A stretch of DNA of 62,815 bases, the filler included. It is 9 parts of 9 records of this genome, joined end to end, with 100 filler letters (N's around TTAATTAATTAA, not from the genome) between each part and the next. Parts side by side here need not be neighbours in the genome. Positions count along the whole stretch, not along the records: positions 31,889 to 37,256 come from SRR7504441_3959; 8 more parts are not named here. The stretch is one strand, 5' to 3'. Of this stretch, positions 1 through 62,815 are shown piece by piece. A program made the translations under genes and the position numbers. The notes beneath the pieces are model-generated. The model ran no database searches. It was not told where the DNA came from and worked only from the letters and a program-made list of their open reading frames with translations. Numbering within the stretch: position 1 is the stretch's first letter; each line of letters starts with the position of its first letter.

Positions 1-189
1 TCGAGCATCGGATCAGTCGGATCACCGTCTTGACAGCTGCAGCTCGGCAACGGATCCGTCACCTTGAGTGCCTCTACCCACCGAAGACGGCGAGTCGCCC
101 AGCACCAAACCAGTCAGTCTTGGGAGCGGACCAGCCGAGCACAGCCTATATCTAGCTACAATCCCTACCCCGCCCCGCAGGTTGGCAGC

Positions 190-1923
190 ATGCAGTGCTG
201 CAGGCGGCCGGAGGCGGCCGAGGGCGACGAGGAGCTGGAGGGGAACACGATCACCATCAATGTGATCGCCGAGCCCACCGGTCGGGAGCATCAAGTGGCC
301 CTGGTCGAGAGCCAGCCTGTGGAGGCCATCACCCAGCTGCTCCACGAGCCGAGCCTGGCCGGGCACATCACCGTCTGCCGGTTCGCCGGGTACAGCATGC
401 ACCCTGCGTCTACCCTGCGCGAGAACGGGATCCAGACAGGTGCCACCGTGTACATGGATGTGGACCACCAGGAAGAGGAGCGGCGGGCCGCGGAAGCACT
501 GCGCGAGGCCCGGTGCGAGCGCCAGGCGGCCGTGGTCGAGATGGCCAGCCGAGTCCAACTGCTGGACCACTCGCTCGACCTCTTCGAGTCGGGCATCTTC
601 GCTGACATGAACCGATACTCGGATCATATCGGCGGCGTGTACAAGATATACAAAAACGGGGTCCAGATCACCTTCTCGCGCTGCATGCTGGCGGCCAGCC
701 TGGCACTGGGGCTGCTTGGATTGGTGGGTGCGGTTTGGATGCTGATGACCGGAGGGCGCTGGGGCGGTACAGACTGCGACTGGTCCACAGCCAACTACGT
801 TGGAGTGGCCACCGCGCTGATCTTTACGTACGGGCTAGTCATGATGCATACGTGTGGGCCTTCGCTCGTGGCGTCGTGCATGGATCATTACCGTGGAGGG
901 ACCTGCTGGTTGCGGATGATGAATTTATCCATTTTCTGCTTGATCCTGCCCACGCTCCAGTGGGGCTGGGTAGTGTGGGGTCAGGAGAGCCATGGGTGCG
1001 CTGAGTATATGCAAAACGTCAAGATCGCGTTCTACGTGTGTGCAATGCATTGTTTCTTTGTCACGTTCATAACTCCTCTCCTCCGCCAGAGGTACATCCG
1101 AAGCTGCGAAGTGGCTATTGTGACCGAGCAAGAGGCGCTAGCTGCCAACTTGGCTGAGGCGCCGAGGGATTGGCAAATCCAGCTGCTCTGCATTCCCAGC
1201 GAGCCTGGCCACCAGAAGGTGCAGCTGAGTGTCGAAATAGATAGGAGCTACCGGAATGAGCACCTGATGCGTGCTGTGGCGCCGGCCCTGGATTCGCATG
1301 ATGGGTTTGCTGGATGGGACCCCGGCGTGACAGTGATCTGCCTGGTGTGTCAACTAGGCACGCCTCAGGAGCCCGACATGGTAGGTCGACCCGAAGTGCT
1401 GGCTCGGGATGCCTGCCTGGTGCCCAGGATTGAGCAAATGGGCGGATGGGTGGTGGGCGAGGAATGGACCACCGCGCGGGCCATCTTATGCCACCCGGAC
1501 CAGAGCCACGCATGCGGCATATGGGACCAAAACTCGGACGCTTGGCGCAATTTGATGCACGAATGGCTTTCGGACAGCCAGCCGGGTGTTGAGCGGGAGC
1601 ATGTTGGCAAGCATCCCGACCCTGCCGACTCGCAGTCGCAGCCGCGCTGGTTCAACCAAGCTGGCGTCCCGACAGACGATACAGCAGGGGTAGAGCTGGA
1701 AGTGCTGCCGGAGCGGCCAGAGGATACTGACATCCCAGATCTCGTTGATACTGACATCCCAGATCTCGTTGAAATGCCGATGCAGCAGGAAGACAATAAT
1801 CTGCTGGCATCGGCTGAGCCGGGTAGGCGGCCGGAGCCACAACAAGATGGACCGAGCACAGATGAACCCAATCCTTTCAAGGATGAAACCCAAGTCCTTG
1901 ACAAGCAGGACCTCACTCCTTGA
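190..1923 (+). CDS. Ubiquitin-like domain + four-TM membrane protein, apparently intronless
   Basis: Long ORF, first ATG at 190. UBL-like N-terminus (ITINVIAEPTGREHQVAL...TLRENGIQTGATVYM), four hydrophobic helices, acidic disordered tail. Confidence 0.7.
   Translation: MQCCRRPEAAEGDEELEGNTITINVIAEPTGREHQVALVESQPVEAITQLLHEPSLAGHITVCRFAGYSMHPASTLRENGIQTGATVYMDVDHQEEERRAAEALREARCERQAAVVEMASRVQLLDHSLDLFESGIFADMNRYSDHIGGVYKIYKNGVQITFSRCMLAASLALGLLGLVGAVWMLMTGGRWGGTDCDWSTANYVGVATALIFTYGLVMMHTCGPSLVASCMDHYRGGTCWLRMMNLSIFCLILPTLQWGWVVWGQESHGCAEYMQNVKIAFYVCAMHCFFVTFITPLLRQRYIRSCEVAIVTEQEALAANLAEAPRDWQIQLLCIPSEPGHQKVQLSVEIDRSYRNEHLMRAVAPALDSHDGFAGWDPGVTVICLVCQLGTPQEPDMVGRPEVLARDACLVPRIEQMGGWVVGEEWTTARAILCHPDQSHACGIWDQNSDAWRNLMHEWLSDSQPGVEREHVGKHPDPADSQSQPRWFNQAGVPTDDTAGVELEVLPERPEDTDIPDLVDTDIPDLVEMPMQQEDNNLLASAEPGRRPEPQQDGPSTDEPNPFKDETQVLDKQDLTP
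1723..1770 (+). repeat. 24-nt perfect tandem duplication encoding DTDIPDLV x2
   Basis: GATACTGACATCCCAGATCTCGTT occurs twice in tandem. Confidence 0.9.
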
Positions 1924-2255
1924 CGCTTATGGAGAAGCACAATGATTGTGTAGTCACCGTCTGATCTAGATTAGTGCCGTTGTACCGATAGTATGCGTTT
2001 TGCGCAGAGTATACATAATTATGCATGTAGAGGTAAAGTCATTTATAGGCCCATATTGATGTACGGGTCCCGGCTCCGGCTACACTGCCCGTGGAGCCTA
2101 ACGCTAATGATTCTTAGAATCATCTTGACCTCGTTTTCTCGTTTTCTTTGTAAGCCCGCCACCTCGTTTTGTTTGTTATCTCTTGCTACCTAAGTAACAT
2201 CTTTAAGTTCTATCTTAATTATCCTACAATCAAAATCATGATTGTATGCTTCGAG

Positions 2256-3196
2256 CTACGGGCTTATCACTGCCGTCTCAGCTACTAGTTGCAGCCCGAG
2301 CAGCTTGCCCTTGTCTAGCTGGCCGGCCAACAAGCCGTTGCAGTCTTCCACTGACGGATCCACCCCAGCTTGCACCATGGCGTCAGCTATCCTCATGCAT
2401 GGACCACTTAATGACTCGGCAGGCGTGCTGGCTACTGCTGCCGCCACTAGCACATGCAGCAAAGTGCCGCGCTGCGGGCTCCGCCAGGCACTAATCGCTT
2501 CTCCCGCCCTCACCAGAGCCTGCACCCTGCTCACGACATGGGCGCAGCTGCAGCCAACCTCTTTCGCGACAAGCTTGATGATGAGCTGTGTGGCCTCCTC
2601 CAGATCCGTGCCGCTCCCCGACGCGAACTTGGAGCAAATCAAACACCTGAACGGGGCTCCCACTGGCTCCGACCCGAGGCAGCCAGGCACCGTATCGCCC
2701 GGTGAACTACTGGCCGCGACTCGCTGGGCGTGGCACCGAGCTCGAGCAGCCGCCCGGCCATCCCGGGGTGCTGGCCTTCGAGCGCGAACCTGCCCGCGCC
2801 AATCAGACCGGGCGGCACCGGCCGCGTACTCGAGCGGGGTGCCCCGGGTCTTTGTGGCGTTCTCGGCCAGGGCGGCAAGCTGGGTGTCCTTGACGTTGGC
2901 CTCCATCAGCAGCTCCATTATGGCCATGCAGCCCTTGCTCGCCGCGATGTGCACCGCAGTCATCCCCCAGAGCGCGTCCTCCCCCGTGTACCGGTTCCGC
3001 GAGCGGGAGGACAGGGTGGGCTTCCGGCAGTATGGATCGGCCCCTCGGTCGAGCGCCTCGCGCACCTGGTCCAATTGGCCCTTCTCGACCGCCTGCCGAC
3101 CGATCGGACCGGACCCGGAGGGCCCCGCACCTTGATCAGCGCCAGGTCGGCGTCAGTGAAGTACATCTCCTCGTTCTGCGAGCACAGCCCCCCCAT
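2256..3196 (-). CDS. Ankyrin-repeat protein (3 introns of 38, 40 and 44 nt)
   Basis: Spliced reading MGGLCS...LIK|AVEKGQLDQVREALDRGADP...TAVHIAASKG...TPLE|FALEGQHPGMAGRLLELGA...GTLLHVL. The MGxxCS start suggests N-acylation. Confidence 0.75.
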
Positions 3197-3350
3197 CTCT
3201 GCTGCCTCGCCGACCCGCGGCGTCACTCACGACGCGGTCGGTTGCGGGCCAAAACAAGGCAAGTTAGATCTAGGCAGGCAACTGTTCTGTGTGTTTAATT
3301 TTAATTTACGATTTGTTTCCATAGGATGGCAGAGTGATCTGTGAGAGTGG

Positions 3351-4451
3351 ATGGCGCACACGTTCAACACCGAGGGGTACCTCCACGGGCTCCAGGACCG
3401 GCTGCACGCCAACGACAACCAACTGCTCTCGCTGCTCCACCGGTCGTCCAACGTAGTGGCCCACCGCGCCGCCGGGGCCCTCGAGGCCTCTCCCGAGGAG
3501 CCTGCCCACCCTGGCCTGTACCAGCCGCCCGCCTGCGAGCTCCCAGAGCTGCCGGCCGAACGCGCGTACGATGTACGGTCGCCCGAGGAATCAGAGCCCT
3601 ACTACTCGGACGAGGCGCCGGCCGGCTTTGATAGCGAGTGGGATGAGGCGGACGTGGTGCGCGTCGCCAGTGCGATCATGCGGAAAGCGGACGGGTTTGT
3701 GCCCAACGGCGAGCTGACGATGACCGAGCTATTCGCCTGCCTGGCCAACAGCGAGTACGAGCGGTTTGCGGCCTGGATGACCGATATGGAGCACTTCTAC
3801 ATGCACGACATCGACTTCAACGGCAGGATAGACTTCGACGAGCTCTGCCTGGCTGTGCGGGACTACCTCACCGAGGTGGCCCCGCTCAGCCCGCAGCCGC
3901 TCTCGAGCGAGCCCGAGCTCTCGCCGGAGCCTTCAGGGGTTGGACACAAGACGGCACTGGCCGAAGCTGAGCCCTCGGTGTCACCGGAGGTTGAAAAGTC
4001 TCTGCAGGCGAGCCACAAGATCTTCGCGGAGGTGCGCCGGCGGGTGGGGGACGCGATGAACAACCCGTCGGCACTGCACGTCCGAAACCCTCTCGGGGTG
4101 CTCCAGCCTAGCCAGCCGACCAGTTACGGCCTGCAGCTCACTTACAAAGAGTATGTCAGCCTGCTTGCCAAGCGCGCAGAGAGCTCGGCCACAGAGCGGA
4201 GCAGCCATCCGGTGAGGGAGCACAGCAATAATCCGATTTCGATGCAGCCCGAGCCTCAGATTAAGGTGCGCACGTATCCTGCCAAGGCGAACGTGTGTCT
4301 CTCGTGGTGCGTTGATACCACCAACCCACCCAAGCAGGTGAGGAAGTGGGGCCACGCTGAGCTTCCGGAGCGAAAGGCGCCGCTTCCGAGGAAGTCACTC
4401 GGCGATTTTGAGCGCAAGGAGAACTCACAACCGGCCTGGAACAAGTATTAG
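3351..4451 (+). CDS. EF-hand-containing protein
   Basis: 366-aa ORF with EF-hand loop DIDFNGRIDFDE and a degenerate partner loop. A small 3' intron is possible. Confidence 0.65.
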   Translation: MAHTFNTEGYLHGLQDRLHANDNQLLSLLHRSSNVVAHRAAGALEASPEEPAHPGLYQPPACELPELPAERAYDVRSPEESEPYYSDEAPAGFDSEWDEADVVRVASAIMRKADGFVPNGELTMTELFACLANSEYERFAAWMTDMEHFYMHDIDFNGRIDFDELCLAVRDYLTEVAPLSPQPLSSEPELSPEPSGVGHKTALAEAEPSVSPEVEKSLQASHKIFAEVRRRVGDAMNNPSALHVRNPLGVLQPSQPTSYGLQLTYKEYVSLLAKRAESSATERSSHPVREHSNNPISMQPEPQIKVRTYPAKANVCLSWCVDTTNPPKQVRKWGHAELPERKAPLPRKSLGDFERKENSQPAWNKY

Positions 4452-4623
4452 AGGTGAGCTTATCTTTCTAGATATTCAAGACTAGAGCTTAGTTGTCGTG
4501 TGGTGAAGTGCACATACATCATTATGATACTTGATTCCTTTTAACATGATAACAAGCTTAAGGCTAGTACAAGGCTTGCCTGTGGCATGATCCCCGATCG
4601 TACTCGTAGATATCAAGTTATTA

Positions 4624-5700
4624 TCAGCTGCCCTTGCTCTTGCCCGGTTGGCAAGGCCAACTTTGACACTGGTCGGGCGGCTTAGTGGGCTCGGGTGGCA
4701 GTTCCCATTGCGGCATCTCTGCATCTAGTTGCAAGTGATTGCACACCACCACCCCGAGCACTTGCTCTGGCATAAATTCATCCTCTCGAGCCTCGAGCAA
4801 CACAGCAAACTCAAACCGGGCGCGCGATACACTCGCCCAGGACGAGTGCAGCGCCTGCCGAGCCATGTAGCACCACTGGGCTGTGTTGCAGTCCAGCTCG
4901 GCGTACCGCACCCCTTCGCGCTCGCCCGCAAAGCACGTCCCCGACTTTGTCACGAGAGTCGGCTTCGCGTTAAACCTGGCCAGCATCCCGGGCAGTCCGG
5001 CCTCCTCCCAGTTAGTCACTTGCCCGATCAGCTTGAACCGGTTCGGCTCCCATCCGCCCGGGGCCTGGCTGAAATACCGCTCTAGCAGCCTGATCGCTCC
5101 GGGCGTGTCTGGGCCCGGGTCAGCAAGAGCCTCTGCAGCCCATTCAGAAAGCACGAATGTGAACACTATGTTGACAGTCGGCAGCTCGGTCTTCTTCCCA
5201 AATAAGGCAGGCGAGCCGGTCGGCAGCTGGATATTGACCACAAGCACCGCCGGGGCCGCCGACCCGGTCGTCTCGACCATCGGCAACTGCAGCCCAGCCG
5301 CCAGATGCTGCACCGGCCGCTCCGTCCTGTACATGTCCATCCCGAGGCACCGATACAGCGCCTCCCCCGAGCGCTGCTTCAGTTTGGCCCGCTTATAATC
5401 CGGGCCGCACCGCACGCGGATTGCGCTGCCGGCAGCCTGAGACCAACTCACTCTGTCGGCCGGCGGCGGGTGGGCCTGAGTGTGCTCCGGCACCCAGGAC
5501 CCCAGCCGCGGCGCGTCCGGCGGGCCCGTCCAGCGCTCCGGTCGTTTGGCTGGCTCGGCGGCAGGCAGGCTGCGGTTCTGCTCGGGCGCGCAGCGGCTGC
5601 TGAGCAGTTGAACCGGGCGCGGTTCGATGGTAAACTCCGGCGGCCTGGTCGGGGAGGGGCTCGCCGGAGTCTGGTCATCCTCGCTGAAGCACGCACCCAT
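4624..5700 (-). CDS. EDR2 C-terminal (DUF1336) domain protein
   Basis: Motifs RVRCGPDY..K.K, VVNIQLP, RFKLI, NAKP, Y.ELD and E.MPEQVLG. MGAC start suggests myristoylation/palmitoylation. Confidence 0.75.
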   Translation of the reverse strand: MGACFSEDDQTPASPSPTRPPEFTIEPRPVQLLSSRCAPEQNRSLPAAEPAKRPERWTGPPDAPRLGSWVPEHTQAHPPPADRVSWSQAAGSAIRVRCGPDYKRAKLKQRSGEALYRCLGMDMYRTERPVQHLAAGLQLPMVETTGSAAPAVLVVNIQLPTGSPALFGKKTELPTVNIVFTFVLSEWAAEALADPGPDTPGAIRLLERYFSQAPGGWEPNRFKLIGQVTNWEEAGLPGMLARFNAKPTLVTKSGTCFAGEREGVRYAELDCNTAQWCYMARQALHSSWASVSRARFEFAVLLEAREDEFMPEQVLGVVVCNHLQLDAEMPQWELPPEPTKPPDQCQSWPCQPGKSKGS

Positions 5701-5821
5701 CCGGCCCCGCTGCCCTCCACTGCCTCGCCCACTGCCTGGTTGCCTCAGGTGATTTCAACGGAAGACAACGGAAGAAATAATAAGTGGTTCCTGTTGAGAC
5801 TATTTATCAAATCAGCAAAAA

Positions 5822-6277
5822 ATGGCCAAGCTCCTCATCCTCGCCCTTGGGCTCATGGCGTGCACCGCTTTGGCCCGCGATCCAAGCGACTGGCACCATC
5901 CGGAGGTCGGCGACAGCTCCCAGGTGAACGGCGGTCTTACCGGGCCTTGCGCCAAGCAATGCGGCGATCACCTGCAATGCAAGAATGCCTGCGACTCGTA
6001 CTGCGGGAGCGGCCCGAGCGTCAAGTGCGAAGAGTGCGCCGGCCGGAACGGATGCGCCTCTTGCTTCAAATGCATCTTCAAGTCGGACTTCGCCGGCCGG
6101 GAAGGCAGCCTGGTTGACAGGCCCCCGACCAAGGAGGAGCTCAAGGAATACAAGGCCGACCTGAAGAAGGGCATGACCATCCAGGCGGCCGAGAAGGCGG
6201 TCCGGGACAAGGAGAACGGCGGCAAGCAGGTGTACCTCCTCAATGACAACAACGAGTGGTCTGACAACCAGAACTAG
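5822..6277 (+). CDS. Small secreted cysteine-rich protein
   Basis: Signal peptide MAKLLILALGLMACTALA, a 10-Cys cluster and strong GC3 bias. Confidence 0.75.
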   Translation: MAKLLILALGLMACTALARDPSDWHHPEVGDSSQVNGGLTGPCAKQCGDHLQCKNACDSYCGSGPSVKCEECAGRNGCASCFKCIFKSDFAGREGSLVDRPPTKEELKEYKADLKKGMTIQAAEKAVRDKENGGKQVYLLNDNNEWSDNQN

Positions 6278-6703
6278 AGACTGGTGACGCGGCGAGGAAG
6301 CTCAAAGGATGAAGCGCGGGCGGCTTGCCGTCTTGAAGCCCGAAGCTGACGATGTCTCCCTCGCGGGGCGCAAGGCCCCTTCTATGTTAGCGTGGTACGT
6401 ACTCGATGAACATAAAGCCAGTACGTACACGCATGCCTACTCCTCGGCCACAAGCGGTCTAGATCGATCGGTGCGGATGGGTTGCGGGAAGATATCGTTT
6501 TCGGTCGCACGTGGTACATGTATTGATTGTGTGCGCATTTGCGCCGATTCATTTATCATGCGAAAGCTCTACTACATTGACCCTGATCGTTCGGTCCCCA
6601 TCACCTCTGAAGTCCCCATCACCCAAGACTACGAGTACGTACGTACGCGAGCTGACTGGATCACCCGCAATCGTCACAATCATGTATCTTCCGCACGCCG
6701 TCA

Positions 6704-9700
6704 TTATTGCAGCAGCCGAGGCACACGAAGGCTTTCAGTCAGATCGACCCGTTCGCTCTTGACGATCCTCCAGCTGCCACCTAGCGCCACAGTAAGTAAG
6801 CGACTGGTCAAGCGTAGGTCAAGCGCAACCGACCAGGCAAGTTCTCGAGGCTACTATTCCTAATCTGCTGCTCCACGTGCTCCATCTGTGGACCAATCAG
6901 GTCGAGCAGCAGGGCTCGAGCCACCTCCATCGTGCTCGTCTCCCCATCGGGTGCGTCCATCTCGCGTGTGACCGCGTCGATTATAAACGCGGTGAACAGA
7001 TTGAGGATGATCACCACCGCGAAGCACCTGCCCGCCAATGATTCCCGCAGCGGATGGCCCAAAGGCACCAGTACGCCAGAAAGTACAGCCGTGCCCATTG
7101 TGAGCTGGCCTCTGCAATGCCGTCCGCAATCACAAACCTTCACCAGGTCACCGCCGCGGGGTGGCAGGCGTCTGACCAGTTGTTCACGATCAGCAGAATC
7201 CAGCAGGTGACGATAGCTGACGGCATGTCGTTAAAGTTATTCGGCCAGTATCCCTGCTGAGCGAAGGCCGTCCACGCAGGAGGCGACTGGTCCGACCCAG
7301 CAGGCGAGCTCTTGGTGTGAACAAAACCTCCAAAAATGGAATTGCCCAGGGACGCAAATACGTACAGTGTGATTGCCAGCACCGCTGCCAGACTGATGAA
7401 CGTGCTGCAGACAGGCCGTGTCATATAGTTCATCTTGCAGGCTAGAGCTACCGCGACAGCACGCTGAACTTGCGGAACAGGCTGCGGAGCTTGGAAGAGA
7501 ATCCCATCAGAGGGAGCGAGTGAACCTGACAATTGATTGGCACGCGTCAGCTCCCTCGAGTGGCATGCTGCAAGCCACCAAATACAGAATGAGCAGCAGC
7601 CGGTGCCAGCCAATTGTCTGGGGGAACCCGATCCGCGCGATGAGCGTGAAGAGCACGGCAAGGAAGCCGACCGCCGAAAGCCGCGTCATGGGTGCGTCGA
7701 CCATCTTTGACCAAGACAGGCCCCATATTGCAATCGCGGCAATCATCTGTAGGTTAAGAACGATGCTCGTTGTGAAGCAGGTCCAGATTACCTAATCCGC
7801 GCCAGATATTACAAGCCCGGTGCTAGCAGGCAGCGCACCCCGTTCAGTTCGTTGTTTATCGTCACTGGGCCTTGATCGCTGCTTTGCTCCCACACTAAAA
7901 GCCTCTCAGTCCCGTACGCTACCAGCACCACATTCAACAGCCGAAGTCCCTGTCCACCCCAATTGATTACTTGTACTCATTCGGAGCAGTTGCCTGCATG
8001 CCCCATTGCCACCACACGCTACTCACCACTTCGAATAACTGTGCTCGGTATTTGTACCTGCCCAAGCCTCAAAACAGGCAGCTGCGCTCAAGGCCAAGCA
8101 GCCGCTAGATCGGACAGATGAGATACCCGGATGCCTCGAGGGCGGCTACAGTAGTTGACTGGCGAACTTTCCACGAGAGCACTTCTAGCACCTGACCATT
8201 CATTCAGCAAGCTTGACCACCCTGTTCTAAGTCATGTCAGCACACTACTACTGGAGGATGAATAGCTTCAAAGCACCTTTTCGAATTGCCAACGGCTTAA
8301 CCTTCCAACCTGGTCCTGTCCACCCCTTAGAATGTCTGTCCACTTCACAACACTCGCCTGGTCGAGCACAGCGAAAGCTGCGCACCACATATGTTCCACA
8401 GGCTTGCTGCCGGGCCCGAGCGTGCGCATCAGCTCTATCCACTCTGGTAGCTCCACCCCACGCCGGCTCGCAGTGGGCAGGCTGCTGACCGGCTGCTCTG
8501 GTGGATCGAGCGCTAACAGCTCGAAGGCACAATCAAGCGCCTCGGCCATGTCTGCTTTGCACTCCTGGGTGACTTGCTACAACAAAATCCGGGTGTCAGT
8601 CCGACCCATGTTATTCGGAATACCTCCATGTGTTTCTGGTATTGGGCGAAGCACACAGCGAGGGTCAAATTGAGCAGTCCGAACAGCGTGATGAGCAGGA
8701 AAACAATGTAGAAAACAATGGTCCTGCGACCCGGCTTGAGCCACCTCACTTGCGGAGCGGACCATCGACTGCTCGAATAGTCTTGCATCATGATGTCTGG
8801 GTAGTTGGCAGTGGTGAGCAGCACCTGCGGCCCACTGGCTCGTGCCTAGGCCCTCGACTGATCCCACCTGCAGCTTCAAAAAGTGCTGCACAAAACACGG
8901 CACTCCCTCGTAATACCCATCGCCCCAATCAGCTGCCGTCCGCTGTCGGTGGCTGGCCACAAGCAGGCAGCTCACCGCTGCCGTTGTCACACGACCAGTC
9001 GTTGAACATGAGCATCCCAAGCCATCCGAATATCAGGATCACCAGCACCATCAGCAGCAGAACCTATCCCAACCTCTGCCCCCACCCCAACCCCCCTTAA
9101 CTCACCTCTGAGAGAGCAGGCACAGACTTAAATATGCAACTGAACAACACGCGCAGCCGCTTGGATAGCGCAATGATGAAGAACGGCCGGAGCAAGCTGC
9201 CAAGGAGGTGATCGGCAAGGAGATCTAGCCTCAGTTTAGGAGCAGGCGGGACCTGCCAAAGTAGATCCTGTCCCACCAAAACGGCAGCAGCCCAATCACG
9301 TTCTCCAGCCCGGCCACTGCAATCACCACCACTTTGGCCGAATTCCACGGATCCTGCCCGTCAGCGGTGCTCAGGTTTGAATGACATCAACTACACGCAG
9401 CGCGCTCGAGACCTGGAAGAAGAAGGTGCGGCCCATGAATTGGTACTTGAGCCACATCTCACCGGCGAATCCGACCAGGCAGGCCAGGCTGAAGCTCATG
9501 GTGTAGTCCGGCGGCAGCACTGGCAGCCCGAACGTGTGATAATCATCGCCCTTATCGCTGCTCAATGCGTCCCACGTAGGGTAGGCCCAGTCTTTGTCCG
9601 CCACCCTCCCACCGGCGTCGGCCAGCTGCCGGCCCACCCACGCACCAGGATGGTAGCTCGAAAAAGCAGATCACCAGGTACACTACCGCGTTTAGCACGC

Positions 9701-10035
9701 GCACCGCCCGCACGGGAGTCCTGTCCACCGTCAGCATTGCTCGGCCGCCCGCCCACCGCTGGAACAGCCAACGCAGCCGTATTCCCCGCTCTGTGAAGAC
9801 GTATCGCGGCTTCCGGCCCTTCATCGCGCTCCGGATGTGTGCGGCCGCCTGGCTGGGGCTCGCAGCCCGGCGAGGCCTGCCGAACCTGGAGGAAGGCGCT
9901 CTGTGGCACCTCGGAGCGCAGGTCTATGTCGCTCAGCCGGCACTCGCCCGGCCCGGCTGGCGGCGGGCGGGCTGGCCACTCGGGGTCCAGGTCGTCCGGC
10001 TCATCGGACGCGATCAGCTTATCGTAGTGATCCAT
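6704..10035 (-). CDS. Two-pore cation channel (TPC family), many tiny introns
   Basis: Pore I LLTTANYPDIMMQDY, S6 LFGLLNLTLAV, pore II NNFNDMPSAIVTCWILLIVNNW, S6 IILNLFTAFIID. Ends are approximate. Confidence 0.8.
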
Positions 10036-10443
10036 TCGCCCCTCCACCCCTGCTGTTCCCAGCCCAGCCCCCTGCACAACGCACCCTGCCCGCTCCGAAT
10101 CGTTCCTTCACTCAGTGGCCTGGCCAGCTGGCTGGGCGCAGCTCGGACTGCTCAAGACGATGGACAAGGTATGGACAAGGCGGAGGTCGGAGACCGGGTG
10201 ATAGTATAGAAGGGGAGCTCTGCTGGGTGCCATGGGACAGTCAGGGTGGTTGTGAGCATCGGGAACGGCCGAGTGGATTGGTAGATTCGCCCACTCACTA
10301 TCTCCGCACTGAGCCTCTGCGGACTGTGCTGAGCATGGCTCAAGAGCGGTAATTACGGCGACGTGCGGCGACCTCTCACCTTGATTTAAGTGGAATTAAA
10401 GTGGAATAATCACTACCAGTATTCTAGAGCTATTCCACGAGTA

Positions 10444-11259
10444 TCATTGTACGAGACAACAACCGCTCTCCTTTTGGGGTTCCGTCTTACTTGTCGGCTT
10501 AGGGCCGGGCTTGGCCGGCGCAGGCTCGGGCTTGGCCGGGGCAAGCTTGGTCTTGGGCTCAGCGCCGGTGCCATGCGTTACGCTGAGTGAACCTATGACA
10601 TTGAGCAGCACATTGTCTGCTATCCCTGGGTGCTCGCTCTTGTAGCTGCAATGCGTATCCACATAGCCCACTCCATACCCAGTCTTGGCTGACGTGCTGA
10701 TGAACGCCTCGGCCCCGATCTGCTCGGCCACAGCCTGAGCCTCGGCTAGGGTCGGGATCCCTTCGGACGCCTGGCTCTGCTCCCACAAGTCGTGCTTTGT
10801 CCCAACGAGCACCACCGCCCAAGGCTCGCTGCACTCGGCCCAGAACTCCGGCATCCAGCAGCTCTGGACGTTGTTCAACGACTCGCGCGATGTCATCTCG
10901 AACGCCACCAGCAGGATCTGAGTGCCGGCGTACGCGTCTTTGCGGATGTTAGCCAGATTCTCCTGCCCGGCTGTATCCCAAAGGTCGAGCGTCAGGTCCC
11001 ACGAGTTGCCGGCGAGGTCGTCCACCGGTCCGATCTCGAGCATTTCGTTGCACGCCAGCGTCGGCACATCTGGCCCGGCCGGGTCAGCGCTCGGCAAGCC
11101 GGCGGCGCACATTCGTCCGACCAGCCCATGCTGTCGCCCTCCTTCATCTTCTGCAGGAGGCAGGTCTGTCACACGGCTCGAACCCTTACAGGCAAGAGGA
11201 GCCACCTTGCCCACTGCCCCGTCCCCGCATATCAGCACCTTAGGCCGCAGCGGCGGCAT
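10444..11259 (-). CDS. Divergent Rho-family small GTPase (introns of 40 and 41 nt)
   Basis: After splicing: GDGAVGK|TCLL, DE-Y|VPT, LWDTAGQE, VGTKHD, TSAK and C-terminal CCLVQ (CaaX). Confidence 0.85.
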   Translation of the reverse strand: MPPLRPKVLICGDGAVGKVAPLACKGSSRVTDLPPAEDEGGRQHGLVGRMCAAGLPSADPAGPDVPTLACNEMLEIGPVDDLAGNSWDLTLDLWDTAGQENLANIRKDAYAGTQILLVAFEMTSRESLNNVQSCWMPEFWAECSEPWAVVLVGTKHDLWEQSQASEGIPTLAEAQAVAEQIGAEAFISTSAKTGYGVGYVDTHCSYKSEHPGIADNVLLNVIGSLSVTHGTGAEPKTKLAPAKPEPAPAKPGPKPTSKTEPQKESGCCLVQ

Positions 11260-11357
11260 TGAGCTCACGCGATCCGTTGTTCGCCGGCGAGCTCGTCCAG
11301 TTTGATTCACCACGAGCAGCTGACAGGAGGCGCTGGCGTGACGGCAGCAGCGGTGCC

Positions 11358-14208
11358 ATGGAGGCTCAGATCCAGCAGTTGATCTGCCGGGCCACCGCCC
11401 CGCTCGAGGCCCGCATTGCCGCGCTCGAGACCGGGCGGCAGCTTCCGGAGACTGGCCGGTCTGACAGCCTGTTTGGGCTGGAGCGGCGACAGGCTGAGTG
11501 CGAGCAGAGGCTCGCCCGGCACGAGGCCGAGGCGGACGGGCTGGCCGGTGCCACCGCCGACCGGTTGGAAGCGCTGGAGGCCCGGCTGGCCGAGCTGGAT
11601 CGGGCCCAGCTGCGCGACCAGCCTGAGTTAGCGGAGGCGATCGGCCAGCTGCACGGGCGCATGTCTCAACTCGAGCTGACTGGGGCTGACGGGCTGCGCG
11701 AGTGCCAGCGGGCGCTCGGTCGGATCGCGGAGCACAACAGCAACGAGCTGTCGGCCGGGCTGGCGCGGATGGGCAGCCACGTGGCGCTTGAAGCTGACTC
11801 GCAGGCTGCGGTGCTCGAGGCGGCCAGTAGGAAGGCCAGTGAGGCGCTCGCGGTGGCCGGGTCGGCGAGCAGCGGCGTGGAGGCGGTGCAGCGGCACCTG
11901 GCGTCGCAGAGGGAGACAATTGAGAAGGTGCGAGCCGGCAGCGGCGGCGTGCGAGCGTCTCGTGTCAGGTGGCGACGGCTCTCCGCGCGTGCATTCTGCA
12001 TCATGTGGCCACCGAGGCGGCCGAGCGGGCGCAGGAGCACTCGGAGCTGGTCCGTTTGATCGAAGTGGCCAGCCCGGGGATGCTCAGTTTTGTAGAAGAT
12101 CTTGGATCCGGCGGCTCCTCGCTGGACGCAGTGCAGAATGCTGTGGCAGGAATCGCCGAGGCCACGTGCCAGCACCAGGTGGCGAGGCCAGGCCGCTGGG
12201 CCGACCGGGCCGGGCAGGAGCGACACCATCAGGCGGTGGAGGCACTGCAGGCGGGGGTGATCCGGATGGAGGATCGACTGGATAGGCTGGAGGCAGCCAG
12301 GCGAGTGGCCTCATAATGCTATGCTGAATCGCTAGTTAGCGTGGTATCGGGAGTAACAGGGCTGTGACAGGCTGCCGGCCAAGCCGGAGCGCGGGCTTGA
12401 GTTGACGGACAACCAGCTGGATAAGGCGGTAGAGAAGGCATTGAAGCGCGCTCTGCCCGACGATCAGACAGCCAAAGGATTGAGCAACAAGGAGTGGAAG
12501 CAGCAGCTGAACGCCTGGATGCTCGCCGTGCCAGCCGGCCAGTCGATGGTGTCGGCCGGCGGGCAGTGTTGGGAGACGGTACGGGACCAGTTGGACGCGA
12601 TCCAAGACGATCTCGAGTCTCAGCTCTCTCAGGTCAAGGAGAGCATCCAGCGTGTCAAGCATGAGAGAGTGTCCATGCACCGACAATGGAAATCCGAGGC
12701 CGATGCGCTCAAGCAGTCGGTGGCTGGCACAGAGAGCCGGATGGACACTCGCTGGAAGGCTGAACTTTCGGCACGCGAGCAGTGGCAAGCTGAAAGTCTC
12801 TCGGTGGCGGCCGAGGAGCGTGAGACTATCAAGCAGGTGAACCAACGACCGGACGGCGCAAGTAGAGCGGTTGGGGCAGGTGATGCAGCTTCTGGGCGCC
12901 CGGGTGAGCAAAGGATGCGAGCTACTCGAGCAGTTGGGCGGCGCCGGGCAGGGCTGGCTTCTGGCAAAGGCTGCATCCGGCCGGGCCAGGGCTGACAGCT
13001 GGGCAGATCAAGGAAGCGGAAGTCCGGTTGCAGCGCGTGGTAGACACGTCACTCGAGGCGTCCAGGCTGGAGCAGCAGGAGAGCCAAGCCGTGTGGAGCG
13101 GCAGACTCGAGTCTGCGATTGCTGAGGCAAATCCTGTAATGAGTCAGCTCGCGAGCAGAAGGCAGGTGTGTTTAAGTGCAGCCTCGGACCGGCCGATTCC
13201 CGAGGGCGAGGAGGAGGAGCTGGCCAGACACTTGTCAGAGCTGCGGCGGCAGTTGATGGAGCAGGCGCTGGCCGGAAGTTGCCGGCCTGATTCGAGATCA
13301 GGTGCGCCGTGAGTCGGAAGCCCGGTACAAAGAGACGGCGGCGCTGCACCGCATGGTCCAGGAGGCGGCTATCGCTGGCCAGGCGAGTGGGTGAGGGGAT
13401 GGGCTGAGCTAGGGCAGGTGAGCGAGGCCAAGGAGGCGAGCTGGCAGCAGCAGGTGGGACTGCTCGAGCAACAAACTGGGCGGCAAGCAGACGAGATCGA
13501 GAATCTCAAACGCGAACGAGTGCAGATGCATATGCAGTGCAGCAGACTGGGCGAGCGGGTCAGCCAGTCGCAGCAACAGGTGCCAGTGCCGGCAGCGCGC
13601 CTTCAGCACGAGGGGAAGGTGGCCCAAGCACTCAAGCAGGCGGAAGCCAACTGGAAAATCCAGCTTGGAGCTGTGAGCGATGCCTATGAAGGCAGCGAGA
13701 AGAGCCGGCTACTGCGGGTGCCGACGCAGACTAGGCAGAACTGAGGGTGTCCTAAGGGCGAAGCGAGTGAGTTCCAACGGAAGATTGGAAACGACCTGGC
13801 GATCTGCACAGCCAGGGCAGAGGCTGCGAGGTGCGCGGCGAGGGTTTGGGAGCTGACCATTGGTCAGCGATGAAGTGATACGAGTTGAAGCGGCCATGCG
13901 CGAACGCATCGACAACAATGTGAACGAATGGACGAGACTTTTCAAGCAGGTTGAATCTCGTGTGGCTGGGTTGAATGTCTGAGGGGGGCCGCAGCACCAA
14001 GAAGGTCAGCAAGGTCAGGCGGAGGCGGTGGTGGAGGCGACCGAGGAGCTGTGCGAGATGCAGGCAAGACTGCTTGGCTGCTTGATTGCATAGCATCAGT
14101 CCTGAGTGAGCTTTGGTTGAGTTTGGGTTGCAGTTGCTCATAGCCAACCTTGGAGTCCGGCTAGAGGAGCTCGAGGCTCGGATCTCGCAAGCAGTAGCTA
14201 AAAAGTAG
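11358..14208 (+). CDS. Long coiled-coil protein, multi-intron
   Basis: Successive E/Q/A/R-rich heptad ORF pieces separated by short GT..AG segments. Exon structure not fully resolved. Confidence 0.6.
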
Positions 14209-14510
14209 CTGATCGGCATGACATTACGATTGATAAGTACTTATAAGTGCGCTCATACTGTACGTACTTTCGAGATGATTATTTAAAAGCCTTTTAATCG
14301 TAAAGGTACTTGCAATCCACTAAAGTGTGTACACTCGTGATATGCTCATCGCGTATATGGGCAGTGTAATGGGCTACTAAGTACTCAACCAAGACTTAAT
14401 CAAGACTACCGATACTTGCGAGTAATGTCAGGTCAGGGTTAGTTCAGGAAATGTGCAGCACTGTATAATTAACGGTAGCGCGAGGGACCCGCTGTCGTCG
14501 CACGCGCAGC

Positions 14511-14616
14511 ATGGGTGCGCGCACCAGCTGCGGCGTGTGTAGCGAACGGTTCCGGGGCAGGTGACGTGAAGAAGGGAGCCAAGGTGTTCAAGCAGAAGTG
14601 CCTCCAGTGCCACACT
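14511..14616 (+). CDS. CYC: Mitochondrial cytochrome c, 5' fragment truncated by contig end
   Basis: ATG-G, 46-nt intron at 14515-14560, then M-G-DVKKGAKVFKQKCLQCHT with the CxxCH haem motif. Absent from the ORF track. Confidence 0.9.
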
Positions 14617-14716
14617 NNNNNNNNNNNNNNNNNNNNNNNNNNNNNNNNNNNNNNNNNNNNTTAATTAATTAANNNNNNNNNNNNNNNNNNNNNNNNNNNN
14701 NNNNNNNNNNNNNNNN
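14617..14716. other. Artificial contig spacer (also at 23431-23530, 31789-31888, 37257-37356, 42362-42461, 49376-49475, 53085-53184, 57204-57303)
   Basis: Identical 100-nt N44-TTAATTAATTAA-N44 blocks carrying stops in all six frames. Confidence 0.99.
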
Positions 14717-15448
14717 GTACTCGTCCGGCGACAGCTCCGCCGCCCCTCCCACAAACACCTCCCACGCCCCCGCGGGCACCCCGCGCGGCGCTCGGCTTCC
14801 GAGCGCCTGCCTCAACCCTTTGAGTCTCCTCCCACCGAAAGCCACACCCTCCACCAGGCCGCCTGTGCAGATCAGAGGCAGTAGCCCGGCCCCGGCAGCC
14901 CGCAGCGTGAGCACTTCGAGCCAGGTGCCCGGCCCGCCGCCCACCACCACATACTGCCGGGCCAGTGAGCTGAGCGCAACGTTTCGCCTCGAGAAGCCGC
15001 TGCCGACGAACCCGACGAACCAGGGCCCTTCCCGCTCCCGCGGCTGCCCGTCTTCCGCGAACAGGATCCCCCGCAGGTCGGCACACGCTCCCGAGCAGCA
15101 CGGGAGTATATGCACCACTGGCTTGCCCAGCCGGCCGAATGCCCTCGCAAAATCACCCTGCGGGCCCTCCATGCTGCCACCGACCAGCAGCGCGGAGCCG
15201 CGCTCCGCTGCACCTGCGGCAGCCGCCTGGACGGCCCGCCGCACGAATGCGGGCCCGGCCTCACGGTACCGGAGTCCGGGGTAGCTGTAGCTTATCGATC
15301 CGACCAGACCAACCCAGCCGGCCTCCGAGCCCACCGCCGTGCACAGCACGGCCCGGAGCGCCGGGACCTCCCCGGCCGGGTCAACGCACACCAGCCGGCC
15401 GCCGGCGTCTGGGCAGCCCTCGAGCAGCCCGGTCCACCAGTCGTCCAT
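14717..15448 (-). CDS. SLOG (Smf/DprA-LOG) superfamily nucleotide-binding domain protein, 3' truncated
   Basis: VGLVGS...LLVGG..EG...RRNVAL...VVVGGGPGTWLE...PL..TGG. Confidence 0.7.
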
Positions 15449-15521
15449 CGCCCGTTGACAGCCGGCGCCGGCCGGGCTGGAGCCAGGATCGAGGACAGGC
15501 GCCCTGCCCAGGGAGTGACAA

Positions 15522-18500
15522 ATGGCAGGCCTGGATGGCGAGGACGGGCCGCCCGAGCTGAGCTCGGAGGCTCCGGCCGCCGTGGCACCACCCAGGCTGA
15601 GACGAGTCGAAACCCCGGGCCAGTTCCCGGCGCGCCCCGGGGTTTTGACTCGCCTCAGCCTGGATGGCCCGCAAGCTCCGCGGCGCGACCCGGTGATCGT
15701 GCTGGAAGAGCTCTCGCACAAAAATAAGGAGGTGGGCGCCCCGGCCAGCGCGGGCTGAGCCAGTAGACAGCGAGTAGTACGCTTCAGCTGGGTGATGGCG
15801 CTGCTGGGGTGATACGCCGCCGGCTGGGGCGGCTGTGAGCTGTGGCAGGTTTCTGTGGCTGTTTATGCTAGTTGGGGAAGCCTCAGAGTCGAGGGACTGG
15901 GACGAGTCGGACTGGTTTCCCAGGAAGTCATGGCTTAACTACGTCTATATGTACACCTCCGTGGTGCTGTTCGTGGTGCTGTGGGTCGTCCTAATCGGGT
16001 GCGCGGCTGGCGGGCGCGGGGTGCCAGCCTGGCGGGGCAGCTACTGCACCATCACATTCGTGATATACCGGTCGGCAGTCGTGATGCCCCAGCAGATTTG
16101 GGTACTGCTGGTGCTTTTGCCCACTGCGTTGATCTGGTTAGGCCATACGGCTACGGTGACATCACTTGCCCATGGCCACTGATCTCCAGAACAGGCCTGT
16201 GTAGCCGATTTCGACGAGAGCGAGTTTACATACCGCGAGGATCAAATTGGGCGCGAGCCAGTTTTTGCGGTACTCTTGACTTGCAGGGGCTGCAATACTA
16301 GGGTGTGCCAGGTCAACATTGCGTTTTACCTTGGATGTGTTCTGTGCTATTTCCTGCTGCATCTCTGCTCTGGGCAGCAGGCACTTGCTCGGTGGCTTGC
16401 AGTGCTGACCACCTCGGCAGGCCATCAGCTTGCAAAGGTACTGCTGCTTGGCACCCCCTCGTTATCCTCTGGCTTTTTACTTTGGCCCAGTGGCGTGCTC
16501 GCTACTCTATGCGGGGTGGCTCGTTCTAGGGCCCGGATCACCCGGCCGTCGGCCAGGTTCACATTGGGTGTCCAGTTGGGCTACAAGGTCCACATATATC
16601 CAGTTCTGGTCATCGGGGTCACTCAGTCTAGCCTCGCGGCTGACCCTGGCGGCAGATCATTTATGCAGTTAAGATAGCCGACACCACCTGGGACAGTAGT
16701 GGCCTCGCGATTTGTTTAGTGGTGCCTGTCGGCTGGCTCGGGCTCAACCGATCCTTTGGCAGGTACTCGATTTACTCCAAGCGCTCATCGTGTGGCTGCC
16801 GTCGGGCCTAGAGTTAGCTAGCTGCAGGTGGTTTACTTTGTGCTGCGCAAAAGCTTTGCCCGGCGCAGTATGACTGAACGGCGCATGGAGGCATGCACAT
16901 ATGTTTAGGCTGCTAGCTGACAGGCTTGAATGCAGGATGTCATAGAAGCAGGAGGACAAGGTGATACAGGCGCAGGCGGCCAGATGCGATCTTCCAAGCC
17001 TCTGTCGTCATCTGCTCCATCGTGGCTCCGAGCCTCGTTTCCGAAGACATCTGAAGCCTTGTTCCCGCATCCAAGTCCACCGACGGCGGTAATGGCAGTC
17101 GCAGTGGTCGGTTGGGGTTAGGCTGGGCGCCAGATGGATGAGCAGTTGTTTTACGATTACAATAGGGTGAGACACACAGAGTGGTACCATTTCCTCAACA
17201 CCTGCATTAGGACTATTATCTTCACTCAGGCAAACATTAGCAGGCCCCAGGGACTTAGGGTGCTGGTCAGGTATATCTGCTTCTTGCGTCGATACTGCTG
17301 CCCAGTCCCACAGGGGAGCATGTATTTGCCCTCACCCGCCTTCTTGACTTGAGCCCAACTGCAGCGCATCACATCGCTGTTTCCACAGAACACGATGCTC
17401 GGTTTCTTTCTGATCGTTTCCGGCCACGTGAGTCCCCAGCCCCAGCCGATTTGAGCCGGATGCTCAGGCCATTGAGGAAGCTCTGATCCATCTTCCACAC
17501 GGGATACTTGGCAAGCACCGCAAATCGCCCCCAAATTGCTCCTATTGCGAGCTGGAGCCTGCCCAGTCGGAGCTCGAGGGGGCCTGGTTTGAGCAAGCTG
17601 GAGTTCAGCTGCAGCTAGAGCGGCTGGTGCTCGCATGGAGCTGTGCGCGGGCGGTAGTTGCATTGATAGCATTGCGATTGTGACATTTGAGCTTGCAAGA
17701 TGGATTTGAAGACTGACCAAGCAGACCCAATGTTCGAGTGCAGACTCTCGCGCCAGCTCAGGTGCTGCACGGAATGGGCTTGCACCTAGGGTTGGACAGC
17801 TGGCTTGTGCCCACGGGCCGGATGTCGCCAACTTTAGAGGTGGTTCGAACAACTGGAGAAAGTGCACAGGCAGCCCCCGCCCAGCCATGGCAATAAGTGT
17901 CACCAGGCGGGCTCTCAACCACTGAGTCCGAGCAAGCCACTCCGCACCTTTGTGGCTGGTGAAACAGTCGGGGCGATATTTTCACTTCGAGACAGGCACT
18001 GACTCTAGCTGGCTGGTTATGATTGCTGGGACAGGCTGGTGTGCTCATTCCGGGGATCCAAGGTCGGCTGCCGCTGGCCCTGGCTGAGCTGTTCGAAATG
18101 TGAAGGTCAACCAGCAGAATCTGAAAACCGATCTGCTCTGCTGTCAGGTTCCCTAGATATAATTGAAACTCCTGGGCCACCTGGCTTGATTCTGGCCCTG
18201 CAGAAGGACGTGGAATTGGATTCGTTGAGCAGTCGTCTACTTCGTCAAAGCACGATGGTCAACCATTCATTCACAGTTGATCCTGATTCCTCGGACCGGC
18301 AGTTTGCTGTGCACTCGGGTGCTGAATCAGCCTGCTATCGAGGAGCTGAGCCTGGTGGGCAGGGTTTGAAGAGGCCTTCCGACAGATCTGGCTGGACAGT
18401 CCGTCGCTGCCTGACCATCAGGGTTGGCACCTGAGCCCTGAGCTGGCTAAACGGGCGCCGCAGGGATGCTGAGCTTTCTACTAGAGGTTTATCGCGACCC

Positions 18501-19231
18501 TCACCATGCGACCAAGCCACTGGTGCTGGTTGGGCACAGCCTGGGTGGCGCGCTGGCCCTTCTGGCTTGTGTTGGATTGGCGCATGAGGCGAGCCAGCCA
18601 AACTCGCCGCTGCAGCCGCTGCTCGACAGAAGGCAAAATCAGTACGATCCAGAGCTGTGTGACACCAGGCTGTCGCTCTGGACGTTTGGATGCCCAAAGG
18701 CAGCACCTGGCTGCTTAATCATTCTTGAGGGCAGCAGCAGGTGGGTGACAAGCGGCTTACCGACTTTCTGGCTGCCCGAGTGCCTGACAACTGGCGTGTG
18801 TTTACAAACTCGGACCCTGTTGCGCAGCTGCCACCGAATGCTGGCGGGTGCTGCCCTGGCTGAAGATGATGGCGAATGGGGAGGGCAGGTGCTTTGGGGT
18901 GCATAGTGAGTGGCAGCACGTGGGCACTCCTGTGATGCTCTCTGAGGAGTGTCTGGGCCATGGGAGTGAAATTATAATCCACCCGCCCCACTTGGAGGAC
19001 TCTCACACTGGCCAGGCAGCCCGCCCTGGTGCCAGGCCGGGCCTCATCGGCGCTCAGGTGGTGAACCTCTGTAACTTTTATGCTTCTCGGCACAGAATGA
19101 AGCATTATCGCGTATGCCTGGTTCAGTGGATCCAAGCGACTAGCTCGGTGCACCAGGAACGATTACTCGACCAACTGCTCAAGGTTATGCGCCAAATCAA
19201 GCCCCAGCTGACTGGCGCTGGGGCAGAATGA
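15522..19231 (+). CDS. Multi-TM class 3 lipase, multi-intron
   Basis: Hydrophobic N-terminal exons, then VGHSLGGALA, TFGCPK|VGD, NSDPVAQLPP, WQHVG and HRMKHY (S-D-H triad motifs). Confidence 0.75.
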
Positions 19232-19688
19232 AGTACCAAACGACGAGCAACTTGAAGCGCGTCTTGGGTGGCAGAGCGAAAGGCTTGACTGACTGAGTTT
19301 GGCTGTGTAGGGGAACGAACGGGATGTCTGACGCTGCTGATGAAGAAAATTGGTTTGGCCAATTAGATACTGCAAGGGCAGAAGCTCAGCTATGACCTAC
19401 AGTAGCTATGATATAGCTATGACCTGTTTTAGACATATTTAAGACACGTTTTAACATTACACAATTATGATGGATCAATAATAATATTACGTACAGTGTA
19501 TTGAATAATGCATGCGCAATGAATCCATACTCAGCGTACGTAACTGAGCGCTGACTAGCCCGGCGCTGACAATAATGTCGAAATCGATCGCATTGTCCTC
19601 GCACACTGCATAACCGCTAGTAACCGCCAGTAACCGCTAGCACAAGCAACCCTACACACCCTAGGCCATTGTCCTGGCGGCCTTGGCC

Positions 19689-20900
19689 TCACAAGGGCTC
19701 GAGCTCGCCGCAATCGCGCACAATCACATTGGATATCAGCTGGCCATCCATCCGCGGCCACTTCTCCACGTCACGGAAGATGCCCATCCCCTCTACCACT
19801 CTGCCGAACGCCACATACTTGCGGTCACACCACGGCGCCGGCTGCATCAGCACAGCCCACTGGGAGTTGTTGGTCCCCGGGCCCTTGTTGACCATTGTGA
19901 GTATGCCAGAATCGTCATGTGGCACCTTGAAGTTCTCGTCCTCGAAATACCCGCCGTAGATCGACTCCCCCTCCGTCCCGTCGTTGTTCACAATGTCACC
20001 GCCTTCGAGGCTGAACCCCTCCTGGATCCGCAGGATCTTAGTGCCCTTGTAGTGCAGTGGCTTGCCATGAACCTTGCCCAGGCCCTTTTCGCCCGTGCAC
20101 AGTGCCCTGAAATTCTCGCAGGTCTTGGGCACCCGGTCGATGAACAGCTCGAACACCACCCGCCCGAGCACGATCTCGTTCCCCTCGTCGTCCGTGCAGT
20201 CCCGCGGGTCCAGCGATAGTTCGAAGAAACACCGAGGGTACCGCCAGCCGTTCGCCCCCTTGTACAGCCCCCCCTGCTCAAACATGGAAGCCACCATCTT
20301 CTGGTCCGCCGCCTTGGCCTCCTTCTCCTCGCCCCGCACCGCCTTGAGCAGCTTGACGATCGCCGCGTCGTTGGGGGCGTGCTTCAGCGCTTCCTTCAAG
20401 TCCTCGCGCGCCGCCGCAAACCGCTTCAGCCCGTGGTTGGCTTGCCCGCGCCGGTACAGCCCCTTCGGATGGTCCGGCTTGCACTTGAGGGCGGCGTTGC
20501 TCGCCACCAGCGCCACCTCGTAGTCGTTCTGCTTGAGGCCGCACATGGCGATGTTGAGCCAGCAGGCGGCCTGGGCCTCGTGAAGCTCGCTCACCATCTC
20601 GGGCGACACGTTCGGCGCCTCAGGCTTGAGCCTATCCGGGGCACTGGCCGCCTCGTCCGCCTCAGCCTGCGCCCGCTCGAACTCGAAGGTCACCTCGAGC
20701 GCATCCCGGTAGGTGGTCTCGGCCCGCTCGAACTCGCCGGACCGGAAGAGCGTGTTGCCCTCGGCCCGGAGCTGCTCGGTCCTGGCGAGCACCTGGGCCT
20801 GCTCGCCCATCGCCTGCGCCTGCTGGATCAGCTCCTGCCGCTCCAGCTCCAGCACTTTACGCTCCGTCTCCTCCCCGACGGCTTCCTCACCTTCAGCCAT
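19689..20900 (-). CDS. TPR + cyclophilin-type PPIase, intronless
   Basis: Three TPRs (EGNTLFR, LNIAMCGLK, KGLYRRGQA), then GRVVFELF..VPKTCENFRALCTGEKG, GESIYG, FEDENF and FGRVVEGM. Confidence 0.92.
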   Translation of the reverse strand: MAEGEEAVGEETERKVLELERQELIQQAQAMGEQAQVLARTEQLRAEGNTLFRSGEFERAETTYRDALEVTFEFERAQAEADEAASAPDRLKPEAPNVSPEMVSELHEAQAACWLNIAMCGLKQNDYEVALVASNAALKCKPDHPKGLYRRGQANHGLKRFAAAREDLKEALKHAPNDAAIVKLLKAVRGEEKEAKAADQKMVASMFEQGGLYKGANGWRYPRCFFELSLDPRDCTDDEGNEIVLGRVVFELFIDRVPKTCENFRALCTGEKGLGKVHGKPLHYKGTKILRIQEGFSLEGGDIVNNDGTEGESIYGGYFEDENFKVPHDDSGILTMVNKGPGTNNSQWAVLMQPAPWCDRKYVAFGRVVEGMGIFRDVEKWPRMDGQLISNVIVRDCGELEPL

Positions 20901-20967
20901 CGAGGGCCTTGAAATCGTAAGTCAAAGTCCGTTGTGATCTGCTGATCTTTGGCAGGGGGTTGCGGCC

Positions 20968-21504
20968 ATGGATCTGCCGATGTTCATGGTGGACACGCCG
21001 GCCGAGCCTGCCCAGTCTCCCACATCTCCGACTGAGCCCGGGCTCCCGACGGGTCTCCGGCCGTTGGCGGGCTGGGAGGGCGAGGCGAGCCCCAAACACG
21101 AAGATTCTGGATGCCCGCTATTCCCGCTACCTCTGGGGCACAAGCCCGATCAGCCGAGCCCGGCCGAGGCCGCCGAGGCCGCCGAGGCCCACGGGAGTAC
21201 ACTGGTGCTGAAGCAGTGGAACCCGGACCAGGAGGGAGATGTCAACGACACCGCCGCTGCACTGCTGGAGGGAGATGGCGAAGCCAGCGAATGCATCCAA
21301 CTGTTCCGGTCGATATGCAAGCGGGACGAGGGCTGCAGCCAGGCACTGCCCGGGCTGATTGCCGCGGTTCAGGCGGGGGGTAGGGCAAGGCGCTGCTCAG
21401 GCGGCTGGGAGCTGTGTTGGAGGAGGAATTGGCCGCGGCCGCGAGGGGGCGGAAGAGACACGACGGGGATTGGCACAGGTCGCGCCTGGCAGCTCGGGGT
21501 GTGA
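20968..21504 (+). CDS. Hypothetical protein
   Basis: ORF divergent from the cyclophilin gene with coding-like composition. No recognisable motif; 3' end uncertain. Confidence 0.4.
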   Translation: MDLPMFMVDTPAEPAQSPTSPTEPGLPTGLRPLAGWEGEASPKHEDSGCPLFPLPLGHKPDQPSPAEAAEAAEAHGSTLVLKQWNPDQEGDVNDTAAALLEGDGEASECIQLFRSICKRDEGCSQALPGLIAAVQAGGRARRCSGGWELCWRRNWPRPRGGGRDTTGIGTGRAWQLGV

Positions 21505-21779
21505 GACGGCGGGGGCAGGCATGCGCATTTTAATGACGATTGGGACTGGGACTATTGGACGTGCTGCGGCTGCGAGGTTGAGGATAACCCGTTTTGTGTA
21601 TTTCCAAACCGATGTGTCCCCGTCAAACCTTCTTATTTAGATTGACTAAACTCAGCTACGTATAACTCAGCTAGTGATTTACTGAGTGCATCTACAGCCG
21701 GAATTTTAAAACACATCAGCGTCTCGATGTCGTAATACTGGTACAATGCGTATACAATGCGGCGTGTGCCATATGCCAG

Positions 21780-23430
21780 TTAATCAACAGGTGCGTGCCA
21801 AGGTAGGTTCAAGACAGCACGCGGCGACAGTGGCTTAGCATGCTCTTGTGGAACCATAGGAGCCTTCGGCGAGGGCGGCTGGGGCCTTCGGCGGAGCATT
21901 TCTTCTCGTTGAATACGCGACTGCTCGATTGACGACAGATCTGCACTAGGAGGTGCTGCCAGCTTGATATCTTGAAGCTGCACGTGCATATGGGAATCAA
22001 CAACGACAAATGTGGGCAGTCACCTGATCAGTTTCGACCTTATCCAAAGCAAGATGGCCCTGCAGAGCACTCTGCATTTTGAGGAGTTTTGATTGCATAT
22101 CTTCAAGCTCTGTCGCGTGCCTTTGTTCCTACAAGAATTACAATTGGTCAGTGACACACAGCAGTTCACCTCTTCATCGTCTGAGTGCTGCAGAGTCAGG
22201 TCTGTTACTTCTGCTAAAGCGAATCGAAGCTGCTGACATTCGGTTTCTTTGATTTTCAAGGCCTCAGCCGACTCAGTTAGGACGCATTTCAACTTTTGCC
22301 GCTCCACATCCATAGCAGAAATTTGTTCACGACGTCCAGAATTTCTCAGAACTCATCTGGTGAAAAGGTCGCCGAGCTCATCAAAGAGGTCACTAAGGAG
22401 TTGTTTCGGCAGCACCAACGCCAAGTAGAAATCAAGGGAATGACAATTAAAGCTATGTTTAAGATGGTTGCTGAGAAGAACGCGATGATGCAAGACAAAA
22501 GCTAGGGGCAGCTGAGGCTGAAGTCGCAGGTCTGAAGGTTGAGCGAGATGATGCTGCATCGTCGGCCTCGCGCTTATTAGTCAAGCGCAACGAACTCCGT
22601 GATGCCCTAGATAAGGCCAGGTCAGACTTGGACAATGCTACTGCTGAGATGACGAGAGTAGAAGATGCTCTTGACATCGCGCAGAAGGAGAAAGAGAACA
22701 TAGCGATGCAGCTTAGCGATGCAAAGCTTGACGCAGAAAACATGCAAGCTGTGTGCAATGACCTACGCAGCGCCTATGATGGCCTGGAGAAACAGATGAC
22801 TGGTATGCAGAAGATTGAGAAAGATTTGAAGGGCGCAGTAAGAGACGCACAGTCGAAGGAAGCTGCAGCATTGTTAAAGATAGAGGAGCTAGAGATCAGC
22901 AGAACTGAGGCGCTGACGCTCGTTCAACTGGTTCAAATCCGTAATACACTGCTCTCGCTTCGCTTTGAGTTCGTTTACACTATGTTCCAGCTCCTGTTTG
23001 AGAGCATCCCTTTCTTGCCTTAAGTCGTCGTGCGATTGCGTTAAATCTTTCACTTTCAGCCTTTCAGCTGCTAGCTGCCCTTCGACTTCCTGCATCTTGG
23101 TCTGCACTGCTGTGGTCTTATTGGCAAGATCTGCTGACTGCTTAATGACTTTAGAAGAATCGAGGCGCTGTGTGAGCTTATTACAGAGCGCATCTACCCT
23201 TTTCTGTGGCATTCTAGTAATCTTCTTCGTTAAGTCTTCGTTCAACACGCCCTGTGTCTCACTGAGCACTGTCTCAATGGCTTCAAGCGTCTTCCGAGTC
23301 TCAGATGTGACGTATTTGATCGCTTCCGGGCGCAGAGAAATATCCGCCTCTTTGACAGACCCCTTTAACACCTCGGACACCCTCCCCCACCGGTTCGTCC
23401 CCCCGCCGGGCCCAGAAACTGCTGCAGCAA
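21780..23430 (-). pseudogene. Coiled-coil gene (5' truncated) interrupted by an inverted 548-bp segment and a frameshift
   Basis: Coiled-coil coding on the minus strand at 23430-22904 and about 22350-21780 (two introns), but on the plus strand at 22356-22903. Confidence 0.6.
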
Positions 23431-23703
23431 NNNNNNNNNNNNNNNNNNNNNNNNNNNNNNNNNNNNNNNNNNNNTTAATTAATTAANNNNNNNNNNNNNN
23501 NNNNNNNNNNNNNNNNNNNNNNNNNNNNNNCGAAGCGGGCGTCACCTGGGGAAATTCCGATGCTTACTTTTCAGCGTCCACAACGGCAGCCGAGCCCGGT
23601 GTAGATAACGGAAGAGCGCCGGTGTGGCCCGAGGTCCGAGCCTGAGGCCTTGACCTCGCGCTTCATCAGATCAGCCCGCTGCGCATCGTGTTGAATCTGT
23701 GCG

Positions 23704-24404
23704 ATGCAGCTGGCCGAGGCCGAGGCCCGGGTGGCGGCGGGGACGGCTGCCGAGGCCGGGGAGCTGGGCGAGGCCGGGCTGGAGCACCACACGGCCCACT
23801 CGCTCCCGGCCGACCTGCGCCGGGCCTGCTTCGGGCTGCTCGAGCTCAACATGCGCCAGCTGTACGCTGACGAGTGGGACCCTCACGAGAAGCGGGCCGA
23901 CTTGCGCGCGCCCGAGGCCCGGTTTGTGCTGGCGGTGGGGCCCGGCCGGGGGCTGGATGGGTTCGCGCACTACCGTTACGTGATCGAGCCTGAGGAGTAT
24001 TCGAGCCGCGGGATCCCGGTGCTGTACGTGTATGAGATCCAGGTGGCCGCCCGCGCCCAGGGCCAGGGGCTTGGCCGGCGGCTGATGGAGCTGCTCGAGC
24101 GGCTTGCCGAGAGCTCTCGGATGAGCGGGGTGCCCCTGCCCGCCGGCCGGTCGAGTGGTGGCAGGTAGCGCTCACCTGCTTCAAGCACAATCTGCCGGCG
24201 CTCAGGTTCTATGAGCGGCTCGGGTACTCGCGCGCGGCCAACTCTCCGCCACACCAGCTGGACCCTGAGCCAGCAAACTTTGAGATCCTAAATAAGCTGT
24301 GGGAGCCGGGGGCAGCCGCCGTGCTAGAGGCCTGCTGCGCGCCTGGTGATCAGTCCGATAGTAATACGGTGGATACGTTACGCAACGAACCCACAATCGA
24401 ATGA
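23704..24404 (+). CDS. NAA40: N-alpha-acetyltransferase 40 (NatD)-like GNAT
   Basis: LLELNMRQLY..W, GFAHYRY, VLYVYEIQV...QGQGLGRRLM, a 35-nt intron, then VALTCFKHN.ALRFYERLGY and FEILNK. Confidence 0.85.
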
Positions 24405-24823
24405 AACTACTCGTGCTTCGCGGTGCTTTCGTACGAGTACGTACGTACTTCGAGTGACATTTGCACAGTGCTCGTAATAGTTTTGTATGTACATATTGTA
24501 CTTGTATACTACTTGACATCGTAATATTCGTATACGAAGCCGTGTGCACTGAATTGATTGCACTGAATTGTTGTCAGTACGAAGCCAGTAGACTGATACT
24601 GAGCTACTCAGGCTCGTATAACTTAGTATATTACTATCAAGTAAACTGAACTAATGACCGGACTACTCGTAGCTTAGGACTATTCGTAGCTACCGTAGAG
24701 CTGTACTCGTAGTATAGCTGTCGGACTAGGCTAAAACGCTTCTGAAGTCTTATTAAATGCAATTAAATTATCAGCCGGAGACGGTTGCTTGTCACTAGCT
24801 GGGCTTCCAGCTAGAGTGTGAGC

Positions 24824-26782
24824 TCAATACTGCCTGCTGGCCGCCTCGGCTGTCGGGCCGCTAGCCAGCCGGCCCATGGCCATCTCTGGCTGGGCCTGTC
24901 TGGACTCGCGCTCGACTTGCTCGCGATGGCACTGCCATGGCCGAGTGAGCCTTCAGCCTGGCGGCCACAGGGTTGCCTGGCCGCACATGAGCTCGAGCGT
25001 GCCGGTGAGCGGGTGCGGCTGCTTCTCGATCACGCAGCAGTTGTAGCACACCTGCCGCTCTCAGCCCGGGTGCTTCGGACTATACTGCTAGACTAGTACT
25101 TAGGCTATGCAGCGGACCACGGTCCCGCAGAATCGACAGTGGTGCCTCCGGAAGAAGATAGTGAAGCTCGAGTGGCACTGCGGGCACTCGTCCACCTGCA
25201 GCCCGTAGCTTAGAGTACTAGTATAGAGCACAGTGAGTGTGTGGAGCACCTCGCTGTCGTGCTGCCAGGTGACCCCAAACTTCTGGCCGAGCGCAAAGTC
25301 GTCCGGGTGGTTGGCTGCCATCTCTAGCTCGCGCTTGGCGATCAGCGAGATCTTCTCCCGGGTCTCCTCCGACCTACGAGCAGCTGCTTAGTACTACACT
25401 ATGTTGTACTAGGGCATACTCCAATTCCGGCTCTGACCTGGAGAATACGAGCAGCCCCTAACCCTAACCCTGAAGGCTCTGACCTGGAGAACACGAGCAG
25501 CTCCTTGGCAACAAACTCCATCCAGTCATCCAACGTCATCCTCCGGAGCACGCACTCGCCAGACCCGCGCGCGCCGTCCTTGCCCGCGCCGTGTGCCGGG
25601 TCGAGTAGTTGGTCGGTCTCTTCCGGCTCGATGTACTCTACGGCCGGGTGCGAGAAGAAGTCCCAGCCTTTGAGCTCGGTCAGCCCGCGCTGGATGAGCA
25701 GCTGCTGCAGCTCGGCGGTGGCCCACACGATCTGGCTGTGCACTATCAGCTCGTCGTTCTCCAGGCTGCTCCGGGCGGCCTCCTCGAAGATCTCCTGGCA
25801 GTCATACCCAAAGTCGTTTGATTCGACGTATGCCTTGACCAGGTCCTCAAATCGTTCGAATCTGGCGATCATCGCCTGTCCGAGCCGATGCTGCGCCACC
25901 CCGATGATCCAGATGGCCCAGCCGGCCACCACGTCCAGCCCCAGCGCGCAGCAGGCGCCCACGATCATCGCAATGTTGTCCTCTGTAGAGCCCGGCTCCA
26001 CGCCGTCATCAGTGTAGTACCTACTCAAAAACATCCAGCGCACCACGAAGAACACCGCCAGATTGGCTGCCACCGCCGCCAGCGCAAAGCAGCAGAAAGA
26101 GAAGCCGAGCAGCAAGTAGTAAATCGAAGCGTAGTGGAACCGCAGCCCGATGTTGCGCGCTGTGATCTCCTCATCGCTGTTGAAGATTCGTTCAAACGGC
26201 AAGCTGCACCCGGCGGTCTGGGCGAACTCCTGCAGCACCGTGTTGATCTGCTCCTTCTCCTGATCAAATTGAAACCCGACCCGCCGGCCCCGCCGACCGC
26301 TGGGCGAGACCGGCGCCGAGGCCTGGCTGCCGGGGCTCTCGAGCACGGCCAGTCCCTCCTCCGACCCGACCCTCGGCAGCGGGGAGCCGGTCGGCCCTGG
26401 GCTGCCGTTGGTGGGCGAGTCCGAGTTGGGCGAGCGCGGGCTGTCTATCAGGGCGGAGGCCAGCTGCTGGATCTTCTTGCCCAGCGACTGTCGGCCGGGT
26501 CGGCGGTGCCCTGCCGATCGGAGCTCGGCCCGCCCGGCGCTCTTGGGCGGCGGGGGGGACTGGTGCTCGGGCGGTGCCGCGGCCGCCTCCTCCTCGAGCG
26601 CGCCCTCGCATAGGATGCTCCCGAGCTGCTCGAGCGAGCTGTCGTCAAACAGCGCCTCCGGCTGATCCTGCCAGGCAGGCTCGCTCTCCGGCTCCGAGTG
26701 GAAGCTCGCCTGCGCAGAACTAAGCGGCCTGGGGCGGCGGTAGGCTCACCGTCAAGCCGTCTTGGGCGTCGTCCGGCTGCAT
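24824..26782 (-). CDS. Two-TM protein with C-terminal FYVE zinc finger
   Basis: Spliced WQHDSE|VDECPQC...RRHHCRFCGTV|VCYNC...MCGQ|CH, with two hydrophobic helices upstream. Confidence 0.8.
25429..25501. repeat. 27-nt direct repeat (1 mismatch) flanking (CCCTAA)2CCCT telomere-type repeat
   Basis: GGCTCTGACCTGGAGAA(T/C)ACGAGCAGC at 25429-25455 and 25475-25501; CCCTAACCCTAACCCT at 25456-25471. Confidence 0.9.
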
Positions 26783-27112
26783 CTCAGTGAGCAATAGCGA
26801 AGAGTCCACCTATTGCCCGCTTCATTTCTGGCAGGCAAATTGTCCAGCTGTGGTGTGTTTGGGTCAGGACTGGCTGCGGGTCAGTGCGGGAAGATCGGAT
26901 GCATGCACGAGTACTCGTAGACCTAAACTTAGTCTACGTAAGCTTGCAGTTACCGCACAATAGCTAAGTTTACGTGAATTGTTGACACCCACATACTCGT
27001 AATTATTCGTATAATCGAGCACTCGAATCTTAAATATCATTAAATGTCGGTAATCTATCGTTCAGCCTTAATTCAGCCTTCAGTCTAGCATGCAGTGATC
27101 AAGGTTCTCTCT

Positions 27113-30100
27113 CTATGATCCCGAAGCTAGCTTATCTGCCTTTAGCTGCTTCAGCTCTAAAAATCCGACAACGTCATCAAATGTGACACCTTCGTCGCAA
27201 GCTAGCTTGCTAACGAGCGCCTCTACCTCCTCCTCAGCTTGTGCACCAGTCAGCCCCGTCTGTTGCGTGTAGATCCATTGTGCCAACTGGCGGAGCTCAC
27301 TGCTATTGAGCGCACCATCTGCGTTATTATCTAGCTGTTGAAACTTTGTGTGAGTCTCGGCCACGCTTTGGATCAGCTTGGTCGGGCTGCTGACCACCGG
27401 GGCGGCTTGCTCTTGCTGAGCCTGTCGGCGCGCAGTCTCTTTGTCCAGCTTTGCAAACCGGTCGTCCATAAACTCGGCAAACTCGTCGAAACTGATCTGT
27501 GCGTCGCTGTCTTTGTCCAGCTTGCGGACCAGCTTCTCGGCCTCGATCTGCCTTTGAGCCGGGTCGATCGGCTCATTCTTGGCGCTAAAACTGCTGTAGA
27601 GCAAGTCGACGAGTGCCCGGATCTCCTGGGTGCTCAGCTTGCCCGAATTGTCCACATCCAGCTCCATGAACTTCTGATACGCCCTCGATATCGGCTGGCT
27701 GCCCGAACTTCCTGAGACGTCCACTGGAGCGATCTCGGGCTGCTTGACCGAGGTGTGCACGGGCGAGATATGGTGGTCTTCGTTCAAATAATCGGTGTGC
27801 TTGTGCCCTTTCTTCCGTCGGTTGGCAGCCACCTTGGCCGCCTGGGACGCCCGCTTGACAAAAAATGCCTCAAATTCTTCGAAAATGATCTTGCCGTCGT
27901 TGTTCACGTCGAGCTTGTGCATCAGCTTACCTGCCTCGATCTTGACTTGATCATCGTCAAGCTGGTTATCTTTGGTCTGAAACGATTGGTAGATCCACAG
28001 CGCCATCTTTTCTGCCTCCTCTGTGTCCAGCCACCCGCTTCCGTCGGCATCCAACTGCTTGAACTTGCGCTCGGCAAGCGTCAGTGTGACTGCGGGCTGC
28101 GGTGCTGGCTCAAACTTGGCCTGGGCCGCGGCCAGCTGATCATACTGCTTGGCCTTCTCGCCAAAGTAGGCCACAAATTCGTCAAAGCTCACCTGGCTGT
28201 CGCCATCCAAGTCCATCTCCGCGAGCATCTTGCCAGTCTCTAGCTCCACTTGGGCTGCAGACAGCTCAAGCCCACCCGGCGCGAACCCTCCAAACACTCG
28301 CCGGCCGAGCTCGCACAATTCGTCGCCTTGGAGCTTGCCGGAGCTGTCCAAGTCGAGCTGTTCGAACATCAGCCGCACCTTGGTCGTGTCCAGCTCGGCG
28401 GCCTCGCGGCTCACAAATGCCTTGTACTCGGCGCTTCGCCGCATCAGCTGGTTGAACAGTGCCTCAAATGCTTCGAAGCTCAGCGCCTGCTCGCCAACCA
28501 GCCCAGCGATCATCCTGCTGTCCGCATCGGCCGCCTGGCTGCCCATCAGCTCGAGCAGCGCCTTGCTCAGCTGCTCCAGCTCGGCCCCGGCAAGCTCGTC
28601 TGACCGGTCTTGGTCCAGCTGGTTGAACAACTTGCGCGCTGCTGACAGCGCCGGCCCAGGGTCAACTGGCGGCGTGGTCTGCATGGCCGGAGCGGCTCGC
28701 TCTGCAGCAGCAGCCAGCGCTCTCGCGGCGAGCTGGTCCACCAGCCGGCGGTCATTGAAAAACCGCTCAAACTCGTCAAAGCAAATCTTCTTGTCACCGT
28801 TGGTGTCGATCTCGCCCACGAGCCGGTCCACCTCCGCTGCTGCCACTTGCGCTGGGGCCTCGCCAGTCTGGGAAACTGCCCAGCTGACCAGCTGCTCTAG
28901 CTCTGGCCCGGTCAGCTGGCCGTCCTTGTCGGCATCGAGTGAATCAAACACTTGGCGTGCCTCATTCAGAGGAAGCTTGGCTGCAGCAGCTGCCTTGGCC
29001 TGCTCCAGCTTGATCTTTTCAGCCAGCAGCAGCTGGATAGCATTGTCCAGCAGCAGCAAGCCCACCCCAGTCGGTTGGGCCGGGGGCTCGTTGTCTTTGA
29101 GCAAATCGTTCAGCAACAGCTCGCAGTCAGCCGCCTTCAGCTTGTCGTCAGCTTGGGGTCCCGCCATCAGCCCGACCAGCCACTCGGCGATCTGAGGCAG
29201 TTGGCTCGAGCTCAGCTCGGTCGCTTGGCCAGACAACTGGTCGAACTGGGCTCTGAGTGCCTTGGAGAGCACAGCACTGTTCTCAACCATCACTTCGAGC
29301 CTCCAGCTGACCATCTGCTCGGCAATAGCACCAAGCCGTTCAGTCACCGTGTGCGGCACCGCTGGTGCTGGTGCAGCAGTCTGCCTGTTGGCGGCGGCCA
29401 GCAGTTGGGCGAGCTGGGCGGACTCACGCATGAAGTACAGCTCGAACTCGTCCCAGCTTACCCTGCCGTCCCTGTCGGTGTCGAGCGCTCCAATCATCTT
29501 GCTCGTCTCTGCTGCCATCTGCGCCTCACTGAGCGGCTCTGCTGCCTGCCTTGCTGCCTGGCCGTGCAACCACTCGCTGAGCTCAGCCAGCTGCGATGGG
29601 CCGAGCGAGCCGGAGCCATCCAGGTCGAGCATCTCGAACACGGCCTTGGCATCGCTCTGGTCCACCCTGGCCAGCCCGGCCGCCCGCTGCATTGCCGCCA
29701 CCGTGCGCGCTTCGAACAGGAGCGGCCAAAGCTGCTCAAACTCAGCCCAGCTCATCCTATCAGGAGCCGCCCCAGCCAACACTGCAACTGCAGCTGGCAG
29801 ATCGCCAGACTCGAGGCACTGAGTCAGCACCAATTCCAGTGGCTTGTCCAACGGAATCCGGCCCACCAGCCCAGCTGGCTGGCTCTCTGCGGCCTGCCAC
29901 GCAGCTTTAGCTAGTTGCATCGCCTTGGGCAGCTCTGGAGGTGGCTCGGTTCGGAGCCCCGGCAGTGCTGCGGCTGCCTGCAGCATGCCCGCAAGTCTGT
30001 CGGCTGCAGGCGGCTCGAACAGCATCTGCCTGATCGCGTCGAGCAGCAGCGCAGAGCTCCGGTTCCACTTGGGTGCCGCCGCCTGCTCCTGCTCGGCCTC

Positions 30101-31788
30101 CTTCTGGGCCCCGTCACACTCGAGTGCCACTGTGGCCTCGGCCGCGCGCTCGTCTGGATCCTTGGCGGCCTCGGCCTGCGCAGCCACTAATCTGTCGGTC
30201 AGCTCCTGCAGCCGCGCCGAGCGCTCGCCAAACATCTTCTCAAACTCGTCGAAAGAGATCTTGCCATCGCTGTTCGTGTCAAACCGGCTGATCATGGCTT
30301 TGCTCTCGGCCTGCACAGCCGCCTGGTCTAGTGGCCCTCCGTCGACCTGCAACTGGCCGAAGAACCAGTGGCACATCTCGCCAAGCTCCTGCTCGCCCTC
30401 GAGAAACCCGGAAGAGTCCGCATCGAGCTCATCAAACTTGGCGCGCGCCTCAGACGGGGCCGAGAAGAAGCTGGCCGAGGCCGCGGCCACCTTCTTCTCG
30501 TATTCGAGCTGGTGCTGGTTGAGCTGCTGGTAGAAATGCTCAAACTCTGGGTAACTCACGCTCTCGGCCGGGAGCATCTGGCGCAGCTTGGACCCGTTCA
30601 GCCGGATGATCTGCTCCGCCGACTGTCCGGCGTCCTGCACACCGGCGAGCTTCTGAGAGAGCACAAACGAGACAAACTCGAACAATTTGTCGAGCTCGGC
30701 GCCCTCGAGCTTGTCGTTCTGGTCAGCGTCCAGCTCTAGCCACTTCTGCCGGACCGCTGATAGGACCTGCTCGGGCGGCGGGATGTCCACGATTGCAGGC
30801 GGGCTGGCCTTGAAGAACCCCTGGCTGGCCTGCTTCTGCCCGGCCAGCGCGGCCTCGATCTGGCCCAGCCGGCCGGCTTTCTCCTTGAAGAATCGCTCAA
30901 ACTCTCGGAACGAGATCTTGTTGTTGCCATCTGCGTCGATTGAACTCACAAGCTTGGCAGTCGCCCGCTCGAGCTCCTCTGGCGACAAGGGCTGCCCGCG
31001 CAGCTTGAGGCCCGCGAGCGCCCACTTGCCCAGCTCAGCCAGCTCGTCGCCGTCAATGTAGTGGGTCCGGTCCTGATCAAGCTGACTGAACTTCTCTTTG
31101 GCGGCCGACATGTCTGGAGGGTTGGCGGCCAGCTGCTGCTCGATCTGGAGATGCACCTGGAGCAGCTGGTCCCACAGCTTCTCAAACTCGCCCCAGCTCA
31201 GCTGCAACCCGCTCAGCAGCAACAGCCGGGCTGACTTGCCTTGTCCGTGGGCAGCTGCTGCATGATCGTGTGCGCGTCCTTGGTGACCTCCTGTTCAGCC
31301 AGCCCTGGTCGGGCCACCTGCCTGTGAGTGTCAGCTGCGCCCAACGGGGCCGAACGAGCCTTCCGGAGCACAAACTTGGCCATTTCGGCCAGCTCGCCGC
31401 CCTCGAGTGCGCCCGAGCCGTCCACATCCAGCTTGTTGAACTCGACTCGCGCCTCCGAGAGCACTTCCGGCGGGATGCTGACTGTGGCTGGGTCAAGCGA
31501 CGCGAGCACTGGCTCCGGGATCCCCTGCAGGATCACAGGTGAATCCGGCAGTGCCTTGCTGCGTACAGTGATATCGGCGATCTGAGATTCAATCTTCATG
31601 TGCTTGAGCCGATCAGCGATCTCTGCGAGCATGTTTGTCTTGTTCAGAAAGTACCTGCAGCCAATCAGCTGCGCCCGCGCGGTCGGCCACCGTTCAAACT
31701 CCTCAAACGAAATCTTCTTGTCCCCATCTGTATCCATCGCCTGCACCAGCCTGGCCCGCTATCAGTCACTCTCCAAGCTCAGGGCCAC
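27113..31788 (-). CDS. Very large multi-EF-hand protein, 5' truncated
   Basis: More than 1500 aa made of repeated modules KF..LD.D.SG.L...EL / D.N.DGKISFDEF, roughly 20 EF-hand-like loops. Confidence 0.88.
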
Positions 31789-31888
31789 NNNNNNNNNNNN
31801 NNNNNNNNNNNNNNNNNNNNNNNNNNNNNNNNTTAATTAATTAANNNNNNNNNNNNNNNNNNNNNNNNNNNNNNNNNNNNNNNNNNNN

Positions 31889-34800
31889 GACTTCCAGGAG
31901 TGGTTCGTTCAAGATATCAACAAGCTGCTGGTCTCACACCCACCGGACAAGGTCGAAAAGTACAAGTTGCCAGACGGCACTGAAGCAAAAAGACCGTTCT
32001 GGACGCTCCCGAAGCGGCTGCCAGCAGCAATGCAGTTCGATCCATCGGATGAGATGTGCCAGAGCTTCATCTGGAGCGCTAGTCACCTGTATGCCAAGAT
32101 GTTTGGACTCGACATGGCCAACTGTCAGCCCCAGAGCCCAAATGATCCGGCCTCTGCAGCACAACTAGCCGCCGAATTTGATCGTGGCATGTTCGACGAG
32201 GAACCCCAGAGAACTCAAGACGAGCTCGTGAGAGAGCTGACTGAGGCGGCTGCGTCTAGCCAAATTGCGCTGGGCGAGGAAACGATGCTGTTCGAGGACG
32301 CATTCGAGAAGGATGACGATAGCAACTTCCATGTTGCCTTCATCACTGCAAGCTCCAATCTACGAGCTCGCTTGTACAAGATCAAGGAGGAAGATGCTTT
32401 CCAAACAAAGCTGATTTCTGGGAAGATCATTCCCGGTGCTGCTAGGTCTCTTGCTTTCTGATTGGGGCGGTCAGCCATCGCAACTACAACGTCTGTAGTC
32501 TCAGGGCTAGTTGTCATCGAACTGATCAAAATCGTCCAAGCCAGGTGACTAAGCTAAGCCTGTGCCGACAATACTTGGTTACAGGCAAAAGGACCAGATG
32601 CGTGATGCGAATGTGAACCTAGCGCTGCCGACTCTGATCCTGTTGGAGCCGGACAATCCGCGGAAGAATAAGCTCGGAAGCCTAGAGTTCACTGTCTGGG
32701 ACAAGATTGAACTCGAGGCCGGTCCAGGCATCACACTGCTACACCTGCTGCAAAGGTTGGCGGCCATGACTGGGCTCAAAGCAAGCGATGTGTATCGTCT
32801 TGAAACAGGCGACTGCGTATTCAAGGTCAACATTAGCTTCATTTCCTCGTGACTGTTGGCTTGTGGCAGGGTGGTACTCTTTACCAAGGTCTGCATGGCT
32901 GGAAGCTGGAGAAGACTGTGGCGGAACTGCTCGAGCTGGACCCGACCTCCACGGAGACTGTGGACCTGCGGGTGGTGTTCAAGACACCAGAGGGCGAAGA
33001 CGTGGAGCTGCCAGCAGACGTGGAGGCTCCACCGGTGCGGCTGGGGTTCCGCAGAGGTGGGTATGTTGTTTGTGGCGACCCTTGGAACGCGGACACCATA
33101 CCGATACTTTGTCTGCTGACCGAGGCCAAGATCGAGTATAAGCTCGAGCCTGCGCGCGCTGGCGGGCAAGTGGTCTTCCAGGATGCAGATTTCGAGGTCC
33201 ATGGATGCCAGGCGGCCATGAGGTATATTGCTGCCAAGCACGCACTGGACGACTTTTATCCTAGCGAACCAGTGCTCAGGGCCAAGGTGGACATGGCTAT
33301 GGAGTTCAGCCAGACCGTGCTTCAGCCGATGATCAAGCAGCTGCTTTTACCTGTTCTCGAACATGAAGGCCCCTCCCCATCGTGGGTGACCCAAAAGCAA
33401 TGGAATGCTGACAAGGAGGATCTATGCAAACAAATTGCCAATAGAGAGTGGCTGCCCTGGACCAGCGGCCAGCTGGTGACTGGACTGCCACACGCATCGC
33501 TCGGTGACATTACTCTTGCAATTCCCTTGGCGCTGTTTGAAATGATGCATCCGGCGCTCCCGGTGCTCGACTCGGATGAGCTCAGACAGTTCCTGGCTGC
33601 AACCCGTGCAGCATGTAAAAAGTGGATGCTCTACATGGCTCGTCCAAAGGTGGTTTACTCCGGATACGAGCTCAGCGTCCGGACAGACGACCGCTTACAG
33701 AAGATGGCTCTGCCGAGGGAGGCTACCGTTGCCCAGTTGATTGCCAAAGCCGAGGAGCTATCTGGCGTGCCTGCATCTCAGATTGCGATCAGGTGCGGAG
33801 GGTCACTCCCTGGGCGGCCTGTGGTCAACCTTATAGGCTTTGCTCACTGCCCTGCTACCGATCAATCGACGCTGCTCATGGACGCCGGAGTTGGCCCTAC
33901 TGATGTCGTTTTCGTGACCACCGCAGGGACAACCGATGGAGCTGCACCAACTGCTGTGCCGCATGTCTTACAAACAGGGTCGGGTCAACCACTACAGCGG
34001 CTCCCTACAGGGCAGCTGCAGTGTCCAGTATGTTTTAAATGGATGGCAGCTCATCTAGTCGCCACTCATGCCGAACAATGCGAGCCGGTCAACGAGCCAG
34101 TAGCCGCGCCACCTGGCGAGCTGACTCACGAGTCGGGTACAATTTCTGGAGCTGACGCAGAGGAACCTGTGGTATGCGTAGACGCACAGCTGCCAACAGC
34201 CCTGCTCCAGCGATCGTACACCTCGTACATGAAAGAGAAGATCTCTGAGGGCAAAATTTCGCAGGTTGTGCAAATTGACATGAAGAAGGCGGGGCATGTT
34301 TACTTCCGGGACTCCGACACAGACGCCCGGAACATCACTTATATCGCAAAGCATGTAGATCAGCTTCTCACTGGCCTGCCGCTTTCGCGGCATGGGTCAA
34401 TCTTCGTGGCCCAAGATAAGTCCAAGGAGCACTTTCTGAAGGCATTAATCATCGGACCAGTTGGCTCGCCGTACGAGAACGGTTGCTTTGAGTTTGACAT
34501 CATGATCCCGGTGCAGCCTGTGGCTGGTGCGGCCTGTGTCTAATAATACAGGGCAGGCTCAGTATCCCTCCAGTCCGCCCCTTGTGCAGCTCCGAACCAC
34601 CGCCCAGGGTGCTGTAAGGTTCAACGCCAATCTGTATGCCAACGGTAAGCTGCCGCAAGAATCGCGAGATGAGGCTTGCGTGTTTGTGTGCGCAGGGAAA
34701 GTCTGCCTATCATTGCTTGGCACCTGGTCTGGACCTGGGTGGGACAAAGAGAGATCGACGCTGCTCCAGGTGTTTTGTAGAACTGATGGTGGCCGAGGCG

Positions 34801-37146
34801 ATCCTGACTGAGGGCAGGTGGTTGAGAGTATACAACTCAACATTATGATCGGAGAACCAGTCTCGGAGCACCCCTGGTTCAACGAGCCTGGTTACTCCGA
34901 CAACGATTGCCCTGAACACAATGCCGCCAGTATGACAGCACACGGTATACTCTAGAGATTCATCTTCTTATTTCGCCCAAATTCGCAGGCAAGGCATGTA
35001 GCCAAGAGTACAATCGGCGGATGCGCAGATGCACTATGAAGGCAGCTATGATTGACATCCTCCGTTCGCCGCCAATGGGGTTTGAAGAGGTGCCATCGTG
35101 ATCTACACCGTGAATGACTGCTGGCTGTGAAGGTTATTTATGAGCACTTTCGCGCGCATGCCGACAGAATCATTTCTCAAGTACAAGGCTGGGAACGGGA
35201 AGGCGCCGAGGACTCGCCTGTACGTGCGATTATGGCCAAAGTAGGTCAGGCATCCACTTCTGAGCAGCTTACGACGGTGCTCATCGAAGCGACTGAAATA
35301 CTGAACCAGTTCGAGATCGCCGGAGGGGATGAGGCCACGAGAAATGCATTAAGACAGCAGATGGAGAACATCAAAGAGAAGATCAAGACTGTTGAGGCAG
35401 CGGAGGAGGTAGCTTTGATCGAGCAAGCCAAAACATTCAGAGAACGGGTTGAGGCACTTTCTACAGCACTGACCGGACTTGCTCCTGGCGATGACTTGCT
35501 TGGGAAGTTGTTCACTGCGCCTGGCGTGACTCCAGTTGCTGCTGTGACTGGCGACGCTGAGCCGTTGGACGACTCTGAGCCAGATGATGGGCCTGTGGCC
35601 GACCCAGAGCAGGTGGCTAGATTGTCTAGATAACCTTGGCTGGCATGCATCGATGCTAATGTCTGTAGGTGGCGCTAGTCCAGAGCTTCACGGGCAGCAA
35701 ATATAGCGACGAGGTGGTGGCCAGTCTGCTGCTCCATCACCCTGCCGGTGGGAACATCGAGCAAGTCACGAACTTGATCTTTGACGGGGTGGATCCAAAG
35801 CACTGGCTCGACATGGCGTCGGGTCTTGGCGGACAGGACAAAATCGACCCCAAGAATCGGATCGAGGAGTGGGTGTGCTTCTGCGGCCAGCTGCACTTGT
35901 TTTCTGAACTCCGGTATCCGGCCATCCCACAGTGCTGGCTGCCTAATAGCAGGGTTAGCCTTAGGATTCGCTGAGTACAGGCGCCAGGTGTCAGATTTGC
36001 CAACAGGAGCGCAAGCCAGATTCTCAAGTGATTGCTCGCCAGGCCCAGCCCAACGAGGTGGCTCGAATTCTGAATTCGGAGCTTGAGCCACTCAAGAAGG
36101 CGCTCGACTCGGCCGAGCACCTGCTCGAGATAGTCAACGGCTCCGGCACTGTGACAGCCAATACTTCATGGGAATTTCAGCCAGCAGGATATCATGCCTA
36201 TGGCGCTGCTGCCAATTGGTATGTCTTTTCTGGTGCAATGAATGACGCGCTTGAGGCTGCTTGGGTAGCGCTGCAGCAACCAGAAAGCGCAGCTCCCAAT
36301 AAAATTGAGATCACTTTGGACGATCAGCAGTACACCTGCGACCTCGTGGCTATGTCAATGAGCTCTGTCGCGGATGCACAATACACTTCTTTGGTAAGGA
36401 GGCGAAATTTAAGCAGCTGGGTGAGCGAGCTGATGGAGAGGGCCAAGGTCTCCAAGGAGCAGGTGACTCTCCTCCACCAGCAGCTGAAAGACAAGAGAGA
36501 TGAGAAAGCTGCCGCAGCAACCGAAGCAGAACAGGCCGCGCTACAACTGACTGATGGGTGGCCGATTTGTCCGCAATGCACCTTCCGGAATGCAGAGGAT
36601 GCGGCCAAGTGTAATATCTGTGGGTATCAACCTATGGGGATCGAAACGAAACCACCAGTAACTTGCCCCTCCTGTGGGTACATACCGGATCCAACTCACC
36701 CGAGCTACAATCCAGATGCGACACATTGCTTCAACTGCGGGATTGCGCTGGCCACCGATGGCCAGTGGTCATGCCCCTCGTGCGGAGTTTTGTGCCCCGA
36801 GACCGCACAGTCTTGCTCGCAGTGTTACAGTGTCAATCCGAGCCATCCAGCAGCATTATGGGTGCACGGGATGGACGCGCAGGCATTCCAGCCTGGCCAT
36901 GATCCGTATCACAGCTACTCAGGCTCCTCTGTGGAACAAAGAGCCAACCAAGCTGTTGATGCACAAGGGCCGTACATTCCAGAGACTGTCAGCACAAAGG
37001 AGCTCGCAACAGAGCTCACCGAGATACTAGTTGGGCTGAAGGAAGGGAGACGACCAGAGCGTTCAAACGAGAATCAAGCAGTGCCACCACCGCACTCAGG
37101 CTATGATGCACATGAAGCTAATATGTCAGATTTCGATGATTACTAG
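31889..37146 (+). CDS. UBA6-like E1 - GST-like - UBL - UBZ - BIRC6-type E2 - UBA-like - ZnF - WWE - RanBP2/NZF fusion protein, 5' truncated (1590 aa visible)
   Basis: Removing 10 GT-AG introns (32436-32474, 32545-32584, 32826-32869, 34511-34556, 34645-34695, 34770-34817, 34945-34988, 35090-35132, 35613-35668, 35914-35987) gives one open frame of 4773 nt ending in TAG. E1 motif [10 protein letters not shown]...KIIPAIATTT; E2 motif [20 protein letters not shown]. Confidence 0.88.
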
Positions 37147-37356
37147 ATTATGGCTGCGTATACCATTAATTAATTACATGCGCAAATATTTTATTTGACT
37201 AGTTTTATTTTAATTAGTCTTTAGGATCTTAGGTTAGGTTAGGTATAATAGATGAGNNNNNNNNNNNNNNNNNNNNNNNNNNNNNNNNNNNNNNNNNNNN
37301 TTAATTAATTAANNNNNNNNNNNNNNNNNNNNNNNNNNNNNNNNNNNNNNNNNNNN

Positions 37357-39831
37357 AAGTCGAAGGACAGGATCTGCGCCAAGTGCGGGGAAGCGATCGC
37401 GGACTATGACGAGAACGGCAAGCTGGACTGGACCACCGACGCCAAGGGCAACCAGTTCCACGACCGATGCTTTGCGTGTGAGGTGTGCCGTCTGCCGATC
37501 AAACACGTGGGGGACGGCAAGTACATCAATGACAAGGAGGGCAAGCCGTATTGCCACGGGTGCTACGAAAAGACCTTCTGCGACCCGTGCTTCTGCTGTG
37601 GACTGCCGCTGGTGAACGAGCAGGTTGTGCTGTGGAAGACCAAGAAGTTCCACGTGCCGTGCTGGAAGTGCACCGAGTGCAGCAGCGTGCTCTCCACGCC
37701 AGAGAACCCGGATGCACCGATGGCTCGCGAGAACGAAGCCGGGAAACCGATCTGTGACAACTGCTGGAGCGGCCAGAAGTTCCAACGGTGCTTCAAGTGC
37801 TCGGAGCTGATAGATGGCGAGGAAGGGCCGACTTGCCTCTACACGAATGCCTACTATGAGAAATGCCAGCCGTGCCTCAATCAGGTGGTCCACCGGCTGG
37901 AAGCGCCGGACTGCGTGCTCCCGCAGGGCGCGTATCCGTTCCATGGCGACTGTGCGCTGTGCTACATTTGCCGGGTCGAGTTCACAGACGAGTCTGACCC
38001 CGGCTCGCTCTGTGTGCTAGAGGACGGCTCCGGGCCATTCTGCACCAAGCACGCCACCCCCGAGGCCCAGGCTAAGTGGACCGCCTTGGACTGTGTTCGC
38101 CGCAAACTGCAGCATATTCGCTTCCGAGGAGTGCTGTCTGAGGCAGCCAAGGGAGGCGGGAGCAAGGAGATGCAAGCGGGTGCTACTCGCGGGATTGTCA
38201 TGAAGGAGTTTTACCAGACCGAGGTGTACTATTTACAGCAGCTCAACATCCTGCTCCAGGGGTACCTGGTGCCATTCCGCGACCGTGGCGACTACGTGAT
38301 GGTAGAACGGCGCTCGGACTCACTCCACATTCAGGGCCGGGGACCCGGGGACGGAGTCAAAGCAGCGGAGGAGTTTTTAGAGTTTCTTCGCGTGGCAAAG
38401 AGACTGATTGAAAGCCACGAGAGTCTGGCCGAACAGCTGCGAGTGGCTGTGGAGGCAATGATTGGCGAGGATTCTGATTTATCTTCGGTGATATGCAAGG
38501 CCGCAGACATCGTACGTGAGGGATATCCATTCTTTCTCAGTCGGCTTGGAGTGGTACAAGCCAACATCGGGTTCCAGAGGCGTAAGAATCAAGCCTTCAA
38601 GAAGGTGTCGCCCCTGTGTGAAGTGGGCAGCTAGGGTTGACTGCTGGGCCATGCAGGCGTATGACGAGATCTCGAGGGAGCCGTACATGCACGATGGCGA
38701 GCCAGTCAAGAAGCAGTCCTTTCAATCGTATGCGATTGCGCCACTGCAGGTTTGTGCATTGTATGCAAAGCGACCAACGCTGATTCTTTCTGTGTTCAGC
38801 GGGCAGTGAACTACAAAGCATTTGCCGACCGGCTGCTCAAGAACACATCAAAGAGCCACGTCCGGTACAAGGCAATGCAAGAGGCTGCACAAATGATTGA
38901 CGCAGCCAACCAACAAATGGACAGGCGGTCAGTCGAGTACGATAAGCTGGTCAAATTCCAGAAATCCATCGAGGTCGGATGGGGAGGCCGCTACTGCAAC
39001 TTCCTCTCTCTTGATCGATCAATTGTCAAGCAAGGATTTGTGAGGCTTCTGCAGGGTGTTGGTGAAGACCTTGTACACCTGAGCCTCATGACGGACCTAC
39101 TTGTCATACTGACTCCATATGGCAAAAACGCTGGATACCCGACCTACACTGTCAAATGTGATGTGAATGGCCAGGCTGACTATGACAGAATCCAGGAGCC
39201 CTGCTTCTGCGAAATTAAGAAGAACCAGCTGAGTATTTATACCCAAGAGGGAGCTAGTCAGCCAATCGACGCAGCCAGACCGCTGATGCCTGATCAGGTG
39301 GAACTCACCGACGATGGCAGAATCTGCGTTGACCCCAGGACCACGGCGGGCGCAGTGTATCTGAGCCACGAGCGTGTTGACCAGATGCTTGAGTTGTTCT
39401 GCTGGATGCAGGCGTCGATAAAGGCGCACGAGGCCACCCAAGCTGAGAGCAAAAAGCAGGGCTGGTACACTTACCTCTATGACTTGAAACTGGCAGAAAT
39501 CAGCCTGAAATGCATAAAGGACAGCCAGGGCAAGTCCTCAATCCTGGACATGGAAGTCCAAAGAGAGGAAGAACCACTCACTCCCAAGCAGGTCAAGAGC
39601 ATGCCTCCCGATGCTGTCGTCGATCACTTTGAGATTCTGGCTGAGCTGCTGCATTTCCCAGCAGTGACGCTAAACATGGGTGTGGAGCAAAAGAGAAAAA
39701 TGCTCGCTGCAAATATTGGGGTGGCGAGATCTCGGAAGATGCCAAATTTGGTGCTGCAATTTCAACATCATGAAGCTGAGAAGTGGCTCGAGATGTTTAC
39801 GCAGGTGGGGATGGATGTGCCCAAGCGATAA
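37357..39831 (+). CDS. Multi-LIM + DH(RhoGEF)-PH protein, 5' truncated
   Basis: About four LIM-type Cys/His repeats (CAKC..FHDRCFACEVC..YCHGCY), DH motifs EFYQTEVYYLQQL and IAPLQ|RAVNY..LLKNT, then PH-like strands. Confidence 0.8.
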
Positions 39832-40089
39832 AAACTATATGTTTTTATATGTTGACGACCAATAAAAACTATTTAAACATCACAGTCAGAATGTATTGAA
39901 TTCTATCCACATTTGTGCGTGCAGCACTAGAGCAACCACTATACAACCACTAATACAAAGACTTAGGTACATGTAGAGTTTGGTGAAGCACGTGTAGGAC
40001 CTAAGTCCTTACAATGTCATGTCATTGCATGATTGTAATCCATGACTCTAGCGAACCCCCATGTTGAACTATCCAGACAAGTGCTTGAG

Positions 40090-42167
40090 TTAAGGCTTCC
40101 AATGCGCTATTGCCTCGACTTGATCACGTGCCCTATCGCAGGTGCTCTGCAACAGCTGGAAGAACTTCTCCTCTGAACTCTCACGCAGCTTCCTCTCATC
40201 ATGGATCTCCTCATCTAGCTTGTCTGCAACGCTGTTAAACATCTTCATCACAGAGCTGTCGCTCTCACTGCGCGAGCTCTGCTCCGCAGTGACGTACTGG
40301 AGCATTTTGGACATTTCTTCGTTAATTCGTTTCTGTATCTGTTCTCGCGTATTCTGTCGTCGTTCGTCGTCTTGAACAATCATTGCAGGCAAGGAGCGCA
40401 ACGTAGACATCCTCTTGCCGTGTCGGCCCTCCGCCTGCTGCCGGTAACGCTTCTCGTCTTCGAGCTCTGCACGCAGTGTGAGACATTTAGCTTCAATATT
40501 GGCCATAAAGTCAGTGATTTCCTTGTGCGCCGCACTTTCTACACACAACATCCCTTGCATGTTTTCCACTGCACCATCAATTTTCTTCATGAGTTGTTCC
40601 CCCCGGTCATATCTCACATCACCAGCGAGATCCACTTTGTCGGCTAGCGATGGAATGATTGACGGAGGCAGGATCGTGCGCTGCTCGCCCTCCTCGCGCA
40701 GCTCCTTCTCATGAGTGAGATCTGACCGGAGCACCCCACACTTCTCAGCAATCTGCCTGCTCATGGTCTTGTCCATCTCTGCCCGGGACTGCTTGAGCAC
40801 ATTGATGTCCATTGCCGTGTGATTCTGAATCAGCTTCACCTCACGAGAAAACCAGTTGAATCTGTCCTCCACAATCATCTTCTCACCCTGTAGGTCGTCG
40901 CTCATCCGGCTCAGAAACGACTGGAGCACTTTGTATTTCTGGGCTTCCTCGGCTTGAGCCTTGGAGAACACTTCGCCCAGCGATTTTAACCGGGCAGCCA
41001 GTTTATCTTGCCCCGATTCTGAGCTCTCTATCCTGCACAGCACAGCTTGTTCAGCCCCTGGCATCGCTCTGCTAGATACCTTAGGTGGCCCTCATCCACT
41101 GGAATCGGAGGCTCGGCCTCCACCTCGGCCACCAGCGCGGCTTCGTTCATTCTGCGCGCCTCAAGCACGCTCCGCTTGCTCTGCAGATCAATCTTCATCC
41201 GCTCGAGCTCTGCTTTCCGAGCCTCCTCGTGCTCGTCCGCCTCTGTCTGCTCCAAATCAGCCTCGTACGCGTCGGCAGTACGCTGCGGCGCCTGACAGAC
41301 GGGATCAGATTGGGCGTGAGCCCTAAACGCACCGCTGGCTTTGACATGGCGTCGAGCAGCAGCGAGGCTACTCTCGTTGTTTTGGCCACATCCAGAGGTG
41401 TGCTCCCTTCTTTCTGTAGCACAAACGCCCCAGCTGCTCAGTCCCGTGCAATGTGAACAGCCCGACTAGTTTACTCTAGACAGGTTGCAGCGCACCACGG
41501 AGTCTTTCACGTCTGGCTGTGCTCCAGCCTCGAGCAGCACCATCACCACTTGCTCGTTCCCTCCTTCCGCCGCCCAGTGCAGAGCTGCGCGGCCATACTG
41601 TCCCAAGCGCGCTGCTCAGCGCCGCCGTCCGCAGGGGGCGCGGCACCACATCGTCCTGCGCGTCGACATCGGCCCCGTGCGTCAGCAGCGTCTCGACCAC
41701 ACTGCAGCCCAGCTACACTCAGCACCGGTTCAAGTCCGGGGTGACGCACGCTCGCAGGCCGCTCTCTGCGGCGAGATGGAGCGGGCACGAGCCACCCTGC
41801 CGATCGGTGAGGGTCGGTCGAGGATCTGGGGGCGGCGGGGGAGGGGCCGCAGGGCGCCGAGGGAGGAGGGGGCACCTTATCCCGAACATTCACGTTGGCG
41901 TGGTTTGAGACCAGCTCGTTGACCACAGCCTCGACGTTGTTCGGCTCTTTGGCGATCGCAAAGTGCAGCGCGGTGCGATTGTACTGCGAGCAGCCGGGTG
42001 TCAGCGCGGCCGCTGAGCGAGGACCGGGACGCCGCCCCTAGACTCACCCCGCCGGTGGCATTGACTGATGCGCCGCTCGTGAGGGCCTCGGCTATCCGGT
42101 CGAGGTCGCCTTGGGCCGCCGCTCGCCTCAGGCGGTCGTCAGCCGGCAGGAGGGCTTCTTCCCCCAT
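40090..42167 (-). CDS. Ankyrin repeats fused to an SF-assemblin/beta-giardin-like coiled coil
   Basis: Ankyrin exons (RTALHFA, CPLHLAA, AALHWAA, TPLDVA) splice in frame via 41- and 47-nt introns into the 40090-41032 exon (..EKELREE..ERKLRESSEEKFFQLLQSTC). Confidence 0.7.
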
Positions 42168-42461
42168 TTCAACAAAACGGCCAGAAATTTGGACAGCACT
42201 CGAGCACTGAGAGAGAGAGAGAAAACTGACAACAGTGAGCAGTCGTGCAGTGCAGTCCCGACGGCGCGACGGCACTGTGCGCGAGCACGGTACTAAGTGC
42301 CCTGAGTGTACCGGTAAGCACGGCAGCACGGGGTTGTGATCAATGGCTAAACTATTGTGCTNNNNNNNNNNNNNNNNNNNNNNNNNNNNNNNNNNNNNNN
42401 NNNNNTTAATTAATTAANNNNNNNNNNNNNNNNNNNNNNNNNNNNNNNNNNNNNNNNNNNN

Positions 42462-43580
42462 GACGAGGAGGAGGACGAGGAGGACGAGGAGCTGGGGCCG
42501 GTGCCTGATCTGCTGGGGCTGTTGGACCAGCTGCACGGGCTCCAGGCGGCCGGACTCCGACGGGCCAAGGAGCAAGTCGGCCAGCGCTGGATCGACGCCA
42601 TCCGAGCGCTCGGCGGGGTCGCCGACGTGAGCCGGGTGCTGCTTCGTAGCCGGCGGGGCGCCAAGCCGGACAACCACGCGCTGAATGAGATCGAGCTCGC
42701 TGTGATTGCCAAGTGCTCCTCTGGTGGGCGGTGTGAGCTGTTGGGCCAGGCTGGAGCCGAGGGGTTTTAGCGGTAGCGGCCGGCGGAGTCAGTTCGAGGA
42801 GCTAAGAGTGGATGAGTCTCGCAACCTAGCCAACTTTGCCGCCGTCTGCAGAGGGCAGCTCCGGTGTGCTCGGTAGCCATCAAGTCTGACGAGGCTCGGG
42901 CAGCGCTCGGCCACTGGATGAGCCTGAGCGCAAGGCGGCGAATGAGGACTGGAACTCACTTAAGGGCAATTTTGTGTCGGACGGCCGGCGGTTTAAGGTG
43001 GAGCTGGCCAGCGGTCGAGCCGCAGTGTCGGCAGGTGCTCTCACTGAATGGGTTTGAGCACATGGCTGCCACCGGTGAGTGTGGGCCCTACGGCGGCGAC
43101 AGAGAGAGTTTTGCCCGGGTTATCTGTGGGTGAGGACTCGCCGGGGTGGCCGATGAGGATAGTCTGCAGCGTGTGCCAGAGTTGGAGCCACAGGCCAGCC
43201 CGGCTGGTTGAGCTGTTCAAGGATGGCCGGCTCGAGTCAAGCTGCCGGGCCTGTGAAAAGTGCGGTGACGATGCCCAGTGCGCAGTCGAAGTCGTGCAGT
43301 TCCTGCGCAGCTGGGGTGCGGCGCTGCCTTGCTTGCAACTAGTGATTCGGCTCAGGCGCATTTCCGCTGGAACAGATCAAGCCAGGGCTCTCCACAAGCG
43401 AGTGCGATAGTTTTGTGGCGATCGGGGCGATGGGTGAGGCATGGAGCTTGGCCTGCGCTGAGTTGTAGGGCTGCAGCCACTATTCATTATCACCGGCAGC
43501 ACATTCCGTCGTGGACCACTTGGAAGGAGGAGGAGGGCCCTCGTTGGTTTCGCGGCCCGTCGCAGGGGCAACACCCGTAA
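42462..43580 (+). CDS. Hypothetical multi-exon gene fragment
   Basis: Coding-like GC-rich pieces with CxxC pairs. Structure unresolved. Confidence 0.3.
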
Positions 43581-43822
43581 TCGACGACAATAGGTAGACA
43601 GTGAAAAGTGAACCTTTTATTAGAGTATAGTATAGCACCATGCTATCTAGACCCCAATAAACGCACGTTGATCGTAAGTAACTGCACATTAGTGGTCGTG
43701 CACATAAAGTTAACCAGAGATGGCGGGGCGGCGAGCGCACTGCCGTTGTGGCAGTCCGTTACTGGCAGACCGCGCCGTGGTTGATACTGTCTTCGACCGG
43801 CCGGCGGCGCCACGGCGACGGC

Positions 43823-45707
43823 ATGAGCCGGTTCGACCGGTATTATTGGCACTTGGATATGCTGGCCGACCACCGGCGCAACCGGGCGTACGACCGGGCC
43901 GCCCAGGTCGCGGCCGCCGGCCAGCGCTGCCTGGACATCGGGTGCGGCGCCGGGCTGCTCGGGCTGCTCTGCTGCAAGCACGGGGCCCAGGAGGTGCTCG
44001 CAGTGGAGGTGGTGCCGGAGCTGGCCGAGGTGGCCACGGCCAACGGGGCGGCCAACCGCTGGGCCGACCGTCACAGCGTGGCCAATCGGCACTCGACGGA
44101 GCTGTGCGTGGCCGACAGGTTCGACGTGCTCATCTGTGAGCTTCTGGACACAGGGCTTATCGGGGAAGGGGTGCTGCCGTCGTGCCGGCACGCGGCGGCT
44201 CACTTGATGGCCCCGGGCTGGCTGGCCATCCCGTCCGACGCCACGGTGTGGGCCGTGCTCGTGGATGGCCAGGCCGTGTCGGCGCTGCGCGGTGCTGACT
44301 GGGTTGAATCGCCCGCACCCGACTGCCCCGGCGCCGCCTCCCCCGCGCACGTGCACGCGGCTAAGCTGTTGGAGTGCGGACTGCTGCGCGAGCTGTCAGC
44401 CCGATTTGAGGTGTTCAAATTTGATTTCCGGAATTTGCCTGCCGCAGGGCGGTCGCGGCAGATCGCAGTGGAGATCATCGGGAGTGGGGCGGTGGGAGGC
44501 GTGCTCATGTGGTGGGAGTGTGGGATGGGGCCATGCGCCGAGGAGCTCACTACCCGGCCGGGATGTACCGCCCCGCCGGACCATTGGCGGCAGGCGCTGT
44601 TTCCACTGGGCAGTCGGCACGGGGGAGGGCTGTGCGTGGAGACTGGGAGCACAGTCAGCGTAGCTGCTTGCGACGCTGTGGTTCTCAGTCCATGACCAGG
44701 CTAGCCCCAGGGCTGATGTTCCGCGCGCGCCGGTGTGCGAGTGCTTCGGGCACTGCGGGTTTACGCACGAACGATGGTGGGCACTGAATGATGCCCAGCT
44801 GATCGACACGCTCAGGGCAGTGATGGTGCGAGCCCGGGAGGAGGCCGAGAAGCTGGAGGCGGGCCGGGTTGTGGTGCTCGGAAGCGGCCCGGTGCTGCCG
44901 ATTCTGCTCGGCGGTACAACCGCTGCAGTGAGTAACTGTGATGCGCAAGGAGAGTGGTCTGGCTGGCTAAAAGCGAATAGTTGCCCGCGATGTGACCGGT
45001 TAGAGCCGTTGCTGAGGTGCGCTGAAGGGCTGGAGGTGGCGGCTGTGGTCGCGGAGCCCTACTACGCAGGCCTCAGCGATACCTGCGGGCTGGTGCAGTG
45101 GTTAGCGGACTATGCTGAGCTGCAGTGCCGGCCGGGCACTCTAGTCTCGCCTGTGAGTAGCGCAGTGATGGGTGTACTGCTCGAGTGTCCAGCGCTGTGG
45201 TCGGTCCATCAGCCAGTGCACATAGTCGAAGGGGTGCAGATGGACCAGGCCAATTCGCTTCTAGACGGGAGTGAGCGGGTACGCCAGGTGTGCTTGTGGG
45301 CGTATGAGCATCGGGCGCTGACTGAGCCGTTTGAGATGTGCAACCTCGCTCCGGGCGAGTGGCGACCGCAGCACGACCAGCCAGTCACTGCCACTGTTGA
45401 TGTGCCTGTGGTGCGTCAGGGTCAGTGCCAGATGCTGGCAATTTGGTGTGTGCATCGACACTGCGCTGGTGTAATAGCCATCAGTCGCAAATTGCCATTT
45501 GATTCGCCGGGGCCCAACGATCACGAGGTTGTTGTTCTACCAGAAACGCTCAAGGTTTCAACAGATGATAGAGTTTCCATAAGTATGACTTTAGATGCTC
45601 TTGCCGGGTTCCATGCTGTCATTCATGCCCTCCCCGATGCTTGTGGTGATTGTGTGAAGAAGCGCCGTGTCGTATATAAAGAAAATGTTACGTATATTGT
45701 GTCGTGA
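43823..45707 (+). CDS. PRMT7: PRMT7-like arginine methyltransferase (two tandem modules; frameshift near 44670)
   Basis: DMLAD..RN.AY, LDIGCGAGLL, RHSTEL, ELLDTGLIGEG, DHWRQ, LWF..CEC..H, and second module VVAEPYY. Confidence 0.85.
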
Positions 45708-45843
45708 CTCGGGACTGAGCGATATCGATGCCTAGCGATGCCTATTAATAATTATAATATACAGTACTTACATTACATGAGCGATATAGTCGTGCGAGCA
45801 ACTATATAGCTTATCTAAGTAACTATGTGAAGGTTGGTAAAGG

Positions 45844-47262
45844 TTATAAGTTGCACATGCAGATAATCCGTGTCGGTCCTATCTCATCATAGGCAGTCAA
45901 AGGCATCCACATGTTGTCCAAGGCTGAAAGTCCGGCCAAGAGAGATCCCCCGGTCCAGGCCGCAGGTTGCACCGTATTGCATCTTGTATCGCACCATTTG
46001 TTGATACTAGGCAAGTGATACGAGTGCTTGGTTGGCACATGTTCAGCCACCTGCCGCCACAAGTGGCCGTCGAGCCCGCGAGCTGGACTCTCATGAGACT
46101 CTCGAGCCATGAGGCACGTATATAAGTGATCCCGCCAGCTTGGGGCGGGCTGCAGTAGGCTCGAGACACGCAACATCTCTGGCGTGATGCTATTGGGCAG
46201 CCGCGGGTAGCCACTCGGGGCAGCAATCTCGCTCTGAAGCCGCTCGGCCACGTTGGGGAACCCAGAGCCACCTCCAAGCAAGAGTACGTTCTGACATACC
46301 TGGTGCAAGATGTCGCTGTCCGTGGAGCGGAGGGCCAGTAGTGACTTCCTCGCAAGCTCGTCGACGGAGGGGTGGTACCACTTGTCGCTGTGCATATGGT
46401 ACCAGCCAACCGAGTGCTTATTGAACAAGATCTCGGCGCATTGGATCAGCTCCTGGCCTAGCAAGATCTCAGTCTGGTCAGGCAGAACCAGCTTCTTGGC
46501 CGACGGATGCTCGGTATTGGTGCGCTGATCCTCGCTCATCTGAGCAAATTCCGCCTCGAAGTCAAGAGCGACAAAGCACCACTCTTCCTTAATCCGCCGC
46601 ATAAGCTGGCGATTAGCGCCTGAGCAGCCGTAATCAAACCCGCGACGCTGCGACCCGACGATCTTCCAAAGATGTTCCTCCATCGCCCCGACCGGCTCCG
46701 AGTCCGAACTCTCGTACGTGTGTGCCAGAGAGTAGCCGTCCCAGACCGCTTCGCACTGTGTGACCCCCCCGCCCAGCTCGACTGCCAGGCCAGTGGTCCG
46801 GCCGGCCGCGTAGCAGCCCAGCACGAGGTCGTTGGCCAGAAAGCAGCGCGGTACGCAATGGGTTTCGAACAGCACTTGCGCTTTCCGTGATCGCTCTTCC
46901 TGGCTCCTCTGCGGCTTCTCTGCCAGAACTACGCCCGCCTGGCCGGGCTCCACCCGCAGTTCCGCGTAGAGCACGTGCTCCCATATCTTTTCTAGGTCCT
47001 CCCAGTCCTGGATGTACCCGTTAGCCAGAGGCCTCCGGAGCCACAGATCCGGCCGGGACTGCGCTGCCAGTCCTATGTACGCACCCTCGGGCGATAATGC
47101 CGGGTGTCGCGGGCGGCCGACCACTGTGTCGAAGCAGACCGTCGGCTGGGCCTCCCCCGCGAGCCCAGCCTTGAGCATTACGGTGCCACAGTCCAGGCAC
47201 ACGGTCGGCCAATCCCCGACCACCAGAGGCAGCGCCGCCACACCGCCCTGGGGGGACTCCAT
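45844..47262 (-). CDS. Divergent actin-related protein, intronless
   Basis: LDCGT..KAGLAGE, VVGRPRH, WEDLEKIWEH, GRTTGL, IKEEWCFVALDFEAE, LPDQ, GGGSGFP and AWTGGS. Confidence 0.9.
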   Translation of the reverse strand: MESPQGGVAALPLVVGDWPTVCLDCGTVMLKAGLAGEAQPTVCFDTVVGRPRHPALSPEGAYIGLAAQSRPDLWLRRPLANGYIQDWEDLEKIWEHVLYAELRVEPGQAGVVLAEKPQRSQEERSRKAQVLFETHCVPRCFLANDLVLGCYAAGRTTGLAVELGGGVTQCEAVWDGYSLAHTYESSDSEPVGAMEEHLWKIVGSQRRGFDYGCSGANRQLMRRIKEEWCFVALDFEAEFAQMSEDQRTNTEHPSAKKLVLPDQTEILLGQELIQCAEILFNKHSVGWYHMHSDKWYHPSVDELARKSLLALRSTDSDILHQVCQNVLLLGGGSGFPNVAERLQSEIAAPSGYPRLPNSITPEMLRVSSLLQPAPSWRDHLYTCLMARESHESPARGLDGHLWRQVAEHVPTKHSYHLPSINKWCDTRCNTVQPAAWTGGSLLAGLSALDNMWMPLTAYDEIGPTRIICMCNL

Positions 47263-47329
47263 GGCCCGCACTTGCACTGTCACCACTCACCGGGGAGATG
47301 TCCAAGATGCCGTTGGAGCTCTCAGTCAG

Positions 47330-49375
47330 ATGTCCGGTGCACCGGGCGAGGGCCTGTCGTGCGTCACGGCCGGCCCGGACAAGCAGCGGGTGAGCGGCAC
47401 GCTGCCGCTGATCGCCCCGTTCGAGGGCGACGCCCAGTCGATCTCGCCCACGCCCCTACTCCCGTTCAACACTGGCCAGTCCTCCTCCCCGCGCAGCCCA
47501 GCGGTGCCCGGCCCCTCCCGCCCGCCCCAGCCGCTTGCAGGGCGAGCCCGCCCCACCGGTCTGCCCGGGCACTCCGGAGATCCCGGCGAAGGGACCGGCC
47601 ACGCTGCCCGGTGCGGGGGGCGCGCCGGCTGGGCAGCGAGCGGCCGCAGGAAGCATCCGGTTTCCGTCGCAGCCGGGCAAGCCCAACAAGCTGGCGATCG
47701 TGATGGTGCGGGCGGTCGGCGCCGAGCTGAGCACCCAGCAGGTAGGGCTGCCTCTCCGGGGAAAGACGTTCATCTCACTCCGGCTTTGCCGCTACCTCGT
47801 GTGGTGCCGGGCGGCCTGGCCGAAGCGCGAGCCGGGCCGCAGGCTGGGGCACAAGACCAGAGTGTTTGTGGCGACAGATTACCGGCGGCGGATGATGGAG
47901 GACAGCGGGCTCGAATACCCAGGCTCGGCTTTCTTTGATAATCCGGAGGGTATGCGGCCGAGAGTGGGCCCGAGCGAGCGAGTGACAGGCGTGGAGATGC
48001 GGAATAAAGCAGCCGAGATGGCTCTGGATGACATGATCGACTACCTTGCGAACGAGGGGCAAGTGGCCATCATGGACGATCACAACGTCCGGAAAGACAC
48101 GCGCAACCACCTGACAGAGCGCTGCCACGCACACAAGTATCAGGTACACAATGCTGCAGCCGGCCCGGCCCGAGCCCGTACAGGTGGTGTTCATCGAATG
48201 CGCCTGCTTTGACTTGGAGGATATCAGAGCCAAATACGAGCAGTACAAGGTTGGGCCGCTCCGGCTGCGCTGAAAGGCTCTCAGGCCACTTCTCCCGATT
48301 ATGTCAACATGAGCGACGAGCAAGCCATGCTCGACCTTGACCGGAGGGTGCCAGCCAACACCTGCCTGCCTGACCCGGTCCTGGCAGAGCCAGTACTACG
48401 AAAGCATATATGAGCCGTTAGGGGAGCAGGACAAGGACCTATCCTACATTAAGGTGGCTGACGGGAGCCGACAGCTCTGTATAAACAAGTTTGGCGGGTA
48501 CTCTGACCTACCAAGGCGGGACTGACACGGTTGCAGCTTTCTGCCCGGCCGAATCGTCGCGCTGCTAATGCACGTGCATTCGGAGCCGCGGCACATTTAC
48601 CTCTCACGGCACGGGCTGTCAGAGTTCAATACGGAGGGCCGGGTGTGCCTGCAGTCTGAGCCCTGGCCAACTGTCTGCAGATCGGGGGCGACAGCGACAT
48701 CACGCCGCAGGGTCTCGAGTACGCCAAGGCAATGGCCCAGTATATGAAACAAGAGGCACCGGCCGGCTTGTGTCGCTTGAGAGCGGGACAGATTGGAGTT
48801 GAGGGCGGGGATCGGAGGGCGCAATTAGGGGTGTGGACGAGCACGCTCAATAGGACAAAGCAGACAGCCCAGTTCATCCGGAGGTGGCCAAAGCTAGGGT
48901 CCGATGCCAGCCACGGGCAGGCACAAGATCGAGTGGCGGGCACTTGATGAGATACACGCCGGTATATGCGACTCGATGACCCAGCAAGAGATCCAGGCGA
49001 GTGATGGCTCAGGCCAGGCCGCTCAGCGTCGAGTACAGGAGCTCTATCCAGAGGTGCTAGCCGCGCGCAAGATGGACAAGCTCTCTTTTCGTTACCCCCA
49101 GGGCGAGTCTTACTTGGACGGTGCCACGGCCATTGCGTGATGTACCTTACATCACGCAATGCTGCTGGCAGTGATCAAGCGCCTTGAGCCTATTTTTCTG
49201 TCTCTCGAGCGACAACGCTGTCCGTTGCTTGTTGTGGCTCACCAGGTCATGCAGCCCAAAGCATTTGCTAGCGGGGGCAGGCGGTGCTGCGGGTGATTGC
49301 GTGCTACTTTACTGACAAATCTCCTGCCGACTGCTGTCACTATCAGATTCCGATGCACAGCGTAATGAAACTGAC
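47330..49375 (+). CDS. PFKFB: 6-phosphofructo-2-kinase/fructose-2,6-bisphosphatase, at least 13 introns, 3' truncated
   Basis: IVM|VGLPLRGKT, SPDY, IYLSRHGLSEFN, IGGD, VWTSTL, LDEIHAG, FRYPQGESYLD|VIKRLEP and VAHQ|AV. Confidence 0.93.
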
Positions 49376-49475
49376 NNNNNNNNNNNNNNNNNNNNNNNNN
49401 NNNNNNNNNNNNNNNNNNNTTAATTAATTAANNNNNNNNNNNNNNNNNNNNNNNNNNNNNNNNNNNNNNNNNNNN

Positions 49476-52400
49476 TTGGTTTTGATTTGGTCCAGAGACC
49501 CACAGCACTGACGCTATTGCACGGGCCACAAGGAATGGTGAATGCGGAATGATAAAACCGCTGAGCTGTGATGCAGTAAACACTCCCATGTCTGTTGAAC
49601 TGACCGTTGCAGGTGCCAGCCCACCATTTGTCAACGCTCGCAGGGAAGTGTCGAGTAGAAACTGAACATGCATGTCGAATTGATGAGCCTTATCAGCGGC
49701 GAAACCACCATGCTCGTGAGCCAAACCATGCTGCAGCTTCTCTCCAAGGAAATACCCAGCTTGTACTTCTGCAGGCATGTTGGCAGTAACACATTGCACA
49801 CGCCACCGGTAGGGGGGCATATGCCTACCACCACCGGGGGGGCAGCGACCAACCAAGAGAGTTGACCATAGCATGTCTGGCGACTGAGTACCGCCAGCAA
49901 GGCTGCACCCCATGCCCGATACTCTGATCACCAGGTGATCCCGCGGGGCCAGTGCATTCTCCAGCTGCTCTTTACCACCTCGCTGCCCCCGGTCGTGCGC
50001 TTTTGCACCATTGCCAATTGATACTTGGGATACAATAAAGGCTGCTAGCTCTGAGACAGTAGAGTGCTCCAGAAATAGGACGGCAGACAGTTTGACGGCA
50101 GAAATCCCCAGGGCACGCTTGAGCGCTTTAGATAACGAGGTGACAGCTTTGGCAGCTTTAATTGAGTCGATTCCAGCAGACAATAGCGAGTCCTCTGCTG
50201 TCAAAGCCATATTCCCAGTGATTTGTTGCACCTCCTGTAGGGCGACTTGCTCGACGATTCTTTGTATGATTCCACACTTGTGCGTGCTGGTGGACTCAAG
50301 AGAGTCCAGCTGCGTTTGAGAACTGTCTGTTCTCTGGAGAGCTGGAGTTCGCTCTCCTGCGTGACTGATCACCGGGTCTCTGATCACATCTATATTACTC
50401 AGGTCCTTCCACAAACGGTCGACCTCTGACGTTATCCAGGCGGTCAAAGAGCCGGCCATGTGGTCCTCCGGAATGGAATGGCTGAGTACATTGAATGCAA
50501 TGTAGTGTGCACTTTCCCTGGGCTGACTCAGCTTCATGGTCTCCGAAAGGCTGTGTCGTGTCCGGGACGGCTGCGCCAACTTCAGTAACTCAGAATACCA
50601 GAGCTCGCTTGGACCTTCAAAAATGCATGTGATGCGCAGCGTGTTCACAAGATCGCCAAAACTCTCACCACTGAACTCGTCTTCAGTGCCGGCAAGTGCT
50701 GTTGTGTCCAGTGTCATTTCCAATTCCTCTGCGAGTTCTAGTGCATAGTCTGGAAAGAGAACCTTGATGGCGATACAAACTTGCATGTCAACTGGATCTG
50801 CCGCCGAAGACTCTGGTTCTACAACAGCGTCGAGCAGGCCAAGACCGTAATGGACAAAGTTGCGGCAGGCTTGAAGTGTCAATTTATGCTGGTCTTCCTT
50901 GCGAGTCTCTACAAGGCTGCACAACCGGTCAAGAATACCCAGTGTACTGACAGCAATACCCAATCTCGTAACGTTCATAGTTTGTAGTGCGACCTCGAAG
51001 GACCTTGTCCCCCAGTTGAAGACCACAGGGACGTTCTTGAACGTAACCTGTGCGAACGGTGTCTTGCGCAATCCCAGCGTGGACCACCGGCGATCCACCG
51101 TAACACCCTTTGACCTCCCATCCACGAGAACTAGCCTCCATTCGTTGTTTTCATCGAATGCTGAAACTACGTACCAGTCTACGGGCAGTCCATCGCCGTA
51201 TTTTGCTAGGCCGCAGCCAAATCCTCCCCAGTATTTTGTCCCAGACAGCTGCCGATCTTTAATCCTCGCATGGATGCTCTTCATGGCGCTTCCAGGGGTC
51301 TCCTCTACTAGCATGTAAGAGCCTAAAACTCTGTCTTTAGCGAAATCAGCACACAGGCACTGTTGCTGCTCTACGAACATCAGAGGTATGCGGCTGAGTG
51401 TATTTTGATATCCTACCATCTGTGCAAAGTCAGTATCCTGCTGAATGAGCGCATATACAACACGGAAGAACTGCCTAAGACTGCAATGCCTGTTGTACAG
51501 CAGCCCTAAGCAGCTGGAGCTCGTTCGAACGCTGTCAAGGCATCGCTGCCACTGCGCTGGGCTGGGGGTCTCGTTGTAACTTTTCAGGGTGGGGATGATG
51601 CCTGGCGATGTGTCTGAGATGACCTGTGTCCCAATTCGACAATACTCTGTCACCAGACTGCTCTCTGGCGAACCCACCGACGTTGTAATTCCAAGAGATT
51701 TAAGCCACTGGCCGCGGTTCCACTGCAGCAATGCCTGGCTGCGTAGAAATGATAGCATGTCGGCGTCATTCGCCACAAATTCGGCCACCCTCAAGATTGC
51801 AACTGTGCTTCCTGAGGTAGACTGGCACTTATCCACAGACTGGATCGGGCCTGATGCGCCAAGCCCATCTGCTAACCATTCAGGCTCCACGTCGGCGGCC
51901 ATCTTTCTGGATCTAACCATCGGATCTTCGAGTCTCCGCACCCGCTCTAAGTTGCCAGCGTGCTGAGAGTACTTGCTCTCTTTGTTGACTCGCCGTGACC
52001 CGAAAAAGTTAGACCCGCGACGTATCAGGGAGATTGACAGCTCGAATAGCGCGTGCACCCACGCCAGATGCTGCGCCGGAGACAGACTGGGTAAGTCTGT
52101 GCCGGCAGATCGCTTGAGCAGTCGGTGAAACAGCCGAACCAAGGTTTGCAGTTGTGCTGAAAATAACCTGAACTGGCTGACTTGGTTGAGCGCTTGATCT
52201 GGCATTACCTTTCGTGTAGGGGCCCACTCCAACAGGTCCGCCTGGAAGCCTTGGACAATGTCCATTGCCATAAAAACATGCTGTAGGTTCGGATCTCGAG
52301 AGTCCAAATGGTGCTGTGGTGCAATTGCAAAGCACGTGGCTTGTTGCTCGTCGCATTGGGCGTATTCGGCGTTCACAGCTGTTGCAGACAGTGCATCTAC

Positions 52401-53084
52401 TTTGTCCTCTCTTAACCTGGACGCCAGCACATGCAGCAGTGCTGGCGTATCGTCGCTGCTTAGAGCCGCAACCCAACCTGCAACGCGCCCGAACATCCAA
52501 TCTGAGTTTTCAGTGCCAGCTGCAGCTGCCTGTTGCTGCTGCTTCCCAAGCCAATCCAAGAAGCCTTGCTTGCAGGCATTCCGCCTGATCTTGCCGCTGG
52601 TGGTCTTGGGAATCGTGCGCTGCTTCAGCAGTAATATACTGTGGCATCGCAACTGGTTATCACTCGAAATGGTGGTCTGGACTGAAGTCATGATCTGCTC
52701 GAGCTCCGATTCGCTGTGTTTACCTCTGACCTCGGCCACCAGCACCAGCATCTCCTCACCTGCAACGTCCACGCTGAACGCCGCTGAGCAGCCGGGCCGT
52801 AGATTCGAGTTGCTCTCAGCGGAATGCTCGATGTCTTGCGGATAGATGTTTCGGCCACAAATGATGATCAGATCTTTCAGCCGGCTGCACACGTACAGCT
52901 CACCCTGGTGGATGAAACCGAGGTCGCCCGTGCGCAAGTACTCGATGCTGGTCGGGTCGCCCTGAATGGTGGCCTGGAAGGTGTCTCTGGTGAGTTCGTC
53001 CCTGCCCCAGTAGCCCTGCGCCTTGCTCGGGCTTGATAAACAGATCTCGCCCAAGTATTGATCCGGTTGCCGGACTAGCTGGCC
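49476..53084 (-). CDS. Type I PKS-like megasynthase fragment: FAAL - acyl-CoA dehydrogenase-like - ACP - KS (both ends truncated)
   Basis: One ORF spans the contig. FAAL: GYWG, LRTGDLGF, RLKDLII.GRNIYPQDIE, IPKTTSGKIRR. ACAD: LSGTKYW, TLGLR, VTFKNV, RLGIA, IFEG. ACP: GIDSI. KS: VSGMGC.LAGG...LW. Confidence 0.85.
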
Positions 53085-53184
53085 NNNNNNNNNNNNNNNN
53101 NNNNNNNNNNNNNNNNNNNNNNNNNNNNTTAATTAATTAANNNNNNNNNNNNNNNNNNNNNNNNNNNNNNNNNNNNNNNNNNNN

Positions 53185-53589
53185 ACCGCAGCTCTTCTAA
53201 CGCTGTCTCAAAATACCCAGACATGGAAGGCAAGCCAACAGAATTTAAAGCACATGAGTGCTGCACATCACAATGTCGGTCGGGTTGTTGCTGGCCGATG
53301 CCCCGGGCCGGCCCGGCCACCTCAGCGATCCGGCGCTGCTTGTCGGCCTCCGCCTGCTGACGCGCTTGCTGTTCGCCGATGATCCGCCTGCCCCGGGGCT
53401 CCAGCCGCCCCGCCCTCCGGGCACGCACAGCCGCGCAGCCTCGGACGCTGCAGCGCATTCGGCGGCAGCCTGCTCGGCAGCCAGGATGGCAGCTGGAACT
53501 CCGGTGAGTGGCCCGGCTGGCTGGCTGGGGGCACCCTCCTCGGCCTTCTGCTTCTCGAGCTGCTTCTTGCTCAGCTTCTTGGGCGCCAT
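53185..53589 (-). CDS. Coiled-coil protein, 5' fragment
   Basis: MAPKKLSKKQLEKQKAEE followed by short introns and A/E/Q-rich exons. Confidence 0.5.
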
Positions 53590-53691
53590 CCTCCGGCGCC
53601 TCTATCGACACCACGTCCGCACAGCCAGCCCGTATGGTCCAAAAATAGCGACTCGCGCGGATTGTCTGCGGACAGCACCTGCGGCGGGTGT

Positions 53692-55244
53692 ATGGCCGGA
53701 CTCGGGATGCAGTGCGTGGTGGTCGACCTGGGCTCCGGCTGCACCAAGGTGCCCACAGCCCGCTGGACACCCGCCAGCGCCGGGGGCAGGTCGGCCTTGC
53801 CGGCGAGGACGCGCCGCACTCGGTGTTGCCGTCGGTGCTGGCCCGGTCCCGTGGGGGCGACAAGCAGCAATACGTCGGCAGCCATGTGCACAAAGCGGTG
53901 CGCCCTGGGTTGGCCAGCGGTCTCAGTCCAGGCGGCAGTTCCAGGCGGACAACAAGCTGGCCCTACGTTTCCCCGTAGAGCGGGGGGCGCCGTCTGACTG
54001 GTGCCCCACACCGACCCGGGGCGATAGCCGGCCGGGCAGGGACGACTTCGAGCGGCTGTGGGAGTACACGCTGCAGGACATGGGCACTCCGCCTGAGGAG
54101 ATGGCGCTGGTCCGCCCTGCCTGCCGCTTAGCCTCACCCGACCCAGGTGGTGGCCGACTCGCCTCAGAACGTCGAGCACAACTCCATTCAAGTAGCCAAC
54201 CGCCGGCGATTCGCCGAGATCGCCTTCGAGCGGATGGGTGCTGCCTCGTCGCGTGCCCAACTGAGACCAGTCGACAGGCGTGTGTGCGCTGACCATAGGC
54301 CAGCAGCCAGTGCTGTCGCTGTTCTCGACTGGTCGGACACGCGGTTGCGTTCTCGAGGTGGCTGCCCGCGGCTCGCGACCGTGCCGAGCCGCGGGCAGGT
54401 GGGCGCCGGTGTAGCCAGCGCGGTGCCGGTGTTCGAGGGTCTGGCACTCAAGCACGCCACACTACGTCAGAACGTGGCTGGAGCATGCCTGGGCGAGCTG
54501 ATCGGGTTGGCAGCTGTCGGGAGGCGACGTCTCCTGGGCGCTGCTGCGGTCACTGAACGAGCATCGATTGCCCGGGCTGGCCAAGAACGATATTTTGGAG
54601 GCGAATACAATCAAAGAGAAGGTAACTGGCCTGCAGGGCTCGCGACTCAGCTGCTCGTTGCAGATGTGCTTTGTGGCCACAGACATTGAAACGGCGCGGG
54701 CCGAGTGCGCGGCCAATGCCGAGGCGTTCGCCCGACAATATGAGCTGCCGGACGCCACCATGATCACAGTAGGCCGCTGGGCGGTCGGTCGGGCAGCAGG
54801 CGGGCAGGTGGACTGCGATCGGTTTGAGTGCCCTGAGCTCCTGTTCAACCCCAGCCGATCGAGCCAGAAGGAGCAACGGGAGCTGCTCGGCCTGCACGAG
54901 CTGGCCTGCGCCGCTATCGGCAAGGTGGACACTGTGGAGCTCCGGTGTGCTATGTTTGGAAACTTGGTGCTCTCGGGAGGCAGTTCGATTCTGCCTGGTA
55001 AGCGCTTTCTCTGCTGGGCTGATCGGACCCGACAGGCATCAACGAGCGGTTGCAGAGTGAGGTGGCGATGCGGGCCACCGACGGGGCCCAAGTCCAGGTG
55101 GTGTCGGACTCCCAGCGCAAGTATGCTGCGTGGGTGGGAGGATCGATGCTTGGGTCTTTGCCCACGATCAAAGACGTTTTGATCACCAAAGCCGACTATG
55201 AAGCAGACAAAGAGAACGTGGTAGCGAAGCGGTGCTTCACGTAG
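53692..55244 (+). CDS. Divergent actin-related protein with 10 introns of 37-42 nt
   Basis: Spliced VVDLGSGCTK|VGLAGEDAP, STGRTRG, VPVFEG, IKEK|MCFVA, YELPD, RFECPELLFNP, VLSGGS and AWVGGS. Confidence 0.9.
54358..54402 (+). mobile_element. Candidate introner-like micro-element forming an intron (GTGG TSD, 14-bp TIR)
   Basis: GTGG-[CTGCCCGCGGCTCG cgaccgtgc CGAGCCGCGGGCAG]-GTGG. Only one copy seen in the window. Confidence 0.45.
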
Positions 55245-55776
55245 CGTGGCCGGGTCTGTACCCAACACCTCAAACAACTTGGGATTGTCTTCATACATAC
55301 ATTAATTCAATTTAAATTACTGAGCACGTCTTTTTTACAAGTACATGTAGTTCGAATTTAGTTCGAATTCATCATGATGAGAATGTAATGAGAATGATAC
55401 TTGTAAACAAACTTGTATTAAACGTATATTAAACGAATTTCACATAAATACGACCGGTGTACTCGCTACGGGCCTTTGGTGATCGCGTCACCGGCGCTCG
55501 GGCGCTGAGCTCCGGACGGGTCACCCTCGCTTCAATTCAGTTGGTACTTCGAAGCAACAATTCAAGGACCGTTGACCGGCATGCTTTCCCTAGTACTTGT
55601 GGCCAAGTTCTCAAGTATGACTGAGTCGGTACTGTCAGATGTCCCACCCTATTAAAAATGCTCATCACTTCTACAAATTTATATAAAATTTATATGCATT
55701 GGAATAGCATTGGAATCATAGTAAATTTGAATGATTCAAACAAACTGTAACTAGTAGATCACATCAGACTATAAAC

Positions 55777-57203
55777 CTAATCTTCGAATAATATCGCCGG
55801 CCGTCTAGGTTGTTGCCGTTGTGTTCTCTGCGGGAACAGATGCTCCGGTAATGGTTCCGGGGGCACCACAGCGCGAGGGCCATGGATGCGATCAGTGCGT
55901 TCCGCAGGGTCCGACAATGAAGCAGATGGCCACACAGTATTTGTGCTCGACTGTGGCACAGCCCCCGGCTCCTGCATCATGACAGATTCAGTTGCATTAG
56001 CAAAGCTACCCACCAGCCGGTTGCCGTACGCTGCCAGAAGCGACCAGCGATGCAAGCATTGAAGGGCCTGTTGAATTAACTGCCGCATCGAGCTGGCTCT
56101 GACCACGATACAGAGTTTAGCTCGTAGGTCGGCTTGGAAGCGTGAGTGTTGAAGTAACCTATCAGTGCTCCAACGAGCTAGCCCAAGGCGATAATACTCG
56201 AGCGCTGCAGCAACCTCGCCATTGTATTCACCGCACTGCCGGGCAAACCGAGCCCAATATCGCAGCGCCCTCTTCTGCGCAGCGGCTCTTAGCATACAGG
56301 ACCACACCTGCACACCAAGCTGTCAGCGCTCAGAAGGCAGTCTTGGCACCCTTTGCTCATGGCACTGTCGCCTTAGTCGCCTCAAGCTAGCGCGTTTTGA
56401 GAGCTGCCTCGACAGATCCCAGGCAACAGAGTTCAGTTGGAGCTCATCAAGAACGCGATTAAGCGCCTTTCGACGAAAATGATACCAATAGCGTATCTTG
56501 CATGCCTCAATCACTACGGCAGCTTCAGCAGCCCGTTGCCAGATGCTCATTGCACGCTGCAGCGCCCTGGCATTGCACACAGTTTCCGGGGATACTTCAT
56601 ACAAACCACACTGAATTTGGTCCAGCTGCTCGGCAATCCTGGGTTGTGTATCCTTGCTCGCCTGAGTCCGAATCAGCCCAGCCTTGATGGTATCCTGAGT
56701 CTCCTCGCTCACTGTACCTTCCATCTGAGTCCGAATCAGCCCAGCCTTGATGGTGTCCTGAGTCTCCTTGCTCACTGTACCTTTCATCCGCGTCTTTGCC
56801 AGCCCAGCTTTGATCATCTCTTGAGTACTGTCACTTGCTGCGTTATCTAGTCGACTTCGGATTAGCTTCGACCTGATCTGATCGTGATCCTCTCTGGCCC
56901 TGGTAGAATCATCGTCACTGGTCTTCACTTTTCTTGTCTTAACCACCTCTGCCTTTTCTTTCGTTTTCTCATTCTCTTTCTTCTCCTTCTCTTTCTTCTC
57001 TTTCTTCCCTTTCTTTCCCTGTGTGTTCTTCATTTGTTTCTTCACTTTTGTTTGCTTGGTGTCATCGCTGCTGTAACTGGTAGAAGTGCTGCTGCTGCTG
57101 CTGTTGCTGGCTCCATGCTTGCCAGACTTCTTCTTTGGGGACAATTCTTTCTTTCCATTCTTTTTCATGCTTTCTTTGGCGGGCCTGTCTTCTTTCTCAA
57201 CTG
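55777..57203 (-). CDS. Lys-rich protein with 21-aa repeats and Sfi1-like Trp-terminated repeats, 5' truncated
   Basis: ORFs 56323-57168 and 55777-56313 join via a 42-nt intron. Motifs LQRAMSIW, KRALRYW, LGLARW and QCLHRW. Confidence 0.55.
56662..56830. repeat. 63-nt coding tandem repeat (two close copies plus a degenerate third)
   Basis: CTGAGTCCGAATCAGCCCAGCCTTGATGG starts at both 56662 and 56725. Confidence 0.85.
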
Positions 57204-57303
57204 NNNNNNNNNNNNNNNNNNNNNNNNNNNNNNNNNNNNNNNNNNNNTTAATTAATTAANNNNNNNNNNNNNNNNNNNNNNNNNNNNNNNNNNNNNNNNN
57301 NNN

Positions 57304-57556
57304 CCCCCCCCCCCCTCTGCTGCGCACGCACCGTGCGTTGCTCCGTGAGGTTTTCGCGGCGGCGGAGCACGTCGCGGGTGTTCCGCTCAATCTTGGCCAT
57401 CAGCTCCTGTGTGCGGGTGTCCAGCTGGCGCATCAGCATGAAGTTGCGCTGCAGCTCCTGGGGCAGAGACTCGACGCTGTCGAGGAAGTTGTCCAGGTAC
57501 AAGTGCACCGGCGGCCCATCCTTGTTGTCCGGGGTCGCACTGGCTGCCGGCGGCAT
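57304..57556 (-). CDS. ING: ING (inhibitor of growth) family protein, N-terminal fragment
   Basis: [28 protein letters not shown] matches the ING N-terminal domain. Confidence 0.85.
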
Positions 57557-57722
57557 CGGCGCCCGGCGGACTCCTCCTCACGAGAGCTACTCCCGAGCCG
57601 CCTCCCTCCACCCACTGGCGTCAAGCCGTCCGGAGGCAGAGCCGGAGGCAGAATCCGTTGTCGATCCAGCGGGCACCATCCTCGGGCTCGTCCCTTTGTT
57701 CTCGACCGCTCCGACTGGGAAG

Positions 57723-58452
57723 ATGGCCACCAACGACTGGGCCGGGCTACTGCAACAGGCCGAGGCCAAGGAGCTCAATTCCCAGCAAGACCTGGCAGCG
57801 GCGCGGGAGCACATGATGTACTGCCTGATCCTGGGCGAGCTGTACCACTGCCCTCAGCCCCCAGCCGCCGCCGAGCCCCGGGCAGGGACCGGGCTAGATT
57901 CCTGTGGAAGCGCTCGTCGGCGCACCAGTCGGACGCCCAATTCCAGGCCGCCACGTCTGGCCCGCGCCCGCCGAGCCGGGGGTTGCAGGCCCTCTGGCAA
58001 GTCGGGAAGGCCCTATGGGCCAACCAGTGGCCCGTCGCATTCGCCAGCATCAACGCGTGCCCGGACGTGGCCGGACTCGTGGGCGCGCTCCGAGGTGGCT
58101 GCCTGTGGAGGGCTGGGCTCACCGCCTCGCAGATGCGGTGCGGGAGCGATCGGCCAAGCTGATGGCGGCTGCTTATCAAGACTTGACCAAGGCGTCAGCG
58201 GCAGAATTGCTCGGGATGGACGAGGCGTCCGCAGTGGAGTGTACGCCCCGATCCGGCCGGCGGCTGAGCTGGGTGGCAGATTGCCATGGGCTCGGGTGGA
58301 AGAGCGACGCCACCCATGTGTTCCCGGCCAGCATGGCGGAGGTGCGGCGCGGTCGCCGGACCGGGGCTGAGCTGGGACAGGACGCCGGACCGGGGGTGCA
58401 GAACCTGCAGAGTGTGAGCGACATGGCAAAGATCGCCATCAACTTGCATTAA
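57723..58452 (+). CDS. CSN8: COP9 signalosome subunit 8-like
   Basis: Spliced ARFLWKR, LWQVGKALW, VRER..KLMAAAY, LLGM and GW. Confidence 0.75.
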
Positions 58453-58793
58453 GCCAAGATCGCGCACCCGCCGGGTTATTATCCATACGAGTAGAAGCAG
58501 TTTACTATAGAGGGACACTTGTAGGGACGTCGACCGCACGAAGCTTATACAAATATAGCGTACATCTTCCTAACTTCTTCCACAGTTGATGCCCCGCCCA
58601 CTGACCGATAATTATACTAATACTAAAAAAGGACGGGTATACTCTAAAAGGACGAGTATTTAAGTACCTCAAAGCTTACAAGAAGCCGTCAATCCGTGAT
58701 GCAATCCGTGATAGCTGTACTGCCGCTGCTCGGCATCCGCAAACGCCGGGTTGGCCTTCATCACGGCGATGGTAACACAGGGCTGAGGGCAGC

Positions 58794-61700
58794 ATGGAGC
58801 AGCAGGCGGACGGCTGGTTCAGGCGCGGGCGCACCCAGACAGACAACTGGTTCAGCGGGCGCCCGCGCGAAGAGGGCCGGTCCAACACCTGGAGCCCCTC
58901 CTGGTTCCGAGGACCAAAGCCGGCGGCGGGCCAGCTCAGGTCCGAGCTGCCTGCGCTCGATGTGCCAGACGATGCCGGCGGGCCCACCCCGCGGAACAAG
59001 CTGCTGCCCAATCAGGCCGAGAGGAACAGGGCGGCGGTGCAGCTGGCCACCCCGGACGTGCGCAGTGAGCACATCATGACGCCGCTGCTCGAGTCGATGC
59101 CGTTGCAGCGGGTGGATATCACCGTGGAGGACTCGTTTCGGCTAGCCGAGCAGTTCATCAGGGACGGTCGGGTGGGCCGGTGCATCCGGGTCCGGCTCCA
59201 GACCGGCTGGCGGCTGACGGGCTGGGCAGGTGCACTTGCAAGACGACACCACCAGGCGGGTGGAGATGGTGGCGGACTCGGACGGGTTTAAGTCGGTGAT
59301 ACAGATCACCGGGATCTTCACCATGTTCTTCCACATGGCGGTGCCCGAGCAGGAGGTGGTGCACTATGTGGCGCTGGCTGGCTCGCTCGTGTTTGCTACT
59401 TTTGAGTCTGTGAAGCTCTGGGCGTTCGGACTTTACTACCTGAGAGGCAAACCGTGGCAGCGCTCTGAGGTGTTCCTGGTGTTTGCGCACCTAACGATTG
59501 TGCTGGTCCCCCGCGAGTCCGTCGGTCGGGCGCTCACAGGGAGAGCAGGTGAATTTTGGAAGACACTGGTGGGGTTATGAAATCAACCCGGGCTGGTATG
59601 AAGTTATGCTGCCGTTCATTATGGTCGCCGGGCCGAGCCAGCCGGCCGCTCACCAACGGACAGATCTGCTGGTCGCGCACCATGCGGCACACGCTGCATT
59701 TAGTACAGCGCACGTTCCTCGCGTCTGTGTGGGCCATTTCCCTAATGTTGCTCGTGCTACTGGTGGTAGCCTATTACGGATTTGTATTATTTGAATACGA
59801 CTACGACGACAGTTATCAGGGCCCAGTCAAGCAGGACAGGTGCTGCTGGCCGCTGCAGGCAGCTAGATGGGCGCGACAGGTATAGCAACCTATACTATGC
59901 GTTCATATCATCATTCTGCGTGCTGACAACAGAGAACTACCCAGCTGTCGAAGTCATCGCGTGGGAGCAGCACAGGTGGGCGCTGGCGTATTTCATGCCG
60001 TTCATCTTCATCACTGTCATCCTGCAAGCTGTTGTGCTGGCCCGAGTGGACTCAGCGTTTACTAGCTCGTTGCTTCATCAAACCAGGCAGCATTCGCCTG
60101 ATCACTGGCTTGAGTGTGATGAAGGTACCATTACTCTAAGGAGCTCCGGGGCTACGCATTTGCGTTCCTGGCCATAACCCTTCCGGAGCAAGCTCAGCGC
60201 GAAGGGATGCTGTACCGTTCGCGAGGCAATAGGTGACCTTGCGCATGCGTGCAGCCTGACGGGGGGCAGCACCACCACATCCTCCGGTGTGGATCTAGAA
60301 CCCGATCAAGCTCAAAACCAGACCGAGCCCGAGCGCCCTGATAATCCAGATCCGGACCTCCCTGATAAGGAGCCCTCCATATCTCCGGAGCAGGCAGCTG
60401 GCCAGAGGGCTGTGTCGCTAACCCGTGGGCAGTGGCTGCGGCTGGTCCGATATTTCTCTAGCAGCGAGCAGAAGGCCAGAGCGTTCGCGGACGTTACTTT
60501 CTTCTTCAGGGACGAAGACGCCTCCGGAGATATTTCTCTGCTCGAGTTCATGGGTCTAGCCGAGTTGCTCAAATTCGAAATTACAGACGAGGCACACCCT
60601 GACTGTGGCTTGGCTCGAATGTTTGGTAGGTGGATATGCTAAAGAATCGGTCGTATCACCAACCAGGGTGGGGAGTCTTCCGAGGCTGGTCAGGCCAGCA
60701 CTCGGGCGCCGGCTGATGTTGCGACAGGTCAGAGACTTCGGTATTTGTGAGCTGCTCTGCCATAAATATAATTGGTTCGACGCTCTTCTTAGTGCACCCT
60801 TCATTCGCCACGCATAAGCGAAGCGACAACGGGTCGTGGCTGCCTGACAGCACGATGAACTGGATAGCGCTCTTTCTGGTGTTTTTATTCTTTGTCGAGG
60901 TGCCTGCTTTGAGGCTGGCGGGCTGGAGCTGCAGGACAGGTGGTGATTCGAATACTGAGCCGAGGATTCCGGCACCACATTAGAAGCTTTTTCGATATGT
61001 TCGAGCTATTCATCTTGCTAATCTCGGGCCTGCTCGGATTCTGGCACGGCTGGCGCGGGGCCACGCTCCTAGTGCTCCGTGTGTTCTCTCTCTTCCGCTG
61101 GTCGATGTGGCAACCGACCAATACCGTGCTGTATTGGGCAGACTACTGCACACTGTGGCTGTTTGGCTCGTCGCTGCGGAGGAATATCTACGACTTCATG
61201 ATTCAAGTCAAATTCACCTGGGAGCGCACTTCGTCGCTTTTTCTTTACACCGGTCTGGTTTGTTTGTGTGACTAGCCTGAGCCACGCATCTTGCAGGTGG
61301 GCTACTCTTCTTGGTTCAGTACTTCTTCGCTGTCTGTGGCTGCATGCTGATAGGAAATAGCCTAGCAGGGATCAACGCGGACGCGGATGCACCGATGCAC
61401 GGTGCCTCTGCTGACCAGGCTCTGGCGATTCAGGCTGGCCAGGGACTTACGGTGAGATGACTAACTTCAACAGTGTTGGTTCAGCGATGGTCGCGATGTT
61501 CCAAGTGATGCTCACTAATAACTGGAACGGTGACCTTTCCATGTCGTGCGGCCGCTGAGGGGCTAGCGCAGACATTCTGTACAGCTCGATGGCGGCCACT
61601 ATCCCGCTGATCGGGCTGTTCTTCATCACTTACTACATCTTGGTCCCTGTGTTATTCCTTAACATCTTTACATCGATCGTGCTATCCAGCTTTAAAGCAG

Positions 61701-62532
61701 ACTACGCGGAGACCCAGGCCCCAGGTGCTGGCCATCCAGCCGCGCTCCGGCCGGCTGACCGGGGCTTTTCAGGCCCGATTGTGGTCGAGCGTGGCGGGAA
61801 GCTGTACCGGCTGGAGCGGAAGGGGTACCGTCGGGGTCTAGAGTTGCACATGGATTTGGTCGAGAACACCAAGCAGGAGCTTATCCAAGACATTATCAAC
61901 GGTGGCGTGTTTGAGACGACCGTGATGAGCGGCGTGGAGGAGGAGCTACTCAATCAACGGCAGGCCTTTGCGGTATCTCCCGACCGGTCCGCAGCTGCTC
62001 ACCAGTACGCCCAGGTGCTCCAGCTACGCCATCAGAAGCAGAAGCTCCTCGAGCGTAGGCTCAAGACCGAGCAGGCGTTTGCTGCGACGAGCATCCACGA
62101 GATCCAGCGAGCCTCCACGCACCCTGCAGAGCTGGTATGCTCCCTCTCGGGCCGATTGGTGTCATTCTGTGCCGGTAGGATTCTCGCGCCCGTTCTGGCA
62201 CTGTCGGTAGGCACAACCAAGAGCTGTTCGACACCGTGCAGCGGGCGGCCAGCATGCCATCTGCACCTCTGGAGGACTCGCCGTCTGGTCGGACCAGGAG
62301 CCAAAGCCACGGGATGCTGCACCCTGTGGTGAACGATATGCAGCTGCAGGAGCTGCGTGGGCTGCATGAGGAGAGCTGCAGGATGAAGCAGGGCGCGACC
62401 GACCAAGAGCAGACTGACGCTCTGGGCCGGATCTTCGAGGGGCCGCGCGTGAGGCTGCACAGCTCGGTGCTGGAGGTGCTGCCCCCCAAAGACATGGAGA
62501 GGTTCTCAATGGAAATAGACACAAACTATTGA
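58794..62532 (+). CDS. Second two-pore channel (TPC family) with linker EF-hand
   Basis: Pore I VLTTENYP, EF loop DEDASGDISLLEF, pore II NFNSVG..MFQVMLTNNWN, and S6 VLFLNIFTSIVL. Confidence 0.85.
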
Positions 62533-62815
62533 TGACACTTCTGCACGTCTCTGGGGACAGCACATCGAGCATTGCGCGCGAGTATAGCGCGAGTATGTAG
62601 CGCACGAGTTGTGTTCGAGCTTTGTATGTAACACTTTAATTAAGAGTTAGCTTAGGGATAAGGGATTGCTTACATGTATTACATTTTACTTGCGATTATC
62701 AATAATCACTTTTTCAAAATGATAAATGAAAGCTCTATGATATAAGCTATGACTTGTACGAGTACTTGCTAAGCACTTGCTAAGTATATAGTAAGTATAT
62801 AGCCCTCCTCTTGTG

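Follow-up and report, generated by a model that had tools for sequence, protein, structure and literature searches.

A predicted protist gene joining a ubiquitin E1 and a BIRC6-class E2 in one polypeptide, and its relatives in public sequences

The ubiquitin cascade is taught as a series of separate E1, E2 and E3 proteins. In animals the dedicated E1 UBA6 and the giant E2/E3 hybrid BIRC6 are separate proteins, and hybrids such as UBE2O and BIRC6 have no E1 of their own and need a separate UBA1 or UBA6. Bacterial CBASS Cap2 is small, is without SCCH and UFD domains, and acts in the conjugation of a CD-NTase, not of ubiquitin. In the parts of the structural reports available to us, the SCCH and UFD of UBA6 recognise BIRC6 in solved UBA6-BIRC6 complexes (PMC12999496, PMC13623948), and Cap2 alone is named as an E1-E2 fusion in the accessible part of a 2025 JBC review of E1 enzymes (PMC12355090). 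The initial annotation of the DNA studied here proposed an E1-E2 fusion of an architecture not known to be described in a eukaryote, and we found no such description in the literature searched, in which coverage of key surveys was incomplete.

The window, that is the whole stretch of DNA analysed (62,815 nt), consists of nine contigs joined by linkers of the form N44-TTAATTAATTAA-N44. The contig at 31889-37256 carries a single 5'-truncated gene on the + strand, and since this gene sits on a separate contig of the joined stretch, its truncation edge is real. Our own model of 11 exons and 10 introns (all GT-AG, sizes 39-74 nt) predicts a product of 1590 aa, the length given previously, and all E1 and UBC motifs quoted at that time were found in the translated gene. 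The features are listed below, where P0001 is a 2282-aa transcriptome ORF with ThiF, FCCH, 4HB, SCCH, UFD and UQ_con matches, with which the whole fusion gene is collinear.

31889..37146, + strand: fusion gene, 5'-truncated (11-exon model, BLASTP collinearity with P0001)
31889-32435, 32475-32544, 32585-32825, 32870-34510, + strand: exons 1-4
34557-34644, 34696-34769, 34818-34944, 34989-35089, + strand: exons 5-8
35133-35612, 35669-35913, 35988-37146, + strand: exons 9-11
31892..32410, + strand: E1 SCCH domain, C-terminal three quarters (PF10585, UBA_E1_SCCH)
32411..32544, + strand: return segment of the active adenylation domain, GKIIPAIATTTS..., split by intron 32436-32474 (P0001 alignment)
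32697..33049, + strand: E1 UFD, split by intron 32826-32869, last strand PPVRLGF at 33029-33049 (P0001 collinearity)
32870..34510, + strand: exon 4, continuous coding exon linking the UFD with the N-terminal portion of the UBC (open frame, BIRC6 UBC match)
33059..33658, + strand: GST-fold domain (structure model, Foldseek against PDB)
33665..33922, + strand: candidate ubiquitin-like (beta-grasp) domain (structure-model reading, weak assignment)
34022..34081, + strand: tentative UBZ-like CCHC zinc finger, C-x2-C-x11-H-x3-C (alignment)
34208..35195, + strand: UBC with BIRC6-type N- and C-terminal extensions (BIRC6 UBC match)
34511-34556, 34645-34695, 34770-34817, 34945-34988, 35090-35132, + strand: introns splitting the UBC
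34704..34706, + strand: E2 catalytic Cys codon TGC (aligned with BIRC6 C4666, numbering of PMC12999496)
35196..35913, + strand: helical/acidic spacer, conserved helical region and first half of a Cys-rich ribbon (alignment)
36151..36438, + strand: WWE domain (Foldseek against PDB, Pfam)
36565..36830, + strand: zinc ribbons of RanBP2 / double-zinc-ribbon type (PF12773, PF00641)
37132..37143, + strand: C-terminal F-D-D-Y end (alignment)
37144-37146, + strand: stop codon TAG

The two enzymes meet within exon 4, which had been described as running uninterrupted from the end of the E1 into the UBC, and this was borne out. The exon is enclosed by an open frame of 568 codons (32837-34543), begins in the last ~60 residues of the UFD, is stop-free and reaches the first part of the UBC; its borders (acceptor 32869/32870, donor 34510/34511) were chosen as the GT-AG sites that preserve the reading frame and agree with P0001. 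The PPVRLGF strand is internal to the exon and the frame remains open for 1461 bases beyond it; canonical E1s end at this strand, and chain ends just past it were seen in the proteins of reverse order described below and in two stand-alone E1s, P0159 and P0160. BLASTP gave one alignment of the product with P0001, from residues 2-1590 to 673-2282, with 53.1% identity over 1634 columns. The 23 variant sites seen in contigs of other metagenome runs comprised 15 synonymous, 4 non-synonymous and 4 intronic ones, and the 15 synonymous against 4 non-synonymous variants were counted in favour of selection on the gene. A 1-base insertion at 34523 in these contigs is intronic.

The UBC falls in the BIRC6/UBE2Z/UBE2O class, as proposed, with BIRC6 as its closest member. 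The UBC segment of P0001 scored 171.8 bits with BIRC6, 104.5 with UBE2Z, 93.1 with UBE2O and 44 with the next best E2, the alignment spanning 225 residues, and UQ_con was matched in P0001 at 1475-1580 (65.6 bits). The fusion-gene UBC is 80% identical to that of P0001 over 217 columns, and the end of exon 4 (residues 481-547) matched the BIRC6 UBC at E 8e-10. The E2 catalytic Cys is intact, in agreement with the initial annotation, and the Asn of the HPN-type motif is also present. As in the animal UBA6-BIRC6 pair, there are BIRC6-type UBC extensions and an E1 with canonical SCCH and UFD; the BIRC6 insertion loop has the same length, aligning without gaps, and the Trp at Cys+7 (BIRC6 W4673) is retained, both by the numbering in the available parts of PMC12999496 and PMC13623948. 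Unlike the animal pair, the protist E1 and E2 lie in one polypeptide, the blocking loop is 3 residues shorter, and Pfam finds neither a BIR domain nor the large N-terminal body of BIRC6 in P0001. Identity as a BIRC6 orthologue was rejected, because no BIR domain was found by Pfam in P0001 or in the fusion-gene pieces, and because in the UBC tree the family falls outside a 96%-supported set containing trematode BIRC6. The UBC class is shared with the E3-independent E2/E3 hybrids UBE2O and BIRC6, which are likewise large multidomain proteins with candidate substrate-binding modules, although their accessory domains differ from the GST-like, UBL, UBZ-like, WWE and zinc-ribbon modules of the protist protein.

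For the E1 portion, exon 1 matched UBA_E1_SCCH with 119.5 bits (E 3e-34) over profile positions 78-254 of 254, the match being incomplete since the first base of the contig already falls within this domain, and the position of the E1 catalytic Cys lies upstream of the contig start. The return segment aligned with a P0001 stretch within its ThiF match (residues 410-891). The UFD is collinear with P0001 residues 911-999, which matched PF09358 at 26.0 bits (cut-off 25), and the fusion gene's own pieces gave no Pfam match for this domain. The missing N-terminal half of the E1 is not encoded on any other contig of the 62,815-nt stretch. The adenylation lobes and E1 Cys had been placed beyond the contig edge, which proved right, and since the contig is without them, the case for E1 activity of this gene copy comes from its relatives: two ThiF-type lobes, the ATP-binding motif and the catalytic Cys are present in P0001, P0153 and P0396. 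The E1 had also been considered closer to UBA6 than to UBA1, and this was not supported. In a phmmer search of PDB the scores of P0001 tied (S. pombe Uba1 504 bits, human UBA1 492, UBA6 490), and in three unrooted E1 trees the fused E1s and three stand-alone E1s (P0158-P0160) formed a clade of their own (100% SH-aLRT) that was part of neither the UBA6-named nor the UBA1 group. A UBA6 orthologue was thus rejected, the protist E1 being neither nested in the UBA6 clade nor scoring above UBA1 with UBA6, and the UBA6-BIRC6 analogy applies by E2 class only. Since the clade also holds the stand-alone E1s, an E1 of this type need not be fused.

The fusion in one polypeptide, the central claim of the initial annotation, is confirmed by the same architecture in other protist sequences. 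The E1-then-UBC order was found in P0001, P0153 (Incisomonas marina, 2596 aa), P0013 (on a 337-kb contig) and P0396 (two ThiF stretches, FCCH, 4HB, SCCH, UQ_con), and truncated members of the family are P0277, P0002 and P0012. P0001, P0153 and P0396 are independent transcriptome ORFs that retain both catalytic cysteines. The parts follow one another as a two-lobed E1 (adenylation domains, FCCH, 4HB, SCCH, UFD), a GST fold, a UBL, a UBZ-like finger, the UBC, a WWE and zinc ribbons. CBASS Cap2 likewise combines an E2 with an E1-type adenylation domain in a single chain, but the PADLOC E1-E2 models reached at most 44 bits against P0001, only in the nucleotide-binding part (residues 393-584), and gave no match to the fusion gene's own exons. 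Membership in Cap2 was rejected as no profile match spanned both the E2 and E1 parts.

We read this as a genuine nuclear gene of a marine protist, whose nearest named relative is the stramenopile Incisomonas marina; it probably encodes a giant single-chain ubiquitin enzyme working by an E1 to UBC to substrate route. The E1 part would adenylate ubiquitin or a close ubiquitin-like protein and then form the E1 thioester. The UBC, on a tether of ~425 residues, would bind the protein's own UFD and SCCH in the way that BIRC6 docks on UBA6, and would take over the thioester either in cis or from the other chain of a dimer. It may then modify substrates directly, in the manner of the E2/E3 hybrids BIRC6 and UBE2O, with substrates recruited by the tail (WWE, zinc ribbons) and by the linker modules (UBZ-like, UBL, GST-like). 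We infer cis transfer, insulation from other pathways and E3-independence from the architecture.

The tether bears on an alternative that we regard as unlikely but far from negligible, namely that the fusion is real and serves co-expression, stoichiometry or localisation, the E2 receiving its charge in trans from another chain or from the ordinary UBA1 of the cell, or the chain being cleaved after translation to give separate E1 and E2. The linker holds folded domains, including the GST fold, and GST folds often dimerise, points that count in favour of this alternative. The GST region was modelled with pLDDT of about 70-86 over exon-4 residues 64-263 and gave 355 Foldseek matches in PDB at E<=1e-3 (best E 1.2e-6, TM (target) about 0.6), each of the matches listed being a GST; sequence matches were weak (E 0.05-0.9). 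Because the catalytic Ser/Cys/Tyr position after strand 1 differs, by our reading of the alignment, among the fusion gene, P0001, P0002 and P0012, the domain is probably a binding module. The putative UBL was modelled as strand-strand-helix-strand-strand (pLDDT 66-85), and residues 1223-1265 of P0001 had a near-threshold OTU1_UBXL match (21.8 bits, cut-off 22.7), which hints weakly at a UBL fold; no diglycine or obvious cleavage motif was seen after it in the alignment, which speaks against cleavage. The CCHC pattern aligned across the fusion gene, P0001 and P0002, with a similar pattern further downstream in P0153; its model has two strands then a helix, and in a sequence search the WRNIP1 UBZ (3vhs) was matched at E 0.56 only, so that a UBZ-like finger is a tentative reading. 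The alternative would also accord with the stand-alone E1s in the same clade and with P0008 (1072 aa), a UBC-plus-tail protein without E1 in the fusion-gene clade, which may be a genuine split form or a single exon called on a metagenome contig. On the other side, the order and the linker domains are kept between the fusion gene and P0001 at 53% identity, and two independent domain orders exist.

That one module is a non-catalytic pseudo-enzyme, for example an E1 remnant serving as a docking scaffold for the UBC, appears quite improbable. The catalytic half of the E1 lies outside the contig, and the branch of the P0153 E1 is very long, at 1.9-2.2 changes per column; but the E1 Cys motif is present in all 37 fused proteins examined, P0001 and P0153 retain the glycine-rich nucleotide-binding loop and adenylation motifs, and the SCCH of the gene itself scores as given above. 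The E2 Cys motif is present in 36 of the 37, the exception, P0277, ending before it. An artefactual join, through contig chimerism or a wrong gene model that runs adjacent E1 and E2 genes together, is highly improbable: the assembly is of metagenome type and the public contigs aligned to it are short, none covering 33321-34036, but the join lies within one stop-free exon of a gene collinear throughout with P0001, and the same order recurs in other organisms, in three transcriptome ORFs of independent origin and on a 337-kb contig.

For the single-chain enzyme with an E1 to UBC route, further support comes from a second family in which a BIRC6-like region precedes the E1. It accounts for 31 of the 120 long E1s listed, includes a ciliate, and is commoner than the E1-then-UBC form. 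It unites the same pair of enzyme classes and has both catalytic Cys motifs, and in the unrooted trees its E1 and the fusion-gene clade stand together on one side of a 94-97% branch. Unlike the E1-then-UBC family, its BIRC6-like region and UBC precede a full E1 that ends at the normal C-terminus, this E1 scores 794 bits with UBA6 against 730 with UBA1, and its UBC is in a different clade, adjoining trematode BIRC6. Its N-terminal 580 residues aligned with BIRC6 4163-4781, and no match to the linker or tail of the E1-then-UBC family was found in it. Fusion of the same two classes again in the reverse order argues for a functional E1-E2 pairing, and points, as an independent line of evolutionary evidence, to a dedicated E1 for this E2 class. 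We propose tentatively, and with rather less than even confidence, that protists fused an E1 with a BIRC6-class E2 at least twice, in opposite orders, and that the present form is a one-chain E1-E2-E3 which charges itself in cis, selects its targets with its WWE, UBZ-like and zinc-ribbon modules and provides a private, possibly ADP-ribose-guided channel bypassing the shared E1 pool. If so, the fusions would be a 'Rosetta stone', and E1s dedicated to a BIRC6-type E2 would be far older and more widespread than the animal UBA6-BIRC6 pair. A conserved eukaryotic fusion of this kind would offer a natural tethered transfer complex for structural and kinetic work, and would test E1-E2 specificity and product release with partners unable to come apart, a matter of relevance to the 2025-26 UBA6-BIRC6 studies.

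The initial annotation had not included the folded linker of ~425 residues, the WWE/zinc-ribbon tail or the public family with the opposite domain order. A GST directly after the UFD is also seen in predicted Uba1-GST proteins of fungi (Pezizomycotina), as in P0299 (UFD 938-1028, GST 1082-1309); unlike the protist protein, these are without a UBC and their GST is clearly omega-type by Pfam, and adjacent genes may have been joined in their models. Downstream of the UBC, Pfam gave no match in 35196..35913, and a small Cys-rich ribbon, W-x-C-x-C ... C-x2-C, straddles intron 35914-35987. The best PDB matches of the following region by Foldseek were the WWE domains of TRIP12, HUWE1 and RNF146 (E 7e-4 to 9e-3, TM (target) 0.70-0.79), and Pfam WWE scored 17.1 bits in the fusion gene, below the cut-off of 21.1, and 22.1 bits in P0001. 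WWE domains of known proteins bind ADP-ribose or poly(ADP-ribose), and a connection with ADP-ribose signalling in protists is possible, as suggested by the WWE/zinc-ribbon tail. The zinc ribbons matched PF12773 (DZR) at 33.3 bits (cut-off 27.3) and PF00641 at 17.9 bits (below 27), and their cysteines are conserved in P0001. The fusion-gene product, P0001 and P0153 share the C-terminus FDDY, upstream of which there is a conserved Q-G-P-Y-I-P motif.

The contig at 31889-37256 carries one gene on the + strand, for which a reading-frame scan, tblastn with P0001 (a 2282-aa transcriptome ORF of another organism) and explicit junction tests gave 11 exons, separated by 10 introns of 39-74 nt that are all GT-AG. 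The product of this model has the same length, 1590 aa, as in the initial annotation, and its residues 2-1590 align to residues 673-2282 of P0001 in a single BLASTP alignment with 53.1% identity over 1634 columns. The contig edge cuts the gene at its 5' end, within the SCCH domain of the E1 (exon 1 matches profile positions 78-254 of Pfam UBA_E1_SCCH with 119.5 bits), and none of the eight other contigs in the window contains the missing E1 5' part. The features of the gene are:

32697-33049, + strand, UFD, with one intron inside
32870-34510, + strand, exon 4, whose frame continues 1461 bases beyond the last UFD strand
33029-33049, + strand, last UFD strand, inside exon 4
33059-33658, + strand, GST-fold domain (exon-4 residues 64-263), well predicted in the exon-4 model (mean pLDDT 60)
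33665-33922, + strand, putative beta-grasp UBL
34022-34081, + strand, C-x2-C-x11-H-x3-C finger, with a weak UBZ resemblance (WRNIP1, E 0.56)
exons 5-9, + strand, rest of the UBC
34704-34706, + strand, codon of the E2 catalytic Cys
37144-37146, + strand, stop codon TAG of the gene model

The stand-alone E1s P0159 and P0160, as well as the fused proteins of reverse order, terminate at the strand equivalent to 33029-33049 of the window. The final 67 residues of exon 4 match the UBC of BIRC6 (E 8e-10). Because the last UFD strand and this BIRC6-matching end both lie within the open exon 4, the join is independent of intron calls, which bears out the central claim of the initial annotation. The E1-then-UBC order, which that annotation had suggested looking for in other protists, was found in further proteins: P0001 contains ThiF, FCCH, 4HB, SCCH and UFD, then UQ_con (1475-1580) and WWE; P0153, a protein of 2596 aa from Incisomonas marina, shares the order with ThiF, SCCH and UQ_con; and in P0396 (2345 aa) the two ThiF lobes are present along with FCCH, 4HB, SCCH and UQ_con. 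A cluster mate of P0153, P0013, comes from a 337-kb contig, and P0277, P0002 and P0012 are truncated members of this family. Only short contigs (61-441 bases) came from the four sequencing runs aligned to the window gene; they leave 33321-34036 uncovered, and within this coverage no joint was seen. The argument against a chimera is therefore based on the relatives and on exon 4 being open throughout. Contigs of other runs held 23 variant sites, of which 15 were synonymous, four non-synonymous and four intronic, the sole insertion being intronic. One metatranscriptome contig, X5, falls within exon 4 (33119-33290), which is too little to speak for transcription or splicing. Judged by these sequence comparisons, the fusion is a real gene and is conserved.

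The assignment of the E2 to the BIRC6 class in the initial annotation was right, as the UBC segment of P0001 scored 171.8 bits with BIRC6, 104.5 with UBE2Z and 93.1 with UBE2O, and 44 with the next best E2. Its alignment extends through the N- and C-terminal extensions of BIRC6 and is ungapped across the five-residue insertion loop, which is described in the available text of one structure paper as clashing with UBA1 (PMC13623948). The Trp at Cys+7 is also kept, corresponding to W4673 in the accessible part of PMC12999496. The blocking loop is three residues shorter than that of BIRC6, and Pfam detected no BIR domain in P0001 or the window pieces. For the UBC tree, 144 proteins (P0008-P0151), 12 further proteins and the window were considered; those aligning to the P0001 UBC over >150 residues were kept and P0001 was added, giving 88 final rows, with BIRC6 rows as the only named E2 references. 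The window, P0001, P0153, P0013 and the related public proteins P0278 and P0008 formed one clade (99% SH-aLRT), which fell outside a 96%-supported set with trematode BIRC6.

For the E1, the annotation as "UBA6-like" was not established, since the bit scores are no better on UBA6 than on UBA1 (P0001 gave 504 bits with S. pombe Uba1, 492 with human UBA1, 490 with UBA6 and 389 with UBA7) and the fused E1s form a separate clade in unrooted trees. Three unrooted E1 trees were built, with 50 rows (46 of them picked, for names and diversity, from a separate listing of 120), 50 rows and 35 rows. In all three, the fused E1s and the stand-alone E1s P0158-P0160 formed one clade (100% SH-aLRT) apart from the UBA6-named and UBA1 groups; as the trees are unrooted, this clade could lie on the UBA6 side or be a third paralogue.

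When long proteins were searched with the E1 core of P0001, 352 matched at E<=1e-20. Among the 120 matches listed, UQ_con was present in 33, two of window type and 31 of the opposite order, so that the reverse-order family is commoner in this set than the E1-then-E2 form. In these 31 proteins the UBC comes first, within a region resembling the C-terminal part of BIRC6, and is followed by a complete E1 with a normal E1 C-terminus, with Pfam coordinates checked for two of them, P0305 and P0375. Platyophrya macrostoma, a ciliate, is the source of the latter, and environmental contigs supply many other members. P0305 scored 794 bits with UBA6 versus about 730 with UBA1, and its first 580 residues align to BIRC6 4163-4781 with 283 bits. 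The reverse-order E1s formed their own clade (100%), with the window clade on the same side of a branch supported at 97% (LG+G4) or 94% (PMSF), and their UBCs were placed near BIRC6, not with the window UBCs. The E1 Cys motif was present in all 37 fused proteins examined and the E2 Cys motif in 36 of the 37.

Between and behind the two enzymes lie accessory domains. A Foldseek search assigned the domain at 33059-33658 to the GSTs, with 355 matches at E<=1e-3, a best E of 1.2e-6 and a TM (target) of about 0.6. For a domain in the exon-11 model (mean pLDDT 54), the WWE domains of TRIP12, HUWE1 and RNF146 were the best matches, at TM (target) 0.70-0.79. Pfam on single window exons gave no GST, UBL, UBZ or UBA match; the GST and WWE assignments required structure models, which were of only moderate confidence. 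The double zinc ribbon in the tail was detected by Pfam (33.3 bits). A UBA-like domain suspected at 35669-35800 was without support and was dropped. The F-D-D-Y terminus (37132-37143 in the window) is common to the window, P0001 and P0153, which are all three of the E1-then-E2 proteins with a complete C-terminus, and a Q-G-P-Y-I-P motif is conserved some distance upstream of it in the same three. GST Pfam domains occurred in 48 of the 120 matches listed. In predicted proteins of Pezizomycotina (P0299, P0285 and about 46 more), Uba1 is joined to an omega-type GST right after the UFD, an arrangement similar to that in the window, where the GST-fold domain follows the UFD; these predicted proteins may be merged models of neighbouring genes.

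The architecture and its conservation, the class of the E2, the catalytic motifs and the folds of the accessory domains are observed; beyond them, a plausible mechanism can be proposed from the domain content. The E1 part would load ubiquitin or a close relative, and the tethered UBC, docked on the UFD and SCCH of its own chain, would become charged in cis or between the two chains of a dimer. By analogy with BIRC6 and UBE2O, the charged UBC may modify substrates directly, and these substrates might be recruited by the tail and linker modules. A complex prediction with the UFD (905-1012) and UBC (1425-1660) of P0001 had a score of 0.00 and gave no verdict.

In the literature searched for eukaryotic E1-E2 fusions, the matches listed were bacterial Cap2/CBASS or Bil-type systems or unrelated papers, and an earlier mention is possible. 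Cap2 is the only E1-E2 fusion named in the available text of a 2025 JBC review of E1 enzymes (PMC12355090), the accessible part of Grau-Bové 2014 describes the accessory domains of E1 and E2 families as exclusive to each (PMC4327156), and the available portions of the UBA6-BIRC6 structure papers (PMC12999496, PMC13623948) do not mention a natural fusion. Bacterial Cap2 profiles reach only the nucleotide-binding part of P0001, with <=44 bits, and a Cap2 relative is ruled out. The fused proteins are already public, most of them without a name or under the bare label "ubiquitin-activating enzyme E1". Another E2 fusion in the ubiquitin system was seen in P0047 (941 aa), which combines a UBC of the same class with a Ufd2 (E4) core.

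The 62,815 bases of the window are nine separate contigs with artificial N44-TTAATTAATTAA-N44 linkers between them (eight within 14617-57303), and genes flanking a linker are therefore not genomic neighbours. The G+C content is 52-65%, and the public runs with words in common with contig 31889-37256 are marine or aquatic metagenomes. The preceding contig has a 1393-codon open frame (27113-31294, - strand) made up nearly entirely of EF-hand pairs (EF-hand_7, 299.9 bits, seven stretches). The 1234-codon open frame at 49428-53132 (- strand), with a phosphopantetheine-binding domain followed by a ketoacyl synthase start that reaches the contig edge, is a polyketide or fatty-acid synthase fragment. 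Other contigs carry ordinary eukaryotic genes, namely actin (45844-47286, - strand), a Ras/Roc GTPase (10444-11964, - strand), a TPR-cyclophilin (19689-20921, - strand) and a LIM-domain protein (37357-38634, + strand).

Follow-up and report, generated by a model that had tools for sequence, protein, structure and literature searches.

Ubiquitylation is taught as a relay of three enzymes in which specificity comes from the E3s, a rule already bent by the E2/E3 hybrids BIRC6 and UBE2O. E1 and E2 activities are joined on one polypeptide in the bacterial E1–E2 fusions (CBASS Cap2 and the enzymes of Bil-type operons), whose E1 is, to our knowledge, of a minimal ThiF type without SCCH, FCCH and UFD. 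Among the matches listed in our search of titles and abstracts, all E1–E2 fusions of the ubiquitin system were bacterial, and BIRC6 is described as an E2–E3 chimera charged by a dedicated E1. The gene considered here lies on the forward strand of one contig (31889-37256) of the analysed window, a stretch of 62,815 nucleotides in which nine unlinked contigs are joined by N44-TTAATTAATTAA-N44 linkers; its 5' end is missing, the contig starting inside the gene. Its product resembles the bacterial fusions in carrying both activities on one chain, but it has a reader tail that they lack, and its orthologue P0017 has the full eukaryotic set of E1 domains of the UBA1/UBA6 type.

For the splice model, all GT..AG pairs around ten suspected introns were generated by script and kept if the frame stayed open and the match to P0017, a transcript-derived E1–E2 fusion of 2282 amino acids, was the best. 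This left 10 introns of 39–74 nt and a CDS of 4770 nt (1589 aa) without internal stop; the model is collinear with P0017 to the last residue, with 863 of 1575 columns identical (54.8%) in an end-to-end alignment with P0017 residues 673–2282. Translation of the window recovered the tail motifs quoted in the sequence-only reading, in the frame and at the positions claimed, and for the three introns that it had proposed (35090-35132, of 43 nt, and the 56-nt and 74-nt introns of Table 1) the script chose identical coordinates; all three are GT–AG, and seven further short introns are needed for the open frame of 1589 codons. The tail is thus made of exons 35133-35612, 35669-35913 and 35988-37143, joined by removal of the 56-nt and 74-nt introns, and if these were left unspliced the frame would stop at the TAA and TGA codons given in Table 1. 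Such a stop would fit a gene whose transcripts end at, or retain, the TAA intron, the downstream ORF being a relic or a separate gene; no intron-spanning RNA of the source organism was found in the two RNA runs and two DNA runs compared with the gene, and the only RNA-library contig with a good fit covers 172 nt of an upstream exon (33119-33290, with one mismatch), where it cannot show splicing. We nevertheless hold this to be highly improbable, as the ORFs of P0017 (assembled from transcripts) and P0001 read straight through both junctions with equal residue counts and no extra residues, the frame downstream of the 56-nt intron is 51% identical to P0017 and has the same ..DDY end, and all five variants that fall in exons of the tail change a third codon position without altering the amino acid. 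Metagenome contigs differed from the window at 23 listed positions (15 synonymous, 4 non-synonymous and 4 intronic). The loops that link the modules of the tail have just 21–24% identity to P0017, and the modules themselves the values listed in Table 1; at the level of sequence, the exon structure of the tail and its conservation are established. Longer relatives of the tail were not recovered by word-based search, and when JGI metagenome contigs were scanned with alignments A5 (187 pattern matches) and A6 (128), no match was confirmed as a relative.

Table 1. Features of the E1–E2 fusion gene; positions are those of the window, and identities are to orthologue P0017.
Feature	Coordinates	Strand	Description
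E1 3' part	31892..32825	+	SCCH second half, end of adenylation domain, start of UFD
E1 exons	31892-32435, 32475-32544, 32585-32825	+	Splice model
Long exon	32870..34510	+	Uninterrupted ORF from E1 UFD to E2 start; 49% identity, 98% length
GST-like stretch	inside 32870..34510	+	Weak match, GST E 0.055
UBL	about 33650-33922	+	Weak match, OTU1_UBXL
UBZ4-like finger	about 34019-34081	+	C-x2-C-x11-H-x3-C; weak match, zf-WRNIP1_ubi E 0.042
BIRC6-type UBC (E2) core and first C-terminal helices	34310..35089	+	Five exons
Exon 9	35133..35612	+	Helical or coiled, post-E2, ends ..DPEQ; collinear with P0001 and P0017, 53% identity
56-nt intron	35613..35668	+	GT-AG; in-frame TAA at 35631-35633
Helical module	35669..35818	+	Small, conserved; Q5, H24, P25, N29, F38, W46 invariant in 4 sequences
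Finger 1	35870..36000	+	W-x-C-x-C-x10-C-x2-C, split by the 74-nt intron; 73% identity
74-nt intron	35914..35987	+	GT-AG, phase 2, splits Arg codon; TGA 35972-35974 on read-through
Long helix, finger 1 to WWE	36001..36156	+	Model residues 4-34; 60% identity
WWE-fold domain	36157..36408	+	ORF residues 57-140; 54% identity
Linker after WWE	36409..36555	+	Helical or coiled, helix from model residue 124; conserved RRR[DN]L..WV..L
Canonical NZF	36559..36621	+	W191, C194, C197, T198, F199, N201, C208, I210, C211; 60% identity
Finger 3	36664..36738	+	C-x2-C-x17-C-x2-C zinc ribbon, conserved DPTHP.Y.PD loop; 68% identity
Finger 4	36766..36825	+	W-x-C-x2-C-x3-[C]-x6-C-x2-C (regex match), RanBP2-type spacing
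C-terminal tail motif	36952..37143	+	QGPYIP..T.EL..EL..L..LK.G .. PPHSGYD .. acidic .. DY-end; 54% identity
Stop codon	37144-37146	+	

That the tail belongs to a genuine E1–E2 fusion, as had been proposed, is borne out by P0017, in which Pfam finds ThiF (5e-50), FCCH, 4HB, SCCH, UFD and UQ_con (4.7e-18) on one transcript ORF. In the window, the E1 catalytic Cys and the rest of the adenylation domain lie beyond the contig edge, which leaves this copy a putative E1; the second half of SCCH matches Pfam UBA_E1_SCCH at E 4.2e-34, and against the PDB the E1 part finds UBA1, UBA6 and UBA7 (E 1e-21 to 1e-12), with UBA1 and UBA6 indistinguishable. The E2, whose core is 87% identical to that of P0017 and whose catalytic Cys lies on exon 34696-34769, is by its sequence matches of the BIRC6 type together with its flanking helices: BIRC6 is the best match both for the N-terminal flank and start of the core (its UBC in the PDB, E 3.1e-10) and for the C-terminal helices (E 2.9e-09 to its C-terminal extension, by family profile). 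As in BIRC6 and UBE2O, non-catalytic recognition domains stand on the E2 polypeptide, but here an E1 is fused as well, the recognition set consists of an NZF, a WWE and several zinc ribbons in place of BIR or other domains, and BIRC6 is far larger than the E1–E2 fusion.

Among the modules of the tail, the finger bearing the TF motif is the one with the clearest relation to ubiquitin. According to PMC11372445, an NZF binds zinc through four Cys and also has a Trp ahead of Cys1 and, between Cys2 and Cys3, an Asn; the features for binding to the I44 patch of ubiquitin include T-F after Cys2 and a hydrophobic residue in the second C-x-x-C, and single NZFs are weak ubiquitin binders. The finger of the tail has all of these (four Cys, Trp, Asn, T-F and Ile210) and is a canonical NZF, as the sequence-only reading had it, sharing every defining residue, TF motif included, with TRABID NZF1 and the NZFs of Npl4, Vps36, TAB2, HOIL-1L and HOIP. 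It departs from these known ubiquitin binders in that its Trp stands three residues before Cys1 (−3) instead of two, and in that the second Cys pair is C-x3-C in two orthologues. W191, C194, C197, N201, C208 and C211 are invariant in the four-sequence alignment, and T-[FY] recurs in P0001, P0002, P0003, P0005, P0007 and P0017. With the family profile, the best solved matches were TRABID NZF1 (2.1e-06), YAF2 (9.6e-06), RYBP (8e-05), Vps36 (8.2e-05), Npl4 (4.7e-04) and HOIL-1L (2e-03), RanBP2 and Nup153 ranking below the ubiquitin-binding NZFs (0.07–0.4). In Pfam, Zn_ribbon_RanBP matched at E 2.6e-05 with 23.8 bits, under its cut-off of 27 bits, and DZR at E 4.3e-07 over residues 194-236, a match that takes in part of finger 3; as a check against chance, the whole window was translated in six frames and searched with a strict NZF pattern, which matched a single time. 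As a canonical NZF, the finger is predicted to bind ubiquitin at its I44 patch.

The other Cys4 fingers noted earlier, fingers 1, 3 and 4, are conserved Cys4 ribbons and have no ubiquitin-binding motif. Finger 1 has a RanBP2-like spacing but with C-x-C, a His replacing the Asn (which is Asn in P0005) and no TF motif; its W68, C70, C72 and G73 are invariant and its second Cys pair is kept in P0001, P0005, P0011 and P0017, while neither Pfam nor PDB profiles gave a RanBP2 match. Finger 3 is conserved in P0002 and P0017. Finger 4, likewise free of a TF motif, has a Cys where relatives have Asn or Ser, and appears in P0003 and P0007 in the canonical Asn form, with Pfam Zn_ribbon_RanBP matches (P0003 131-156).

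The first module of the tail had been called UBA-like, a call that the searches did not support. UBA_Rad5 was its only Pfam match (E 0.039, 14.5 bits vs a cut-off of 27), and no UBA-clan match at E <= 0.1 was present in P0001, P0005, P0011 or P0017. The predicted structure (pLDDT 58.9) has helices at 2-8, 14-23 and 30-34 plus one at 43-50; it gave nothing at E <= 0.001 in Foldseek, and in a wide VIA-align search the best Z was 3.0, with UBA absent among the matches listed. A PDB profile search returned no UBA chain, and the ESM Atlas no usable match.

The WWE-like stretch, by comparison of predicted structures, has the fold it was said to have, which PMC11269756 describes as a half-barrel of six strands with a helix lying over it. 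The AF2 model, built from just 5 sequences with a pLDDT of 81.5, has strands at 42-47, 61-62 (short), 88-93, 96-101, 106-109 and 116-123 and a helix at 65-79. All 20 Foldseek matches listed (ranks 1–23) are WWE domains, with TM scores to the target of 0.79–0.82, as are VIA-align ranks 1–19 (Z 7.4–10.7; the next row has Z 5.0), and the nearest named clusters in the ESM Atlas are WWE (score 0.90). HUWE1 and TRIP12 are the nearest solved folds (Z 10.7, rmsd 1.8–2.0 Å, 69–71 residues aligned; for HUWE1, 2.0 Å over 69/69 of its residues), but with just 16% sequence identity, and RNF146 (Iduna, a PAR-dependent RING E3) aligns with Z 10.1 over 72 residues. By sequence, Pfam WWE (PF02825) scored 17.1 bits (E 0.0072) in the window vs a gathering score of 21.1, which 3/6 family members pass at homologous positions (P0002 22.2, P0011 39.0 and P0017 22.1 bits; P0001 17.5; no match at E <= 0.1 in P0005), and neither the family profiles nor P0011 alone found a WWE chain among the PDB sequences. 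W61, W77 and E89 do not vary in the four-sequence alignment, and from their order and the fold they would correspond to the eponymous Trp/Trp/Glu.

PMC10793466 names Tyr107, Tyr144, Gln153 and Arg163 as four essential residues of RNF146, and PMC11269756 reports that in every solved complex of an E3 WWE the Gln makes two hydrogen bonds to the adenine. Model residues 40-126 were mapped to RNF146 101-172 by the VIA-align ranges (model residue i being ORF residue i+17), a mapping that uses the first and last aligned residues and assumes no indel from Tyr115 onward. So mapped, the tetrad falls on F63, Y115, M124 and S134: unlike in RNF146, only the aromatics are kept, and the Gln and Arg that mark the PAR/ADP-ribose-binding subclass are predicted to be Met and Ser. 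Across the family, the adenine-stacking position is F/F/Y/F/Y/H (aromatic in 5/6, His in 1/6), the phosphate-binding position is Tyr in 5/6, the adenine Gln is replaced by Met or Leu in 6/6 (the adjacent next residue being Gln in 1/6) and Arg163 by Ser, His or Ala in 6/6. In HUWE1, where Trp1619 and Gln1667 contact the ligand (PMC11269756), mapping by range places Gln1667 on S125, likewise not a Gln, so that the position is Met or Ser here by either route. With both the key Gln and the key Arg replaced, canonical recognition of the adenine and phosphate of ADP-ribose is unlikely, and on this model the WWE has probably lost its usual ADP-ribose grip, though the invariant R137 and R138, of the R137–R139 run, could still supply phosphate contacts.

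This bears directly on the view that the WWE binds poly- or mono-ADP-ribose and that the enzyme ubiquitylates ADP-ribosylated proteins in the manner of RNF146, but E3-free. The nearest solved WWEs are indeed ADP-ribose or nucleotide binders from the ligases HUWE1, TRIP12, RNF146 and DTX1, the stacking aromatic F63 and the phosphate-binding Y115 are retained, the invariant Arg pair follows on the last WWE strand, and in RNF146, too, a reader stands beside a ubiquitin writer, although by means of a RING that is absent here. We consider it unlikely, given the replacement of both essential residues in 6/6 family members; moreover, a WWE fold is no guarantee of PAR binding, as the DDHD2 WWE is reported not to bind PAR (PMC9404506). 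A PARP or a further WWE was absent among the 91 ORFs of at least 150 aa on the other contigs (chosen from 244 of at least 100 aa), which is weak evidence because the contigs are unlinked. A ubiquitin enzyme whose WWE fold is clear, but in which half of the ADP-ribose-binding tetrad has probably been lost, calls for caution in annotating "WWE" as "PAR reader".

We lean, with a little more confidence than doubt, towards a tail with which the enzyme finds its targets by itself, recognising ubiquitin and not PAR, and which serves E3-free chain building. By analogy with BIRC6 and UBE2O, it would work like the substrate-binding regions of these hybrids: the NZF, the sole clearly assignable reader, would bind the I44 patch, a further ubiquitin contact may come from the UBZ4-like finger that precedes the E2, and the enzyme would dock on already ubiquitylated proteins, or hold the acceptor ubiquitin, so that chains are started or lengthened with no separate E3. 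A second specificity would come from the WWE-fold domain. HUWE1 offers a partial parallel, as there a WWE and other small readers are likewise attached to a ubiquitin-transfer enzyme (HECT, UBA, WWE and UIM), but the catalytic partner here is an E1–E2 fusion and not a HECT domain. That the tail binds ubiquitin, that the enzyme works without an E3 and whatever biological role they have are what we infer from the parts, and as single NZFs bind weakly, one NZF may be insufficient alone for targeting. Of the two halves of the earlier suggestion, a PAR-to-ubiquitin writer or a chain amplifier, "chain amplifier" is therefore the better fit, and the role in stress or antiviral defence raised with it is speculative.

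In P0011 the helical module, finger 1 and the WWE recur together behind a different N-terminus, and this cassette therefore behaves like a self-standing unit, which could operate inside one molecule or between molecules. Inside the molecule, the ubiquitin readers would engage the UBL of the enzyme itself or the donor ubiquitin on its thioester, and the tail would be regulatory, gating E1-to-E2 transfer, holding a closed E2~Ub or auto-inhibiting. Such a role, which we rate as quite unlikely, would draw on this recurrence, on the UBL and UBZ4-like finger between E1 and E2 of the same polypeptide and on the long helical linkers that set the modules apart, but intramolecular contact is nowhere evident in the present analysis, and the closest class, the E2/E3 hybrids, employs its extra domains for substrates, as far as the sources available describe it. 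Complex prediction for the internal UBL (33650-33922) with the NZF gave a score of 0.01, uninformative either way.

A targeting tail directed at ubiquitin would make this a natural minimal system for chain building without an E3, relevant for mechanism, evolution and use as a tool, in which a full eukaryotic-type E1 (as seen in P0017) and an E2 of the BIRC6 type form a single chain with a conserved tail of readers. More speculatively, and with more doubt than confidence on our part, it could be a self-contained eukaryotic ubiquitylation machine in marine protists, an E3-free amplifier or editor of existing ubiquitin marks that combines E1, BIRC6-type E2, ubiquitin readers and a re-purposed WWE, whose pocket, with Met or Leu replacing the adenine-binding Gln, would then hold a ligand other than ADP-ribose. 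The far end of the tail, where Pfam gave no family and PKI (E 0.13) was the sole match, carries a C-terminal motif common to P0017 and P0003-P0007.

The C-terminal tail carried by the fused E1-E2 gene is a genuine array of modules under selection, and the motifs quoted for it in the sequence-only reading were all found, in the frame proposed. A script searched ten suspected introns without using the earlier coordinates, taking all GT..AG pairs within a 10-20-nt range on each side, keeping only pairs that preserved an open frame and scoring the junctions against the orthologue P0017, a 2282-aa ORF from a transcript assembly in EukProt; the intron model for this organism is built from genomic DNA and orthologue alignment. 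The three introns predicted earlier were recovered exactly (35090-35132, 43 nt; 35613-35668, 56 nt; 35914-35987, 74 nt), and with the seven others, of 39-51 nt, the spliced coding sequence is 4770 nt long and has 0 internal stops. All ten introns lie between 32436 and 35987, are GT-AG and are very short (39-74 nt); no RNA read or contig from this organism spans any of them. The 1589 spliced residues are identical to P0017 residues 673-2282 in 863 of 1575 columns, with a shared ..DDY end, identity being 46-75% in modules versus 21-24% in loops, and P0001, a relative's ORF of 569 aa, runs unbroken through these junctions, with no residues gained or lost. Left unspliced, the frame would stop at TAA 35631-35633 or TGA 35972-35974; that the tail goes untranslated is highly improbable. 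Comparison of the window with DNA contigs from two independent metagenome runs lists 23 differing positions, which under the spliced model are synonymous (15), non-synonymous (4) or intronic (4), and the variants in tail exons are synonymous in five cases out of five. These contigs also have an extra C behind 34523, within intron 34511-34556, an indel tolerated in the intron.

Features of the gene and of the other contigs in the window
Feature	Coordinates	Strand	Remarks
GST-like stretch	about 33170-33560		between E1 UFD and E2; PDB GST matches E 0.055-0.2
UBL domain	about 33650-33922		between E1 UFD and E2; OTU1_UBXL 21.8 bits in P0017
UBZ4-like finger, C-x2-C-x11-H-x3-C	about 34019-34081		between UBL and E2; kept in P0017
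Helical module ("UBA-like")	35669-35818	+	conserved
Finger 1	35870-36000
WWE domain (predicted)	36157-36408	+	Pfam, AF2 model, Foldseek, VIA-align, ESM Atlas
NZF (putative ubiquitin binder)	36559-36621
Finger 3	36664-36738
Finger 4	36766-36825
C-terminal motif	36952-37143		last ~64 residues, conserved, acidic residues and Tyr end (..DDY); common to P0017, P0003-P0007
EF-hand-pair-rich open frame, 1393 aa	27116-31294	-	other contig
LIM-domain gene	37357-38631	+	other contig
Ketosynthase and carrier-protein (PKS-like) frame	49476-53084	-	other contig
Linkers	14617-14716, 23431-23530, 31789-31888, 37257-37356, 42362-42461, 49376-49475, 53085-53184, 57204-57303

The gene occupies contig 31889-37256, with its 5' end beyond the contig edge; the contig opens partway through the E1 SCCH domain, in its second half (Pfam 4.2e-34; PDB matches UBA1/UBA6/UBA7), and a single unbroken 1641-nt exon runs from the UFD through the GST-like stretch, the UBL and the UBZ4-like finger to the E2. 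Since P0017 carries the full E1 set (FCCH, 4HB, ThiF, SCCH, UFD) and UQ_con on one ORF, the fusion is genuine and no artefact of this contig. The best match for the E2 core and both flanking extensions is BIRC6 (3.1e-10; 2.9e-09), whose human form is described, in the source excerpt, as an E2-E3 chimera charged by UBA6, not UBA1; the PDB matches of the fused E1 do not place it closer to one of these two than to the other. Ubiquitin-system E1-E2 fusions in the literature matches listed, as far as their excerpts go, are bacterial only, with no non-bacterial one. The UBZ4-like finger (Pfam zf-WRNIP1_ubi E 0.042; PDB WRNIP1 UBZ E 0.57, both weak) may be an additional ubiquitin reader, outside the tail as first delimited.

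Pfam WWE scores 17.1 bits in the window, below its 21.1 threshold, which three of the six family members reach at homologous positions (P0017 22.1, P0002 22.2, P0011 39.0 bits). The AF2 model of 36040-36468 (pLDDT 81.5, five-sequence alignment) retrieved only WWE entries among the 20 Foldseek matches listed for ranks 1-23 and in VIA-align ranks 1-19 (Z 7.4-10.7; next row Z 5.0), HUWE1 6MIW aligning over 69/69 of its residues at 2.0 A rmsd, and the nearest named ESM Atlas clusters are WWE (score 0.90). Together these results settle the predicted fold as WWE, as the sequence-only reading had supposed. Its further claim, that the domain reads ADP-ribose or PAR, fares worse. In all solved E3 WWE complexes, according to the excerpt of PMC11269756, the adenine is doubly hydrogen-bonded by a conserved Gln and stacked against an aromatic residue, and the phosphate is held by Tyr and Arg. 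VIA-align pairs model residues 40-126 with RNF146 101-172 (72/72 chain residues aligned) and 41-123 with HUWE1 1614-1682; counting from the ends of these ranges, without a residue list, RNF146 Tyr107/HUWE1 Trp1619 corresponds to window F63, RNF146 Tyr144 to Y115, Gln153 to M124 (HUWE1 Gln1667 falls on S125) and Arg163 to S134, a register supported by both aromatic anchors falling on conserved aromatic residues. Across the six-member family alignment the Gln position reads M/L/M/M/M/L, with Gln at the following residue in one member, and the Arg position S/S/S/S/H/A; both are thus substituted throughout, which leaves the family with two of the four pocket residues. R137-R138, an invariant pair on the same strand, might still contact a phosphate. 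PAR-directed writing through the WWE is nevertheless unlikely, because these pocket residues are missing; the DDHD2 WWE exemplifies the fold without PAR binding (PMC9404506, excerpt).

The TF-bearing finger is, by its sequence, a canonical NZF of the ubiquitin-binding type, as had been suggested. The TF motif and a hydrophobic residue in the second C-x-x-C contact the ubiquitin I44 patch (PMC11372445, excerpt), and the window has W191, C194, C197, T198-F199, N201, C208, I210 and C211, the Trp standing one residue further than usual from Cys1. Pfam gives 23.8 bits (cut-off 27), and the strict pattern occurs once in the six-frame translation of the whole window. Against the PDB, a four-sequence family profile ranks TRABID NZF1 (2.1e-06), YAF2, Vps36, RYBP, Npl4 (4.7e-04), HOIL-1L and HOIP, in that order and all of them ubiquitin binders, above RanBP2 and Nup153 (0.07-0.4). 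Judged by these residues, the putative ubiquitin-binding NZF is the only tail reader assignable with confidence, and because E2/E3 hybrids, the most similar enzyme class, bear their own recognition domains, we lean by analogy towards a ubiquitin-directed, E3-independent targeting tail, in which the NZF would direct the fused E1-E2 to ubiquitin. A role in intramolecular regulation seems quite improbable.

The UBA-like call gained little support: its sole profile match is UBA_Rad5 (E 0.039), its model is of low confidence, and neither Foldseek nor VIA-align returned a structural match, so we treat the stretch as a helical module without family assignment. Finger 1 is a conserved W-x-C-x-C-x10-C-x2-C interrupted by the 74-nt intron (73% identity to P0017), with RanBP2-like spacing, yet it matches no profile; finger 3, also conserved, is a long-looped ribbon, and finger 4 is spaced as in RanBP2 fingers, with Cys replacing the usual Asn. 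The TF motif is absent from all three. The C-terminal motif has no Pfam family; acidic-aromatic protein ends are ligands of CAP-Gly domains. In P0011, a relative's ORF of 553 aa, the helical module, finger 1 and the WWE recur as a cassette behind an N-terminal region of another kind; the available part also has a second WWE-like stretch and lacks an E2. Nearly identical stretches of ~25 residues open P0011 and P0017 and resemble an artefact of the library or adaptor, which makes it likely that both ORFs lack their true 5' ends.

The window does not represent a single locus: N44-TTAATTAATTAA-N44 linkers connect nine distinct contigs in it, so genes that flank a linker are not adjacent in the genome. 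Neither a PARP nor an additional WWE occurs among the 91 ORFs scanned on its other contigs. The stretch was matched in small shares, only by marine and aquatic metagenome runs.
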